Below are positions 1 to 64,000 of a stretch of 64,000 nucleotides of DNA, piece after piece. The position numbers and the translations under genes were made by a program. Below the pieces are notes generated by a model. That model ran no database searches. It was not told the origin of the DNA and saw only the letters and a program-made list of their open reading frames with translations. The stretch spans positions 16,282,543 to 16,346,542 of the forward strand of contig CM119267.1 in assembly GCA_051294375.1 (NCBI GenBank), given 5' to 3'. This stretch comes from Paraspadella gotoi. Its lineage: Eukaryota > Animalia > Chaetognatha. Each line of letters opens with the position of its first letter. Position 1 is the stretch's first letter.

Positions 1-87
1 ATACCTATTAATTATTTAATATTTTGTCTATTCAAAGTTTATGTTTTCTTAGCAAAGATATAGCCATAGAATTACCATCGATATCCA

Positions 88-3047
88 GAGACCTCTGCTT
101 CTACAACGACGCCTGCTACTACCCCTCCCGCTGGTTTCCCGCCGACATTCCCTTCAACGCCGTCACCTCCACTTTGCCCTTTCTCGCCCACGGCCTGTTG
201 CTCTGGTTGCACCTGTTGACCCTGGAGACGAGATGCCTGACGGCGGGCCACGCCGGATTCCTCGACTACAACCTGGGATACGCGATGTCGTTGGCGTTGA
301 TGGCTGAGGGACTGTTCGCCGCCACGTTCCACGCCTGCCCGACGAGGTAAGATGTAACCTTGACGGGCCGAGGGCACTTGACACCCTCCCACCCTCCCTC
401 CTTCCTCCACCCATTCCTTCACCCCCTGATCCACCCCCAGATTCGTGTTCCAATTCGACTCAGCCTGCATGATTCTCGTCGCTTCTCTCGTCGTCGTCAG
501 CGTCTTTCACGGATGGGCCGTGACTGACGAAGATCTCCGCATCCGGATCATTCCAGAAATGGGCGTGGAGAGCGACGGCGACGAGGTGGTGGAGACGATT
601 CGCGGCCGTGTCAAAGACGACGACGACACCGACGACGACTTCGACCGCCCGCCTTCCTCCCGACGACCCATTCGAGCGCCTAAACTCTTTCTCTTCTTNN
701 NNNNNNNNNNNNNNNNNNNNNNNNNNNNNNNNNNNNNNNNNNNNNNNNNNNNNNNNNNNNNNNNNNNNNNNNNNNNNNNNNNNNNNNNNNNNNNNNNNNN
801 NNNNNNNNNNNNNNNNNNNNNNNNNNNNNNNNNNNNNNNNNNNNNNNNNNNNNNNNNNNNNNNNNNNNNNNNNNNNNNNNNNNNNNNNNNNNNNNNNNNN
901 NNNNNNNNNNNNNNNNNNNNNNNNNNNNNNNNNNNNNNNNNNNNNNNNNNNNNNNNNNNNNNNNNNNNNNNNNNNNNNNNNNNNNNNNNNNNNNNNNNNN
1001 NNNNNNNNNNNNNATAGGTGAAAGAGAGATTCGGTGCGCAATAGAGTTTTAAAAATTGATTTTAATCTGCTTTACATCTTCTTTCTCTCTCTTAAATCTC
1101 ACCCCACAAGCCACCGCTCTCGCCCTCAGCTTCGTTTTCGTCATCCTCGATTTTTCGATGGTTTTTCTCGGTTGCTCCCTGGGCGCCGCCATCTTGGCTC
1201 TCGTCCTCGGCGAGATCAGGCTGGCATCGATGCGGCGTCTTCACAAGCGGCGCCGTTCCGACGGCGGCGGCGGCGGCGTGAGGGCGTTCTTCATGAGGGA
1301 TTCATCGCAGTTCGTCCTTGTCCTTCTCTATTATTTCGTCTTTTTCGCCGTCTGGGCGGCCGCCTTTTATTTTTTCGCCGTCGTCTCCAGGACGAAAGTG
1401 ACAGGGACGGCGAAGGAGTCCAGGTGTCGTTGTTGTTGTAGAATTGATGTGTTGTTGCTGGTGTTGCCGACAACGACAATCAAAAAGATCAAATTCCTCA
1501 CAATTGTTTTTGTTTTGTTTAAACTTTAAAGATAGTACATGGCATAGTACTTTTTTCACCCTTCCCCTATTTTTCCCTCAATCCATTTTTCCTTCATTGC
1601 TCTCACCCAATCTCGCGTTTGCTATTTCGGGTGAGTGACCCTAATTACTTCCGCCCCCTTCTCGCACTCCCCCACCCTACTTCCCTACCCTCCCTTTCCT
1701 TCCCGCTCTCAATCCAGGGATCTGAACCGGAAGTGCGAATTCCTCGGTTATTACGACGCCCACGATTTGTGGCACTTGCTCTCGTCTCACGGACTGCTGC
1801 TCGCCGTGCTCAGAGCCATCACGTTGGGTAAGCCAGGGATTCTTGTTTTTTTTTTTAGGCGGGTAGGGGTCGTTGGGAGCGGGAATAAGTATTGCTTGGA
1901 GCGTGGGGGTGGGATTGAGAGGTGCTTGGTCGCTTGGGGAGACGGAAAGAAAGGTATGAGAATTGCTTGTAGCGTTGGAGAGAAAGACTCATGTTCTGGA
2001 TAACCAGATGAAATAAAAAGCGATAGAAAGCAAAGACTAGTCAACATTAAGCACTCAGNNNNNNNNNNAGGCTCATGTTCTTGATAAGCAGAAGAAATAA
2101 AAAGCGATAGAAAGCAACGACATTAAGCACTCAGCAGTAGCGTTGGCAATTCTTTTAAAATCGAGTGAAAAAAGAAAAGTTGTTTCCTTCTAGAGCTCGG
2201 ATTTTTATTTTTCTCCGTCCTCTTTTTTTTGCGCTGGGCCTGCGGCGCCGATTCGAGCCGGCCGGCGCGATGGCGCGCTCTGGGCGCCGCGAGATGGAAT
2301 CGCCTTCTCGGCGTCGGACAGAAAATAAATATTGAAATAGCGAAGGAGATGGCGCCGTGCAGAGGCGAGGCACGGGAGATATGACCCCCATAAAACAAGA
2401 AAATAACCCATTTCNNNNNNNNNNNNNNNNNNNNNNNNNNNNNNNNNNNNNNNNNNNNNNNNNNNNNNNNNNNNNNNNNNNNNNNNNNNNNNNNNNNNNN
2501 NNNNNNNNNNNNNNNNNNNNNNNNNNNNNNNNNNNNNNNNNNNNNNNNNNNNNNNNNNNNNNNNNNNNNNNNNNNNNNNNNNNNNNNNNNNNNNNNNNNN
2601 NNNNNNNNNNNNNNNNNNNNNNNNNNNNNNNNNNNNNNNCTCTCTCTCTCTCTCCATAAAAATTCAGGGTTCCCCTGTCGAATGTGTCGCCTTTTGTTTT
2701 GGGACTTTGAGGCTGAGTCCGCCTTGGATCTTCGCGCCATCTCGCGGGTTCGACGCCGGGCTCTNNNNNNNNNNGGAGTGACGTTGCCGATGGGAGGCGT
2801 TATCCGCGTGCGGGGCGCTCCGCGCGGCGCGCCCCGCGGCGGCCCACCCTTCAAAGACGTCCCCATGGCCTACGTTGGCGCGGCGGCGGCGTCGGCGGCG
2901 GCGGTGGCAACCAGCAGCACGCAAACGCTGACCGGCGCGGAAATGAGAGCGGAGAAGGCGCCGACGACGATGAAGAAAAAGAGGAGGAAGAAGAGGGTCG
3001 ATTCGTCGTCGTCATCGTCGTCGGAGGACGAGAAAAGATTCCGCTGA
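88..3047 (+). CDS. SID-1/SIDT family multipass membrane protein (dsRNA/lipid transporter family), 3' part only; 5' exons lie upstream of the window
   Basis: Exons ~88-346 (DLCFYNDACYYP...MAEGLFAATFHACP), 441-~1017 (RFVFQFDSACM, interrupted by an N-gap), ~1109-1423 (TM helices...TAKESR), 1718-1827 (DLNRKCEFLGYYDAHDLWHLLS), 2668-3047 (stop). These match SIDT motifs D.CYYN, EG..S.CYH.CP..FQFDT and SR..N..C....D.HD.WH. Checked GT/AG junctions (346/441, 1423/1718, 1827/2668) are phase-compatible. Confidence 0.85.
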
Positions 3048-5019
3048 AAAAAAAAGAACAACAGAAGAAGAAAAAAGAACTGACCATTCTTTTTTTATAT
3101 TCCTTTATTTTTTAATACTATTTTTTGGTCCGGAAATTCGATTCCCTTTTTTTTTTTGCTCGCTTTTTTCCCCTTTCGCTGCGCCCTTCCGTCCCAGGAC
3201 CTTTCTCTTCTTCGTCTCTCCTTCTCCCTTTCTCCTACTCTGTCTCTGTCCCGCGTCTGTCCCTTTGTTTTTTCATCGCCCCGTCTGCAACTCAGACTTT
3301 GTCTACTCTAAATCATTTCTCTTGGCCCTTCGCTATCGCTATACCTTTCTCGTCCCTTATACGTGTTTTCCTGTTCTCCTGTTGTCCCGTTCTCCCATTC
3401 CGTTACCGTCCCTCATCTCCCTTCTCCACTGTCTCTCCTCTACCCCATCTCCAGCTCTGTTCCTGTCCTACATCTTATTTCCATACATTTTTTTCCCCTT
3501 CCTCATTTCGTCGGGTCATTTTAGAAGAGAGAGAGGCGAAGAGAGTCCTCCCGTTACATATCCGAAATCGAACAAACGGATCTGCATAAAATTCTCATGA
3601 AATGTTGATAGCAATATGGCGAATTCAGTCTCTCTCTCTCTCTCTCTNNNNNNNNNNNNNNNNNNNNNNNNNNNNNNNNNNNNNNNNNNNNNNNNNNNNN
3701 NNNNNNNNNNNNNNNNNNNNNNNNNNNNNNNNNNNNNNNNNNNNNNNNNNNNNNNNNNNNNNNNNNNNNNNNNNNNNNNNNNNNNNNNNNNNNNNNNNNN
3801 NNNNNNNNNNNNNNNNNNNNNNNNNNNNNNNNNNNNNNNNNNNNNNNAAAAAAATGGAGAAAGAAAAGAGTTCGTTTTGTGATTTGTGGCTTTAGGTGCT
3901 AGAGAGAAAGAGGGGAAAGACAGAGAGAGATAGAGAAGAAAANNNNNNNNNNNNNNNNNNNNNNNNNNNNNNNNNNNNNNNNNNNNNNNNNNNNNNNNNN
4001 NNNNNNNNNNNNNNNNNNNNNNNNNNNNNNNNNNNNNNNNNNNNNNNNNNNNNNNNNNNNNNNNNNNNNNNNNNNNNNNNNNNNNNNNNNNNNNNNNNNN
4101 NNNNNNNNNNNNNNNNNNNNNNNNNNNNNNNNNNNNNNNNNNNNNNNNNNNNNNNNNNNNNNNNNNNNNNNNNNNNNNNNNNNNNNNNNNNNNNNNNNNN
4201 NNNNNNNNNNNNNNNNNNNNNNNNNNNNNNNNNNNNNNNNNNNNNNNNNNNNNNNNNNNNNNNNNNNNNNNNNNGAGGGAGAGAGACTCGGGTCGTGAAA
4301 TTCAGCCATTCAATACTGACTCCGGTTTCTATTTTGACCACAGAAACTTTTCGATGGGATTTTGTAGTAATAGTCTTACTTTTACCTAAAGGAATTTTAC
4401 AAAGCTAATTGGTCAGTAGGGCTATGAGAAGAATGGACTCAGTCGCAGAGTGAAACAGAGATTGGTCTCCAGCGAGCAGACGCGAAAAACTCGATTCTTC
4501 GGACGAAGTCGAAGTCGAATGAATCATTAAAGACTTCGATGAATAATGGAAAAGACAAATGAGCAAAGGGATCGAATCCAGTTCGACGCGGGACTAAGAC
4601 AATGTCGCCCACTTAAGCGATTGGAAAAGAGAGAGAGAGAGGGAGAGGGAGAGAGAGAGAGACTTGACCGATGGAAATTCTCTCGGGGTCAAGAAAGCGG
4701 TGGTTAGAATAAAAAGGACCTTGGCTTAGTTCGATTCTCATTTGAAGGAATATTTTCTGGGGAGAATTTACGATTGTGCAGCCATGTTGAAACGAATTTT
4801 GTTCTAAAAACAAAAACGGCGGAATAAGTACAAAGTTTAGTACAAAGTATTCTTTATTTAAAACTAAAAATGAAAATAAAAAAAGAAAGAGGATATTGAA
4901 ACCGAAAGAGAAACGAAATGTGAAAATCTAAAGCGAAAGTGAACGAGCGGCGATTATTTATCAGCGAAGGGACAGCGGCGGGAAATGATGATGAAATAGA
5001 GAATTGAAGGGTTACCTCT

Positions 5020-8000
5020 GCCCATTCGAGCGCCCTATTAACTCTTCTCTTCTTCTTGACGCCGATTGCTGTGACGTTTTCTCTTACTGCGGCGGCCGTC
5101 TGACGTGCACCGTCGTCGACGTGTGGCAAAGAAGCGCGGGACAATACGCGGCCTCGGCGGCTTTTTACCGGTATGATTCACCGCGGGGGCACCTCGGCGC
5201 GGCTCGTCCATGAGCAGTTCATCGCGGACCCGCTTTTTTCTCGGTGGTTGGCTCGGAGCATCATGCTGACGGATGTGGGGAAATTTGTGTCCACAAATAG
5301 GCGAGAGCGACGTGGCGAGGAATGTTGTGCGGACTGGTTTTGAAAGAATAAGAGGCTCGCGGAGGAGATGAGGATGGATACGGGGCTGCCGGCATTCTCG
5401 TTGGATTTTCTTGGCGGCCGCGATGTTAATAGGTGAAAGGAGAGTTCAGGTGAGCAATTAGAGTTTTAAAAAATTGATTTTAATCTGCTTTACATCTTCT
5501 TTCTCTCTCTTTAAATCTCACCCCACAAAGCCACCGCTCTCGCCCCAGCTTCGTTTTCGTCATCCTCGATTTTCGATGGGTTGGTTTTCTCGGTTTGCTC
5601 CCTGGCGCCGCCATCTTGCTCTCGTCCTTGGCGAGATTCGCGCTGGCATCGATGCGGCGTCCTTCACAAGCGGCGCCGTTCCGACGGCGCGGCGCGTGAG
5701 CGCGTCTTCATGAGGGATTTCATTCGCAAGTTCGTCCTTTCCTTCTCTATTATTCGTACTTTTTCGCCCGTCTTGGCGGCCGCCTTTTATTTTTTCGCTC
5801 GTCGTTCTCCCAGGACGAAAGACAGGGACGGCGAAGGAGTTCCAGGTTTGTCTTTGTTGTTGTTTAGAATTGATGTGTGTTGCTGGTGTAATGTTTTGCC
5901 GACACGCAAATCAAAAAGATCAAATTCCCACAACTTGTTTTGTTTTGTTAAACTTTAAAAAGATAGTACATGGCATTATAACTTTTTTCACCCTCCCCTA
6001 TTTTTCCTCAATCCATTTTTCCTTCATTTGCTCTCACCAATCTCGCGTTGCTATTTCGGGTGAGTGACCTAATTAACTTCCGCCCTTCTTCCGCACTCCC
6101 CCACCCTACTCCCTACCCTCCCTTCCTCCCGCTCTCAATCCAGGGATCTGAACCGGAACGTGCGAATCCTCGGTTATTACGACGCCCACGATTTAGTGTG
6201 GCACTTGTCTCGTCTCACGGCTTGCTGCTTCGCCGGCTCAGAGCCATCACGTTGGGTAAGCCAGGGATTCTTGTTTTTTTTTTTTAGGCGGGTAGGGGTC
6301 GTTGGGGGCGGGAAATACATATTGCTTGGAGCGTGGGTTGGGATTGAGAGGTGCATTGGTTCCGCTTGGGAGACGGAAAGAAAGGTTAGAGAATTGCTTG
6401 TAGCCGTTGGAGAGAAGACTCCATGTTCTGGATAACCCAAGATGAAATAAAAAGCTATAGAAGAGACTAGTCAACATTAAGCACTCAGCAGTGGTGTTGG
6501 CAATTCTTTTTTAAAATCGAGTGAAAAAAAGAAAAGTTGTTTCCTCAAGAGCTCGGATTTTTTTTTTCGATGGGGCCTGCGGCGCCGATTCGAGCCGGCC
6601 GGCGTGTCGCGATGCGCGGCTCTGGGCGCCGCGAGATGGGAATTCGCCTTCTCGGCGCGGCAGAAATAAATAGTGAAATAGCGAAGGAGATGGCGCCGTT
6701 GCAGAGGCGAGGCACGATATATGACCCCTAAACAAGAAAATAACCCATTTCTACTCTCTCTCTCTCTCTCGTCTCTCTCTCTCTCTTTCTCTCTCGTCTC
6801 TCTCTCTCTCTCTCTCCTTCTCTCTCTCTTCTCTCTCTCTCTCTTCTCTCTCTCTCTCCTCTCTCTCTCTCTTCTCATAAAAATTCAGGGTTCCCCGTCG
6901 AATGTGTCGCCTTTTGTTTTGGGACTTTGAGGGCTGAGTCTCCGCCTTGGATCTTCGCGCATCTCGCGGGTTCGACGCCGGGCTCTGACCAAAATGGGAG
7001 TTTTGACGTGCCGATGGGAGCGTTATCGCTGCGGGGCGCTCCGCCGCGGTCGCAGCCCCGCGGCGGCCCACTTCAAAGACGTCCCATCCTACGTGGCGCG
7101 GCGGCGGCTGTCGGCGGCCGGCGGTGGCAACCAGCAGCACGCAAACGCTTGACCGCGCCTCGCAGGGAAATGGAGTGAGAGGGAGAAAGGATGGGAAAGA
7201 GAAGAGATGGGGAAGGCACGCCGACAGTCGCAAGGGGACCCGCCCCGACTGGACCGCGACGGTAGATACGATGGACTCGGCGGACGACCGAGATGAGCGC
7301 ACCCGGTGACGACAAGACAGGTAGTTTCATAACCAACCCCGACTATAGCCGTATTAGCAAGGTGTAACTCTCCACGCGGACCACGCCTGACGTATGAAAG
7401 AAAAGAGAAGAAGGAAAAAAAAAGAGGAGGATAAGAAGATAAGAGGGGTCGACTTTCTCTACCAAACTACTCATCATCTTCCTCTTGTATTTCATTATAT
7501 CGCTCCGAATCTTGAGGAATGTCATGATTATTTCCTGGCCTGACCTCGTCGTCCGTTCCGTGTCCATCTCGCTGTCGGTAAGAAAGGGACTGAGTAAGGA
7601 AAAAAAAGGATCCGTCTTAGAAAAAAAAAAAAAAAAAAAAAAAACAACAGTAAGAAGAAAAAAAAAAGAAATGACCATTCTTTTTTTATATTCCTTTATT
7701 TTTTAATACCTATTTTTGTCGTCCGGGAGAATTCGATTCCCTCTTTTTTTTTTTTTTTTTTTTTGCTCGCTTTTTTCCCCTTTCGCGTACGTTGCGCCCT
7801 TCCCCGGCCCCCACCGTCCAGGGACCTTTCTCATTCTTCGTCTCTCCCTTCCTCCCTTTCTCCTACTCTGATTCTCTGAATGTCCCGCTGTTCCTGCTCC
7901 CTTTGTTTTTTTTCATCGCCCGTTCTGCAATCTAGACTTTGTTTCTTACTCTAAATCATTTCTCTTGCCCTTCGCTGATCGCTATACCTTTCTCGTCCCT

Positions 8001-8286
8001 GTATACGGTGTTTTCCTGTTCTCCTTGTTTGTCCGCCCCGTTCTTCCCATTCCGTTACCGTCCCCTTCATCTCCCTTCTCCACTCAGTCACTCTCTATCC
8101 CCATCTTCCAGCTCTGTTTCCTTGTCCTACATCTTTTTCCATACATTTTTTTCCACCTTCCTCATTTCGTCGGGTTCATTTTAGAAGAGAGAGAGGCGAA
8201 GAGAGCCTCTGTACATATCCGAAATCGAACAAACGGATCTGCATAAAATTCTCATTGAAATGTGATAGCAATATGGCGGAATTCAG

Positions 8287-8364
<78 letters not shown>

Positions 8365-8550
8365 GTTTCCGATGCGAAAAAAAGGATATTTTCCGCTTCA
8401 TTTCGCCTAAAATTTATGCGTTTTTGTTTTATTTCGTCTCAGAGAAAAAAATGGATTAAAGAAAAGAGGTTCGGTTTTGTGATTGTGGCTTTAGGTGCTA
8501 GAAGAAAGAGGGGAAAGACAGAGAGAGAATAGAGAAAAAAGTGTGTGAGA

Positions 8551-8581
<31 letters not shown>

Positions 8582-9625
8582 GAGACGAGAGAGAGAGAGA
8601 AGAGAGAGAGAGAGGAGAGAGAGAGGTGAGAGAGAGGGACGAGAAGATGAGAGAGAAGAGAGAGATAGTCGGGCAACGCGATGATGGTAAAAACAAGTTG
8701 AAAAAGAAAGAGAAAAGGTTGGAGAAACGAGATAGAGAGAGAAGAGAGATATTGTTGAAAACAGGCGGCTATTAGCGAAGCTTTTTCTTGTAGAAATCTC
8801 CGTTCTGACCCGCAGCTGATTGCCAGCATCTAGTTTCGATATATGGAGAAAAACGGAGAGAGGAGAGAACGACAAAGAGGGAGAGAACTCTCGGAGTCGT
8901 GAAATTCAGCCATTCAATACTGACTCCGGTTTTCTTATTTTGACCACAGAACTTTTCGATGGGATTTTGTAGTAATAGTTTACTTTTACCTAAAGGAATT
9001 TTACAAAAAGCATAAATTGCGGTCAGTAGGGCTATGAGAAATGGACTCAGTCGCAAGAGTGAAACAGAGATTGGTCTCCAGCGATCAGACGCGAAAAACT
9101 CGATTTTCGGACGAAGTCGCAAAGTCGAATGATCATTAAAGACTTCGATGAATATGGAAAAGACAAATGAGCAAAGGGATCGATCCAGTTCGACGCGGAC
9201 TAAGACAATGTCGCCCACTTAAGCGATTGGAAAAGAGAGAGAGAGAGGGAGAGGGAGAGAGGAGAGAGACTTGACCGATGGAAATTCTCTCGGGCAAGGG
9301 AAAGCGGTGGTTAGAATAAAAAAGGACCTTGGCTTAGTTTGATCTCATTTGAAGGGATATTTTCTGGGGGAGATTTACGATTGTGCTGCCATGTTTGAAA
9401 CGCAATTTTGTTCTAAAAACAAAAACGACGGAATAAGTACAAAGTTTATGTACAAAGTATTCTTTATTTAAAACTAAAATGAAAATAAAAAAGAAAAGAG
9501 GATATTTGAAACGAAGAGGAACGAAATGTGAAAATCTAAAGCGAAGTGGAACGAGCGGCGATTATTTATCAGCGAAGGGACAGCGGCGGGAAATTGATGA
9601 CTGAAATAGAGAAATTGAAGGGTTA
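5020..9625 (+). repeat. Indel-rich direct tandem copy of ~667-5014 (SID-1-like 3' region); probably an assembly or gap-fill duplicate
   Basis: CCCATTCGAGCGCC occurs at ~667 and ~5021, and GAATTGAAGGGTTA-like sequence ends both copies (~5001 and ~9611). The second copy has scattered single-base indels that break every exon, and it contains sequence where copy 1 has N-gaps. Confidence 0.85.
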
Positions 9626-9974
9626 GGATTCCTTACCAACGGGAAAAGGGAAGGAACGAGAAGAGAAGACGCAGACGAAAAAAATCAAGACTGAGTGGAG
9701 AAGATAAATAAAAGGGTGAGAGAGAGTTAAAGAACCAGTTTTTAGAGAAAAAATGTAGAAGACGGATGACGGAGAGAAGATAAGGAGAGAGAGATGAGAG
9801 AGAGAGAGAGAGAGAGAGGAGAGATGTGAGAGAGAGAGAGAGAGAGAAGAGAGAGAGAGAAAATTGCGACAAAGAGAGATTAGAAGCGGCAGAACTGAAA
9901 TTAATTCTCCGACGAAAAAGAAAAAAAAAATGTTCGGAAATATATATTTTTTTTTGACGGAGAGAAATTTCGAT

Positions 9975-10695
9975 CGAGGAAAGGGTTGGGGGTTGACGGG
10001 AGGGTGTGGGTTATGGTTTTGAAGGGGGGGTGGAGGGAGATGAGATCAAGGTGTCGAATTTTAAAGCGGGGGAAAGAGGATGACGGATGTAAGTCAGGGG
10101 TGAATTTTAAAAAGCGACCTTAAATTCCTCTTCTGGTGTTACCGAGCAATAAGAATTTCGTTTTGCTCTTTTCAGTTTCTCTCTTTCATTTTCTCTCTCT
10201 TCTCTCTCTCTGTGAGGATCGAACCACGGATTTTTTGTTTGGAGTGATCCGGCATCATCCGGACCAGCAGGTCACAAAAGAATTATTTTCATTGTACATA
10301 ATTATCTTATAACTTTTACAATTCAATAAAAAAGGATCACCAACGGGATTCGACCCGTAACTTTGATTCCACGTTCATTAGCCTTAATTCAAAGTCGCCA
10401 CAGCGACATATTGACGTGATTGATTTCATTGGTTTACTTATGATTGTACTATTATACTATTATAATACTAAAGACAAAGAACACCCATAAAACCGGAAAG
10501 GTTGGGCGGTTGACGGGAGGGTGGGTATGGTTTTGAAGAGGGTGTGAGGGGAAAATGAGATCAAGGTTAGTGAATTTAGCGGAAAGAGGGAGACGATAGT
10601 TAAGTCAGGGTGTGAATTTTAAGAAGCGACTTAAATTCCTCTTCGCAGGTTACCGACAATAAGAATTTCGTTGCTCTTTCAGTTCTCTCTTTCAT

Positions 10696-10710
<15 letters not shown>
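9975..10710 (+). repeat. Short direct duplication (~9975-10210 repeated at ~10495-10710)
   Basis: GGAAAGG..GGTTGACGGGAGGG...TAAGTCAGGG.GTGAATTTTAA...AATAAGAATTTCGTT appears twice with indel differences. Confidence 0.7.
10211..10407 (-). mobile_element. Two degenerate tRNA-like Pol III heads (possible SINE remnants)
   Basis: The minus strand has B-box-like GGTTCGATCC (~10215-10224) and GGGTCGAATCCC (~10344-10355), each with an upstream TGG-containing A-box-like segment. Neither forms a clean cloverleaf. Confidence 0.3.
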
Positions 10711-10752
<42 letters not shown>

Positions 10753-10966
10753 ACTCTGCTCTCTCTCTTCTCTCTCTCTCTCTTCTCTCTCTCTCTTCTC
10801 TCTCTCTCTCTTTTTCTCCACCTCTTTAATTTCCCTACACGATAAATTTCCCAGGGACGAAATCCATGCGACTTCGAAAGTCGGAAAGCGCTCCTTTATC
10901 CGGCGCACGCCGGGGGGCTCTTGAAACCGTCGTTAACGGAAATACGTAGAAAAAAAGAGGAGGATG

Positions 10967-10997
<31 letters not shown>

Positions 10998-11339
10998 NNN
11001 NNNNNNNNNNNNNNNNNNNNNNAGAGAGAGAGAGAGATGAGCCGCATAGGCCAGACAAAAGGGAAACAATCAAAAATCAATTATTCGGCGGTTCGTCGGT
11101 CCGTCGGTCCGTCGATTGAAGGGCTTTAAAATGAAGCAGATTCGGGGATGAGAAAAGGTTGGGTTATTCAATGGAAGCAATGAGCAGCTATATATATGCG
11201 ATTTTATTCGAATACAACAAGGTTGATTCAATACAGTAATCTACTATGCAATGTAAAAGTGAACTAGGTATTAGACGAACCTAAAATAACTATTTATTTC
11301 AATTTGATGTAAACATGGAAAGGATATTCCATGTTTACC

Positions 11340-11530
11340 ATAACAAATCTTTAGTACAATGAAAACCCGCTATTACGAATCTTCAATGCAATATAATGTG
11401 AATGAGATAAATTAACTTTAATGCATTGAAAACCTGTAGGAGATATTCGCTATAACGAATCTTCAATGCAACGTAAACCTGAAGGAGATATATGTTCGCT
11501 ATAACGAATCTTTAATGCTATGAAAACGCG
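11340..11530. repeat. Degenerate short repeat array (CGCTATAACGAATCTTCAATGCA unit)
   Basis: Three clear copies at ~11368, ~11448 and ~11497, plus a weaker copy at ~11340, with variable spacers. Confidence 0.55.
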
Positions 11531-13454
11531 AGCTCGATTATCGTCTCGAACGAAAAGAAGAAACTTGGACTCGAGGGAAAAGAAAATGGCGTCGTTATGG
11601 GGGAGGCTCGAAGGCAGGGGTTAGAGGGGCGCGGCCATTATAAAGTGGCATGGGTTGGAAATGGCCGTTACTGGGGTGATGGGGGATGGTTGGGGGCTCA
11701 TGAAAGGGTGGTACGAGTGAGAAGGGGAATGTCGCCGGTACGGATGCCGCATGAAGAGATTTGGTTTGATGGTGAGCCGTTAAAGGTGGATAAGACTGTA
11801 TGAAGACAGTGGTGACTAGTCAACTGAAAAATGACAGTTGTCAGATTCAACGGTGAGCCTAGTGCTTGGCCGAACAGAAATGGGGTTGCTGAGAAGGCAA
11901 TAGAAGAGGTGACTTAGACATCATGACAATAATATTCGAATATTGAATAATAATGAATGGATAATTTTTATATTGGTTGTACCAATTTCATATAAGAATA
12001 CAAAATAAAAAAAAGGATAAAAATGTGACCATTTCAAAGTAAAATTTGTACATTGTACAGAAATTTAGTGTAATTACCATTGAAAACAATAAATAATTTA
12101 TCTTCCGGTACATGCGATGGATGAAGCTCTAAAGATGGCAACGTCCACGAAAGGAGTGAATCATGGCAATGGGGATCGCATCACGCCAATCCCAACAACC
12201 GGATATTCGAGGGTCAACGGCTCCGTTTGATTTGACGGCGCTACCATGACGTCATTCGCTTTAGCGTCGCAATCGCGACGTCAATCGACCAACCGACGCC
12301 GTCTCTCGTCCCTCGAGAACGTCGGCGAATTTTCCGGCGCCGCTTTTGCCGAACACCGAACCCTTTTTTCGAGGGAATCGCCGGCATTGGCCGGCGTCAA
12401 TTGACGTCAATCGGCGTCGCCAAGGTCGCGAGGCGTCGAGGNNNNNNNNNNNNNNNNNNNNNNNNNNNNNNNNNNNNNNNNNNNNNNNNNNNNNNNNNNN
12501 NNNNNNNNNNNNNNNNNNNNNNNNNNNNNNNNNNNNNNNNNNNNNNNNNNNNNNNNNNNNNNNNNNNNNNNNNNNNNNNNNNNNNNNNNNNNNNNNNNNN
12601 NNNNNNNNNNNNNNNNNNNNNNNNNNNNNNNNNNNNNNNNNNNNNNNNNNNNNNNNNNNNNNNNNNNNNNNNNNNNNNNNNNNNNNNNNNNNNNNNNNNN
12701 NNNNNNNNNNNNNNNNNNNNNNNNNNNNNNNNNNNNNNNNNNNNNNNNNNNNNNNNNNNNNNNNNNNNNNNNNNNNNNNNNNNNNNNNNNNNNNNNNNNN
12801 NNNNNNNNNNNNNNNNNNNNNNNNNNNNNNNNNNNNNNNNNNNNNNNNNNNNNNNNNNNNNNNNNNNNNNNNNNNNNNNNNNNNNNNNNNNNNNNNNNNN
12901 NNNNNNNNNNNNNNNNNNNNNNNNNNNNNNNNNNNNNNNNNNNNNNNNNNNNNNNNNNNNNNNNNNNNNNNNNNNNNNNNNNNNNNNNNNNNNNNNNNNN
13001 NNNNNNNNNNNNNNNNNNNNNNNNNNNNNNNNNNNNNNNNNNNNNNNNNNNNNNNNNNNNNNNNNNNNNNNNNNNNNNNNNNNNNNNNNNNNNNNNNNNN
13101 NNNNNNNNNNNNNNNNNNNNNNNNNNNNNNNNNNNNNNNNNNNNNNNNNNNNNNNNNNNNNNNNNNNNNNNNNNNNNNNNNNNNNNNNNNNNNNNNNNNN
13201 NNNNNNNNNNNNNNNNNNNNNNNNNNNNNNNNNNNNNNNNNNNNNNNNNNNNNNNNNNNNNNNNNNNNGGAAAGGGAATTTTTTTTGAAAAATGCGAATG
13301 AACTCAAGCGTCTGGAACCAAATTATATAATGACTCTTATTTTAGTAATTTTTTACAAATGTAACAGGTCATTTTCGTTATTGCAGAAAAAATTAGACCA
13401 AAGAGGCATTTTCATAGTTTTTCACGTAATTTTTATAATCATTTGCTAGGATTT

Positions 13455-13519
<65 letters not shown>

Positions 13520-13530
13520 CTCTCTCGTCT

Positions 13531-15788
13531 TCATTCAAACTCGCACATGACCCACTTCTTGGCACGACACCCCACATCCCACCAAGAGTCGTCGACGCTC
13601 GATTCGTCGGTCACGGCGGCGTCGATGCAATCCTGGACGCCGCCCTTGTCGTCCGGTTGAAAATAGGGGGCGCTGCTCCACCACGCCGGATGATCGGGCG
13701 TGACGAAGAAACCGGGGCCGGAGACCCATTCGATCCGGCGTCGATCGATGGGGTCGCGACGCGCGCCGATCCAAAAATATCCGACCCAGTGGGCGTCGCC
13801 GCGGCGAAGGCGCTGAAGGGTCGAGTAAAAGGAGCGCCACTCGCCTAGCGACTCGAATGAGGCGAGATCTCCGCCGGAGGAGCTGGAGGATGAGTTGAGA
13901 TGGACGTAAGTAGGGTAGGGTAAGTAGAAATAAATGGATAATTATTCTGACAGAGGTAATAGTTCACTCTTTTCTTTGGTGACGACTGCTTGCATTTTTT
14001 AATAGTCTTAATGAAATCAGCATAGATTCCCAGGAAAAACTATCAATAAAGTTTAGAAATAGACCGATGCTCGCTTACTGTCACTTTATGTTCTTTTACC
14101 AAATATTTATTTAGTTCTTTACCGACACAGGCTCCGTCCGTCATCCCCGCAAACGTTACCTTAGTTATGCGTAAATATATTTTTAAAATTATTTACATAC
14201 TTTTACAATGTAAACAAAATTTTTTAAATTATTTCTTCAGTTTTTGTATTTTTTGGTGTATTATATGAAAAATGTAGATATTTACTGTATTTGTCTCTTA
14301 ACTTATCGATCCAGCTTGCGTATATTTCCATCCGGGATATCGCTTCCAACCGCTTCTTCTCTCACAACTCCTAAATTCACTTCACTGGGGCATTGTCTTA
14401 AGATACTCATTCTCAATTCCGTCAGCAACAGATTCCCTCACCTCTTCGCTCGCCATGGATATCACGCTTCAAATCGACTCGTGCTCCTTCTTCTTGCGTT
14501 TTTGACCCGTGGAATTCGGGCGTACGTGCCATCCTTGTGACTCTGCCCGTGATAAAAGGTAAAGCGATTAATAACCACAAACGATGCTACATAAATAATA
14601 AAGGATCAAAGGTTCACGAGAAGTCAATGAATCAACTCTCTCTACGGATTAACTCCATTTGTTCGCCGAGGAGTCGCTTGCCAAAGATTACCGCTGAATT
14701 TTTCAACGCGCGATGCGCGGTTCGGTCTATCGGCGAAAGAAGATTCCGTAACGAACTTCGGGCATGCNNNNNNNNNNNNNNNNNNNNNNNNNATCTATTG
14801 CTGATCTCTCATTAAGATCTCATTAAAAAATGCAAGCAGTCGGTCACCAAAGGAAGATGACTATCCTACCTTCTTAGAATATTATCCATTTATTCACTAA
14901 CTACCTCCTTACCGTCCTCTCAATCATCCTAAAGCTCTCTCCGGGGGAGATTTCGCTATTCGAGCGTGGGCTTTAAGAGTGTGCGCTCCTTTTCTCGACC
15001 CTTCAAGCGCCGTTCGCCGCCGCGCGACGCCCAACTGGGTCGGATATTTTTGGATCGGCCGCCTCGCGTCGCGACCCCATCGATCTGACGCCGGATCGAA
15101 TGCGGGTCTCCAGGCCCGGTTTTCGGTCGTCACGCCGATCATCCGGGCCTCTCTGGTGCGGGCTGGAGCTAGCGCTCCCCTATTTTCAACCGGACGACAA
15201 AGGGCGGCGTCCAGGATTGCATCGACGCCCCGTGACGACGAATCGAGCGTCGACGACTCTTGGTGGGAATGTGGGGTGTCGTGCCAAAGAAGTGGGTTTC
15301 ATGTGCGAGTTTTGAATGAGACGAGAAGAGGAGAGAGAGAGAGCCCTAGATAGACGAGATGAGAGAATTGCAGAGAGACGAGAGAATCAGCATAGATTCC
15401 CAGGAAAAACTATCAATAAAGTTTAAAAATAGACCGATGCTCGCTTACTGTCACGTTATGTTCTTTTACCAAATATCTATTTAGTTCTTTACCGACACAG
15501 GCTCCGTCCGTCATCCCAAGTCCGGAATTTCTTTACGCCGACGTAGACCGAACCGCCATCGCCGTTCGAAAATGTCAGCGTATCTTTGGCAGCGACTCCT
15601 GGCGAACAAATGAGTAATCCGTAGCAGAGAGTTGATTCATACTTCTCGTGAACCTTTCCTTTTTTTATGCATCGTTTGTGTTTTATCGCTTTACCTTTTA
15701 TCACGGGCGAGTCACAAGATGCGTCACCCGAATTCACGGTCAAAAACAGCAGAAGAAAGAGCACGGTCGATGAAGCGGTGATTTCCAT
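13531..15788 (-). CDS. Secreted single-domain C-type lectin (QPD type), 2 exons
   Basis: Exon 1, 15788-15493: signal peptide MEITASSTVLFLLLFLTVNSGDA ... YVGVKKFRTWDDGRSLC. Exon 2, 13882-13531: RSSGGDLASFES...YFWIGAR...PYFQPDDKGGVQDC...SWWDVGCRAKKWVMCEFE*. The phase-2 junction CG|GT...CAG|C is in frame. The W..GR..C..GGDLAS, WIG, QPD and W.D..C...C motifs of a CTLD are present. Confidence 0.85.
14150..15385. repeat. Noisy inverted copies of the lectin locus (14150-14767 = reverse complement of ~15520-16070; ~14800-15385 = reverse complement of ~13500-14020)
   Basis: For example, GGGTCGGATATTTTTGGATCGG at ~15037 is the reverse complement of ~13765-13787, and AAACGTTACCTTA at 14151 is the reverse complement of ~16058-16070. 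Both inverted copies are full of indels. Confidence 0.8.
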
Positions 15789-17845
15789 GGCGCGAAGAGG
15801 TGAGGGAATCTGTTGCTGACGGAATTGAATGATATCTTAGACAATCGCCAGTGAATGTGAATTTAGGAGTTTGTGAGAGAGAAGCGGTGAAGCGATATTC
15901 GATGGAAATTACGCAGCTGGATCGATAAGTTAACAGACAAATACAGTAAATATTACATTTTTTCATATAAAAACACCAAAAAATACAAAATACGGAAGGA
16001 ATAATTAAAAAATTTTGTTTACATTTGTAAATTAAATAATTTTAAAAATAATTCCAAATAAGGTAACGTTTTGCGACCGGCGTTTGAACAGAGGGAGCAA
16101 AATAATATGAATTTTTAAAGAATTCGTCGGGCGATTTTATTTTCTTTCTCACTAATGATAATAATCAAGATCTCCACTGTATCAAGTAATGTGGAGCGGC
16201 ACGAAGTCGAAAGTGCGAAGTCAATATGATATATATATACATGATGGTAGATACTATATTTCACGGGTAAGAGAAAGATATGAACAATTTTAATTTAAAG
16301 TATTGAAAGAGGGCTCCCAGAACGGCCAAAAAAGCCTAGACCTAGTGGGGTAATAAAAAAATAGTTGAGGTTACTTAAAGGAGGCGAGACAAATCGGGGA
16401 AGACTGAAGCTCAGATTTATTTCTTTTATCTCTAATTTTTGTAACTTTTTGTTAAACAAACAACCATTCTTTTAATAATCGCTTTTTTCTTAAAATCAAC
16501 AAAGTTTAGCTAAAGGAAAAAAAAAGTCGGTTAGTGGTTTTCAAAATACAAATATGATTAGTGCCCTTCACTTGTCAGTCTTAATTTCTGTTCAAGAAAT
16601 CTAAAGACAAAATAAAGAAAACTCAGTTCGCGACGATTTGTTGAATATACAATATACAACTGTATACATTATACAATATACAGAGTACTTTATTGCAATT
16701 GCAAACTCTCCTTGAAGAACCGTAATTATTTCTCTGAAGTTTCTTAAATTACTTTAACTAGAACAGAAACTCCCTTATTTTGGGAGGTACATCGATATTC
16801 GATTAAAGAGAGCAGGTTCCATCATCAATGATCCACAAATTAAAACCCAAACGAAGATTAGTGAGCCTCATTTATAATCACCTTAACGTCGAGAAATTTA
16901 TCGGACTTGTCGAGTTCAAGCACAGAAAGCATGAATGAATGAGTCAACTTTTAATTATAGCGAAGACGAAAAGAATTGTAATGTTAATGTTAATGTGAGA
17001 AAATATCAATTTGTAAAATTAAGGAGGGAAAAGGAATAAAAACGTCTTAAATGATATTCAGTCAAATCTACTTCTTTGAAGACGTACACACCGGCAAATG
17101 TCGTTAAATCAAAAACCAACAAACATAGTTGGTAGTTATTCTTAATAATAAACAAATTAAAATCCCATCAGAGAAATGAAATGAAATTTCCGTGCCATTG
17201 TACTCGCGTCATTTGCTTGCTGATTTATTAAGGTTCCCAAGGCCCAGCCCATCAGGCCCCGAAACCTTGAACTGAACTCAACACGCGGATCCCTGCGAAG
17301 AATTTTCTTGTTTTACTTTCATCAAAAAATAGAAAAAGAAGAGGTAATTAAAAGAGCTCGAGTGGATTTCGTCCACAATTTCGCGTGAAAAAAAAAACTT
17401 GTTCAAGACGTCATCGTCCGTCGTCGTCGATGTAACTCGTTTTAAAAATTGTCATTTTTTCTCATTATTGCGAAATTTAGCCACCGCTGACTCAAAAAAG
17501 TATATTTACGATGGAGATTTTGATTAGTTTTATTTAACGTATATTATGGTTACAATTTTATCAATACGGCCACTCAATGATACTTTATTAATATTCTGTT
17601 TTAATACTGCGAATAACTGACGAATAGTTCAGAGATCTTGATGCTTGTTCATTAAGTTGGTCACATTTAGAATTTTCTCTTTTGAAAATTCGGGTGACCC
17701 CAGACCCCGGGAAGAGCCGGTAATTTTTTTTTCTGTTTATGCAAGAGAAAAACTTCAAAAGTGTAAACCGTTGAATTTCATTTTTCGAACGTTCGATTGT
17801 TTTTTTTTTCTCGTTACTTAAAATTCGAATTTTGTTTTTCAAGAA

Positions 17846-19389
17846 ATGGAGGAAAACAAAGACAATCCAATCGCAAAAGAAGCAGCTTCCACTTCAGACT
17901 CTGGTAAATATAATCGAGATGACAATATGCATTATGAAATTTGACAATTGTCACAATATGATGCTCGGGTGGCGGGGGTTCTTGAATTGACATTAATTGG
18001 CGAGCCGCAGTTGATTAATCACGCTACTTGTAATGTACAGTCCTCTCCAAAGTAAGGGGCGAAAAAGCTTATTTATTAAATATATATAGTATAGTATATA
18101 GTTTTTATATAGTGTATAGTTTTTATATAATTTGATAAGAGATACCATTATTTACACTGATAAGTCTAAGATATTTCTAAACGTCGCTAAATCCGTGTTA
18201 CGATCCACTCAAGTAGATTTCCGAATTTTCAAACGACGATTAACATTTTTCCCTCCAGCCTCTGAGGAGAACGATGGAAAGGCAAAGAAAGAGGTGAGTC
18301 CGACCGAAAAGCCCCAACCCTCAGTAATGATCTAATAGGTCTAGTTCTTTAGCTAATCAATCACATTCGTTCGCAGATTAAGGAGCCCCCGAGTCCCATG
18401 GTGGGGCCATTAGAAATTTATCGGTTCGCGTCCATCACGGACAAGTTGTACATGATTTTCGGGACCTTGTCGGCGATAATCCATGGATCAGGTGAAGAGT
18501 GATACGCGATAATGATCATTCTCGGGCAGTTTGCGGAAAATAGGGGTCATTTTTTATTCGCCCGAATCATCCTTTCTTTGAAAGGTAAATTTGGGAGTCG
18601 TAGAAAGGAGTAAAGTACCGTGGCCTTTTAATAAATGCAATATATGCGCGTATTAAATATGTTTAACCCTCAGGTCTGCCTCTCATGATCATCATCTTTG
18701 GTGAGACGATCGGGTCCTTCAGTGATTTCGCTCTTCAGGTGAATTAAATTTATTAGCATAGATAATAAAATATTAGATTAGGCTTTAGCTTATAGATGCT
18801 TTCTCTTTCGCACGCGTAAAAGTCGAGTCGTCACCAAGTCGATTTTCTCCACCGGACATAATCGAAGCAATTCAAATTGGCGGTAAAAGAACTATTTTCG
18901 TTTTCTTTCTTGACCCCAACCCCAACCACCTCTCTTCTCCACCCCTTAACCACCACGCGTTCACCACCCCTTATTCCGGAGGGACAAGGTTTTTTCTCGT
19001 TTATTTACGAAAGAAAAAAATTACCATCGATCAATTTCATCTCTTAAACTTAGTTTTTTTCTCTCTCTTCGATTTTCAGTCGAACCTCGAGAATGCCAAC
19101 ACGAATGTGGACAACCTGACGGCAGCGGAACAGGCCGTCATCGACCAGAGGATCAAGGATAAGCTCGCCAACATCTCCTCCGGAGGGATACCAATTATCG
19201 AGGAGATTCGAGACATGGCTTACTATTTTACGGGTCGGGCATTTCTACTTTTACTTTTTCTTCCCCTTTTTTTGTTTTCGTTTTTCCATGCATTTTTTAA
19301 AATTTAAATTTTCTTTTCTTTTTACCTACCTTCCTTCCTTCCTTCCTTCCTTCCTTCCTTCCTTTCTTTCTTCCTTTCTTTCTCTTTCT

Positions 19390-19426
<37 letters not shown>

Positions 19427-22400
19427 TCTCTCTGTTTCTCCATTTTTCCATTCAATGCTCCCTTTGATTTCCGACTAACTCATATCAGGCATCGGAGCCG
19501 GTGTCTTCGTCTTTGGCTTTTTACAACTGGCCTGTTGGCAACTAGCGGCGGAAAATCAGTAAACGAGTAAACGAACCTGATTTTGGAGGAAGTCGATGAA
19601 ATATGCTAATTTGGGAGAAGGGATTTCGTCAAACAATCCTTTTTTTCCCCCTTTTTTTATTTTACGAGGGTGGAAGAAAAAACCTGAATTTTAAATCGCG
19701 TTAAATTAGAAATAATAAGAGGAAAATGAGCACCGAAATGTGACCACGATATTCAAGGGTAGTAATCAAGAACAGGTTGAGTGCGCCGGGAGAGAGAAAG
19801 ATTCGTATACATGGGGCTAATATTTCTCAAAAATATATTTTAATTTTTGAATATAATTATAACTAATAATAATTTTAATTGTGACTATGGAATTCAGGGA
19901 TGGTAGTTGAGAACAGATTGAGCACGTCAGAAGTGCGAAAGATATACATTATACAGAGCAAATTTCTGTTGAAATGTATTGGAATACAATTATAACTATT
20001 ATCTCATAGCCTAATTAGACTCTCACCCATGCCATTCTTAGTTTTATTTAATATTTTATCGGTTTTTTTTTGTTTTTTTTTTCGCCTGGAGAACTTCTGA
20101 AGCGTGATATAGTAAAGAATAACTCGGACGAGTTTTTTTTTTTTTTTTTTAATCAAATTTCGAATTTTGAATCGATTTCATTCCTTTCTCCGGCTCCCCA
20201 TCGCCTTCCATATCCCCTCCACCCCCTTCAAGACCCTCCGCATCCGGACGACCTCTTCCGCTCGATCCTCCGCCAAAACATCGCCTGGTTCGACGATACT
20301 CAAGTCGGCGAGATGACGCCCAGACTCACCGACGACATCAAACACATCAAGGACGGATTCGGGGCCAAGATCGGGACGCTCATCCAGGCGATTATTCGTT
20401 TATTAATTAATTAATTTATTTATTATTTTTTATCGACGCTCGACCGTTTGATTAATTGATTCATTCATTCAGTGATAGATTAATTGATTGATTTATCATT
20501 CATTCATTTATTCATTCATTCTATATTCATTCTACATTATTTATTATCTGTATTTTATTTTATAGACGTGATATTTTATTAATTGGTTCGATTGTTAAAA
20601 AAATTGTCTATTATTTACAACAGTGGGTGGCGGGCTGCATCACGGGCATGGTCATCGGTTTCGTCTACGGTTGGAAACTCAGCCTGGTCATTCTGGCCGT
20701 GAGCCCGTTGTTGATGGTGGCGGGTTACCTTGCCACGCAGATGGTCAGTTCCTTCACGGCGGAAGAGTTGGAGTCCTACGCTAAGGCGGGCGCCGTGGCG
20801 GAGCAGGCGTTCGGCGCCATTCGCACAGTCACCGCCTTCGCAGGGCAAGAGAAGGAGTGCGCTCGTTACGAAGCGCGGCTTGGAGAGGCGCAGGTTTGTC
20901 GCGGGATTTTTTTTCACCCTTTCTTTACGTTTAAAAATACAAAAATTAAAGAAATCAAAGTTGGGTAACAGTTTAAAAATCATTGTTCATGTAAGAAATT
21001 CTATATCCGTCCAACAACATATCATTTCTTTATGGCTGTAAAGTGAAATTTTTGAAGACAAAAGACTTTTTTTTTTCGTTTCGCATCTTCTCGTTAAGTT
21101 GTTCTTTTTTTTATTTTCGTATTCTTCTTTCTCCTCTTTCTGTCTCCTCCTTTTACTTGGCTATTTTTTACCTCTTTTCGCTTGCCTACCTTATTTCGCC
21201 TCATCTCATTTCCGTCTCTCTTTTTCCAATTTCTTCGACATTTTCTCACCTCCTAACTTACTTTTTCACTCCCTCAGAAAACCGGGATCAAAAAGGGTTT
21301 CGCCTCCGGCGCGGCCATGGGCGTGACCTACTTCATAATGTTCCTCTCGTACGCGTTGGCCTTTTGGTACGGGTCCAGCCTCGTCCGTGCCGGAGAGTAC
21401 GACCCCGAGGATCTTCTCATCGTCTTTTTCAGCATCCTCATCGCCTCGTTCTCCTTGGGCAACGCCGGCCCCAACGTGACGGCCTTCGCCCAGGCCCGCG
21501 GCGCCGCCCACGCCGTTTTTTCCATCATCGACAGGTGGCAAAGGATTTGGGATTTGGGAACCTCGTAGTAATCCGTATTATTTACTAATTAGTATAGTTT
21601 TCGAAACTCTTTACAGCCGTTAGCAAATCGTTGTTAGATTGAATCCGATTTTAAATCATGTGACAAGAATTACAAATAGCATAAAGATTTATCTTACTTG
21701 TTGAAGAGCGCACAGGAAATTAATAATTAGGTTAAAAGCTATTCGTAGTGGGATTTACAAATGATTTTTTTATGATTTTTTTTTTTGCCAATATTTTGAT
21801 CCAAAACTTCGGGAGGCTAAAATTTGAAATCTATAATCGGACAACACTAGGCAACCTCCAATCGACGTTTTCGACGATGCTGGTCAAGACAATCTCGCCG
21901 CTTCTTCTCCCGGGTCCATAACATTCGAGGACGTCTCCTTCTCCTACCCGTCTAGACCCGAGGTGCCCATCCTGCGCGGTTTCGACATTCACGTCGAAAA
22001 GGGTCAGACGATCGCTTTGGTGGGACCCTCGGGCTGCGGCAAGTCCACCGTCGTCCAATTGCTGCAACGGTTCTACGACGTCGACGGCGGGACGGTCCGC
22101 GTCGGCGGCCGCAACGTCCGCGACTACTCCGTCCGCGACCTTCGCTCCCATTTCGGGATGGTGGGTCAAGAACCGGCGCTCTTCGACCTCACCATCGAGG
22201 AGAACATCCGGTTGGGATCCTCCAAGGAGGAAGTGACCACCGAGGACATCGTCCGCGCCGCCAAAGAGGCCAACGCCCACGACTTCATTTCGAATCTGCC
22301 GGAAAAGTACAAGACGCTCGTCGGCGGGCGAGGAGCGCAACTTTCCGGCGGACAGAAGCAGCGCATCGCCATCGCTCGGGCGTTGGTGAGGAATCCGGAG

Positions 22401-25079
22401 TTTTTGCTGCTGGATGAGGCCACTTCGGCGCTGGACACGGAGAGCGAGAAGGTGATTTTTTTTAATCAATAATTATAATCTTTATCGATTATAAAATATA
22501 AAGTTTTCTAAAAGATTTTATCCTTTTTCTGAAAAGTCAAACAAAATAAAAACCCACTGAGGGTCGATTTAATAAGTATGATTACGACGATTTTGTTGTC
22601 AAAACGATTAAATACGAAATAACCGAAGCAAAATTATCAGAGTCAACTTAATCCGATTAAGAAAATGAAAAATGACAATAATAAGTCATGTGATACAGGT
22701 GGTCCAAGCCGCGTTGGACAAGGTCAGCGAGGGACGGACCACCATCGTCATCGCCCATCGTCTCTCCACAATCCGCAACGCGAGCGTCATCGCCAGCGTC
22801 CGCGACGGCGTCGTCGAGGAATTCGGGACCCACGACGAGTTGATGAAAAGGGAGGGCCTCTACCACGACCTGGTCACATCCCAGCTGCTGGGCAAAGAAG
22901 AAGAACTGGCCGAGGAGATGGAGGCGAAGCGATTGGAGCGCGAAGACGCGAGAAGGTCCTTTCGGAAATCTTTTCGTCGATCCGTCCGTCGGTCCATGAG
23001 GAAGAGAAAGATGTCGGTGAAGGCATTGTCCGTTGACGAGGAGACGGGCGCCGTGGAGGAGGAAGTGGACGAGGACGAGGGCGAGCCAGACATGATCCGT
23101 TTGTGGAAGATGAACTTACCCGAGTGGCCTTACCTCATCGTCGGCTTTGTCTGCGCCATGATTTCCGGCGCCGTCCAACCCGCCTTCGCCGTCGTCTTCG
23201 CCGAGGTTCTGCTTGTCTTTACCGAGCTGGAAGACCAGGAGGGACGGGCCAACTTTTGGTCTACCATGTTTATCGTTCTCGGGGTCGCGGCCGGCATAGC
23301 CATGCTCTTGAAGGCCGGCCTCCTGGGCATCGCCGGGGAGAGGCTGACGACGCGCTTGAGAGGCGGCGCCTTTCGACATTTGCTCGGACAAGAGATCGCC
23401 TACTTTGACAACAAACATAATTCGACCGGCGCCCTCTGCGCCCGATTAGCCACGGACGCTAGCCTGGCCAAAGGGGCGACGGGGCCGCAATTAGGAATGT
23501 ATCTGCAGATCTTGGCCAACATGGGCACCGCTCTGATTATCGCCTTCTACTTTGGCTGGCAACTGACCCTCGTTATTTTGGCCTTTATTCCCTTCATCGC
23601 CTTGGGCGGATATTTCTATTGGCGCCTGATGGCAGGGGGCACGAAGACGGACAAGGAGGCGCTGGAGAAATCGAGCCAGATCGCCATGGAAGCCGTCGAG
23701 AACATGCGGACCGTGGCATCTCTACAAAAGGAAGAATATTTTTACCGCAAATACTGCACCACCCTAGCGGAGACGCACAAAAAGGCGCAAAAGGCCAGCC
23801 TGCTGTACGGACTCTCGTTCGGCTTCTCCCAGGCCGTCATCTTCTTCTCCTATGCGGCCGCCTTCACCATGGGCGCCTGGCTCGTCGAGAACGGTCACAC
23901 CGACTTCGAAGGTGTTATGAAAGTCTTCACTGCGCTCATCTTCGGCGCCATGGCCATCGGCGAGGCGAGCAGCACGACGCCCGACGCCGTCAAGGCCAAG
24001 TCGGCTTCCGGCCGCATCTTCGGTCTGCTCAATCGTCGCTCCCTCATCGATCCCTATGCCGAGGGTGTTGGCAAGAAGCCGGAGACGATCAACGGTGCCG
24101 TCACTTTTGAATCCGCCAAGTTTCACTACCCCTCTCGTCCTGGGGTCAAAGTCCTACGCGGTATCGACTTTTCTGTGGTTCCGGACACCGTCGTCGCGCT
24201 CGTTGGAGGCTCCGGCTGCGGCAAATCTACCTGCATCCAGTTGCTGGAAAGGTTCTACGACTGCGTCGTCGACAGCGAAGGCGACGCCGGTCGAGTGGCG
24301 CTCGACGGGGAGTCGTTGAAGGATCTCGACGTTAGGTGGCTCCGGGAGCAACTCGGCCTCGTCTCCCAGGAGCCCGTCCTCTTCGAAGGCTCCATCGCGG
24401 AGAATATCAAGTACGGCGACAACTCTCGCGCCGACATACCTATTGAGGAGGTGGTGGAGGCAGCGAAGAAGGCGAACATCCATGACTTCGTCTCCGGACT
24501 TCCTCTGGGATACGAGACCAACGTAGGGGAGAAGGGAGCGCAGCTCAGCGGAGGCCAAAAGCAGAGAGTCGCCATCGCTCGGGCGTTGATAAGAAATCCC
24601 AAGGTTGGTGAATGGCGACGCTATTTTATTTATAAATATATCAACGAATGAAGTAGGCGTAGTTTATTACGGGAGAAATACGAGGAGTTTTATTGACATA
24701 AGAACACGTTGGGAAGATGATAATCGACATACAAAAGAAGTAGATTATGCAAAGAAAACAATATAACTTAATACCTAAATGCTGTTTATACTAATCTTAT
24801 TTTACCCCTTTGCCCACCCCCGAATCCCAGATACTTCTCTTGGACGAAGCCACCTCCGCTTTGGACAACGAGAGCGAGAAGTTGGTCCAAGTAGCGCTTG
24901 AAGCGGCTCAAGTGGGTCGAACCACACTGGTCATCGCTCACCGCCTGTCGACGATCCAATCGGCCGACCGCATCCTCGTCATTCAGGACGGGGTCGTCGT
25001 TGAATCGGGCAAACATCCGGAACTGATGGCCAAGAAGGGACATTACTGGTCGTTGCAGAATTCCAACGTGGTTTTGTGA
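17846..25079 (+). CDS. ABCB1: ABCB1/MDR1 P-glycoprotein-like full ABC transporter, ~12 coding exons
   Basis: Approximate exons: 17846-17903, 18259-18293, 18378-18491 ([23 protein letters not shown]), 18674-18738, 19080-19233, 19489-19559, 20233-20387 ([12 protein letters not shown]...RLTDD), 20624-20893 ([13 protein letters not shown]), 21278-21534, 21851-22451 ([35 protein letters not shown]), 22699-24603 (TMD2, [17 protein letters not shown]), 24830-25079. Architecture is TMD-NBD-TMD-NBD. Confidence 0.95.
19330..19425. repeat. (CCTT)n/(CTTT)n microsatellite in an ABCB1 intron
   Basis: Read directly from the sequence. Confidence 0.9.
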
Positions 25080-25511
25080 GGCCTTTTCGCTATCGATCAT
25101 CTTCGTCAGGGTTTTCTGTAAAAATGTAAGAATAATGCATGAGTGAAGAAGAATTCATACGGTGCGCAGTGGAAGGCAATGACGGGTAACTTTTTTGTCG
25201 TGCTTTTCTGTAAATAAAACTCTTTGTTTGTATCTCTTGTTGTTGAAAAATCAGATTTTGATTCCGAGAGTTGATATGTCTTTCATTATTTATCAAAAAG
25301 TGCAGGTGTTTGCGTGATTAGATTTCGGGAATGACCCGAATTAAGATTTTCACTAATTGATGATTAATTCAAAGTTCGAATTTGAAATCGAGATATCGAA
25401 GGGAAAAATAATTCACGTCTCGACCGAGATATTTTCGTGCCTCCCACCTCTGCTCGTTTTCGACGCCTCTCCCGCCCTCCCGCTCTTTTCTCCATTACCT
25501 CGGAAATCTCA

Positions 25512-25612
<101 letters not shown>

Positions 25613-26021
25613 CCAAATGTAACGAACTACAGACCGACCCATTCTCTCTTTTCTTTCACCGTCTGGCGAATATGTAGACACACCGGCACACTTTGGCGCT
25701 TTTTCCCGCCACATACTTGCCCCGCAGCGCGCCTCCACGCCCTAAACCAGCAGACCCGGACGCCAAAAACGAAGTAGACGCAAACAGAGCTTGGACGAAG
25801 ACGCAACGGCGATGGATCACCAGGGAGGCGGGGCAAGCGACCAGGGGCCCCCCAATCCATGATGGACACAAGGGGGTGATGCGATGGCCGGACCAAGGTC
25901 GGCCTTAATCGGCGAAACCCAACTCGATTTTCTTCTCCCGATTTTTTCTTTCTTTTTCTAATTCTTTCGTTCTCCTCGAAAAACGAGCGAAGACAAACAA
26001 GGTTGAAAGAGGTTTCGATAC

Positions 26022-26130
<109 letters not shown>

Positions 26131-26734
26131 GAGAGAGGGAAAGATCGGTAAATATGCTTACCTCGTAGGGAGTGCGCTACGAAATCGATTGATAATGAAC
26201 TAATTATTTCCGAGAGGCACGGTAAATGTTGATAAATTATTGAAGGAAACTCTTGTTAACCTTATAAATCCATTTAGGCCAGCCGTTTAATTGAGGAAAA
26301 GGGAAAGTTGTAAAAATAATTACCGGGGCAACCTGATGAACGAAACAGATGCATGAAACTAAACTTTGGTTAAACATTACGAATAACTTTTTTTTGATTC
26401 GTGGACGTTAAATTTTAATTAGTCAAAAAATAGTGCACCTAACAATTGTTAAATAGGCGTGAGATTAATCAAAACACATAGATTCGCTAAACCAGCCATC
26501 TAATCAAAATTATGTCTCAAACCAACGCCTCCCCTTAATCCTTCTACCTTCTTTCTTTCCTATCCCATGAGCCCCGATGCGTGTGTGAAATTGGGCGAAA
26601 TCCGGGAGCCGGGAGCCGGAATGGGGCTCCACTTTCAATCTCATTTCTTCCGTCTCTCCTCCGGCGACGGGTGGCGACCAAACAAAAGTTATTCGCCAGA
26701 ATTTGATTTATTCTTCGTTCCGGCGAGTGGCGCT

Positions 26735-26789
<55 letters not shown>

Positions 26790-27603
26790 GATTCTTCATA
26801 CTCTCCTTATTATACCATCTAGGAAAAAACATATCACATTTTTAGTAGAGGATTTCTACTCAAAAACTTGTTTGATTAAAAAAAAAAATCCAAATGTTTC
26901 CGAAAATCTACATCAAATTTTTTTTCGGTAGCTTCCTTCCATTTTTTTATGGGTCAAATCGTTTAGAAGTTACAGGAAAAAAAAGATCGCTACTTCAAAA
27001 AAAAAAAAAAATAGCCAAAAAATCCTATTTAGTTTTTTACTATTTTTGGTATTTAATTAGTTGTTTTGATTTTAAATAGAGTTAAATAGAGTTAAATTGA
27101 GTTATTTTTTTAATTTTTTTTAAATTTGGCACTGCTAAAGGTATTGCACCTTTTTTAGGTTAAAATAAAGGCCTTTATAGCTCTCAGAAAAGAGGGAAAG
27201 ATATACAACATTAACATCGAGACTGAAAATAATTGTGTTAAATAAGTTAAAAAACATTTTACTGTTATATACCTTAATTCGCTGTACAATAACATGCTCA
27301 AAAGAATACAGTAGTCGATACCAAAAGAAGGTACAGCAAATATTGAGAATCAACAATTATGTGATTTACTTTTTTCCTACATAGTATATGCGCAAAATCA
27401 AGGCAAAATCAAAGCTACTACGTAGTTTCACAACTGGCCGCGAGAGTGCGGTGTGCGGGGCGGGAAAAATGCGGCGCTAAAGGCGTCGAAAGGCGGATTC
27501 TTGCCACTAGAAACGACGCCTTCGCGAAGCAAGAAAACGAAACGTAAACAAACATTCGAGTCGGGGAGAAAATCTAGGTCGAGGGTCGGGATAGGGTAGA
27601 ACT

Positions 27604-27663
<60 letters not shown>

Positions 27664-28023
27664 CCGATGAGAGAATGAGATTAAATAAATGCAACATAAT
27701 AAAATTCAATCAACTACATTCTCTGAGCCTGATTTTGTGTTTCGGTCGAAAGCCATGCCTTTAAATAAACGCGGGATGAAAAGAATAGAGGAACAGACGA
27801 AGGAAAATGAGTAGGAAACGACCTAACAATCGATCCTTAATGAATTCGGCTCTCAGACTCAATCAGAGATCCCCCTCCCATCAGTTTCTCTCGATGTTTC
27901 CGAAAAGAAAGTCCCGACGAGTCGATCCTTTCGTAATTCTCTCTTGTTCTCGTTTCTTTTTTAGGGGTGCGAGAGGTTACTTGTTTTCCTTTCTTTTTTT
28001 TAGTCTCTGTTTTCATCTTTCTG

Positions 28024-28024
<1 letters not shown>

Positions 28025-28107
<83 letters not shown>

Positions 28108-28110
28108 TAT
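28025..28110. repeat. (CTTT)n microsatellite
   Basis: Read directly from the sequence. Confidence 0.9.
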
Positions 28111-28734
28111 TTATTTATTTATGATGACACTTTTTTATTTTTACTTTATTTTATTTTACTCTTATCTTTTTCCTTTAAACAAAAATAACGAAAAGGGAAG
28201 CGAGTTCACAGTCATCTTTACATAATTATGAAGCTCTGAAAACAAATTCGCCGCGTGACCGCAGAGTACGTGCCCTTGAGCCTTGACCTTGACAATCCGA
28301 CGAAACTCGGGTGACCCTCGTGATCCCATAAAAACCGAGGAAAAAGAAGGACTCGGGAGAAATAGGGAATGCGGATGTTGATTGTTGATATAGGAAGGAA
28401 AAATAAACAAACCACTCATTTATATTTTTTATTATGTTAAAAAAATTTATTTTAATTGAAAGAGCTAATATAGGTTGTTCGTGTGCATGGACTCGCTCTC
28501 TACTCAGATGTAAAATTGTGAATTAAAATTAAATTTCACCAAGACTTTAGAAGTATAGAAATTCTTAAAAATACAGCGATTTCTACGTTTGACAATCCTC
28601 TACTGAATCTGATAGATTTCTGTCAATGACGATTTCTCAATTTTCACTCATTGCATTTTTTGCTGCTTTGCCAGCGCGCTGTATCTCTCTCGCCAAATCC
28701 GTTCAGCCATTATCTTCTTTAAATGTTCTCATCC

Positions 28735-28786
<52 letters not shown>

Positions 28787-30898
28787 AACACGCGCCCTTA
28801 GCCTTGGCAGAAAATAGAAAAAGAGAATGAGAGGATTTTTTTTCCGTTTCGGTCCGATGACCGGATGAGGAATCTCTGATTCAGTCGTCAAGGCAACCGG
28901 CTCTTCATAAAGTCATCATAGGAAGTCACGTGACTTTCTAGTCTGTCGGAAGTGAGTGGAGAAAAGAGAATTCACGCTTAACCGAGGAAATCAGGTGGGA
29001 TCAGTTATAAATAGGCTGGAGAAAGCGATCCACATAAAAACAAATGTGGGAGTCCGAGAAAATGGTGAGGTAAAGGAGTCTTACTTTTCCACATCTGGAA
29101 GGAGAGTTCTATCCAACAAAGAGCTGCGGATCCGCGCCATTTTCTTAAATTGCTATGAAACGTTTTCTGAAAGTTTTCATCAGACGTCAAATTGATATTA
29201 ATTTGTTTTTATGAGATGCTAAGGACGATTATCGCAGAGACGAGGGAAAGATAGCGGGTCGGTATTGTACCGGGATAAGAAAATCAATGAGCCACATCAG
29301 ATCATTGTCACTGAGAAAAACTATTCATTGTATGCATTATGCAATATGCAAGGTTTATAATTTAATTATATTCATATCTTTATTAGATCTATATTAGTAT
29401 ATTAAACTATCAATAACAGCAAAAAAACACCGGCAACCAATTTTCGCCAAAGCTGAATCCGCTTCCTTAAAATCCTAGTTTCCACAAACTCAGTTTCGCT
29501 GTTTTGCTTTTTTATCCCCAACGTTCTTTACGACTTTTTTTTTTGCATGAAATATATGAGACGAGCCTTTGTTTTTCCTCAAAAACGCATTTAATTGCCG
29601 TGAAGATAATTGGTTTCCTTTTACTCGTTCAAAACAGAGAGGCGGAAATGAGGGAGGGCGTGGCGGCCTAAATAAGTTTGGATCGTTACTCGATATAAAT
29701 ATATGTTCTCGCAGCACAGAAATAAATAATGACAATGTGGTTCCCTTAAGAATGACGATACATGACGCCGTACACGGGGCCTTTGAATTTTTTTCGCTGA
29801 AGCTTTGAAAAATGGAACTTATGAACATAATATATAAAAACTGTTAATGCTAAATTTTTAATAAGGGTTTCAATTAAGTTATAATTAAAATTATGGAATC
29901 AAACGGTAGGCTTTTCGAAACAAATCTTTATTTTGATATATTTGTATACACTTTTTTGGGAAAAATTTTTTTTCTTTCATTTTCTACACTCAAAATTGGT
30001 GTCGNNNNNNNNNNNNNNNNNNNNNNNNNNNNNNNNNNNNNNNNNNNNNNNNNNNNNNNNNNNNNNNNNNNNNNNNNNNNNNNNNNNNNNNNNNNNNNNN
30101 NNNNNNNNNNNNNNNNNNNNNNNNNNNNNNNNNNNNNNNNNNNNNNNNNNNNNNNNNNNNNNNNNNNNNNNNNNNNNNNNNNNNNNNNNNNNNNNNNNNN
30201 NNNNNNNNNNNNNNNNNNATTTTTTCCGCTTCCCCGTCTCGGCGAATGGTTATTTTTGGTGCCTTGGAAGTTTGAGCCCTTTCTTCCCCCTTCCTCGCAC
30301 GTTCTCCAATTTCCGTTCCTTTTCTCAGTCAATCCGCGAGGCTTATGAAGCGGTTTATCCGCTGTATATATGTCATAATAAAGCAACGAGAAATTTTCTT
30401 ACATCGTTGTAATCGTGTGCCCAGACAAGCTTTTGGTTTTACTATTTAACTGTATAATTAAGTAATGACTTAAACCGTCAGAAGCAACATATACAGTATA
30501 ATTTTTCTCGTTTGCAACATTTCGTGACAGTATATCATAGTATCTATGCAACCGTAAAATTTAAAAAGATAGCGATAGTGATAGTCGGTTTTGAAGGTCT
30601 CGGTTTGGCATTTTATATGATATATAATACAACATATTTGTAATGAGTCTTCTTTATTTAGTGACTGTCTATTAAGAGGAGGTCATATTTGAAACTTCAA
30701 CAATGCAATTTTCCAATTTTTTCTGACGATTCAAAAGTATTTAAAATTAAAGAGAAAATAAATATGAGGTGAAGAGACAGTAATTATTTTTATATGTTAA
30801 TGACAGAACCGTTCAAAATAAGCAGTCCCTGAGCTTCGGATCAGGCTGTAACACCGTGTTACAAGCGGGTTAAGCGCCCCATCCCTCTTAACTGCTAG

Positions 30899-30971
30899 GC
30901 GACCACCGGGCTAGAACTCCGGACCTTTTGGGTTGGGAGGCGAATGACTTGCCTCCGGCACCAATGACCGC
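30899..30971 (-). mobile_element. tRNA-Gly(CCC)-like 73-nt element, probably a tRNA-derived SINE head or tRNA pseudogene
   Basis: Minus strand reads GCGGTCATTGGTGCCGGAGGCAAGTCATTCGCCTCCCAACCCAAAAGGTCCGGAGTTCTAGCCCGGTGGTCGC. GCGGTCA and TGGTCGC pair as an acceptor stem, TCGCCTCCCA resembles the Gly anticodon arm, and the T-arm reads CCGG..GTTCTA..CCGG. The anticodon stem pairs poorly. Confidence 0.5.
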
Positions 30972-32573
30972 TGATGAACGGTTGGTGGATTTTATTCCGC
31001 CATTGAGGTAATGAACGAATGAACATGTAGCGTTTTTTTTCTTCTCTTTAAAATGAAAAAAACAAAGAAGTTAATTCAAATATAAAAATACCACTGACTG
31101 CTAAAAAATTTAAATCAAGAATATTATAAAGTTGTTAAGCATTAGTCATATTATTGTTCAAAGGTTTTAAAGAATAAAAATTTAGCAAACCCAAATAAAT
31201 TTAGATATAAAATTTTAGACATAAAAAGAATGAAAAAAATTTTGAAAAAAAAAAATTACATGCAAATCCAAATTTTAAGTTTTAATTTAATAGAAAGTCA
31301 GTTTAGCCATGAAATTATGGGATGAGGCCATTTTAGAGTTAAGGAAAACGACTTTACTGCTACTGATCTACGACGCTCTCCTAAATCTTAAAATATATAC
31401 ATATAAAATAAATAATTAAATATTCTTAAGTATATTTTAATATATTAATATATCTGAGTATATGTTAGTTAACCGGCGAGTAGGCCTTAAGCTATAAGCT
31501 TCGGCTCTCATAAGTGACATGTGACATGACATAAGTGACATGACAGTAAATAATTATATACTACTTTTGTTCATACTTATTTTTAAATGCTGCGAACTGC
31601 CGAGAGAGTTCACTCGAGCGTAATAGCAGAATCAACAAAAGACCGAATTGCCTTTCGTTATGTCTTATGAATTGAAAAAAACTAAATATTGCCCAATAAG
31701 TTGAAAATTGATCATGAGCAATCACGCTGTGACTTATTATTATTTCAGAATAGCAGTTTAAGATGGAAGAATAGTGATGTATAATAGTTAATAAGAGATT
31801 TTTGTATCTCAAGAAAATCATTAATTTGGAATCCACAAACAAATTTTAAAACGCGTGGCGACGATTTTCAGTCACAGTGTATTCATTTATAAACAAGTTT
31901 AATGTTAAAAATCAGTTTTAAAAAGTATATTCTCAGTGCAACAATTATAAAATATTGATTTTTAATTTAAATATTATTATCTGTAAATTTTGACGTTTAC
32001 TTCGGATGTTCTTTTTTTCTATTGTGTTGTCGCGTCCTCTAACGACCACTTCCTCTCGCTGAATCAACAGGGCCCTGGTCTGGACTCGAATGACAAAGTC
32101 GTCCGGACTTCGCGGGTCTTCGAAAGACGTTAGCTTCTGAGGGATTACGCTTAATGTTTCGTCCCTTGCGTGGAATATCTCGTGCTGGAAACTTGTTACA
32201 ATCGATGGGGTTTGGTACATTTCAACATAAACTGTTGATATTTAGTTTAGTATTTAACAAATCTTAAGACAGGGCGCATTCATTTTTATTCATTTGTAGT
32301 ATCAGAATCAATTTTTTTAAAAAATTAACATGATGTAGCAATATAATAATTTAAATTAGGTTCGGAACATTTTTGCAAAAAAATATTTTAACACAATAAT
32401 GAATGGGTTTATTTAATGCTGTTCCCATTAAAATTTAAATTTGGTCGGCTCGCGCTAATGTAGAAGTTTTGACACTCGCTTTTTTTTAAATAAGGGTTAA
32501 TTGGTTAGATTTTTGGTCGTGATTTAGTTATTTTATTAGCTTAATTGCCATGTAATATCAAATAATGGCTAAA

Positions 32574-32769
32574 TTTTACTTTCGTCGACCACGGTTATGG
32601 CGGCTTTTGAAAAACCATTTAAAAATACTTTTGTAAAAATAAATAAAAAAAAAATTACCTAATTACCCTAACCCTAAACCCTCCTAACCCTAACCACCCC
32701 TAACCCAAAACCACCCCTAAATCCCCCTTATCCCTAACCCCTCGCTAACCCCGGTGGGCGAAAGTAAAA
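32574..32769. mobile_element. Small inverted-repeat (MITE-like) element containing degenerate (CCCTAA)n telomeric-type repeats
   Basis: The left end TTTTACTTTCGTCGACC and right end GGTGGGCGAAAGTAAAA are near-perfect inverted repeats. An internal CCCTAA/CCTAAC array lies at ~32666-32750. Confidence 0.55.
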
Positions 32770-32878
32770 GTAACTTTTTGATTACAAGTTTCACCGAAAC
32801 GCCCACTTCAATTCTCTGCCGGTTATGATTATCTGAATTAATTAATTTTAACAGACGTTAAGAGACGTGCAGGACCAC

Positions 32879-34081
32879 ATGGCGTCTCATCTTTTGCGTA
32901 AGCTTTGTTACGCATCGAAGTCGGTGGGAAAAACGATACCTTCATCGCTGAAGTATCCTCGCCGAACACTCGTCCTTGCGGCTGGTGTTACGACGGCGGG
33001 CGGCATTGCCCTCGTCAATATCGTAAACTGCCATGGCCTCCGCGCCGAGTCCAATCCTTGGGAGCTCTCGACGCGACCATCTCCGGTACCGTCTCGCGTG
33101 ATGGACTATGGATTGGATCTGGGTATGAAGTTGACTCTGTATCAGTATCAGACTTGCCCTTTCTGCTGCAAAGCCCGAGCATTTCTCGACTACTACGGGA
33201 TATCCTACGACGTGGTAGAGGTCAATTCCGTCAAACGCACCGAGCTCAAATGGTCCAAGTATCCCAAGGTTCCGGTACTGATCGTGGAGACGCCTGATGG
33301 AAAGTCCGTTCAGATTAACGACTCTTCGCAAATCGTGTCCGTCATGAAAACTTTCATCGACAACGAGCTTCGCGTTCCCATCGACCAGATTCTCAAGTGT
33401 TACCCTCACTTCGAACAGAAGGACGACGGCTACTTTACCAAAACGACCTTTGACTTCCCCAACAAATACTTCGTGATGTACTTTGACGAAGCTGTGGATA
33501 CCGTTGACGACGGAACGAGGCGTTTGAGAAATCGCGAGAGAAAATGGCGCGCCTGGGTTGACTCGGATTTCGTTCACCGGATCTCTCCCAACATCTATCG
33601 GACGTTTTCCGAATCGTTCCGTTCCTTTACGTACTTTTCTGAGGTGGGAAGGTGGAACGAGATCTTCTCCGCCTTCGACCGCTTCATAGTCGTTTATCTC
33701 GGAGGCTTCGTCATGCGTATGGTCGCCGCGAGTCTCAAACGGAAACACGGGCTGGATGACGACGTGCGCGGCGAACTCTATCGATCCGCTCGTCACTTTC
33801 TCGACCGCGCCTTAAAAAATAGACGCTTTACGGGCGGCGATGAAATTACGCTCGCCGATCTAGCGCTTTACGGCGCTCTCACGTCCTTCGAGGGTTGCGA
33901 TGCTTTTGTCGATTTGACCGAAAATACTAAGATCATGTCTTGGTTCACGGCGATGAAACGCGCCGTGGAAAGCCACGAGGGACAGAAAAGATTGCGGGAA
34001 ATAATGGCGAGTGGAAATGGGACTGAACGGCCAGAAAATCGTCCCTTTCTCGGAGATGGCCATTTGGATCCCCGATTGTAG
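32879..34081 (+). CDS. PTGES2: Prostaglandin E synthase 2 (mPGES-2; glutaredoxin/GST fold), single coding exon
   Basis: LTLYQYQTCPFCCKARAFLDY, YDVVEVN, KVPVL, NDSSQIVS, KWRAWVD..FVHRISPNIYRT and LADLALYG motifs, plus an N-terminal targeting/hydrophobic segment; about 400 aa. Confidence 0.95.
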   Translation: MASHLLRKLCYASKSVGKTIPSSLKYPRRTLVLAAGVTTAGGIALVNIVNCHGLRAESNPWELSTRPSPVPSRVMDYGLDLGMKLTLYQYQTCPFCCKARAFLDYYGISYDVVEVNSVKRTELKWSKYPKVPVLIVETPDGKSVQINDSSQIVSVMKTFIDNELRVPIDQILKCYPHFEQKDDGYFTKTTFDFPNKYFVMYFDEAVDTVDDGTRRLRNRERKWRAWVDSDFVHRISPNIYRTFSESFRSFTYFSEVGRWNEIFSAFDRFIVVYLGGFVMRMVAASLKRKHGLDDDVRGELYRSARHFLDRALKNRRFTGGDEITLADLALYGALTSFEGCDAFVDLTENTKIMSWFTAMKRAVESHEGQKRLREIMASGNGTERPENRPFLGDGHLDPRL

Positions 34082-34560
34082 TGTTTGCTTTTTACTTAAA
34101 AGTATTGTAATACTTCATTAAAAACCAGTTTTCTAGTAGACACCATAGAAAACGAAAGTGTTTTTTTCTCATCGAATTATTTAATAGGGCTATTTGGGTT
34201 TGGCTTCTTTTGATAATTGTTACATTTAACAGTTTTTGCGTTGATTTTTTGTTGGTTGAGAACTGAAATTTCGATATACGTATAAGCCTCTCTCTTCTTC
34301 TAATAAGTCACAACTCCATAGGTAAATGAGACAGACGTTAACTGATTAAGAACTTATTTAGTATTTCTCTTTTAATTAAAAAAAAATCTTTTAAGGTCAA
34401 ACTAGTCTATTTTTTTTAAATATTACGTTAAAATGTAATGTATTTTGGTAAAAGAATTTGTAGACTTACACTTGCTTAATAAAATTGTCATTAAATTTCC
34501 CAAAAGGAAAGTTTGTTCGACTTGTTGGGTTCATTGCATCTGACATGTCTTATAGGGGCA

Positions 34561-37244
34561 ATGGACAAACCACTGTCTGATGAAACGCAGAGTCTATCTG
34601 GAAGTGAGAGTTCAGGATCCAGCAGCGCGAGACCGCGGCGTCTTGGAAGAGGACGAGCCAAGTGTGTGTCAAGTAGGTTTAAATATAACTTAACTTAAAA
34701 CTTCTTGAAAATACAATCTTATTTTTTGTATTATTTTTCAAGGCGAAAATTCGGTTCGTCGACCTGGACAGGAAACTCTTTCAGGGTCAGACAAGATGCC
34801 AGTGACTAAATCTGACTCTGACAGTCGTTTGGGCGAAAATAGCAACACCAACTCCCCATCCAATGATGGCCGTATGAGATCATCCCTTCGCGTCAATGCT
34901 GCCGAATTCGTTCCTCGCTCATTTTCTGTCCGTCCTCCTGCCGGTCCTTCTGTTCCTCCTGTTCTTCCGCCGCCAAATCAACAACAACAACAATGCCCCC
35001 CGTCTTCGTCTTCCTCTTCGGCAGCGCAGCCCCCTACGATGCCGAGACGCCGTCGCGTTTCGTCCAACTCCTATCATTTTAACGAAAATGTGGCTATAGA
35101 GTATCTTGAAGAGACTCTGGAAAAGTTGGTTTTGAATCCCGGAAGCTTCGTGGAACTGGTTGATCCACTTGTTGAAGTCCTCAATGGCTGGGTGGATGAC
35201 AATGAGACGCTTTCCCTTATCGTCGATGTGATCTTTCATAAGGCCGTCTCGGAGCCCAACTTTCATTGGACTGGTGCTAAGCTGTGCGGCCACCTGGCGG
35301 GCCACCTCACTGTCAGTCATGAAGGTGGAAGCAACTTCCGACAGCACCTGCTTAAACGTTGCCATGACGAGCACAAATTGCGAGACTCTTTTATCCGCAC
35401 GACCGAAGGCAACAAGCGACTGCACGGTTTTGCCCTTTTCCTCGCTGAACTCTTTCTGTCAATGGAGGTTAACCCTAGTGGTGCTGGTGTTGCGCAACGC
35501 GTCCACATTCTCAGGGGAGCCTTGGTGCAACTTGTTCAGACACTTTTTACCAAACCGACTGATGACAATCTCAAGACTATCGTCAAAGTTTTGAAACTCG
35601 CCGGTAAGGCAGTTATGTCTAGTTTCTTTCCTAAAGCGTAGAAAAAATAATAAAGTCAAGTCGAATCAAAATTCGAATAGTAGATCATGAACATTTAAAA
35701 AAAAAAATTGCCAATTTTCGCATAGCACATATTTATACATAGTATAATAGAAAATTTCAAATTTTAAAATGGTTGTTTTCTTATTTTTGAAAGCAGATTC
35801 GAATTCCTCAAGAAAAGTTGATAAAAAGAAATATAACTCTTTTAAGAAAATTATTTCATTAAGTGGGTCAAAATACTAAAAAACTATTATAATTAACCTA
35901 TAATTAAATTTTAGTTTAAAAAATATATATTTTTAAACTTTTATTTGCTTTCAAAACTTAGAAAAAACGTTTTTAAAATTGTGACATTTTTTATGGTTAG
36001 TACTATGTATAAATATGGGCTAATGCGAAAATTGAGAAATTAAAAAAAAAATTTTTTATATATCAATGTTCTTTACAATAAGACTGTTCATGATCAACTA
36101 TTCGAATTTTTATCGGCCACTTTCACTAAGCCTTATTCTTTACTTCAGTCTGAAATGTTACTTTTTTTGCTGCATGGAAATGCTGGATTTCTGTTTTGAA
36201 TTGTTTTTATTGTATAAAGACCTCAATACTGTATATTTGAGAAGTGGAGGTTTTCAAAAGACTTTTGGAAAGAAAAATTCGCTCTTTATGTTCTCTTTTT
36301 GAGCTGTGGCTTAATTAATTTTTGCGCTGACGGCTTTTTCATTCAATTTTATCCTATATGATATTACAATAAGTCTTTATTTATTCTCATAATATATGAA
36401 TGTCTAACTTGCGGGAACGGCAAACGGGTTGGGTTTATCTTTTTGCTTCTCTTGGTTGCTCCTGCAGTCATTCTAATTAATGTCACCCAGCATGCTTATT
36501 TCCGATGTGTTATGGCCCAGGGTATTTCTCTTAATTAGGAATTATAGTATAGCTTTATCTTATACTTCAGGCGGTGTTCTGGAAGACTGCGAACGTTCCG
36601 AACGCCGGGATACTATGGCAGTGGATATGGATAACACATTCCAATTGATCAAGGATTGCATCCAGGTGCCTACTTTGAGTGAGAACGTCCGCCTCATGCT
36701 TTATTCTGTGATAGAATTGCGGAGTACGAATTGGGGACGACTCGAAGCGGTTCCGGAGCCGCCGCCGCCACCTCCAGCGTTTGGAACACCAACTACCACC
36801 TCGGCCGTTCCTGGTTACATGGAATCCGGTGGAGGCGCTTTAATCCAGGCCGGTCCAGTTTTCTATGGCAACAATGGCATGCCCATTACTGCTCAGGAAG
36901 CCGGCTACATGTCGGAATTAGACTACATCCAGCAACTTCAGTGGGGTGAAGACTATGCTTCGTTCGCAAGTGGCGCGATGAATGGAAGCAGTGGCGAAAA
37001 TGCCCTATACCGACAGGCACCGGCCCAAAATCAAGGTCGTCCTCTTTTGGGTCAGCCACGATACGAGGGAAATGGCCCTTATGACAACTTTGGAGCCGTG
37101 GGCAACGATATGTGGTCCGCTAATGAAGAAATGACAGATGATATGATCGAAGCCTTTGAACAGTTCATGCTCGAGAACCGAACCAACCCTGGGGCCGGCG
37201 ATTTCGGAAGTGGCAATGGCGAAAGATTTGGTCGTGGACTTTGA
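34561..37244 (+). CDS. PAIP1: Poly(A)-binding protein-interacting protein 1 (PAM2 motif + MIF4G + acidic C-terminus)
   Basis: Phase-compatible exons 34561-34672, 34743-35603 and 36571-37244. PAM2 motif SSLRVNAAEFVPRS; MIF4G-like AVSEPNFHWTGAKLC..L, NFRQHLLKRC, FLAELF and VIELRSTNWG; C-terminal DDMIEAFEQF. Confidence 0.9.
35668..36110. mobile_element. Foldback/MITE-like element with long imperfect terminal inverted repeats in PAIP1 intron 2
   Basis: AAAATTCGAATAGTAGATCATGAACA (35668) pairs with TGTTCATGATCAACTATTCGAATTTT (36085-36110). The inner arms TTTTCGCATAGCACATATTTATACATAGTA and TACTATGTATAAATATGGGCTAATGCGAAAA also pair. Confidence 0.75.
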
Positions 37245-37907
37245 TACCTTTTTTTTTAGCGCTTCATTTAAAAGCCCTAATTTATGTTAATTTTAGACTT
37301 CTTCCCTTGCTCTGCGTTTCGCAATACTAGTTTTTAAAAAGATTTCTTAAAAAATAAAATTTTAATGCAAATGTTCTTCAAAGCAAAAGAAAAGATATTG
37401 AAATTCTATTGCAGCAATGCAATTGATATTTTGGTTTGTCACCCATTAAATCAAGTGACTTAGAGGGTATTGTTACGAATTTAACCAAAATACCATTAAT
37501 TGTATGAAAGCTTTGTGTAAAGCTGTTACTTTTGGGTTATTTTTGTTTGGCTCTTCTGTTGATTAATCAGTTTTAGTATCTTTCAGAAATTCTAAATTAT
37601 ATATTAACAAATTCTGTGATAGAATTTGATTCAAAAAAGTGATCAAGGACCCTGTAACATTAATTTTAGATTTTGTATTTGATGTACATGATCGCCATAC
37701 AACTGTCGCTGAATTTTTTCATATTTGCCTCATGATTTGTCGAAGAAGTGAAATCGCTGATAAACTTGTTTCTAATTAAATTGTTATGTTTTACTTCTCA
37801 CAACAGAATTTTTTTTTTTTAAATTGGATCCCAGCGGAAAAAAAAACATCAAAAACAAAAATCTGTTTTTGTCAATTACGACATTCCGCCATGCTTAAAA
37901 GTCCGAC

Positions 37908-38735
37908 ATGACGGAAAAGACTTTTCGTGGTACTGGCTCGGTCGAAGCCCGTTTGAACGAGGAGAGCGACGATTACCCAAACTCCCTATTATCGCAAAAG
38001 CGAAGATCCATCCCTCACGAGAAGGTGGCCGCTTTTCTCGACGACCAGCCGCTCAAGCTGGAACACAAGCGGGCGCGAAATCGGGAAGCAGCTTCTCGCT
38101 GCCGCAAGCGAAAGCTTGATCGAATCGCCGCCCTGGAAACGAGAGTCGCCGAGCTAAACGAAACTAACGAGAGGCTCTTGGAAATCACTTCGATTTTACG
38201 GTCGCAGGTAACCGGTAGTCTCCGATATACTTTCGCGATATACTTTCGCCGACCCCGGCTTTTGACGTCTTTTAACTATTACAAATATATAAAAAATATT
38301 TATTTAATGCAGTTCCCATTATATTGACATTTGAATTTGGTCGGCGATTGCGTATCACATTTTCTAAAACAATGCATGCTGTTTTAGGTGACGCGCCTCA
38401 AACAAGCAGTTATTGAACACGTGACCTCCGGTTGTGACGTCAGTCTTTCTCCGCTTCTCGACGCGTCACCACAACGAGATTCACCACCTCTCTTCAAACC
38501 CTCTTTGATCGCTTCCGAACTGAAATATAACGTGGCTCATTGCGACGTTATCGCCCACGCAGCACATTCACCGACACGACCTTTGCGCTCCCCTCCCCCT
38601 CCGCTTTCCGATTCTCCGGAAGTGGAAGACGTTTGCCTCAACTTGACGGTCTCTTCGTGTCGAAGCCCCGATCTGAAAGAGGTCGTTGAAGAAGAAGGGG
38701 TTTACGAGGAAAATGGTAATTTGGTTAAGAGATGA
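37908..38735 (+). CDS. Jun-like bZIP transcription factor, 2 exons, about 215 aa
   Basis: Exons 37908-38207 and 38388-38735 (phase 0) join to give KRARNREAASRCRKRKLDRIAALETRVAELNETNERLLEITSILRSQ|VTRLKQAVIEHVTSGC. This aligns without gaps to the Jun bZIP [25 protein letters not shown]...QVAQLKQKVMNHVNSGC. Confidence 0.85.
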
Positions 38736-39407
38736 CACCCCCGCACCCTCACGATTGACTTCTCAGAACGAGGCAAAGCCGGAACGAAGCACCTCAGATT
38801 ATTATTATCAACTGATCTCTAGTCAGGTTTAGGTTATTTTGACGCTTAAACTGTATGCGACACTTTTGAAATGCATTTCATGCTTGCAAAATTACGAATC
38901 GCGAATTTCATCAATAGAAAATGTAACCGTTTTGAACTTTCGCTTGTAATACCCTTGATACTAATAAATAGAATACATGATATGTAATAAGATTTTTTAC
39001 TTTAGGGCATCTTATTACCATATATGATTATTTTGGAAAATCTTTCTGTGGATTAGACAGGTTATCATAAATAGAACTTATATACAGAGCTAGTCGAGAA
39101 CTAGGTTAATGCTAATAATTTAATAAGTAAATACTACACTTGCACAATTCTTTATGAAGGTTTATATTTTATTTTTAAAAAGTAGCCCGACCCGAAGGTT
39201 TTTTATAAAAAATTTTCTACACCGTTTCCTGGCATAAATAAAAGGAAAACCAAACCAAATTAAAGAATTGTTAAACTAAGCATTAAAATAATCTGATTAG
39301 CAGATTATGCATGTGAAGAACGGAACCGGAATAAATCGCTTCTGAAGTGTGCTCACTCTTCATTCGTAAAAAAACCTAACTTCCCGAAAAAATCACTGGA
39401 AAAAAAA

Positions 39408-41554
39408 ATGTCCATCACTTCAGAGCAAAAACGGGAAAAACAGTGGTCAACTTTTGCCGACCTTTCTCTCTTCGAAACAGCGTTCTACTCTATCTGCAGC
39501 ATCGCCTACCTGACCTACATTTGCTGCCGAACATTTCTCGCGGCACCCAAGATCTTCAAAATATCAGCAGCCAATTACTTTGCCAACGAGACGGACTGGA
39601 ACTTCAAGATGTCGACGGACGGATGGCGCTGGTTGGGGCCAGCCAAAGACAACCGCGATCTGGAATGGACGATTCTTGGCTTTTTGCTCCAGCAGCACCT
39701 TCACTTGTACGTCGGTCATTCTGTCGCGTCAGCGGCGCTGCGTCGAGCAGGAGTCTCCCATCGCGCCCGTCTGACTATTCTCACGATGGGAGCCGTGGTG
39801 GGCGTCTGTCGCGTCATTGGCGCCCCTTCAGTTTTTAGGTTTAGACTTGTTTACTATAACTAAAGTCTGTTAGAGTATTCTGTAATTATAATTTATGAAA
39901 CAATGTTCATATTGTTACATCCGTTGAGCATGGCTCGTCGCTTCAATTCCGCCACGCGGGACTGTCTGCAAGAAGGCGAGGGTTTTTAACGCAGTTTGAA
40001 AGAAATTTTTAAGCCAAAGTCTAAGAGCGATTTTTAATTTTTCCCTTCGTCTTCAGCCAAATGATTTTCGCCATTTTCGCCCTCATCGTCACTCGCCTCA
40101 CCCGTCGTCTTTTTTGCGTCTGGATGACGACCCTGTCTGGATTGGCCATCCTGCAATACGGCCACATTCTGCTTGGCAGTCATTGGGATCCTGAGAAGCT
40201 TTTTATTTGGGTCATCACGGGAACGTTGACGGTCAACCGAGCTCATAGCTTTTGCCACGAGTTCCTGGCTTCGGAGAGAGAGGGCGCTGGTGATCAGAAG
40301 ACCGGCATCGCCCAGTTCGGCTTCCTAGATCTCGTCAATTACGTTTTCTACTTTCCACTATTTTTCTACGGACCCGTCATGAGCTACAATCAGTTCGTCG
40401 ACGACCTCGAAAGGGATTATGATGGATCGAGATCTATTTCGCTCCGCTCTCTCGTTTGGCAGCTGCTGCGCTTTGCCTTTTGGATCTTGTTTCTAGAGTG
40501 CTTTCTTTTCAGGTTTTTTTGTCTCTTTCTCTTTCCGGCCATCCTTCCTTTGTTGTCTTTATTTATATCACGAAGTCACTGCTAAGTAACATCACAGGTT
40601 TTACGTAAACGTGGCCATCGGGGAGCCCCGCATACTCTGGCGCCTCGACCCGTGGGAATTGGCCGGAGTTGGATTTCTCGCCGGTCAATTCTTTTACGCC
40701 AAGTACCTCGTCATCTACGGTCTACACGGCGTCCTCGCCGCGGTCGACGGAATGTCGACGCCCTCTCCGCCCAAGTGCTCCGCGCGCCTTTACCTCACCT
40801 CGGACATGCTGCAAAACTTCGACAAGGGCTTCTACAACTTTGTCAAGCGCTACATTTACCAGCCGTTGGGAGGGTCACGCCGCGGGGTCGCGCACAGGGT
40901 CGCTTCGGTGTTCTGCTGTTTTCTCTATATCTTCGTGTGGCACGGGAGTCAGCGGTAGGTTCAATTCTTTTGTAAAGAAGGAAGTCGAAATAAGAGACGA
41001 AATTAAATTACTATTTACAAATTTTTTTAAAAGTATTAATTGTTGTGTGTGAACGATCGCCGCATCGCATTCTAATTCATTTTGTATCGCTTTTTCGTCC
41101 TAAAACAAAAGCGCAAAAATAGTTCATAACTAACTAATGCCACCAAAATTCTAGGTACGTTCTTTACTGGTCGCTGGCGAACTTCGTAGGCGTGGTGGCC
41201 GAGTCCGTGGGTCGAGCGGCGTTGCGAACCGACTCTGCTCGCGAGTGGGAGCGTCGCCTTGGGTCTCGCATGTGGCGCCGGCTAAGGGTGCTGGCTGCCC
41301 TGCCCTTTTTCTGCTCATTGGCTATCGGGATGTTTATGTTTTTCGGGATGAACGAGGAAGTGGGGACGGTTTATCGCCAGAGATTCATCGATGAGGGTTT
41401 ATTCTCCGGACATTTTTTCGTCGCCATCTTCGCCATGTTCTGTCAGGCGCAGGCCGCCGTGACGATCTACAAATTCGAAGAGACCGGAAAAATCGCAGAT
41501 CGAGTCGTGTCAATTACATTTTGGTCTCGGGTCGAGAATATTAAAATGGAATAG
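39408..41554 (+). CDS. HHAT: Hedgehog acyltransferase/rasp-like MBOAT protein-cysteine N-palmitoyltransferase
   Basis: Exons 39408-39838, 40057-40512, 40598-40954 and 41155-41554, all with phase-compatible junctions. Motifs: D.RDLEW, YVFYFPLFFYGPVMSYNQF, GQFFYAKYLVIYG, NFDKGFYNFVKRYIYQPLGG, and FVWHG (catalytic His). Confidence 0.88.
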
Positions 41555-41816
41555 AATAGTTTTGATGTATCCGCCAATTAATTTGATAACTTTTACTAAT
41601 ATTAAAATGGTCTGAAACAATGAACAATGTAATTTCTTTCGTTTTTCGATTCCGTCAAGAATGAAATACTTTTTTAGTTCGATGTAGCGGTGGAATCTTA
41701 TGCCAGATGGTATTATTAGTAGTAGAAGTAGTAGAAGAGTAGAAGCCAAGCTTATTTTCATGACTTAACCCACTCCCACCCACTTACGCGATTCCCAATC
41801 GCCGAAAAAATCAAAG

Positions 41817-44800
41817 ATGAAAACGAAATACGAAGAGAACCTGAAATGTCGGGACATGGAGAGAGTCCGCGTCGTCAAGTACATCGTCCGCGACAGCATC
41901 AAGCAAAATTCCTTCGATTCGGAATACGTCGTCGGCGAGGAGATCTTCGACGGCGTCCGTCCATCTTGCTTTCCCTTTCCGGATCTGCCACCTTTGCCGA
42001 CGGAGCCGTCGCCGGGGTGATGCTCCTCGATTATTTTTTTTTTCTTCGACCACTCTGAACCCATTTTTTTCCCCCTTTGTCTTTTGTTTCCTTTCCTTCT
42101 TTTACATTCCCTGGTAAATCTTTCTCAATGTTTTAGTTACGGAAACCATGTTACAGTTTTCTAGAAATAATGGCGGCCAAGCTTCGAGCCGAAGAAGAGG
42201 GAGAGGGAGGGGAGGGTGAAGGAATAGCGAAGGAGACGGCGCCGGAAGGAGAAGAGGGCGGATTCGAGTCGGACGAGGAGCCCAACGTCTATGACGAGTT
42301 CGATATGGAAGGTGTGACTGGCTTAGAATTATATTGATTGCTTATTCATATAATCATTTATTTATTTATTCATTTGCTTAATTATTCATTTACTTGTCTT
42401 AATCGAAAGAGAATGAGAAAACAAATGAACACCGTTTTTCCGTCGGCGTGTTTCTCCGCAGAAGGGGAAGGAGAGGGAGAGGGAGAAGGTGAAGAAATCG
42501 AAGTAGATTTCGAAGAAGCGAAAGGGTCGATCGTATCTTTCAAAAAGCCTCTCCTCAAAATCGTGTCGCGTCACATGTGCATGAAGAGAGTCCACGTTAA
42601 CGACATCCCCGACTGCAGGTTCTTTCCTCTTTGTCCTTCGTTCCTTCGTTCGGGTAAGGCAAGCCCCCCCCCCACTGATTCTTCCAAGATGTCGACACGA
42701 CAAGTTCTTCGCGGTGAAGCGCCTCTACAAACGAACCGACGTTCGTCTGAGACCGACCGAGGTCTTCCAAGTCTGGCGTCTCGTTCATCCGCATCTCGTT
42801 CGCGTCCACGAAGTCTTCGAAGACAAGTTTTGGATCTTCATCGTCGAGGACCTCGTCGACAGCGTGGACATCATTAGCATGCTCAAAGGTTCCGGGGATT
42901 TCTATTGGTCGACAAAGGGAAATAGAAGGAAACGAAAAAAAGTATAAATAAATTATCGAATTACAGATAAAATAATATCTAATTACAGATCAAATCATAT
43001 AAAAATACAGATGAAAATGTAGATCAGAGAAGGGGAACAAAGAGACTTTTTTTTCTGTCTATACACGTTGTTGCAAACTATATGTTACAAACCATAATCA
43101 GTAACAACTCCGAGCCGCCTTTTTGTACTGTCGAGATAACACCGTCTCGTTTTCAACGGATAATATCTCGAGACCTTTTCGAGTCGGTCCCATTTTCTTC
43201 TTGGTCGTCAGAGGTAGACACCCTTTCTGAGAAGTACGTGGCAGCGTTAACGCGGCAGATGCTGCTCGGTCTGAAGGCGATGCACGACGTGGGCGTGGTT
43301 CACCTCAACCTCACCCCGATGAACGTGATCTTCGATCGCGAGTGGGATCGACTCAGGATCGCCGACATCTGCGTTCATCAGCTCGTGGGGGAGCAATCGT
43401 GGAGAAGAACCATCAAACGGTTTCCAGGTTAAGAATTGGAGAGGGATTTTCAGAGCTGCTGTTAAATCTAGTTTATGAAATTGGTACAACCAATGTAATT
43501 TCAATCGATATAATCATGAAATTGATAATTTACTTGTCTTACGTACTAAAATTAAGATAGAAATATAAAAAAGTAATGAATTTAATTATCAAATTTATTT
43601 TACAAATTGATAAAGGGGAGAGGGATTAAGATTATATGATTGTGTGTGTGTGAGAAAGAGAGAGAGAGAGAGAGAGAGTACGTGTGTGTTTGTCAATTTG
43701 TACAGGTAAAAAAATAAAATCATCTGTTGGCAAAAATGACAAATACAACGAAAGTTAGATGTATACGGAGAACAACTCAATAAGATCTTCTTGTGATTTC
43801 CAACCTACTTACTTCTTTGATATTTTTGCTTTTTTCATTAGGTATTGCATAATTCATATATATCTTGTACTACTGAATAAAAATATCCGAATCGAGAAAT
43901 CCCACGACATTTTTTTCTTCTGATTTTTTGACATGATATTTTTACGTATAAGTTACAAGCAATGAATGAGACGATGCTGGATGATTGCTCCATGATGAAA
44001 ACGTCCTAGAAATTTGTAGAATACAAACTGAAAGTCCCGAAAATGAAGGAGAAAAGAAATATGATGTGCTTCTGATAGCTTTTAACTGAACCAAACATCC
44101 TTTCCATTTCCATTGTGCAGTCCACGTTTTTGGTGGTGTGTGTTGAATAGTCTTTTATAATCACGTTTTATACAATCAACGTTTTTTTTTGGTGGGGGGC
44201 GGATTGTTGAATGGTCTTTTATATCCTTTTTATACCGTTCACGCTTTTGGTGGTTATTGTTAAAAATTCTTTTATATCGCTGTTTAAAGAAAGAGAGACA
44301 CTACTAGCCTCAATATCTATTGTCTACTATCCATACAATAGTACTGTTAATGTATTTTTGGACTTGATAAACATTCTTTTATCTTTTAAATAAAGAAAGT
44401 GTAAAACTAATAATTTTATTATTTATAATCAACATCGGTAACTGAATATTATCAGTTAAGAAAAGGGCAGTGGAGAGAAACTCCCACGGAACACAACAGT
44501 TGCCAACTCATCCATCATAAATGGAGGTTTAAATCTGTTTTGTTTCAGACAGTACACCTTTTGTTAAAATCCAGGTTTAACTTTAATATTTTGTCGATTG
44601 TTTTCCGAATCGACGGTAATATATTTTAAACGTGACCGTTGTCATCAGGGTTTTTCCCCGCCGGAAATGATGACGGCTCCGTGTTCGGGCCTTCCGTCTC
44701 TGGACATGTGGGCTGTGGGAATAATCGTCTACATGATGGTCACTCTGGGAAAGCAACCCTTTTTGAAGGACGAGGAGGTAAGTGAACTGTATCTCAATAA

Positions 44801-45443
44801 TATTAAAAGTAATGTAATTCGTTATTTACGATCTGTAATTCTTAACAACGGTTCACAACCTAACATCATTCCAGTACTAAATCCGAACGGAATTAATTAC
44901 AATCATTGCGAAATAATTTCCACCGCCAGAGACAGTGGATTACAAAGCGATAATGCGGGGCAAGGTGGATTGGAGGGACGTTAGGGTGTCGAGATCCGGC
45001 AAGGACTTCATCTCCAAACTGCTCGTCCCGGATCCGAAGGCCAGAATGACGGTGGTGGAGGCGCTGCGACATCCTTGGCAGCAGCTCAAGCGGCGCGACC
45101 GTTCGGACATCTACCTCAAGATCGCAGGTTTCGTTTCGCTGTTATTATAGAGAAAACTCGAATCCACACGAAACGTAACCGAATCAAAACAAAACAAACA
45201 AAAAAACATTTCAGAGCTCCCGCCCGAAGAAGGAGAGGGGGAAGAGGAAGAGCCGGACAACTGCGGTTGCGACATCTCGGGTCAGGAGGACTTCGACGAC
45301 GAGTTCGACTCGGACGAGGAATCCTGTCATTGCGACGAACCGCCTTGGGACGAGATCGTGCGGATCGGTGGCGGCGGTTCGGTCTATTGTTTAGTCTCTT
45401 AATCTTTACTAGTCTGGTTGTCTGTCTTTCGTGCTAATTTTTT

Positions 45444-45536
<93 letters not shown>

Positions 45537-48125
45537 TTTTTAAACAAATTAAATCAAGTCCAAATCCCCGTTGGTCCAGGCATCAACGGTCTCAACAACG
45601 TCGGAGTTCGCCTTTTGAAGGATGCCCTCAAGATGGGTCACATTCAAGTGGCGGCGGTCAACGACGCCAGCGTCGGGACCGACATCGACTATTTGCTCTA
45701 TTTGGTCACATCTGGTCAGCGCGTTTCTTCCGTATAATTAATAAATTCAAAAATAAATTCACGGATTGTCCGTCGAATCGTAGATTCTACGAGGGGCCCG
45801 GCTCGACACGTGAACGCCACCTACGAAGATTCTCATCTCGTCGTTCCAGTCGGACTCGGGACAGGAAAGCAGTTGAAGGTATAAGCGTAATCGATTAGAT
45901 ATCGTATAAGCTATTAGATANNNNNNNNNNATCTCGTCGTTCCAGTTGGACTCGGGACAGGAAAGCAGTTGAAGGTATTAGCGTAATCGATTAGTTATCG
46001 TATAAGCTATTAGTTATATTATTATTACTGTTTGTTTAGTTAAATTAAAAGTTAATATCGAATTAGGTCTACTCGATGAACGCTTCGACGCCGGTCCCGT
46101 GGAAGGCGGCCGGCGTGGAATACGTCTTCGAATGCGAGGGCGCCGCCGAAGGCGTCCTGGAGAACCACTTCAAGGGGGGCGCCAAACGAGTCATCGTCTT
46201 GGGCCCCAACTCGGAAAAGTTTCCCAACATCGTCGTCGGATACAACGACGACGAATACAATCGGAAACTCAAGGTTGACTTTTTGCGTTTTTCTTTCCCT
46301 TGTTTGGTTTCTTCCCCCTATTTTTTTTTTATTATTTTATCATTTTTTTTTGGTATCCTTTGATCATTTTTCTTTTCCTTAATCTCCCTTTTCAATCTCC
46401 GTTTCTTACTTTCTCCCATCCATTACTTCTTTTCTCGATCCCCGCCCATTCAAGATCGTCGGATCCCCCGAAGGCGGAGTCTTCTGTCTCCTTCCTCTGC
46501 TCAAGATTCTCCACGAGACTTACGGCGTCCACCAAGTCTTGGCCACCGAAATCAGGCCCTTTTCGGAGAGGTTCATCACTGTCGACGGTCCATCCAAGTA
46601 GGCGCGATCGATGAGAGTTTTGCAGTTGCGGTCCGAAGATTTATGGGCAATTTTTGTCAGGAATTTAAAAAAAAAAAAATTTCACCGACAATCAGGAGCA
46701 AATGGTGGAGGGAAGGACGCGGTTCCGGCCAGAATATGATCCCGACTCCCAACAGCGCTGGAAAAGTCATTGGAGAAGTCTTTAAGAAGCTCAAAGGTGA
46801 GTTGTCAAATTAAAGGAATGGAAAAGTATGACAATTTAATAGTAATGAAAAAAAGTTTTTTGTTATCAATCTAGAATCAACCGACCAATAAAGCAAGCAA
46901 TGTCAATGCCAAGGAACAAATGAATAAAAAAAACTCATCGCCAATTCCAGGAAAAGTCGAATCGATCTCGATTTCCGTCCCGGCGACGGAAGTTACGGCG
47001 ATGGACGCCACGTTCGTGCTGAGCAACGGCGCCGAGTGGCACCACCTCAAGGAGACGCTGGCGTTGGAGGTGGCCAAGGAAAAATATCAAGACGTCATCT
47101 ACCTCAGCGAACACGAGTTGGTATCCACGGTGAGCGATTGGGAGTGCGTGGCGGTTGCTGTGGGTAGATGAGATCTGAGACATCTGAGATTCTTCTTAAA
47201 CAAGTGTCTTGGCGTAGGACTTTCGGGACGAAACGCACGCCTGCGTGTTGGACATGGAAGCCAGCCTCGCGATAAGTAAGACTGCATTGATTTATTGATT
47301 TTTTTTCTCTTTTCTCGTCGATTATGGATTATCGATTATCCACAAGTTCCCTATTTTCATGAACGACAGTCCGTCTTTCCCTCGATCAGTACATTTCATT
47401 CCCCTCCGTTTACAATTTTCAGACGACACATTCTTCAAGCTCGTCGGATGGTTCAACCATCTCGGCGTCTGTTGCCGCGGCGCCTTGGACTTGGCCACCC
47501 GGATGGCGCACATCGACAAGAGAAACGTCAAACTTGCCGACACGGGTCCAACGGCGGGTCAAAGGTCGATAGGGGTTTTATGTTGTTGTATCTGTTTCTC
47601 TTTGACTAAAAAATACTTCATTGTGTCTTTGTCTTTACAAAATCTTTATTTTCTTAAAGAACGGCAGATGTCACTTCTCCTTAAACATTTCACTCAATAA
47701 AAGAACATCGAACTTTTTCCAAAACTTTGTCAAAGCCTTTGTCTTACGAAACACTACAAAACGATTCATACTTCTACGATTTCTCCTGATCCTCGGAGCT
47801 TCTGTATCGACCCTTTAATCCGTTTAATAACTTATTTCGAAGATTGTACGACACCCTCGCTCTGACCGACCCGAAGAAGCGGAGTAAAGGCTATAGCTAC
47901 GATCAAGGAGCCATAGTTATCGCGCGGGAATTGGCGAAAAAGGAGGCGGCCAAAAAAAAGCCCACGGACATTCGGGCCCCGATGAAGAAACCGTCGCAGC
48001 CGCTTCCGCAGCCGCCGCCGCCGCGGACCAGTGCCCCCGCCGCCATATTAACCGGAGAGTTCGGTTTTAAACCGGTGGAGATTCCCGAACCCGTGCCGGA
48101 GGAGGGCGCGGAAGTAGGGACGTGA
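41817..48125 (+). CDS. Predicted ~915-aa fusion: CAMK-type pseudokinase, acidic linker, inactive GAPDH-like domain, Pro/Lys-rich tail (17 exons)
   Basis: Kinase exons: 41817-42016, 42157-42311, 42462-42618, 42689-42888 (FAVK; HPHLVRVHEVFED), 43212-43427 (HLNLTPMN; IADIC), 44649-44777 (PPE; DMWAVGIIVY), 44932-45127 (KDFISKLL..DP..RMT..EAL.HPW). Linker exon: 45215-45367 (ends IVRI). GAPDH-like exons: 45580-45714 (GINGLNNVG; AVND), 45784-45878 (DSTRG), 46067-46273 (PWKAAGVEYVFEC; GGAKRVIV), 46455-46597 (CLLPLLKILHETYG; TVDGPS), 46696-46796 (WREGRGSGQNMIP), 46951-47129, 47218-47275, 47423-47564 (FFKLVGWFN). Tail exon: 47843-48125. One junction (43427/44649) is off by one base. Confidence 0.8.
45931..46010 (+). 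repeat. Gap-adjacent duplicate of 45835-45920 (end of a GAPDH-like exon)
   Basis: ATCTCGTCGTTCCAG...GCAGTTGAAGGTAT is repeated immediately after a 10-N spacer. Confidence 0.8.
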
Positions 48126-49412
48126 AAATAGTTAACTCTCGTTATGATAATTTCTTCCTAAAGTTGTCTTTTTTGGATGTATAATTGTAATTGAGTATAA
48201 TATCTTTTTTTATGAATATAGTCATTAAGATTACTGTCTTTTCATTAAATTAACGAAAAACTAGGCGATCGTCACAGATAGGATTCTATTTCAAACGTAT
48301 TTACAGTCGGTATACACTGTATACAGCTCCAATTCTCCTTGATATACATAGTATACAGTAGGAGGGGCAACAAAAAGCAACAAAGGATCAGGTTGTTTAA
48401 CTATACACTGAATCACACAAATTGACACATAAATAATAAGATAAAATATCCTAATTAGCAAGGACGTTATTTACAAAATACATTTAGTACGTAATCGACA
48501 AGAAAAAAACAGTGTGTTCCAGATAAGTTAATTCTCCGTACGTTTAAGTACAAATAGTTAATTAAGACATAAACGTTCGATTTTTCCCCAATGACTATGC
48601 TAACTGCCGAATTAAAAAATTTGTTTCGAAATAGATAAATTGTTGATATGCCAAACACAGGTTTGGTATACTAAGCTAAGGGTTTTTTTCGGGTGTTAAC
48701 GAATGAGTTTTTTTTTTTTTAAATAATTACAAAGGGCACCATGGATTCGTTAATTTTTTTTTTGTAAACAGAGAGTGAGAAAGGTACCTAGAAGGACATT
48801 CGATTAACTGCAAAAAAGAGAACGTGCCAAAATAAAATTTCATATTAGGCACGAGAAAGTTGGTCATGAAAATTGGTCGAATACAACGCTCTTCGAGAGG
48901 CGTATCAATAAAAGTCAAATAAAAACGTGAAGGAGGTTTTGTTTTTTTATCTCTTAACATGTGGTGTGTCGAAGGAGGCGGTAGAAAAAGAAAACAAGAG
49001 GTGCAGTATCGTAGTAAACAATGGGGTGAAAATGGGAGCGATCGAAATCATCATGAGAGGCGTTAATGTTGTTTTACATCGATTGTTTTTGTTTTTTAAT
49101 GAGATTCATATGGCAACGAGCAAAAAAGAAGCAAAACGAACCATTTTGTCTAAAATTTGTTATAAATTCCGTCGCAAGTTACGAAAAAATACGCAAACAT
49201 TTGAAACAAGAAAAATAATGCTGTGAACGAAGAAGGGTGGAGGGGGCGTTTGTTGGTTTTTATTTTATTTCATTTATTTTTTTTATTTTTTTTTTTTTTT
49301 TGAAAAACGAGGGAGATGGGAAAGTTAACTTCCGGAATCACAAATGACAGGAGTAACTCAATTGGAAAAAGGAAAAAAAAAAAGAAGCTAAGAAAAAAAG
49401 AAATCTAACTCC

Positions 49413-52400
49413 TCACGAGGGATCCCTTTTCACGAGCCGAACGTTGTGAAAGTCGTCGGCAAGTTCTGGGAACGCCTCTATGCTCCTGATCGGCTCGGCG
49501 CCGTAGTCCGGCAGGAAGGCGTTTCTGAGGATGTGCACCCGCTGCTTCTCGTTCCAGTCGTAGTCACCAAGCCGCCCGGCCAACAGCAGCTCCTGCTCGT
49601 GCTTCCAGGCGCGGTCGACGGCGCGTTGCTGGGCGTTGCGCAACACGCGGGCACGCTCCTTGTCGCGATTGCTCCCGTAGCGCACGGTGGCCACGGTGTT
49701 GTTCGTGGAGACGCTGACGTCGGTGTGATCGGCTCGTTCGCGGCCGTATACTTCCCCGTGGACGAAACGGTGGACGGTGACTTTGACGCCCGTGTCGAGG
49801 GTGTCAACGTTTCCGACGAGCCCGATGGCGCGGAGGTCGGCCTCCGCGTCGCCGAAGTGGTCCTTCACGAAGTAGTGCGTCTCCTTACCGGCGACGTTGA
49901 AGTGAAGGCCGACGGAGATTGAGTCGTTAAAGAGCTTCGACAACGCCGTCCGCGTCGCGTCGCTGATAGACTCGGAGAATCGGACCGTCGCCCGCCGCGT
50001 GCGGTCGTCGACGGTAAGGACGGCACCGTCGCCGAGAATCGAAGGCAACGGCTTGAAGCGGCTCGTCCCGCCAGAGTTGGCCACGGCGGCGGCGGAGGTG
50101 GATTCGAAAAGCGGACGGCCCAGCCGACCCTGCGAGACTTTGGCGGTGACGCTCTGGAACGCCCGCAGACGCGAGACGAAGGAACATTCTAACGCCGATT
50201 CGACGTTGATTGAGGGCGGCGCCCAGGCGGACGGCGTGATCGACGGCGCCGCGATGGGCGCCGTGGCATAGGGCGACGGTAGCCAGGTCTCCACCGATGG
50301 AATGAGGCGCTCGAGGGAAATGCCGAGAAGGGGGAGCCAAGATTCCATGTCTGTTGGCATCAAAGGTTGAGGGTTAAAACTATTTTTTTTTATTAAGAAC
50401 TAAAAATAGAATCCTGTTTCTCATAATAATTAGTAATTTACTAATTCTATACAACAGATGGCTTGAAATCAAACATCCTTTAACTCACCCTGCATCCGGT
50501 TTCCCTGATCCTCCCTCGCGAACGGATCTCCGAACGCATAGACGTTGATCTTGCGGGGATCCTCGCCCACTACCGGCAAGATGCCGAGATCCGGCGTCAT
50601 CCAGGTCGCCAGTTCCGGATCGTAGACGCGGCGTTTTTCGGTGAAGAAAAGAACTCCGGCGAGGGCGTCGTAGGTGGCGCCGCGGAATCCGAAAGGGAAC
50701 TCCAAGTCGGGCGTCGAATCGTACACGAGGCGTCCGTACGGCGAGTACGACATCTGTTGAGTGGGCGAAGTTATTTTTTCAACTAAGGGCCTTTTATTTT
50801 TGTAACTTGTTCAATTAGCGATCGCCAGATGCCGACAAATGTTCTTTTGTCCGATTGACGTCATCGGTTCAGTTACGGTTTATTGCATTTAAAAAGAATT
50901 ACAAAATGCATTTCGAAGTATTTAGTTATCAAAAATATTTTATCACACCTGCTTGATGAGCGACCCCATGCTGTTGAAGATGGCGACGGGCGAACCGACG
51001 AAATCGGTGGCGACGTAAAAATGACTGTCTTCTCGTTGCATGGCGATCACGTGACCTCGAGTGTCGTAGTGGAAGTGGGTGAGGAACTCCGAACTGGGAA
51101 AAAAAGACGGTAAGCGTCGGGTCAGATTATCTGTTATACAAATTGTTTTCTTGTAATTTAAAAAAAATATTTCATAAGCAGTAACTTGTTACCTGTGATT
51201 GTACATGTGAGTGACCCTGTCGGGATACATCCTATCTCCGTAGAAGTATTGGACCAAGATTCCTCTCGAGTCCCGTTGGGCGACGAGTCGGCCCACTGGA
51301 TCGTGATAGAACCAGACTTGAAAGAACCCGCGCTTGAAGACGTGTTCGAGCTGGCCGACCGAGTTGAAGCTGTACATGGTCGACGCTTTCTGCGCGAGAA
51401 ACCCGTCCGCGTCCCAGCGGACAGCGGAGCTCGAGAAGGTCTGAATCTGATCGCGGGTGTTGTATCTGAAAAAGGGGAGAAAAAACGGAATGGTGAGCAA
51501 AAACCTTGAGAATTTCTTGTTCCATGAATCCGATTCTGTATAATGTATATCAAAATACTTCTTGGAAATAAATTTAAACAATGGCTGTTCTTTTGCAGAA
51601 AGTTCGAAATCCTAATTGCGACTTAATATTATTATCCTTAACTTGACGTTTGTTCTTGATACATCCATCATCAAATCATCCAATCCAATAATGTCTCCCC
51701 CAACCGATCCACTCACCTCCTCTCGTTCATGTTGCCCTTCTCCACCATGCTGACGACGTTGCCGTTCTTGTCGTAGATGAACTTCCACAGATCTTGGTTC
51801 CTCTCTTTGACGGAGTCGAGTCGCCCGTCCAGGTCGTACTTGAGCGTGATCGTCCGCGGCTCCGCGCGACTCCCGATCTTCCGCGTGATAGAGGCGACGC
51901 GTCCCACGTCGTCGTAGACGATGTCTTCGCCGTAGACGAGCGAATTGCTGAACTTCATCTGCGGACGAGGGTAGGGGGTGTTATGAAAGGGGCGAGTTAG
52001 GGAGAAGAGTTTTTTAAATTATAATTGTTATTGAGCTTATTATATATGTATAGCGGCAGAGTTCAAACTTTAACACATTATGCCTTGAAAAGATGACAAA
52101 AATGTTGACCACTAATATCAATTAAATCTTCTAAGTAGAAGTAGAGAAGTAGAGCATCACTTTCCTTTGTTGCATATATGATGTTCATTTGTTTACAAAC
52201 AATCATTAATCAAAGCATTCCTTGCTTCGACACTTTCGTTTCGATTTCTAATCCCGAAAACACGTCAATCAAGATCCACAGAAGCTCCTCCTCGCCACTC
52301 CTGCCCCTAATCCCCCCCTCAACTCACCAGCGTCTTGGCCGGGCGTCCGACGCCGTCTCGTTTGGCGGTGATGGCGACGTTGACGTCGCGCGTGACTTGC

Positions 52401-55400
52401 GTGCGGAGATCGGGACGCGCGACGGTGAAAGACTGAAAGTGGGTCACCAGTCCGGTGATGTTGTCGAAAGCCGTGAGAACGGGAGGCAGGGTGGTCGCGC
52501 CGATTTGGACCTCGAGGTGGGTGGGTCTTTTTTTGAGGGGGAGGGAAACGGGTATTAATAAAAATTGGTTATTTCTTTTTCTCTCTTCGACTGTGTCCAC
52601 AGGCTTACAATAAATTATTATTATTTTTTAAATGTAAATCTTTTTTCCCCCAAAGCTGTTGACTGTCAGTATGTTGGACTGGAGAATATAATTAAAGCCA
52701 TACGTTCAACGTTGAATAATAAATATACTTTTAAATATCGTTTAACATCTGGTTATTGACTTTCCATTCTCCACTCACCTAAAACTGTTGTCGTATTTGT
52801 ACTTGAAGGAGGCTCCCACGATGCGGGCGAGGCCTTCTTCGGCCGCCGTGAAGGCGATCCGCTCCTGCTGCACGAAGACCCCCTGGTGGACGAACTCTTG
52901 GGCGCAGGTGAAGACGGACGCCTTGGGGGACGTAGGGTCGCGGCGGCGCAGGAAAAGACGCGTCGGGAGACCGGAGACGTCGCTGTAGTCGTAGGTGACG
53001 TCGGTGTAGTCGAAAAACATCCGGGAGAGAAGGTGGCGACGCTCAGGGGCATAGTGGAAGTGAACTCTGTGAGGGCGGGGGGGGGGAAAGAAAACGTTGG
53101 GGGGTGTGCAGAGTGAGTTCATGATGAAAGATTAGATTCACATTTCTGTTTTGCAATACATCTAGTTATCATTAATAAACAAGAATTTGAAATTTTAACT
53201 TTTACAACAACAACAAAAACAATGCTCCACTGCTTGTAAACTCTAAACCCATCGGCCACGCCTACCTCTTCTTCTCTGACGGCATCCTGATCTGCTTGAG
53301 CCTCCCGTCGTCGAGGACGTCGATCGTGTACCAGGCGTCTTGATCCGGCGGAAAGTAGAGGATGTGACGGAGACCAATGGTCGTCACTTGCGCGAACTGG
53401 TGCTCGGCGTTAGAGGGCACGAGGATCGACTCGAGGTTTCCGTGCTGATCTCGTCGCATGGTGTAAACGTTGGCCGAAGGAAGCTGGACGCTCGATTTCT
53501 GAGAAATGAAGTAATCAACGATTTAGGAATTTTAGTTTATTCTTTTGAATCTACTTTCATGGATAAATAAATAATTAAAAAAACAAAACAAAACTGCATT
53601 GAAGCGTTTTTGAGTGAAAATCGGTAAGAACTAACCTTGGTTCCGTAAGGGATGTACGTGTAGTGAGTGGCGGCTCCGTTCGCCTCGCGGACGAGATTCA
53701 GGCGTCCGTGTTGATCGTACGCGTACGCCTCGGCCATGTTTCCGCGCTGCCATTTCTGCGATTTGAGAACATTGCTTGGATTACAGTTTTTTTCTACAAC
53801 ATGGTAATATAATTATCATCAAGCCATAAATTTCTTTCATCCCATGATTTAAATTTTTTCCACTACGCACCACCAATCGACCGTTCTGGTCGTAAGTATT
53901 GTTGACGGTTGCGATGTCAGGAGACGCCGGTCGCCATAGCAACGACCTTCCGTGTTTGGCGTCGAAATTGACGGTGAGCAGAGGCTCCATTTGATTATTG
54001 ACGAGGGTTTGAGTCCGGAGATCCTGGTTGTACTCGACGCTTAGGATGACCTCGTTATTAACCTGGCGCGGGGAAAGGCGGGTAGGGCGAAAGGGTGAGG
54101 AGAGAAACGTTTACTACTGATCAACGTCGGGATAGTATAACAAAAGTTCACGTGACGATCAAATTGACGTCAAATATATAAGTGGAGTCACAAATGAAAA
54201 AAAGCCGAAATTAAAAAAAAAGCGCCGTAAAGAATCGAAATAAAAACGGATACAGTTTCGGAACATTCGACCGCCTTGTCTGTTTCTTCTGCTGTCGAAA
54301 TATTTTTGTAGTGAAAAAGTATTCCGTTTTTTTATGCCGGTGAAGGTAAGCTTTAATTTGAGTGAAAATTTTATTTTGTTTTTTTTTTGTAAGCCACAAA
54401 AGCTCAAATCTTTTTAAAAAAACGTAAATTTCCCCCAACTATCGACATGCAATGTTTCAAACAATTATTTCCTTTCTGTGAAAGAAAAAAGAGCCACTTA
54501 TCATTGTTCGAAACGATTTAAATTTATAGCTGATCCGGATTTGGTTGAATTAATTTGTGAAAGAATACAATTATGTAGACATGCAAATTTCAGCAACAAA
54601 AAAAGAGCCTTCTGTGAATTACTAAACCAGTTTATGTGTTGCTGCAACGAATAAAATACCAAGCGCTGAACGCGTGCCCGAATTCAAAATATAATCACTT
54701 AATATTTGAATTCGGATCAACACATAAATTTACTTTTGAGAGCTAGAGAAAGAGAGAAATGAGAAAGCGAGAAATGAGTATGAAAAAAAAGTACCAATAA
54801 GTATTGCCACATGGGCACATAGACTCTTTGTGCGTCGCCGGCCCCACCACCACCTTCGATTCTAAAGGCTTTGGTGTGATTTTTTCGCGCTTTGTTGCGA
54901 ACTTTCTTCTGCAGTTTCTTCTGAATTTTCTTTTTAAAAAAAAAAAACAAGAAAAAAGTGACGATAATAGTTACTAAAAATAAATGACAAGTTCGAAACA
55001 TGCGGATGCAACTACATGAAGTAAGAAAGGGGAAAAAAACCTTCGAAAAGGGGGAAGTTAGTGAAATTTTTTAGGTTAATTTTTTTTAATTTTCCCATTG
55101 ATTTGAAAATAAGTTTCGAATTAACGAAACGATGCGAGAGAAGAAATTCTATTTTTCTACGAGCGTCGAAATTTTATGTATCGAGCAAAAAAGCGTTGCG
55201 CGACATAAGGCAGAACAGATTTAGATATTAGTGATTAATCCAATAATTTGTTTATAATGGCTTTTGGCGGCATTTTACTAAGGTTCTGCACTAAATCGGG
55301 GAACGCTTCTCTTTAGTTATTTGCTTTGTTTAAAGAAACATTTCTATAAAGTCTACAAGCATTTTATAAATATTGGAATAATCCTTCAACCGTAAATCGC

Positions 55401-57569
55401 TTCCGCGTAAACTCACCAAGAGCCTCTTGCCGTTGAATCCTTGCGTGATCGGTTCCAACGTCCTGCGTTGTCTCGACCGAGCACGCGCGCGCTTGCGCAG
55501 TCCCCCGCCGTTCGTGGGGGTGGCCAACGTGCTCGGTACTTGCAGGTAATAACGCCACTCGGCGCGATGCGAAGCTTCTAATGGTGGGTATGGAGAAAGA
55601 GCATACAAATACAATAATTACAATTTTTTACACAAAATGTCGTTAAAAACACGCTTGTAACCCAAAGAGACTATTTAAAAGAATTTCTATCTTATTAGTA
55701 CAAAAAAATTCGTATTTTATCAATAACTATGGAGGTCCCGACAAACTTTTTTCCCCGCCCTTGCGAATCCGCCATCTTACTCGGCAACTGAGCCCTCCTG
55801 ACGATTTGCAGCGGAATGGTGGTGGTTGCTGCGCCGGCGTCCGCGTCGACAGAGCCGAGGACCAGCGTCGGCGGGCGAATGTCGAGAACGAGGCGAGAGT
55901 CGGCAGGGTGGTGTAGCTGCAGTGATCCGTCGTGGGAAGACTGGAGCTGCAGCGGTGGGCTGGATTCTGCGAAAGAAAGGGAGAGAAATGGAATCACAAC
56001 GAACCACAACAAATCAATAAAATCAATAAAAAAATTAATAACATTACAAAATTATCAATCTCTTAATTACTATCTTGATCAAACATCCTGCAAGCCCTCC
56101 CAAAGCCTCGTCGCACTCACTCTTTACGATGCTGAGCGCCCCTCGGTGGGCGATGAGCTTCTCGTCCTCGACTCCGTTGCGTCGGACGTCGACGACGGCG
56201 CCGGTGCTGCCGATGTCTCCGTCCAGCGTCACCACATCGCCCGTCGGCTCTACGACGCCTGTCAAACGTCCGAACGAGTTGTACGTGTAGAAGAACATCT
56301 GTCCGAGCGAATCGTTCTTCGTCTTGAGCAAGTGGGTTCCTTGGGAAAGAGGGGGGAAAGAAAGTTGTAATCACAGAGACATAATGAAGGCGTGTTCCAG
56401 CCTGCTATTTGCCAGATTCAGATTATCAGATATAAACATTGTACGTATTACGTATTACGTACAGAATCTTACCGGGATAATAAGTAAACGCCGTCGTGAA
56501 ATTGTCGGTCGTGTTAAAATGTTGGAGCATGCCCGTGCCTCCGGCCGCCATGTTGATGGAGATCTCGGACTTGTGCCCGTCCGGGTTGACGAGACCCGTC
56601 GGGGACGCGTAGTCGTGGAGGACTCTCAGGCGGTGCGCCTGATCGTCCTCCACCACGGAGAGTTTGCCGTAGAAAGTGTTGACCGTGTAGGAGAAGCGGT
56701 AGAGTTCCGTACCTGGTTATGGTGTTGTAATGTATAATTTTTTTTTGATTATATTCTTTTTTGAACAAAGAAATTTTAATATTTCCCGATAAATTAATTA
56801 TTCTGATCAAATCCAGAATTCCCAATTTATACACTCAATCAAGTTAACTCACGCAATCAATCATTAAATAAGTAATGAACAAATGAAATGATTATTAAAT
56901 AAATGAATGAATTAATGAATCAACGAATCAATCAGTTAATCAATAAATATTTTTTAAAAAAATGAATGTACCAGTAATGATGTTTTTGGTGGCGACGTGC
57001 TGCCCGTGTCTATTAAACACGTACAACTCCTGCGTCTCCGGCGAGAAGACCTCGTACTGCCGGAATTTGTTCTGTTCGGGCAGAACGGCCTGGACCGATC
57101 TGACTCGGAGGTTGCCCTGGGTGTGGGAAAAGGGGAAAGAGGTTATTCCTCGAGTCGGCGGCCGCGGAATCGATTCCTGACCCGGCGAAGTCACTCACCT
57201 GATCGGCGATGTGCAGCGTGTTGTCCGGGGTGACCGTGATGGAGGTGGGGAGGTAGAGGAGGGCGTCAAGGGCGACCGAAACGTCAGCGTCGAAGCATTT
57301 GCACGTCATCTCTTGGCAATCGCACTTGGGGTCGCCGCCTGGGGTGTAAATAAATAGATTTAAATAAATAGATAAATAAGTATATAAATAAATAAATACA
57401 TAAATAGATTATTAATTAAATACAACATAAATATATGTATGAATAAATGAATAAATTTAAAATTAAATACAAAAAAATGAATAAATAAATACTATTAAAT
57501 AGATTTAAATGAATACCTACAAAAATAAAAAAATAAATAAATAATTAAATAAATAAATAAATAAATAAA

Positions 57570-57600
<31 letters not shown>

Positions 57601-57676
57601 AAATATAAAGAAACAAATAAATAATAAATAAATAATAAATACATAAACAACAAATAAATAAAATAAATAAATATAA

Positions 57677-57707
<31 letters not shown>

Positions 57708-60447
57708 ACTAACTCACCGACGACGTGATGGATGATCCCGTCGGTGGTGACTTTTCTGACCCTGTGAATCCTGTGAAGGTCGCTCTCGGAGATGTAGAGA
57801 TCCCCGTTGGCGTCGAAGGTGATGTCCTGAGGCGAGATGAGCGTGACGTCCCTCGCGTTGTTGCTTCCGCTCCGCTCGGGGCAATGGATGGGATGTCCGG
57901 CCACGATGCGGACGAACCCGTTGTCCGTGAGTTGGAGGACCATGTCCGAGTCGATCACGTGGAGCGTGTCGTCGAGCGGATTGACGGCGAGAGCGGTCGG
58001 CCAGGTGAAGGTCATCTGAAGCGGGAGGGAGAAATTATAAATTCTATTCTTACGCCAAGACGCAGCACGACAATATATTCGATACCGCACCTGTCCAAAC
58101 GGCACCGCCTTGTCGCAGGGCATGGGATTATATTGAGACACGAGCCCTTTAGGCATCCCGATGACGGTGGAGACGATTCCTTGACGATCCACTTTGCGGA
58201 TGCTCGTGCCGTCGACGAAGAAGAGCTCCCCTCGTCGGTTGAAGGCGATGCCCTTGGGGTAAGAGAGGATCGCGTCTTTGGCAGGTTTCCCGTCGCCGCA
58301 GAGGTCGTTGCTGGACGGGAGGCATTGGAAGCCTGCAATAACAACGTAGGGGGGGTGGGTCATAAAAGATGATGTCGGAGAATTAGGGAGCCGACTGCAG
58401 ACGATTACGAAAACGGCGTCGCAGAAAACGAATGAATTGTTTCCGTAGGACTGCCACTTAGTACTCTTGCCATACAAATGACAAAAAGTTCATGAGAAGA
58501 TACACGAAAGTATCTTGCCAGGTTTGCCATGTTTAAAGCCAAGATGATGTATTGCCAAAACTGGTCAAGTTAATATAGTAGAGGAAATTCATTCAAACAT
58601 CCATGTCACCAAATCGTCACCTGTTCCGGCGACGACTTCGTAATTAGACTGCAACTCTTGCTTGGAGAGTCCCGTGTATTTCTTGATTCTGATGATCTGT
58701 CGAGTCTGGTAGTTGGAGACGTAGACTCCTTCGAAAGAGTCCGTGCCTTCGATGGGATTGACGGCCAGGTGGTACTTGTAGGGAACCGAACCGGACCTGA
58801 AGAAAGTACAGGTTTAGAATGAAGACGAGTCCTTCATTTATTAGAAGCAAGACGAAACATTTTCTCTCTCTCTCTCTCTCTCTCGTTTCTTTCTTTTCTT
58901 TCTTTCTTTCTTTCTTTCTTTCTTTTCTTCTTTCATTTCCACTTCCCCTCACCCAATCTCCAAAATATGTTCGATGTTTTGATCCGGCGTCACCATTATG
59001 ACAAAATTGTAATCGCCGATGAACAGCGCCCCCTTGGCGTTATGCGTCAACGCCACGGGCGCCAACAGACGCTGACGGTTTTCCGGGTTGGTGCAATCGT
59101 CGCAGCTGAGCGAGCGACGGTATCCGTTGCCGAGACGGGTCATGATCTGGTGGGGGCGTTCCTTCAGGTAGACGTTCGTGCCGTCGCCCTTATAGAGGAT
59201 GCCTTTGGAGTTGAGGAATAGACGGGAGGGAAGAGATGGGATTAGAGATGGGAAGAAGAGATGGGATATTGAAAGAGAAGATGGGAAGGAGGGAAGGAGG
59301 GAAGATTATGGATGAGAAAGGTAAGACAATTAAAAATGGAAAAAAAATACAAGAATATAAACATAAACATGAAGAGTCATCTCAAGTCAAAACACTGACA
59401 CTCACCCTCTTGAAAGTGATATTTGTGATGCATGTGAAGGTTCCAGCCTCCGATATCGGAGGAGGGCATGTCGTAACCCGCCAGCGTCGTCGTCTTCGTC
59501 TCCCAAAAGACTTCCCGACAATCCCGATACTCGTAGCCGACGGAGACCAGGGCGTTGACGATCCCGTAGACTTTTTGTCGGTAAGCGTTGCGTCGGTCCC
59601 AGGCGAAGGTGTATTTGATGGAGGCGTCGCCTGGCGGGAAAAGGGGGGGCGAGGGAATTCAGTAATCGATTATTTAATTAATTTATAATCTAACAATCGA
59701 ACTCACCCTCGAAAATCTTTTCCGTGAGGGATCCTTCGACGATGACCCTCAGGTACACGCGGACGAGCGTGTCGGGAATGCTGTCCGGAGTCGCCTTGAT
59801 CAAAATGGTCGACAAATATCCCGCGCTTTTCGACGAGTGATAGATGAGATGCGCCTGGAAAGGATCGTGGATGAGAGAATGAAATTCGATGAATTACGAG
59901 ACGGCAGCTGCGGCTGAGTATGTCTCACCTGCGTGCCCGGTATCGCGATGCTCTCCTGCAGCACTTGACTCTCCGGCAGGACGGTGCTCTTCTCCGGGCA
60001 CGCCCCCTTTTGACTCTGCTCCCAAGTGGAGAGCACGAGCGGGACCATGAGCGCCGGGTCGTGAAGGAACCGGACGCAAAGAGCGTCGCCGACGGGCGTG
60101 GCGCCCGGCGGCTGGATCCGGCCCTCGATCGGCAGGCGCACGGGTTCAGCCAGAACGACGTATCGATTCCAAGGAGCGTAGGCCGTGACTTCTTGGGGCA
60201 AAAAGGGCTGTCGCTGAAACTGAAGCTGGATGGAATTCCGCGCTCGTTTGACCAGAAAATCGAACTCTTCCGTTGGATCTGGGGGGGGGTAAGGGTCGTG
60301 GAGGGGGGTGGGAGGAGTGGGTGAGGTTTGGGCGAGTAGGCAGGAGGGACTGCTTTCTTTGACGGCCGTAGTGATTGTATTTGCATTTTAAAATCCCAAA
60401 GATTCGTTTTAGTTATTGAAAGGAAGGTTTGTCCTTGCACTAAAAAT

Positions 60448-60491
<44 letters not shown>

Positions 60492-61309
60492 GAGAGAGAG
60501 AGAAGAGAGAGAGAGAAGAGAGAGAGAGAGAAAAAGGGGCGGGCAAAAAAAGGAAACTCGAGTAAGAAAGAGAAAAAAGAGTTTTCGAAAAGGAGGAAGT
60601 CAACTGAAGAGAAAATTATTACACGACGCATTGGCGAATAGCCTGTCAATTTCGAAACAATGGGTGACGACGTCTATTTTTTGGCAAAAGGAAAAAGTTT
60701 TGTCTTTCTTTCTCTCTTTGTGTGGAGACTGTTTTTTACTTTCTTTGTAATTTGAAAAAAGAGAAATGTCATACTAATTTAAGACGGAAAATATATTCCT
60801 TAAAAAAAAAAAATGAAAATTGTTGAAATAAACGCGCAATAATCCAATATATAGTATTTTTGAGTTTTACAAAAAAAAATTACAAGTACAAAACCCGACC
60901 AAAGAATGAGCCCTGCAAATGTTCTTCCCCCCTAACTCACCTAGTGAGGGTGAAACCCCACAAAGGCTCGTGCTTGACGGAGACCCTGACGCCCATGACG
61001 GGTCCGCGTCCTCGCAGCGACCACGCGCGCCGCGCAGGCACCGCACGGCGCGACTCGTTGAAGGCCGAGCGGTCGGTGAAACTCTGCACGAGTCCTGAAA
61101 ACGAAGGGGGGTTGGTAGTTGGCCAAAGGAGGGGGTGAAAAATCGTTCAAGGTGGAGAGGGCGTGTCGAAGAAGAAAATGTTAATCGGATTAATAAGATT
61201 CTAAAGGAGAAAAAAAAAAATCCTTGGCGAAGGCGAAAAAAGCCTTCGCCGGAATATGAACTTTCTATCTTTTTTTTTTTAAAACTGGAATGAATACGCG
61301 AGCTAATAT

Positions 61310-61367
<58 letters not shown>

Positions 61368-62079
61368 GAGAGAGAGAGGAGAGAGAAGGGGCGTGGTAGA
61401 GAGAAGAGAGAATCTGAGAGGATTTCGAGAAACATCCTTAATTTCCTTTTCTTTTTTTTAAATCCTTTCTCATCTTCAGATTAAATATTTTTTTTTCTTT
61501 TTTCTTTTTTTCCTTTTCCTCCCGCTATTTTTTTTCTTTCCTTCCTCCGTTTTCATTATTTTCTCTCTCTTCAGCCTTTCGCTCGTTAACGTTTCTTCTT
61601 CTTACGCTACATTAAAACCGCGAGAATTATATACATCTTTCAACGAGAATGCGTAAATGTTACTTTTATTACTATTCTATGGTAATTCGTACTAACAATC
61701 TCTACTTTCGCCGACAGAGAACGCGAGGATGAACGATGAGAAAAGAAGAAAAAAGGAGAAAAAGAAAAAAACAAAAACAGAGAAAGAATTATAAAAAAAA
61801 CAAGAAAAGTGAAGTTGAAAAAAAAAAAGCGAAAAAAGATAAAGCGGAATTGAATGAAGTCTTTTCACCTTCGATACACGACATTCCGCCCTCCTCTTTA
61901 CCGCCCCCTGCTCCCCCCTCTCTCCGCCCTCGTCAGGTGGACCGCAATTCAAACTTCTCCCCCCCCGAACCGAATTCCTTCCATCGGGTGGTGAAAGAAA
62001 GAAAATTGACGTCTGAAGAAGGAAAGAGGTGAAGAAACGAGACAGGCGGAAAGATAAATAGGTGAAAGCGTACAAGAGA

Positions 62080-62168
<89 letters not shown>

Positions 62169-62576
62169 AGAAGAGAGAGTAAAAAAGCTCTTTTGCGGGT
62201 GGAAAGAAACCCCCGCGACTCGCGTAACCATGACGACGAGAGAACGCCGTTGATTTTAACGAGTTAAAACGAGACGACTTACGTCTTCGACGAGGAACCG
62301 GGTGCGTTCGTAAAAGCTGGCGGTTGTGGAAGGTGGCTGCATGCGGAGAGGACTTCCATGGATCCGGGGATGCGGAACAGAGGAGGGAAGACTCGCACAC
62401 GGGGCTCGAGCAGCACTCGTGTCCTTGAAAGGATGACGTGAAAGCGAGGAAAGGGGGTTTCGGGGAATGGAGAGGGGGGGGGGAGGCGAGAAGTTCGAGG
62501 TAAAAGGTCCGTGAATTTTGGGTCAGATTCGCGGGCGCGATTTGATTTTAGCGAGGGATCTCAGAGGGTTTTAGGA

Positions 62577-62643
<67 letters not shown>

Positions 62644-63661
62644 AGAAGAGAGAGAGGAGAGGAAGGAGAGGCGAAGAAGATTAGCATAAACGACTTCGTC
62701 GTTCTCGGATGATGGAAAATATGAAAATCCGAGAGAGAAAGTTTGATTCGACTCGCTAAAACGAGGTCGTGCTATTTCGCTATTTATAACGAGGTTTTAT
62801 ATTTCGCTCATTCGAGGTCATCTTAATCGTTTAATATGAGGTCGCGTCATTTTAACCTCTGGAGAGAAGTTAAATTTTCTTTTATAAACTTCTCTTAGAG
62901 ATGTGGTTATTTTATTATTAAAGTTCATCGAAGCGAAAATTCAAATTTTAAATTTCAAATTCGTTTTGTTTTTCAGTCGATAAAGTATTTCTCGCTCCAT
63001 GAATTTTTCACACTACATCTTCTTCACTCCAAATGCGCACCTGGCAATCCGTGAGTCGTCTCTGTCGTTGTCCATGTTGTCGTCGCAGATGGATTCGACT
63101 TGGATGTCGCAGGCGGCGCCGCGCCACGTCTCGTGACAGATGCAGCGCCACTCGTCGTCGATTTTGCTTGCAGCTCCCGTGGCTGGAGCAATGCTTGGGA
63201 CAGCCCTCCTGTTGGAGCGGGTTTAAGAAAAGGGAAGTGAGGGGTAAGGGTGGTGTTGAGTATCAGAGAATTCACATAGGGGATAGATCGAAACACGAAT
63301 TAAAGTCTTCGTTTACATTCGAATTCTGTATTAAAACTGGATTCATGGAAATAAGAAAAAAAAAAAACGAACGCGGAACGACAAACGAACAATCGATTTG
63401 TCTTACAAGACTAAAACTCTATAACGAACCAACCAACTCTTTCCGTCTTGAATAATTCTATTTTTTTAGACTCACCCAAAGAACACATGTTTCCCGTTGA
63501 ATCCGGATTGCAGACGCAGGTGCCGTTGTGGCACTGACCGTGGGCGGCGCATTTCGGAGAGCACTTCCAGTTGGTCGCAGGTGGCCCGCCCATCCGGGTC
63601 GGCACGGCAGCGTCCGCGTTTTCCGCAGTCGCCGTCTGGCGCGCAGTCGATGGAACACATC
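49413..63661 (-). CDS. Teneurin (Ten-m/odz family), partial; 5' end lies beyond the window, more than 25 exons visible
   Basis: EGF repeats at 63476-63661 and ~63035-63208 (C..HGQC.NGTCVC); CCSSPVC at ~62400; PE.QVLQESI.IPG at ~59930; NHL/beta-propeller exons (LLAPVAL, YPKGIAF, WPTALAVNPLD); YD repeats (YDLDGRL, YDKNGN, YSPYG); RHS-core-like YDPELATWMTPD; last exon 50350-49413 with RAWKHEQ...W...YGAE...FPELADDFHNVRL (Tox-GHH/TCAP region). Confidence 0.95.
57345..57712. repeat. (TAAA)n-rich low-complexity intron in teneurin
   Basis: Read directly from the sequence. Confidence 0.85.
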
Positions 63662-64000
63662 TCTGCGCGGAGAGGGGAAAGTAGAGGGGGGGAAGAGAAG
63701 AGGGGTAGGGTGAAGCTATGAGCCTAGAAGGTAGTATTCGGAAAAATGGCCGAGGGTGAGTTTAATCTGTTCGAAATATAAAAGCGAATTCTTACGAATA
63801 ATTACTTTAAAAGAGACAAGTACAGAAGAAAAACCCTGGAAATGGTTTGTAGGGTAAACCCGACCGCGTTTGAAATATATAACAAGCATTTTCGAAAGCC
63901 TTTTTCTCTCTCCCCGAATCAATGGAAAAGGAAACCGAAGTAAAAAGGGGAATGAGCGAAATTAGGCGAAATCGTGGCGGGCGTCAAATGCGCCGGAATT

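What the first reader, a model, noticed from the sequence alone, without database searches (positions are those of the whole stretch)
41817..48125. Double pseudoenzyme: CAMK-type pseudokinase spliced in frame to a dead GAPDH
Seen: the last kinase exon (...EALRHPW...YLKIA G|gt at 45127) joins in phase 1 to an acidic exon (45215-45367, ending WDEIVRI G|gt). That exon joins in phase 1 to 45580, giving IVRIGINGLNNVG, the GAPDH N-terminal strand (VKVG(V/I)NGFGRIG). The GAPDH half has no start codon of its own, and both introns are short (87 and 212 bp). All GAPDH exons stay open and colinear with canonical GAPDH, and both halves lack catalytic residues. Established: GAPDH is normally a stand-alone ~335-aa enzyme, and I know of no described kinase-GAPDH fusion family. 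Inference: this is a lineage-specific scaffold or sensor that links a GAPDH oligomerisation surface to a kinase-fold interaction module. It could be a sperm/ciliary structural protein, by analogy to flagellar GAPDHS.
Basis: partly seen in the sequence, partly recalled or inferred. Interest (0 to 1): 0.92.

Follow-up and report, generated by a model that had tools for sequence, protein, structure and literature searches.

The report
Conserved dead kinase–dead GAPDH fusion
An invertebrate gene joins a protein-kinase domain and a whole GAPDH domain in one spliced protein, both missing their catalytic residues and kept that way in distant relatives, so two classic enzymes were likely rebuilt into one non-catalytic scaffold.

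Summary
Confirmed and extended. A 17-exon gene (41817-48125, 916 aa) joins a CAMK-group kinase domain, an acidic linker and a complete GAPDH domain. Contigs of one probable RNA run splice across the fusion: 45367/45580 is listed as a joint, and 45127/45215 follows exactly from depth. Two unnamed environmental proteins carry the same fusion in one reading frame: P0258 (920 aa, full length, 57% identical) and P0126 (427 aa, 53%). All three lack the GAPDH catalytic Cys, His and Arg; both full-length kinases lack the catalytic Asp. The best-conserved segment is a CxC...CxC acidic motif (84-88%) just before GAPDH. The GAPDH fold is predicted intact (TM 0.91-0.93). No named database protein or paper with this architecture turned up. 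Likely mechanism (inferred): a dead-GAPDH oligomer hub displaying pseudokinase arms. Oligomerisation, ligand binding and tissue are untested; the sperm/cilia idea has a trypanosome precedent but no evidence here. The animal group is unidentified: a long-branch clade known here only from environmental sequences.

The parts
41817..42016 (+). Exon 1: start, N-terminal segment, likely first kinase strand (inferred), start of the insert
   Evidence: X9 record 23 covers 41773-42015 and joins 42156; residues 1-48 are 52% identical to P0258; no Pfam or PDB kinase hit
42157..42618 (+). Exons 2-3 (42157-42311, 42462-42618): acidic insert with a conserved N-terminal part, then entry into the kinase N-lobe
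   Evidence: residues 49-156 are 56% identical to P0258
42689..42888 (+). Exon 4: kinase N-lobe; beta-3 Lys kept (codon 42717)
   Evidence: Pkinase E 5.7e-4
43212..43427 (+). Exon 5: catalytic loop HRD changed to H-L-N (Asn codon 43307), Asn171 kept, DFG changed to D-I-C (43364)
   Evidence: Pkinase E 2.7e-7; alignments
44649..44777 (+). Exon 6: activation-segment end and helix F; one base out of register in the window (likely assembly error)
   Evidence: tables 5, 5c, 8
44930..45127 (+). Exon 7: kinase C-lobe end and post-kinase segment; phase-1 donor
   Evidence: PDB hits CHK2, twitchin, CASK, DAPK1
45215..45367 (+). Exon 8: acidic linker with CxC...CxC motif (Cys codons 45262, 45268, 45325, 45331) and the first GAPDH strand
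   Evidence: 28 of 32 and 27 of 32 identical to P0258 and P0126; no Pfam or PDB match; joint to 45580 listed in X9
45580..46273 (+). Exons 9-11 (45580-45714, 45784-45878, 46067-46273): GAPDH NAD-binding domain; second Gly of the GxGxxG loop replaced
46455..47564 (+). Exons 12-16 (46455-46597, 46696-46796, 46951-47129, 47218-47275, 47423-47564): GAPDH catalytic domain; Cys to Gly (46473), His to Arg (46554), Arg to Ser (46974); S-loop kept
   Evidence: 33% identity to lungfish GAPDH P0001 over 340 columns; joints
47843..48125 (+). Exon 17: C-terminal Pro-rich tail with short conserved blocks, stop
   Evidence: residues 806-915 are 49.5% identical to P0258; joint 47561/47840; no usable Atlas hit

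Best explanation
This is one spliced gene for a 916-aa protein, a CAMK-group kinase domain fused through an acidic Cys-motif linker to a GAPDH domain with both catalytic sites lost, and it likely works as a non-enzymatic scaffold in which the GAPDH domain would oligomerise and display the pseudokinase domains. Shown: exon structure, splicing across the fusion, the same fusion in two divergent homologs, loss of catalytic residues in all of them, highest conservation in the CxC...CxC linker. Predicted: intact GAPDH fold. Inferred: (1) a spare GAPDH copy was joined to a kinase gene in the ancestor of the clade, diverged fast and was then held under constraint; (2) the GAPDH domain forms the usual tetramer, alone or with active GAPDH; (3) the kinase domain binds partners and perhaps ATP-Mg but does not phosphorylate; (4) the four Cys bind a metal or switch with redox state and so fix the kinase-to-hub geometry; (5) the acidic and Pro-rich arms tether the complex to a cytoskeletal structure, flagellar or muscle.
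For: Splicing. Homologs: P0258 (Pkinase E 7.8e-34, Gp_dh_C 1.4e-30, Gp_dh_N 5e-13) and P0126 (residues 354-774 at 53%, E 1e-154). Catalytic loss: Cys to G/G/G, His to R/K/K, Arg to S/Y/C, Thr/Gly phosphate-site pair changed in all three, Gly10 to N/N/T; kinase HRD to H-L-N and H-H-N; roles of these residues from PMC5119734 and PMC4718504 (passages). Constraint: 5 of 5 listed exonic differences between runs are synonymous (chance 0.0006-0.004); 43 GAPDH positions are invariant in the three and rare in 15 canonical GAPDHs; tree stem 1.45 (100/100) against 0.39-0.69 from the clade's root to the tips. Fold: pLDDT mostly 80-98 over 451-790 with dips at short loops, TM 0.91-0.93 to solved GAPDHs. 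Oligomer surface: S-loop 14 of 26 and 16 of 26 identical to P0001, as much as canonical controls (13 and 16 of 26); interface segments 40% and 47% identical to P0001 against 30% and 32% elsewhere (p 0.13 and 0.014).
Against: Interface segments are not more conserved among the homologs than the rest (56 of 101 against 133 of 230; p 0.72), and the P interface has diverged from canonical GAPDH (16 and 21 of 46 against 32 and 38 of 46 in controls). The S-loop, linker, kinase and tail are low-confidence in the model, so nothing structural supports steps 3-5. The kinase keeps Lys72, Asn171 and Asp184, and sequence alone does not predict nucleotide binding reliably (PMC4718504). The SNP test rests on 5 sites among 40 of 48 rows. 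Transcript evidence for this organism is one run whose RNA status is the tool's guess. No tissue data.
Confidence: 0.58

Rival explanations
1. Ligand or redox sensor: the dead GAPDH pocket or the Cys linker senses NAD(H), a sugar phosphate, zinc or oxidation, and the pseudokinase passes the signal on as a conformational switch (allosteric control of active GAPDH or of an active CAMK).
For: Four invariant Cys in the most conserved segment, directly before the NAD-binding strand; Asp33 of the NAD site kept in all three; kinase Lys72, Asn171, Asp184 kept. A retained cofactor pocket was also suggested for TbGAPDHL (PMC4106842).
Against: Second Gly and Arg of the dinucleotide-binding loop are replaced in all three, and the substrate-phosphate residues are lost. 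No ligand test was possible.
Confidence: 0.2
2. Purely structural bulk protein (flagellar accessory, sarcomeric or crystallin-like), where both folds are kept as stable building blocks with no signalling role.
For: Dead GAPDH is a paraflagellar-rod component in trypanosomes (PMC4106842, abstract and passages); twitchin, DAPK, obscurin and MLCK-family kinases are among the PDB matches; 57-60% identity between homologs is like the 52% mean among GAPDHL orthologs.
Against: No location data. Retained nucleotide-binding residues and an invariant Cys motif are more than a filler would need. Overlaps with the best explanation and differs only in lacking regulated partners.
Confidence: 0.12
3. Atypical active enzyme: the kinase has weak phosphotransfer activity (as reported for some HRN-type pseudokinases, recalled), or the GAPDH fold has a new chemistry using family-specific residues.
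For: Lys72, Asn171, Asp184 and the APE-like motif are kept; family-specific invariant residues lie around the old active site (Thr175 to Glu, Ser146 to Gly, Ala148 to Pro).
Against: Catalytic base Asp and Lys168 are lost in both full-length kinases; no Gly-rich loop is matched (Pfam match starts at model position 25); no nucleophile is conserved in the GAPDH site, and the second Cys is Ser in P0126.
Confidence: 0.07
4. Not a real fusion: adjacent genes of an operon-like cluster joined by read-through, mis-prediction or mis-assembly, or a decaying pseudogene pair.
For: The genes upstream are co-oriented and closely spaced; the window has assembly errors inside the gene; no single contig spans the whole stretch.
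Against: The junction falls inside the first GAPDH strand with no ATG available; spliced contigs cross it at about 350-fold depth with no extra cover in introns 7 or 8; two independent homologs have the fusion in one open frame; exonic differences are synonymous.
Confidence: 0.03

Closest known systems
Trypanosomatid GAPDHL (and PGKL), PMC4106842
   Same: GAPDH homolog predicted inactive, catalytic residues replaced, about 52% mean identity among orthologs, kept across a clade; GAPDHL is a paraflagellar-rod component. PGKL shows a dead glycolytic enzyme fused to other domains.
   Different: GAPDHL is not described as fused to a protein kinase in the parts read; it keeps the GINGFG loop, which is altered here; kinetoplastid, so an independent origin is inferred (not tested on a tree). 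Null mutants had no phenotype in culture.
TPI-GAPDH fusion (stramenopiles, cercozoans, Thecamonas) and GAPDH-enolase transcriptional fusion (dinoflagellates), PMC3527533
   Same: GAPDH as one half of a gene fusion.
   Different: Partners are glycolytic enzymes in protists and the role is metabolic; here the partner is a protein kinase domain in an animal and both halves lack catalytic residues.
CAMK-group kinases and pseudokinases (CaMKIV, CaMKI, DAPK1, phosphorylase kinase, twitchin, CASK, CHK2)
   Same: Top PDB sequence matches of the kinase part.
   Different: Catalytic Asp replaced by Asn, DFG changed, Gly-rich loop not matched, about 90-110 extra residues in the N-terminal part, GAPDH domain in place of usual C-terminal modules. 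Subfamily not resolved.
Sperm GAPDHS (vertebrates)
   Same: GAPDH with an added low-complexity arm for anchoring (recalled; seen only as search listing).
   Different: GAPDHS is active and has no kinase (recalled); it does not rank above somatic GAPDHs as a match to P0258 (186.9 against 203.2 bits).
CP12 / GapB C-terminal extension (recalled)
   Same: Acidic, Cys-pair, disordered peptide next to GAPDH: a functional analogy only.
   Different: No Pfam match of the linker exon at E up to 10; different Cys spacing and position; photosynthetic lineages.

Membership tests
GAPDH (phosphorylating, active enzyme) | Gp_dh_N and Gp_dh_C domains and GAPDH fold | tested here: met
   P0258 passes both Pfam cut-offs; model TM 0.91-0.93; window protein 33% to P0001 over the full domain
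GAPDH (phosphorylating, active enzyme) | Catalytic Cys and His, phosphate-binding Arg/Thr | tested here: not met
   Cys to Gly, His to Arg/Lys, Arg lost in 3 of 3 sequences
GAPDH (phosphorylating, active enzyme) | GxGxxG NAD-binding loop | tested here: not met
   second Gly is Asn, Asn, Thr; following Arg lost; Asp33 kept
GAPDH (phosphorylating, active enzyme) | Homotetramer | tested here: inconclusive
CAMK-group protein kinase (active) | Kinase domain closest to CAMK-group members | tested here: met
   Pkinase E 7.8e-34; top PDB hits CAMK group (the profile included 4 unrelated kinase fragments)
CAMK-group protein kinase (active) | Catalytic Asp of HRD | tested here: not met
   Asn in window and P0258
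CAMK-group protein kinase (active) | Gly-rich loop | tested here: not met
   Pfam positions 1-24 unmatched; exon 1 has no kinase hit
Pseudokinase (sequence definition, PMC4718504) | Lacks at least one of beta-3 Lys, HRD Asp, DFG Asp | tested here: met
   HRD Asp absent; Lys and DFG Asp present
Pseudokinase (sequence definition, PMC4718504) | No phosphotransfer activity | not testable with these tools
   needs an assay
Trypanosomatid GAPDHL | Inactive GAPDH homolog | tested here: met
Trypanosomatid GAPDHL | Kinetoplastid ortholog group | not tested
   no GAPDHL sequence was in the tree; host is an animal (teneurin, PGES2 relatives)
Trypanosomatid GAPDHL | Flagellar location | not testable with these tools
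   no tissue or location data
TPI-GAPDH / GAPDH-enolase fusions | Partner is a glycolytic enzyme | tested here: not met
   partner is a Pkinase domain
CP12 / GapB extension | CP12 domain sequence | tested here: not met
   linker exon has 0 Pfam families at E up to 10 and 0 PDB hits

The most novel reading that the evidence does not exclude
A clade-defining animal protein in which a dead GAPDH tetramer is the assembly hub for four pseudokinase arms, co-assembling with active GAPDH, and a new acidic CxC...CxC metal/redox module couples the two: a device that anchors or gates glycolysis on a cytoskeletal structure (sperm tail, sensory cilia or fast muscle).
Probability: 0.25. Interest if true: 0.88.

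Novelty: new variant of a known kind. Interest (0 to 1): 0.72.

Why it matters
Pseudokinases, dead GAPDHs and GAPDH fusions are each known, but a protein kinase domain fused to GAPDH with both sites dead was not found in named databases or in the paper searches made here. It is conserved across a clade whose members differ by 40-47% in this protein, so it is an old, selected invention. It gives a clean test of GAPDH's non-enzymatic roles in an animal, because catalysis is removed by nature; it offers a new conserved Cys motif of no known family; and it may be a molecular marker of a poorly sampled animal lineage.

Tried and rejected
No whole genome is held, so copy number and the canonical GAPDH of this organism were not seen. 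Word-indexed search with exon 11 gave 1 of 27 candidates, a canonical GAPDH. Metagenome scan with kinase exon 5 gave 7 loci from 206 stretches, all unrelated kinases at 23-30%. Of 135 hits, only P0126 also matched the kinase side; P0122 and P0123 are single-exon fragments; the others inspected are ordinary GAPDHs. Atlas searches gave nothing usable. Single-sequence folding of P0126 failed (pLDDT 33.6). Alignments A2 and A3 placed kinase fragments on the GAPDH domain and were dropped; the kinase part of the final model is unresolved. A second read-laying was not obtained, so the 45127/45215 joint rests on depth arithmetic and homologs. No listed run is on record as RNA. Exons 12 and 16 were out of frame and were rescanned. 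The bacterial promoter scan is irrelevant for an animal. Four look-ups of earlier findings returned nothing. Rejected: two separate genes; pseudogene; CP12 homology; GAPDHS orthology. Arrow worms (chaetognaths) were considered as the host group only as a guess from the long branch and the environmental-only relatives; no call tests it.
Full report
Observation. The window is animal DNA (teneurin, ABCB, PGES2-like, bZIP and MBOAT genes nearby). From the sequence I built a 17-exon model, 41817-48125, 2751 nt, all 16 introns GT..AG. The first GAPDH strand is split across exons 8 and 9, and 45128-45600 holds no ATG in any frame. Read straight from the window the frame breaks in exon 6, which is one base out of register at both ends. 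The X9 contig differs from the window by one base at each end of that exon, a DNA contig of X5 has two gaps over it, and homolog P0258 is open through it, so this is most likely an assembly error.

Splicing. Nine runs from 3 studies hold the stretch; I laid 4 of them. X9, whose RNA status is the tool's guess, has 13 joints among the 15 listed (15 more not shown), each at a modelled intron and none in X1, X2 or X5. Joints 43428/44652 and 44773/44928 (kinase) and 45366/45579, 45713/45783, 45876/46065 (linker to GAPDH, GAPDH) all carry depth 356.4, which points to one contig. The 45127/45215 joint is not listed, but five bins around the fusion match the spliced model within 0.1, including 223.9 for the bin that holds that intron, where 356.4 would be expected if it were unspliced. 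There is thus no contig evidence for a kinase-only or GAPDH-only transcript, though contigs drop rare forms. No listed piece spans the whole gene.

Relatives. phmmer with GAPDH exon 11 against 1.84 billion representatives gave 135 hits. P0126 (427 aa, 2522-nt contig) aligns to residues 354-774 at 53% and holds the kinase C-lobe end, the linker and most of the GAPDH domain in one frame. A profile of the linker then found 2 proteins among 35 candidates: P0126 and P0258 (920 aa, 3276-nt contig), which has Pkinase, Gp_dh_N and Gp_dh_C above Pfam cut-offs. P0258 is colinear with my model end to end: kinase 59.8%, GAPDH 57.2%, Cys linker 87.5%, tail 49.5%. An unbroken 920-codon frame on a 3.3-kb contig implies a spliced transcript (inference). 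P0122 and P0123/P0257 are single-exon fragments that stop matching at the same intron position as window exon 11; P0257 nearly equals P0258 there. None carries a name. The three GAPDH-like domains form one clade (100/100) on a stem of 1.45, with the window's as sister to the other two (22 canonical rows, deeper placement unresolved). The neighbouring PGES2-like gene gives the same shape: window plus 6 unnamed environmental proteins (100/100, stem 1.53), apart from the mollusc and arthropod clades, best named hits 49% (31 rows, 30 chosen from 120 listed). So the fusion likely predates a deep split within one poorly sampled invertebrate group. I could not name the group. The homologs could include paralogs.

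Active sites. Against 15 canonical GAPDHs, 56 columns are near-invariant; 26 are kept in all family members, 15 lost in all, 15 mixed. The catalytic Cys is Gly in 3 of 3, the His is Arg or Lys, the phosphate-binding Arg is lost, and the second Gly and the Arg of the NAD loop are replaced, while Asp33 stays (roles from PMC5119734, passages and section 7 read). In the kinase (window and P0258) the beta-3 Lys, Asn171 and the DFG Asp stay, the HRD Asp is Asn, Lys168 is Thr, and the Gly-rich loop is not matched (roles from PMC4718504, passages). My reading that exon 1 holds the first kinase strand, with a 90-110 residue insert behind it, rests on a recalled resemblance and got no search support. 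Closest solved kinases are CAMK-group. Five of 5 exonic differences among the 40 of 48 rows listed are synonymous.

Structure. AlphaFold2 on P0258 with a 43-row alignment gave a confident GAPDH domain, with the S-loop, linker, kinase and tail below pLDDT 50; the kinase had almost no alignment depth. Foldseek matches are GAPDHs at TM 0.90-0.93. Using interface ranges from PMC5119734 shifted by two residues (approximate), the S-loop is as close to canonical GAPDH as canonical controls are, and interface segments are closer to canonical than the rest (p 0.13 and 0.014), but they are not better conserved within the family (p 0.72) and the P interface has drifted. Oligomerisation is therefore likely but not shown.

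Mechanism. Best reading (0.58): a non-catalytic scaffold with a dead-GAPDH hub, pseudokinase arms and a Cys-motif hinge. Rivals: ligand/redox sensor (0.20), plain structural protein (0.12), atypical enzyme (0.07), artefact (0.03). That the fused, doubly degenerate gene is real and conserved I put near 0.95; the lower figure is for how it works.

Prior art. Ten searches of the held library; those aimed at this architecture were 14, 24, 28 and 94. In one search, 40 of 45 papers were listed and none held the terms kinase-GAPDH, GAPDH-kinase, pseudokinase fused or dead GAPDH; 5 were not seen. Closest: trypanosome GAPDHL, a predicted-inactive paraflagellar-rod protein with no null phenotype in culture (PMC4106842: abstract, passages, section 12), and TPI-GAPDH and GAPDH-enolase fusions in protists (PMC3527533: passages). 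A chaetognath genome paper (PMC12460157), checked because of the guessed host group, has no GAPDH or kinase term in its main text and no GAPDH or pseudokinase term in 3 supplementary PDFs (term searches only); its spreadsheet could not be read and may list such a gene. Subscription journals are not covered, and an unnamed gene model may exist in a genome annotation.

Verdict. Real, expressed, conserved, and apparently undescribed as an architecture; built from known kinds of parts (pseudokinase, dead GAPDH), hence a new variant of a known kind. Interest 0.72.

Noticed in passing
window 32879-48125: Five co-oriented, fairly closely spaced genes (PGES2-like, MIF4G protein, bZIP, MBOAT, the fusion; 263 nt from MBOAT stop to fusion ATG): operon-like. 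A T-rich acceptor lies about 26 nt before the PGES2 ATG. The X9 contig of the fusion starts at 41773 without a foreign leader.
   Followed up: partly
window 44649-44777 and 43700-44600: Many small indels and mismatches against all runs in intron 5 and two one-base errors at exon 6: a low-quality patch of the assembly.
   Followed up: partly
window 45921-46020: N gap followed by a near-copy of the end of exon 10 and its donor; skipped by DNA contigs of X1 and X5, so an assembly duplication.
   Followed up: yes
window 32660-32750: Degenerate CCCTAA (telomere-like) repeats upstream of the intronless PGES2-like gene.
   Followed up: no
window 1000-2400 and 5500-7000; 13450-14800 and 14900-16000: Pairs of near-identical segments with frameshifted second copies in the ORF list: tandem duplicates or uncollapsed haplotypes.
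   Followed up: no
window 49413-63800, minus strand: Teneurin gene converging on the fusion gene; its last exon has the usual ABD and Tox-GHH domains. The fusion's 3' untranslated contig (1463 nt from 47840) may run close to it.
   Followed up: partly
window 18789-25079: ABCB/MDR-type transporter with one very long exon (22669-24651).
   Followed up: partly
protein P0126: Its similarity begins at the exon 6/7 boundary and ends at the exon 15/16 boundary of the window model, as a partly spliced transcript would.
   Followed up: no
window 41961-42190 (residues 49-80): A Pro-rich then helical-looking block inside the N-terminal insert is strongly conserved with P0258: a second candidate binding motif.
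   Followed up: no
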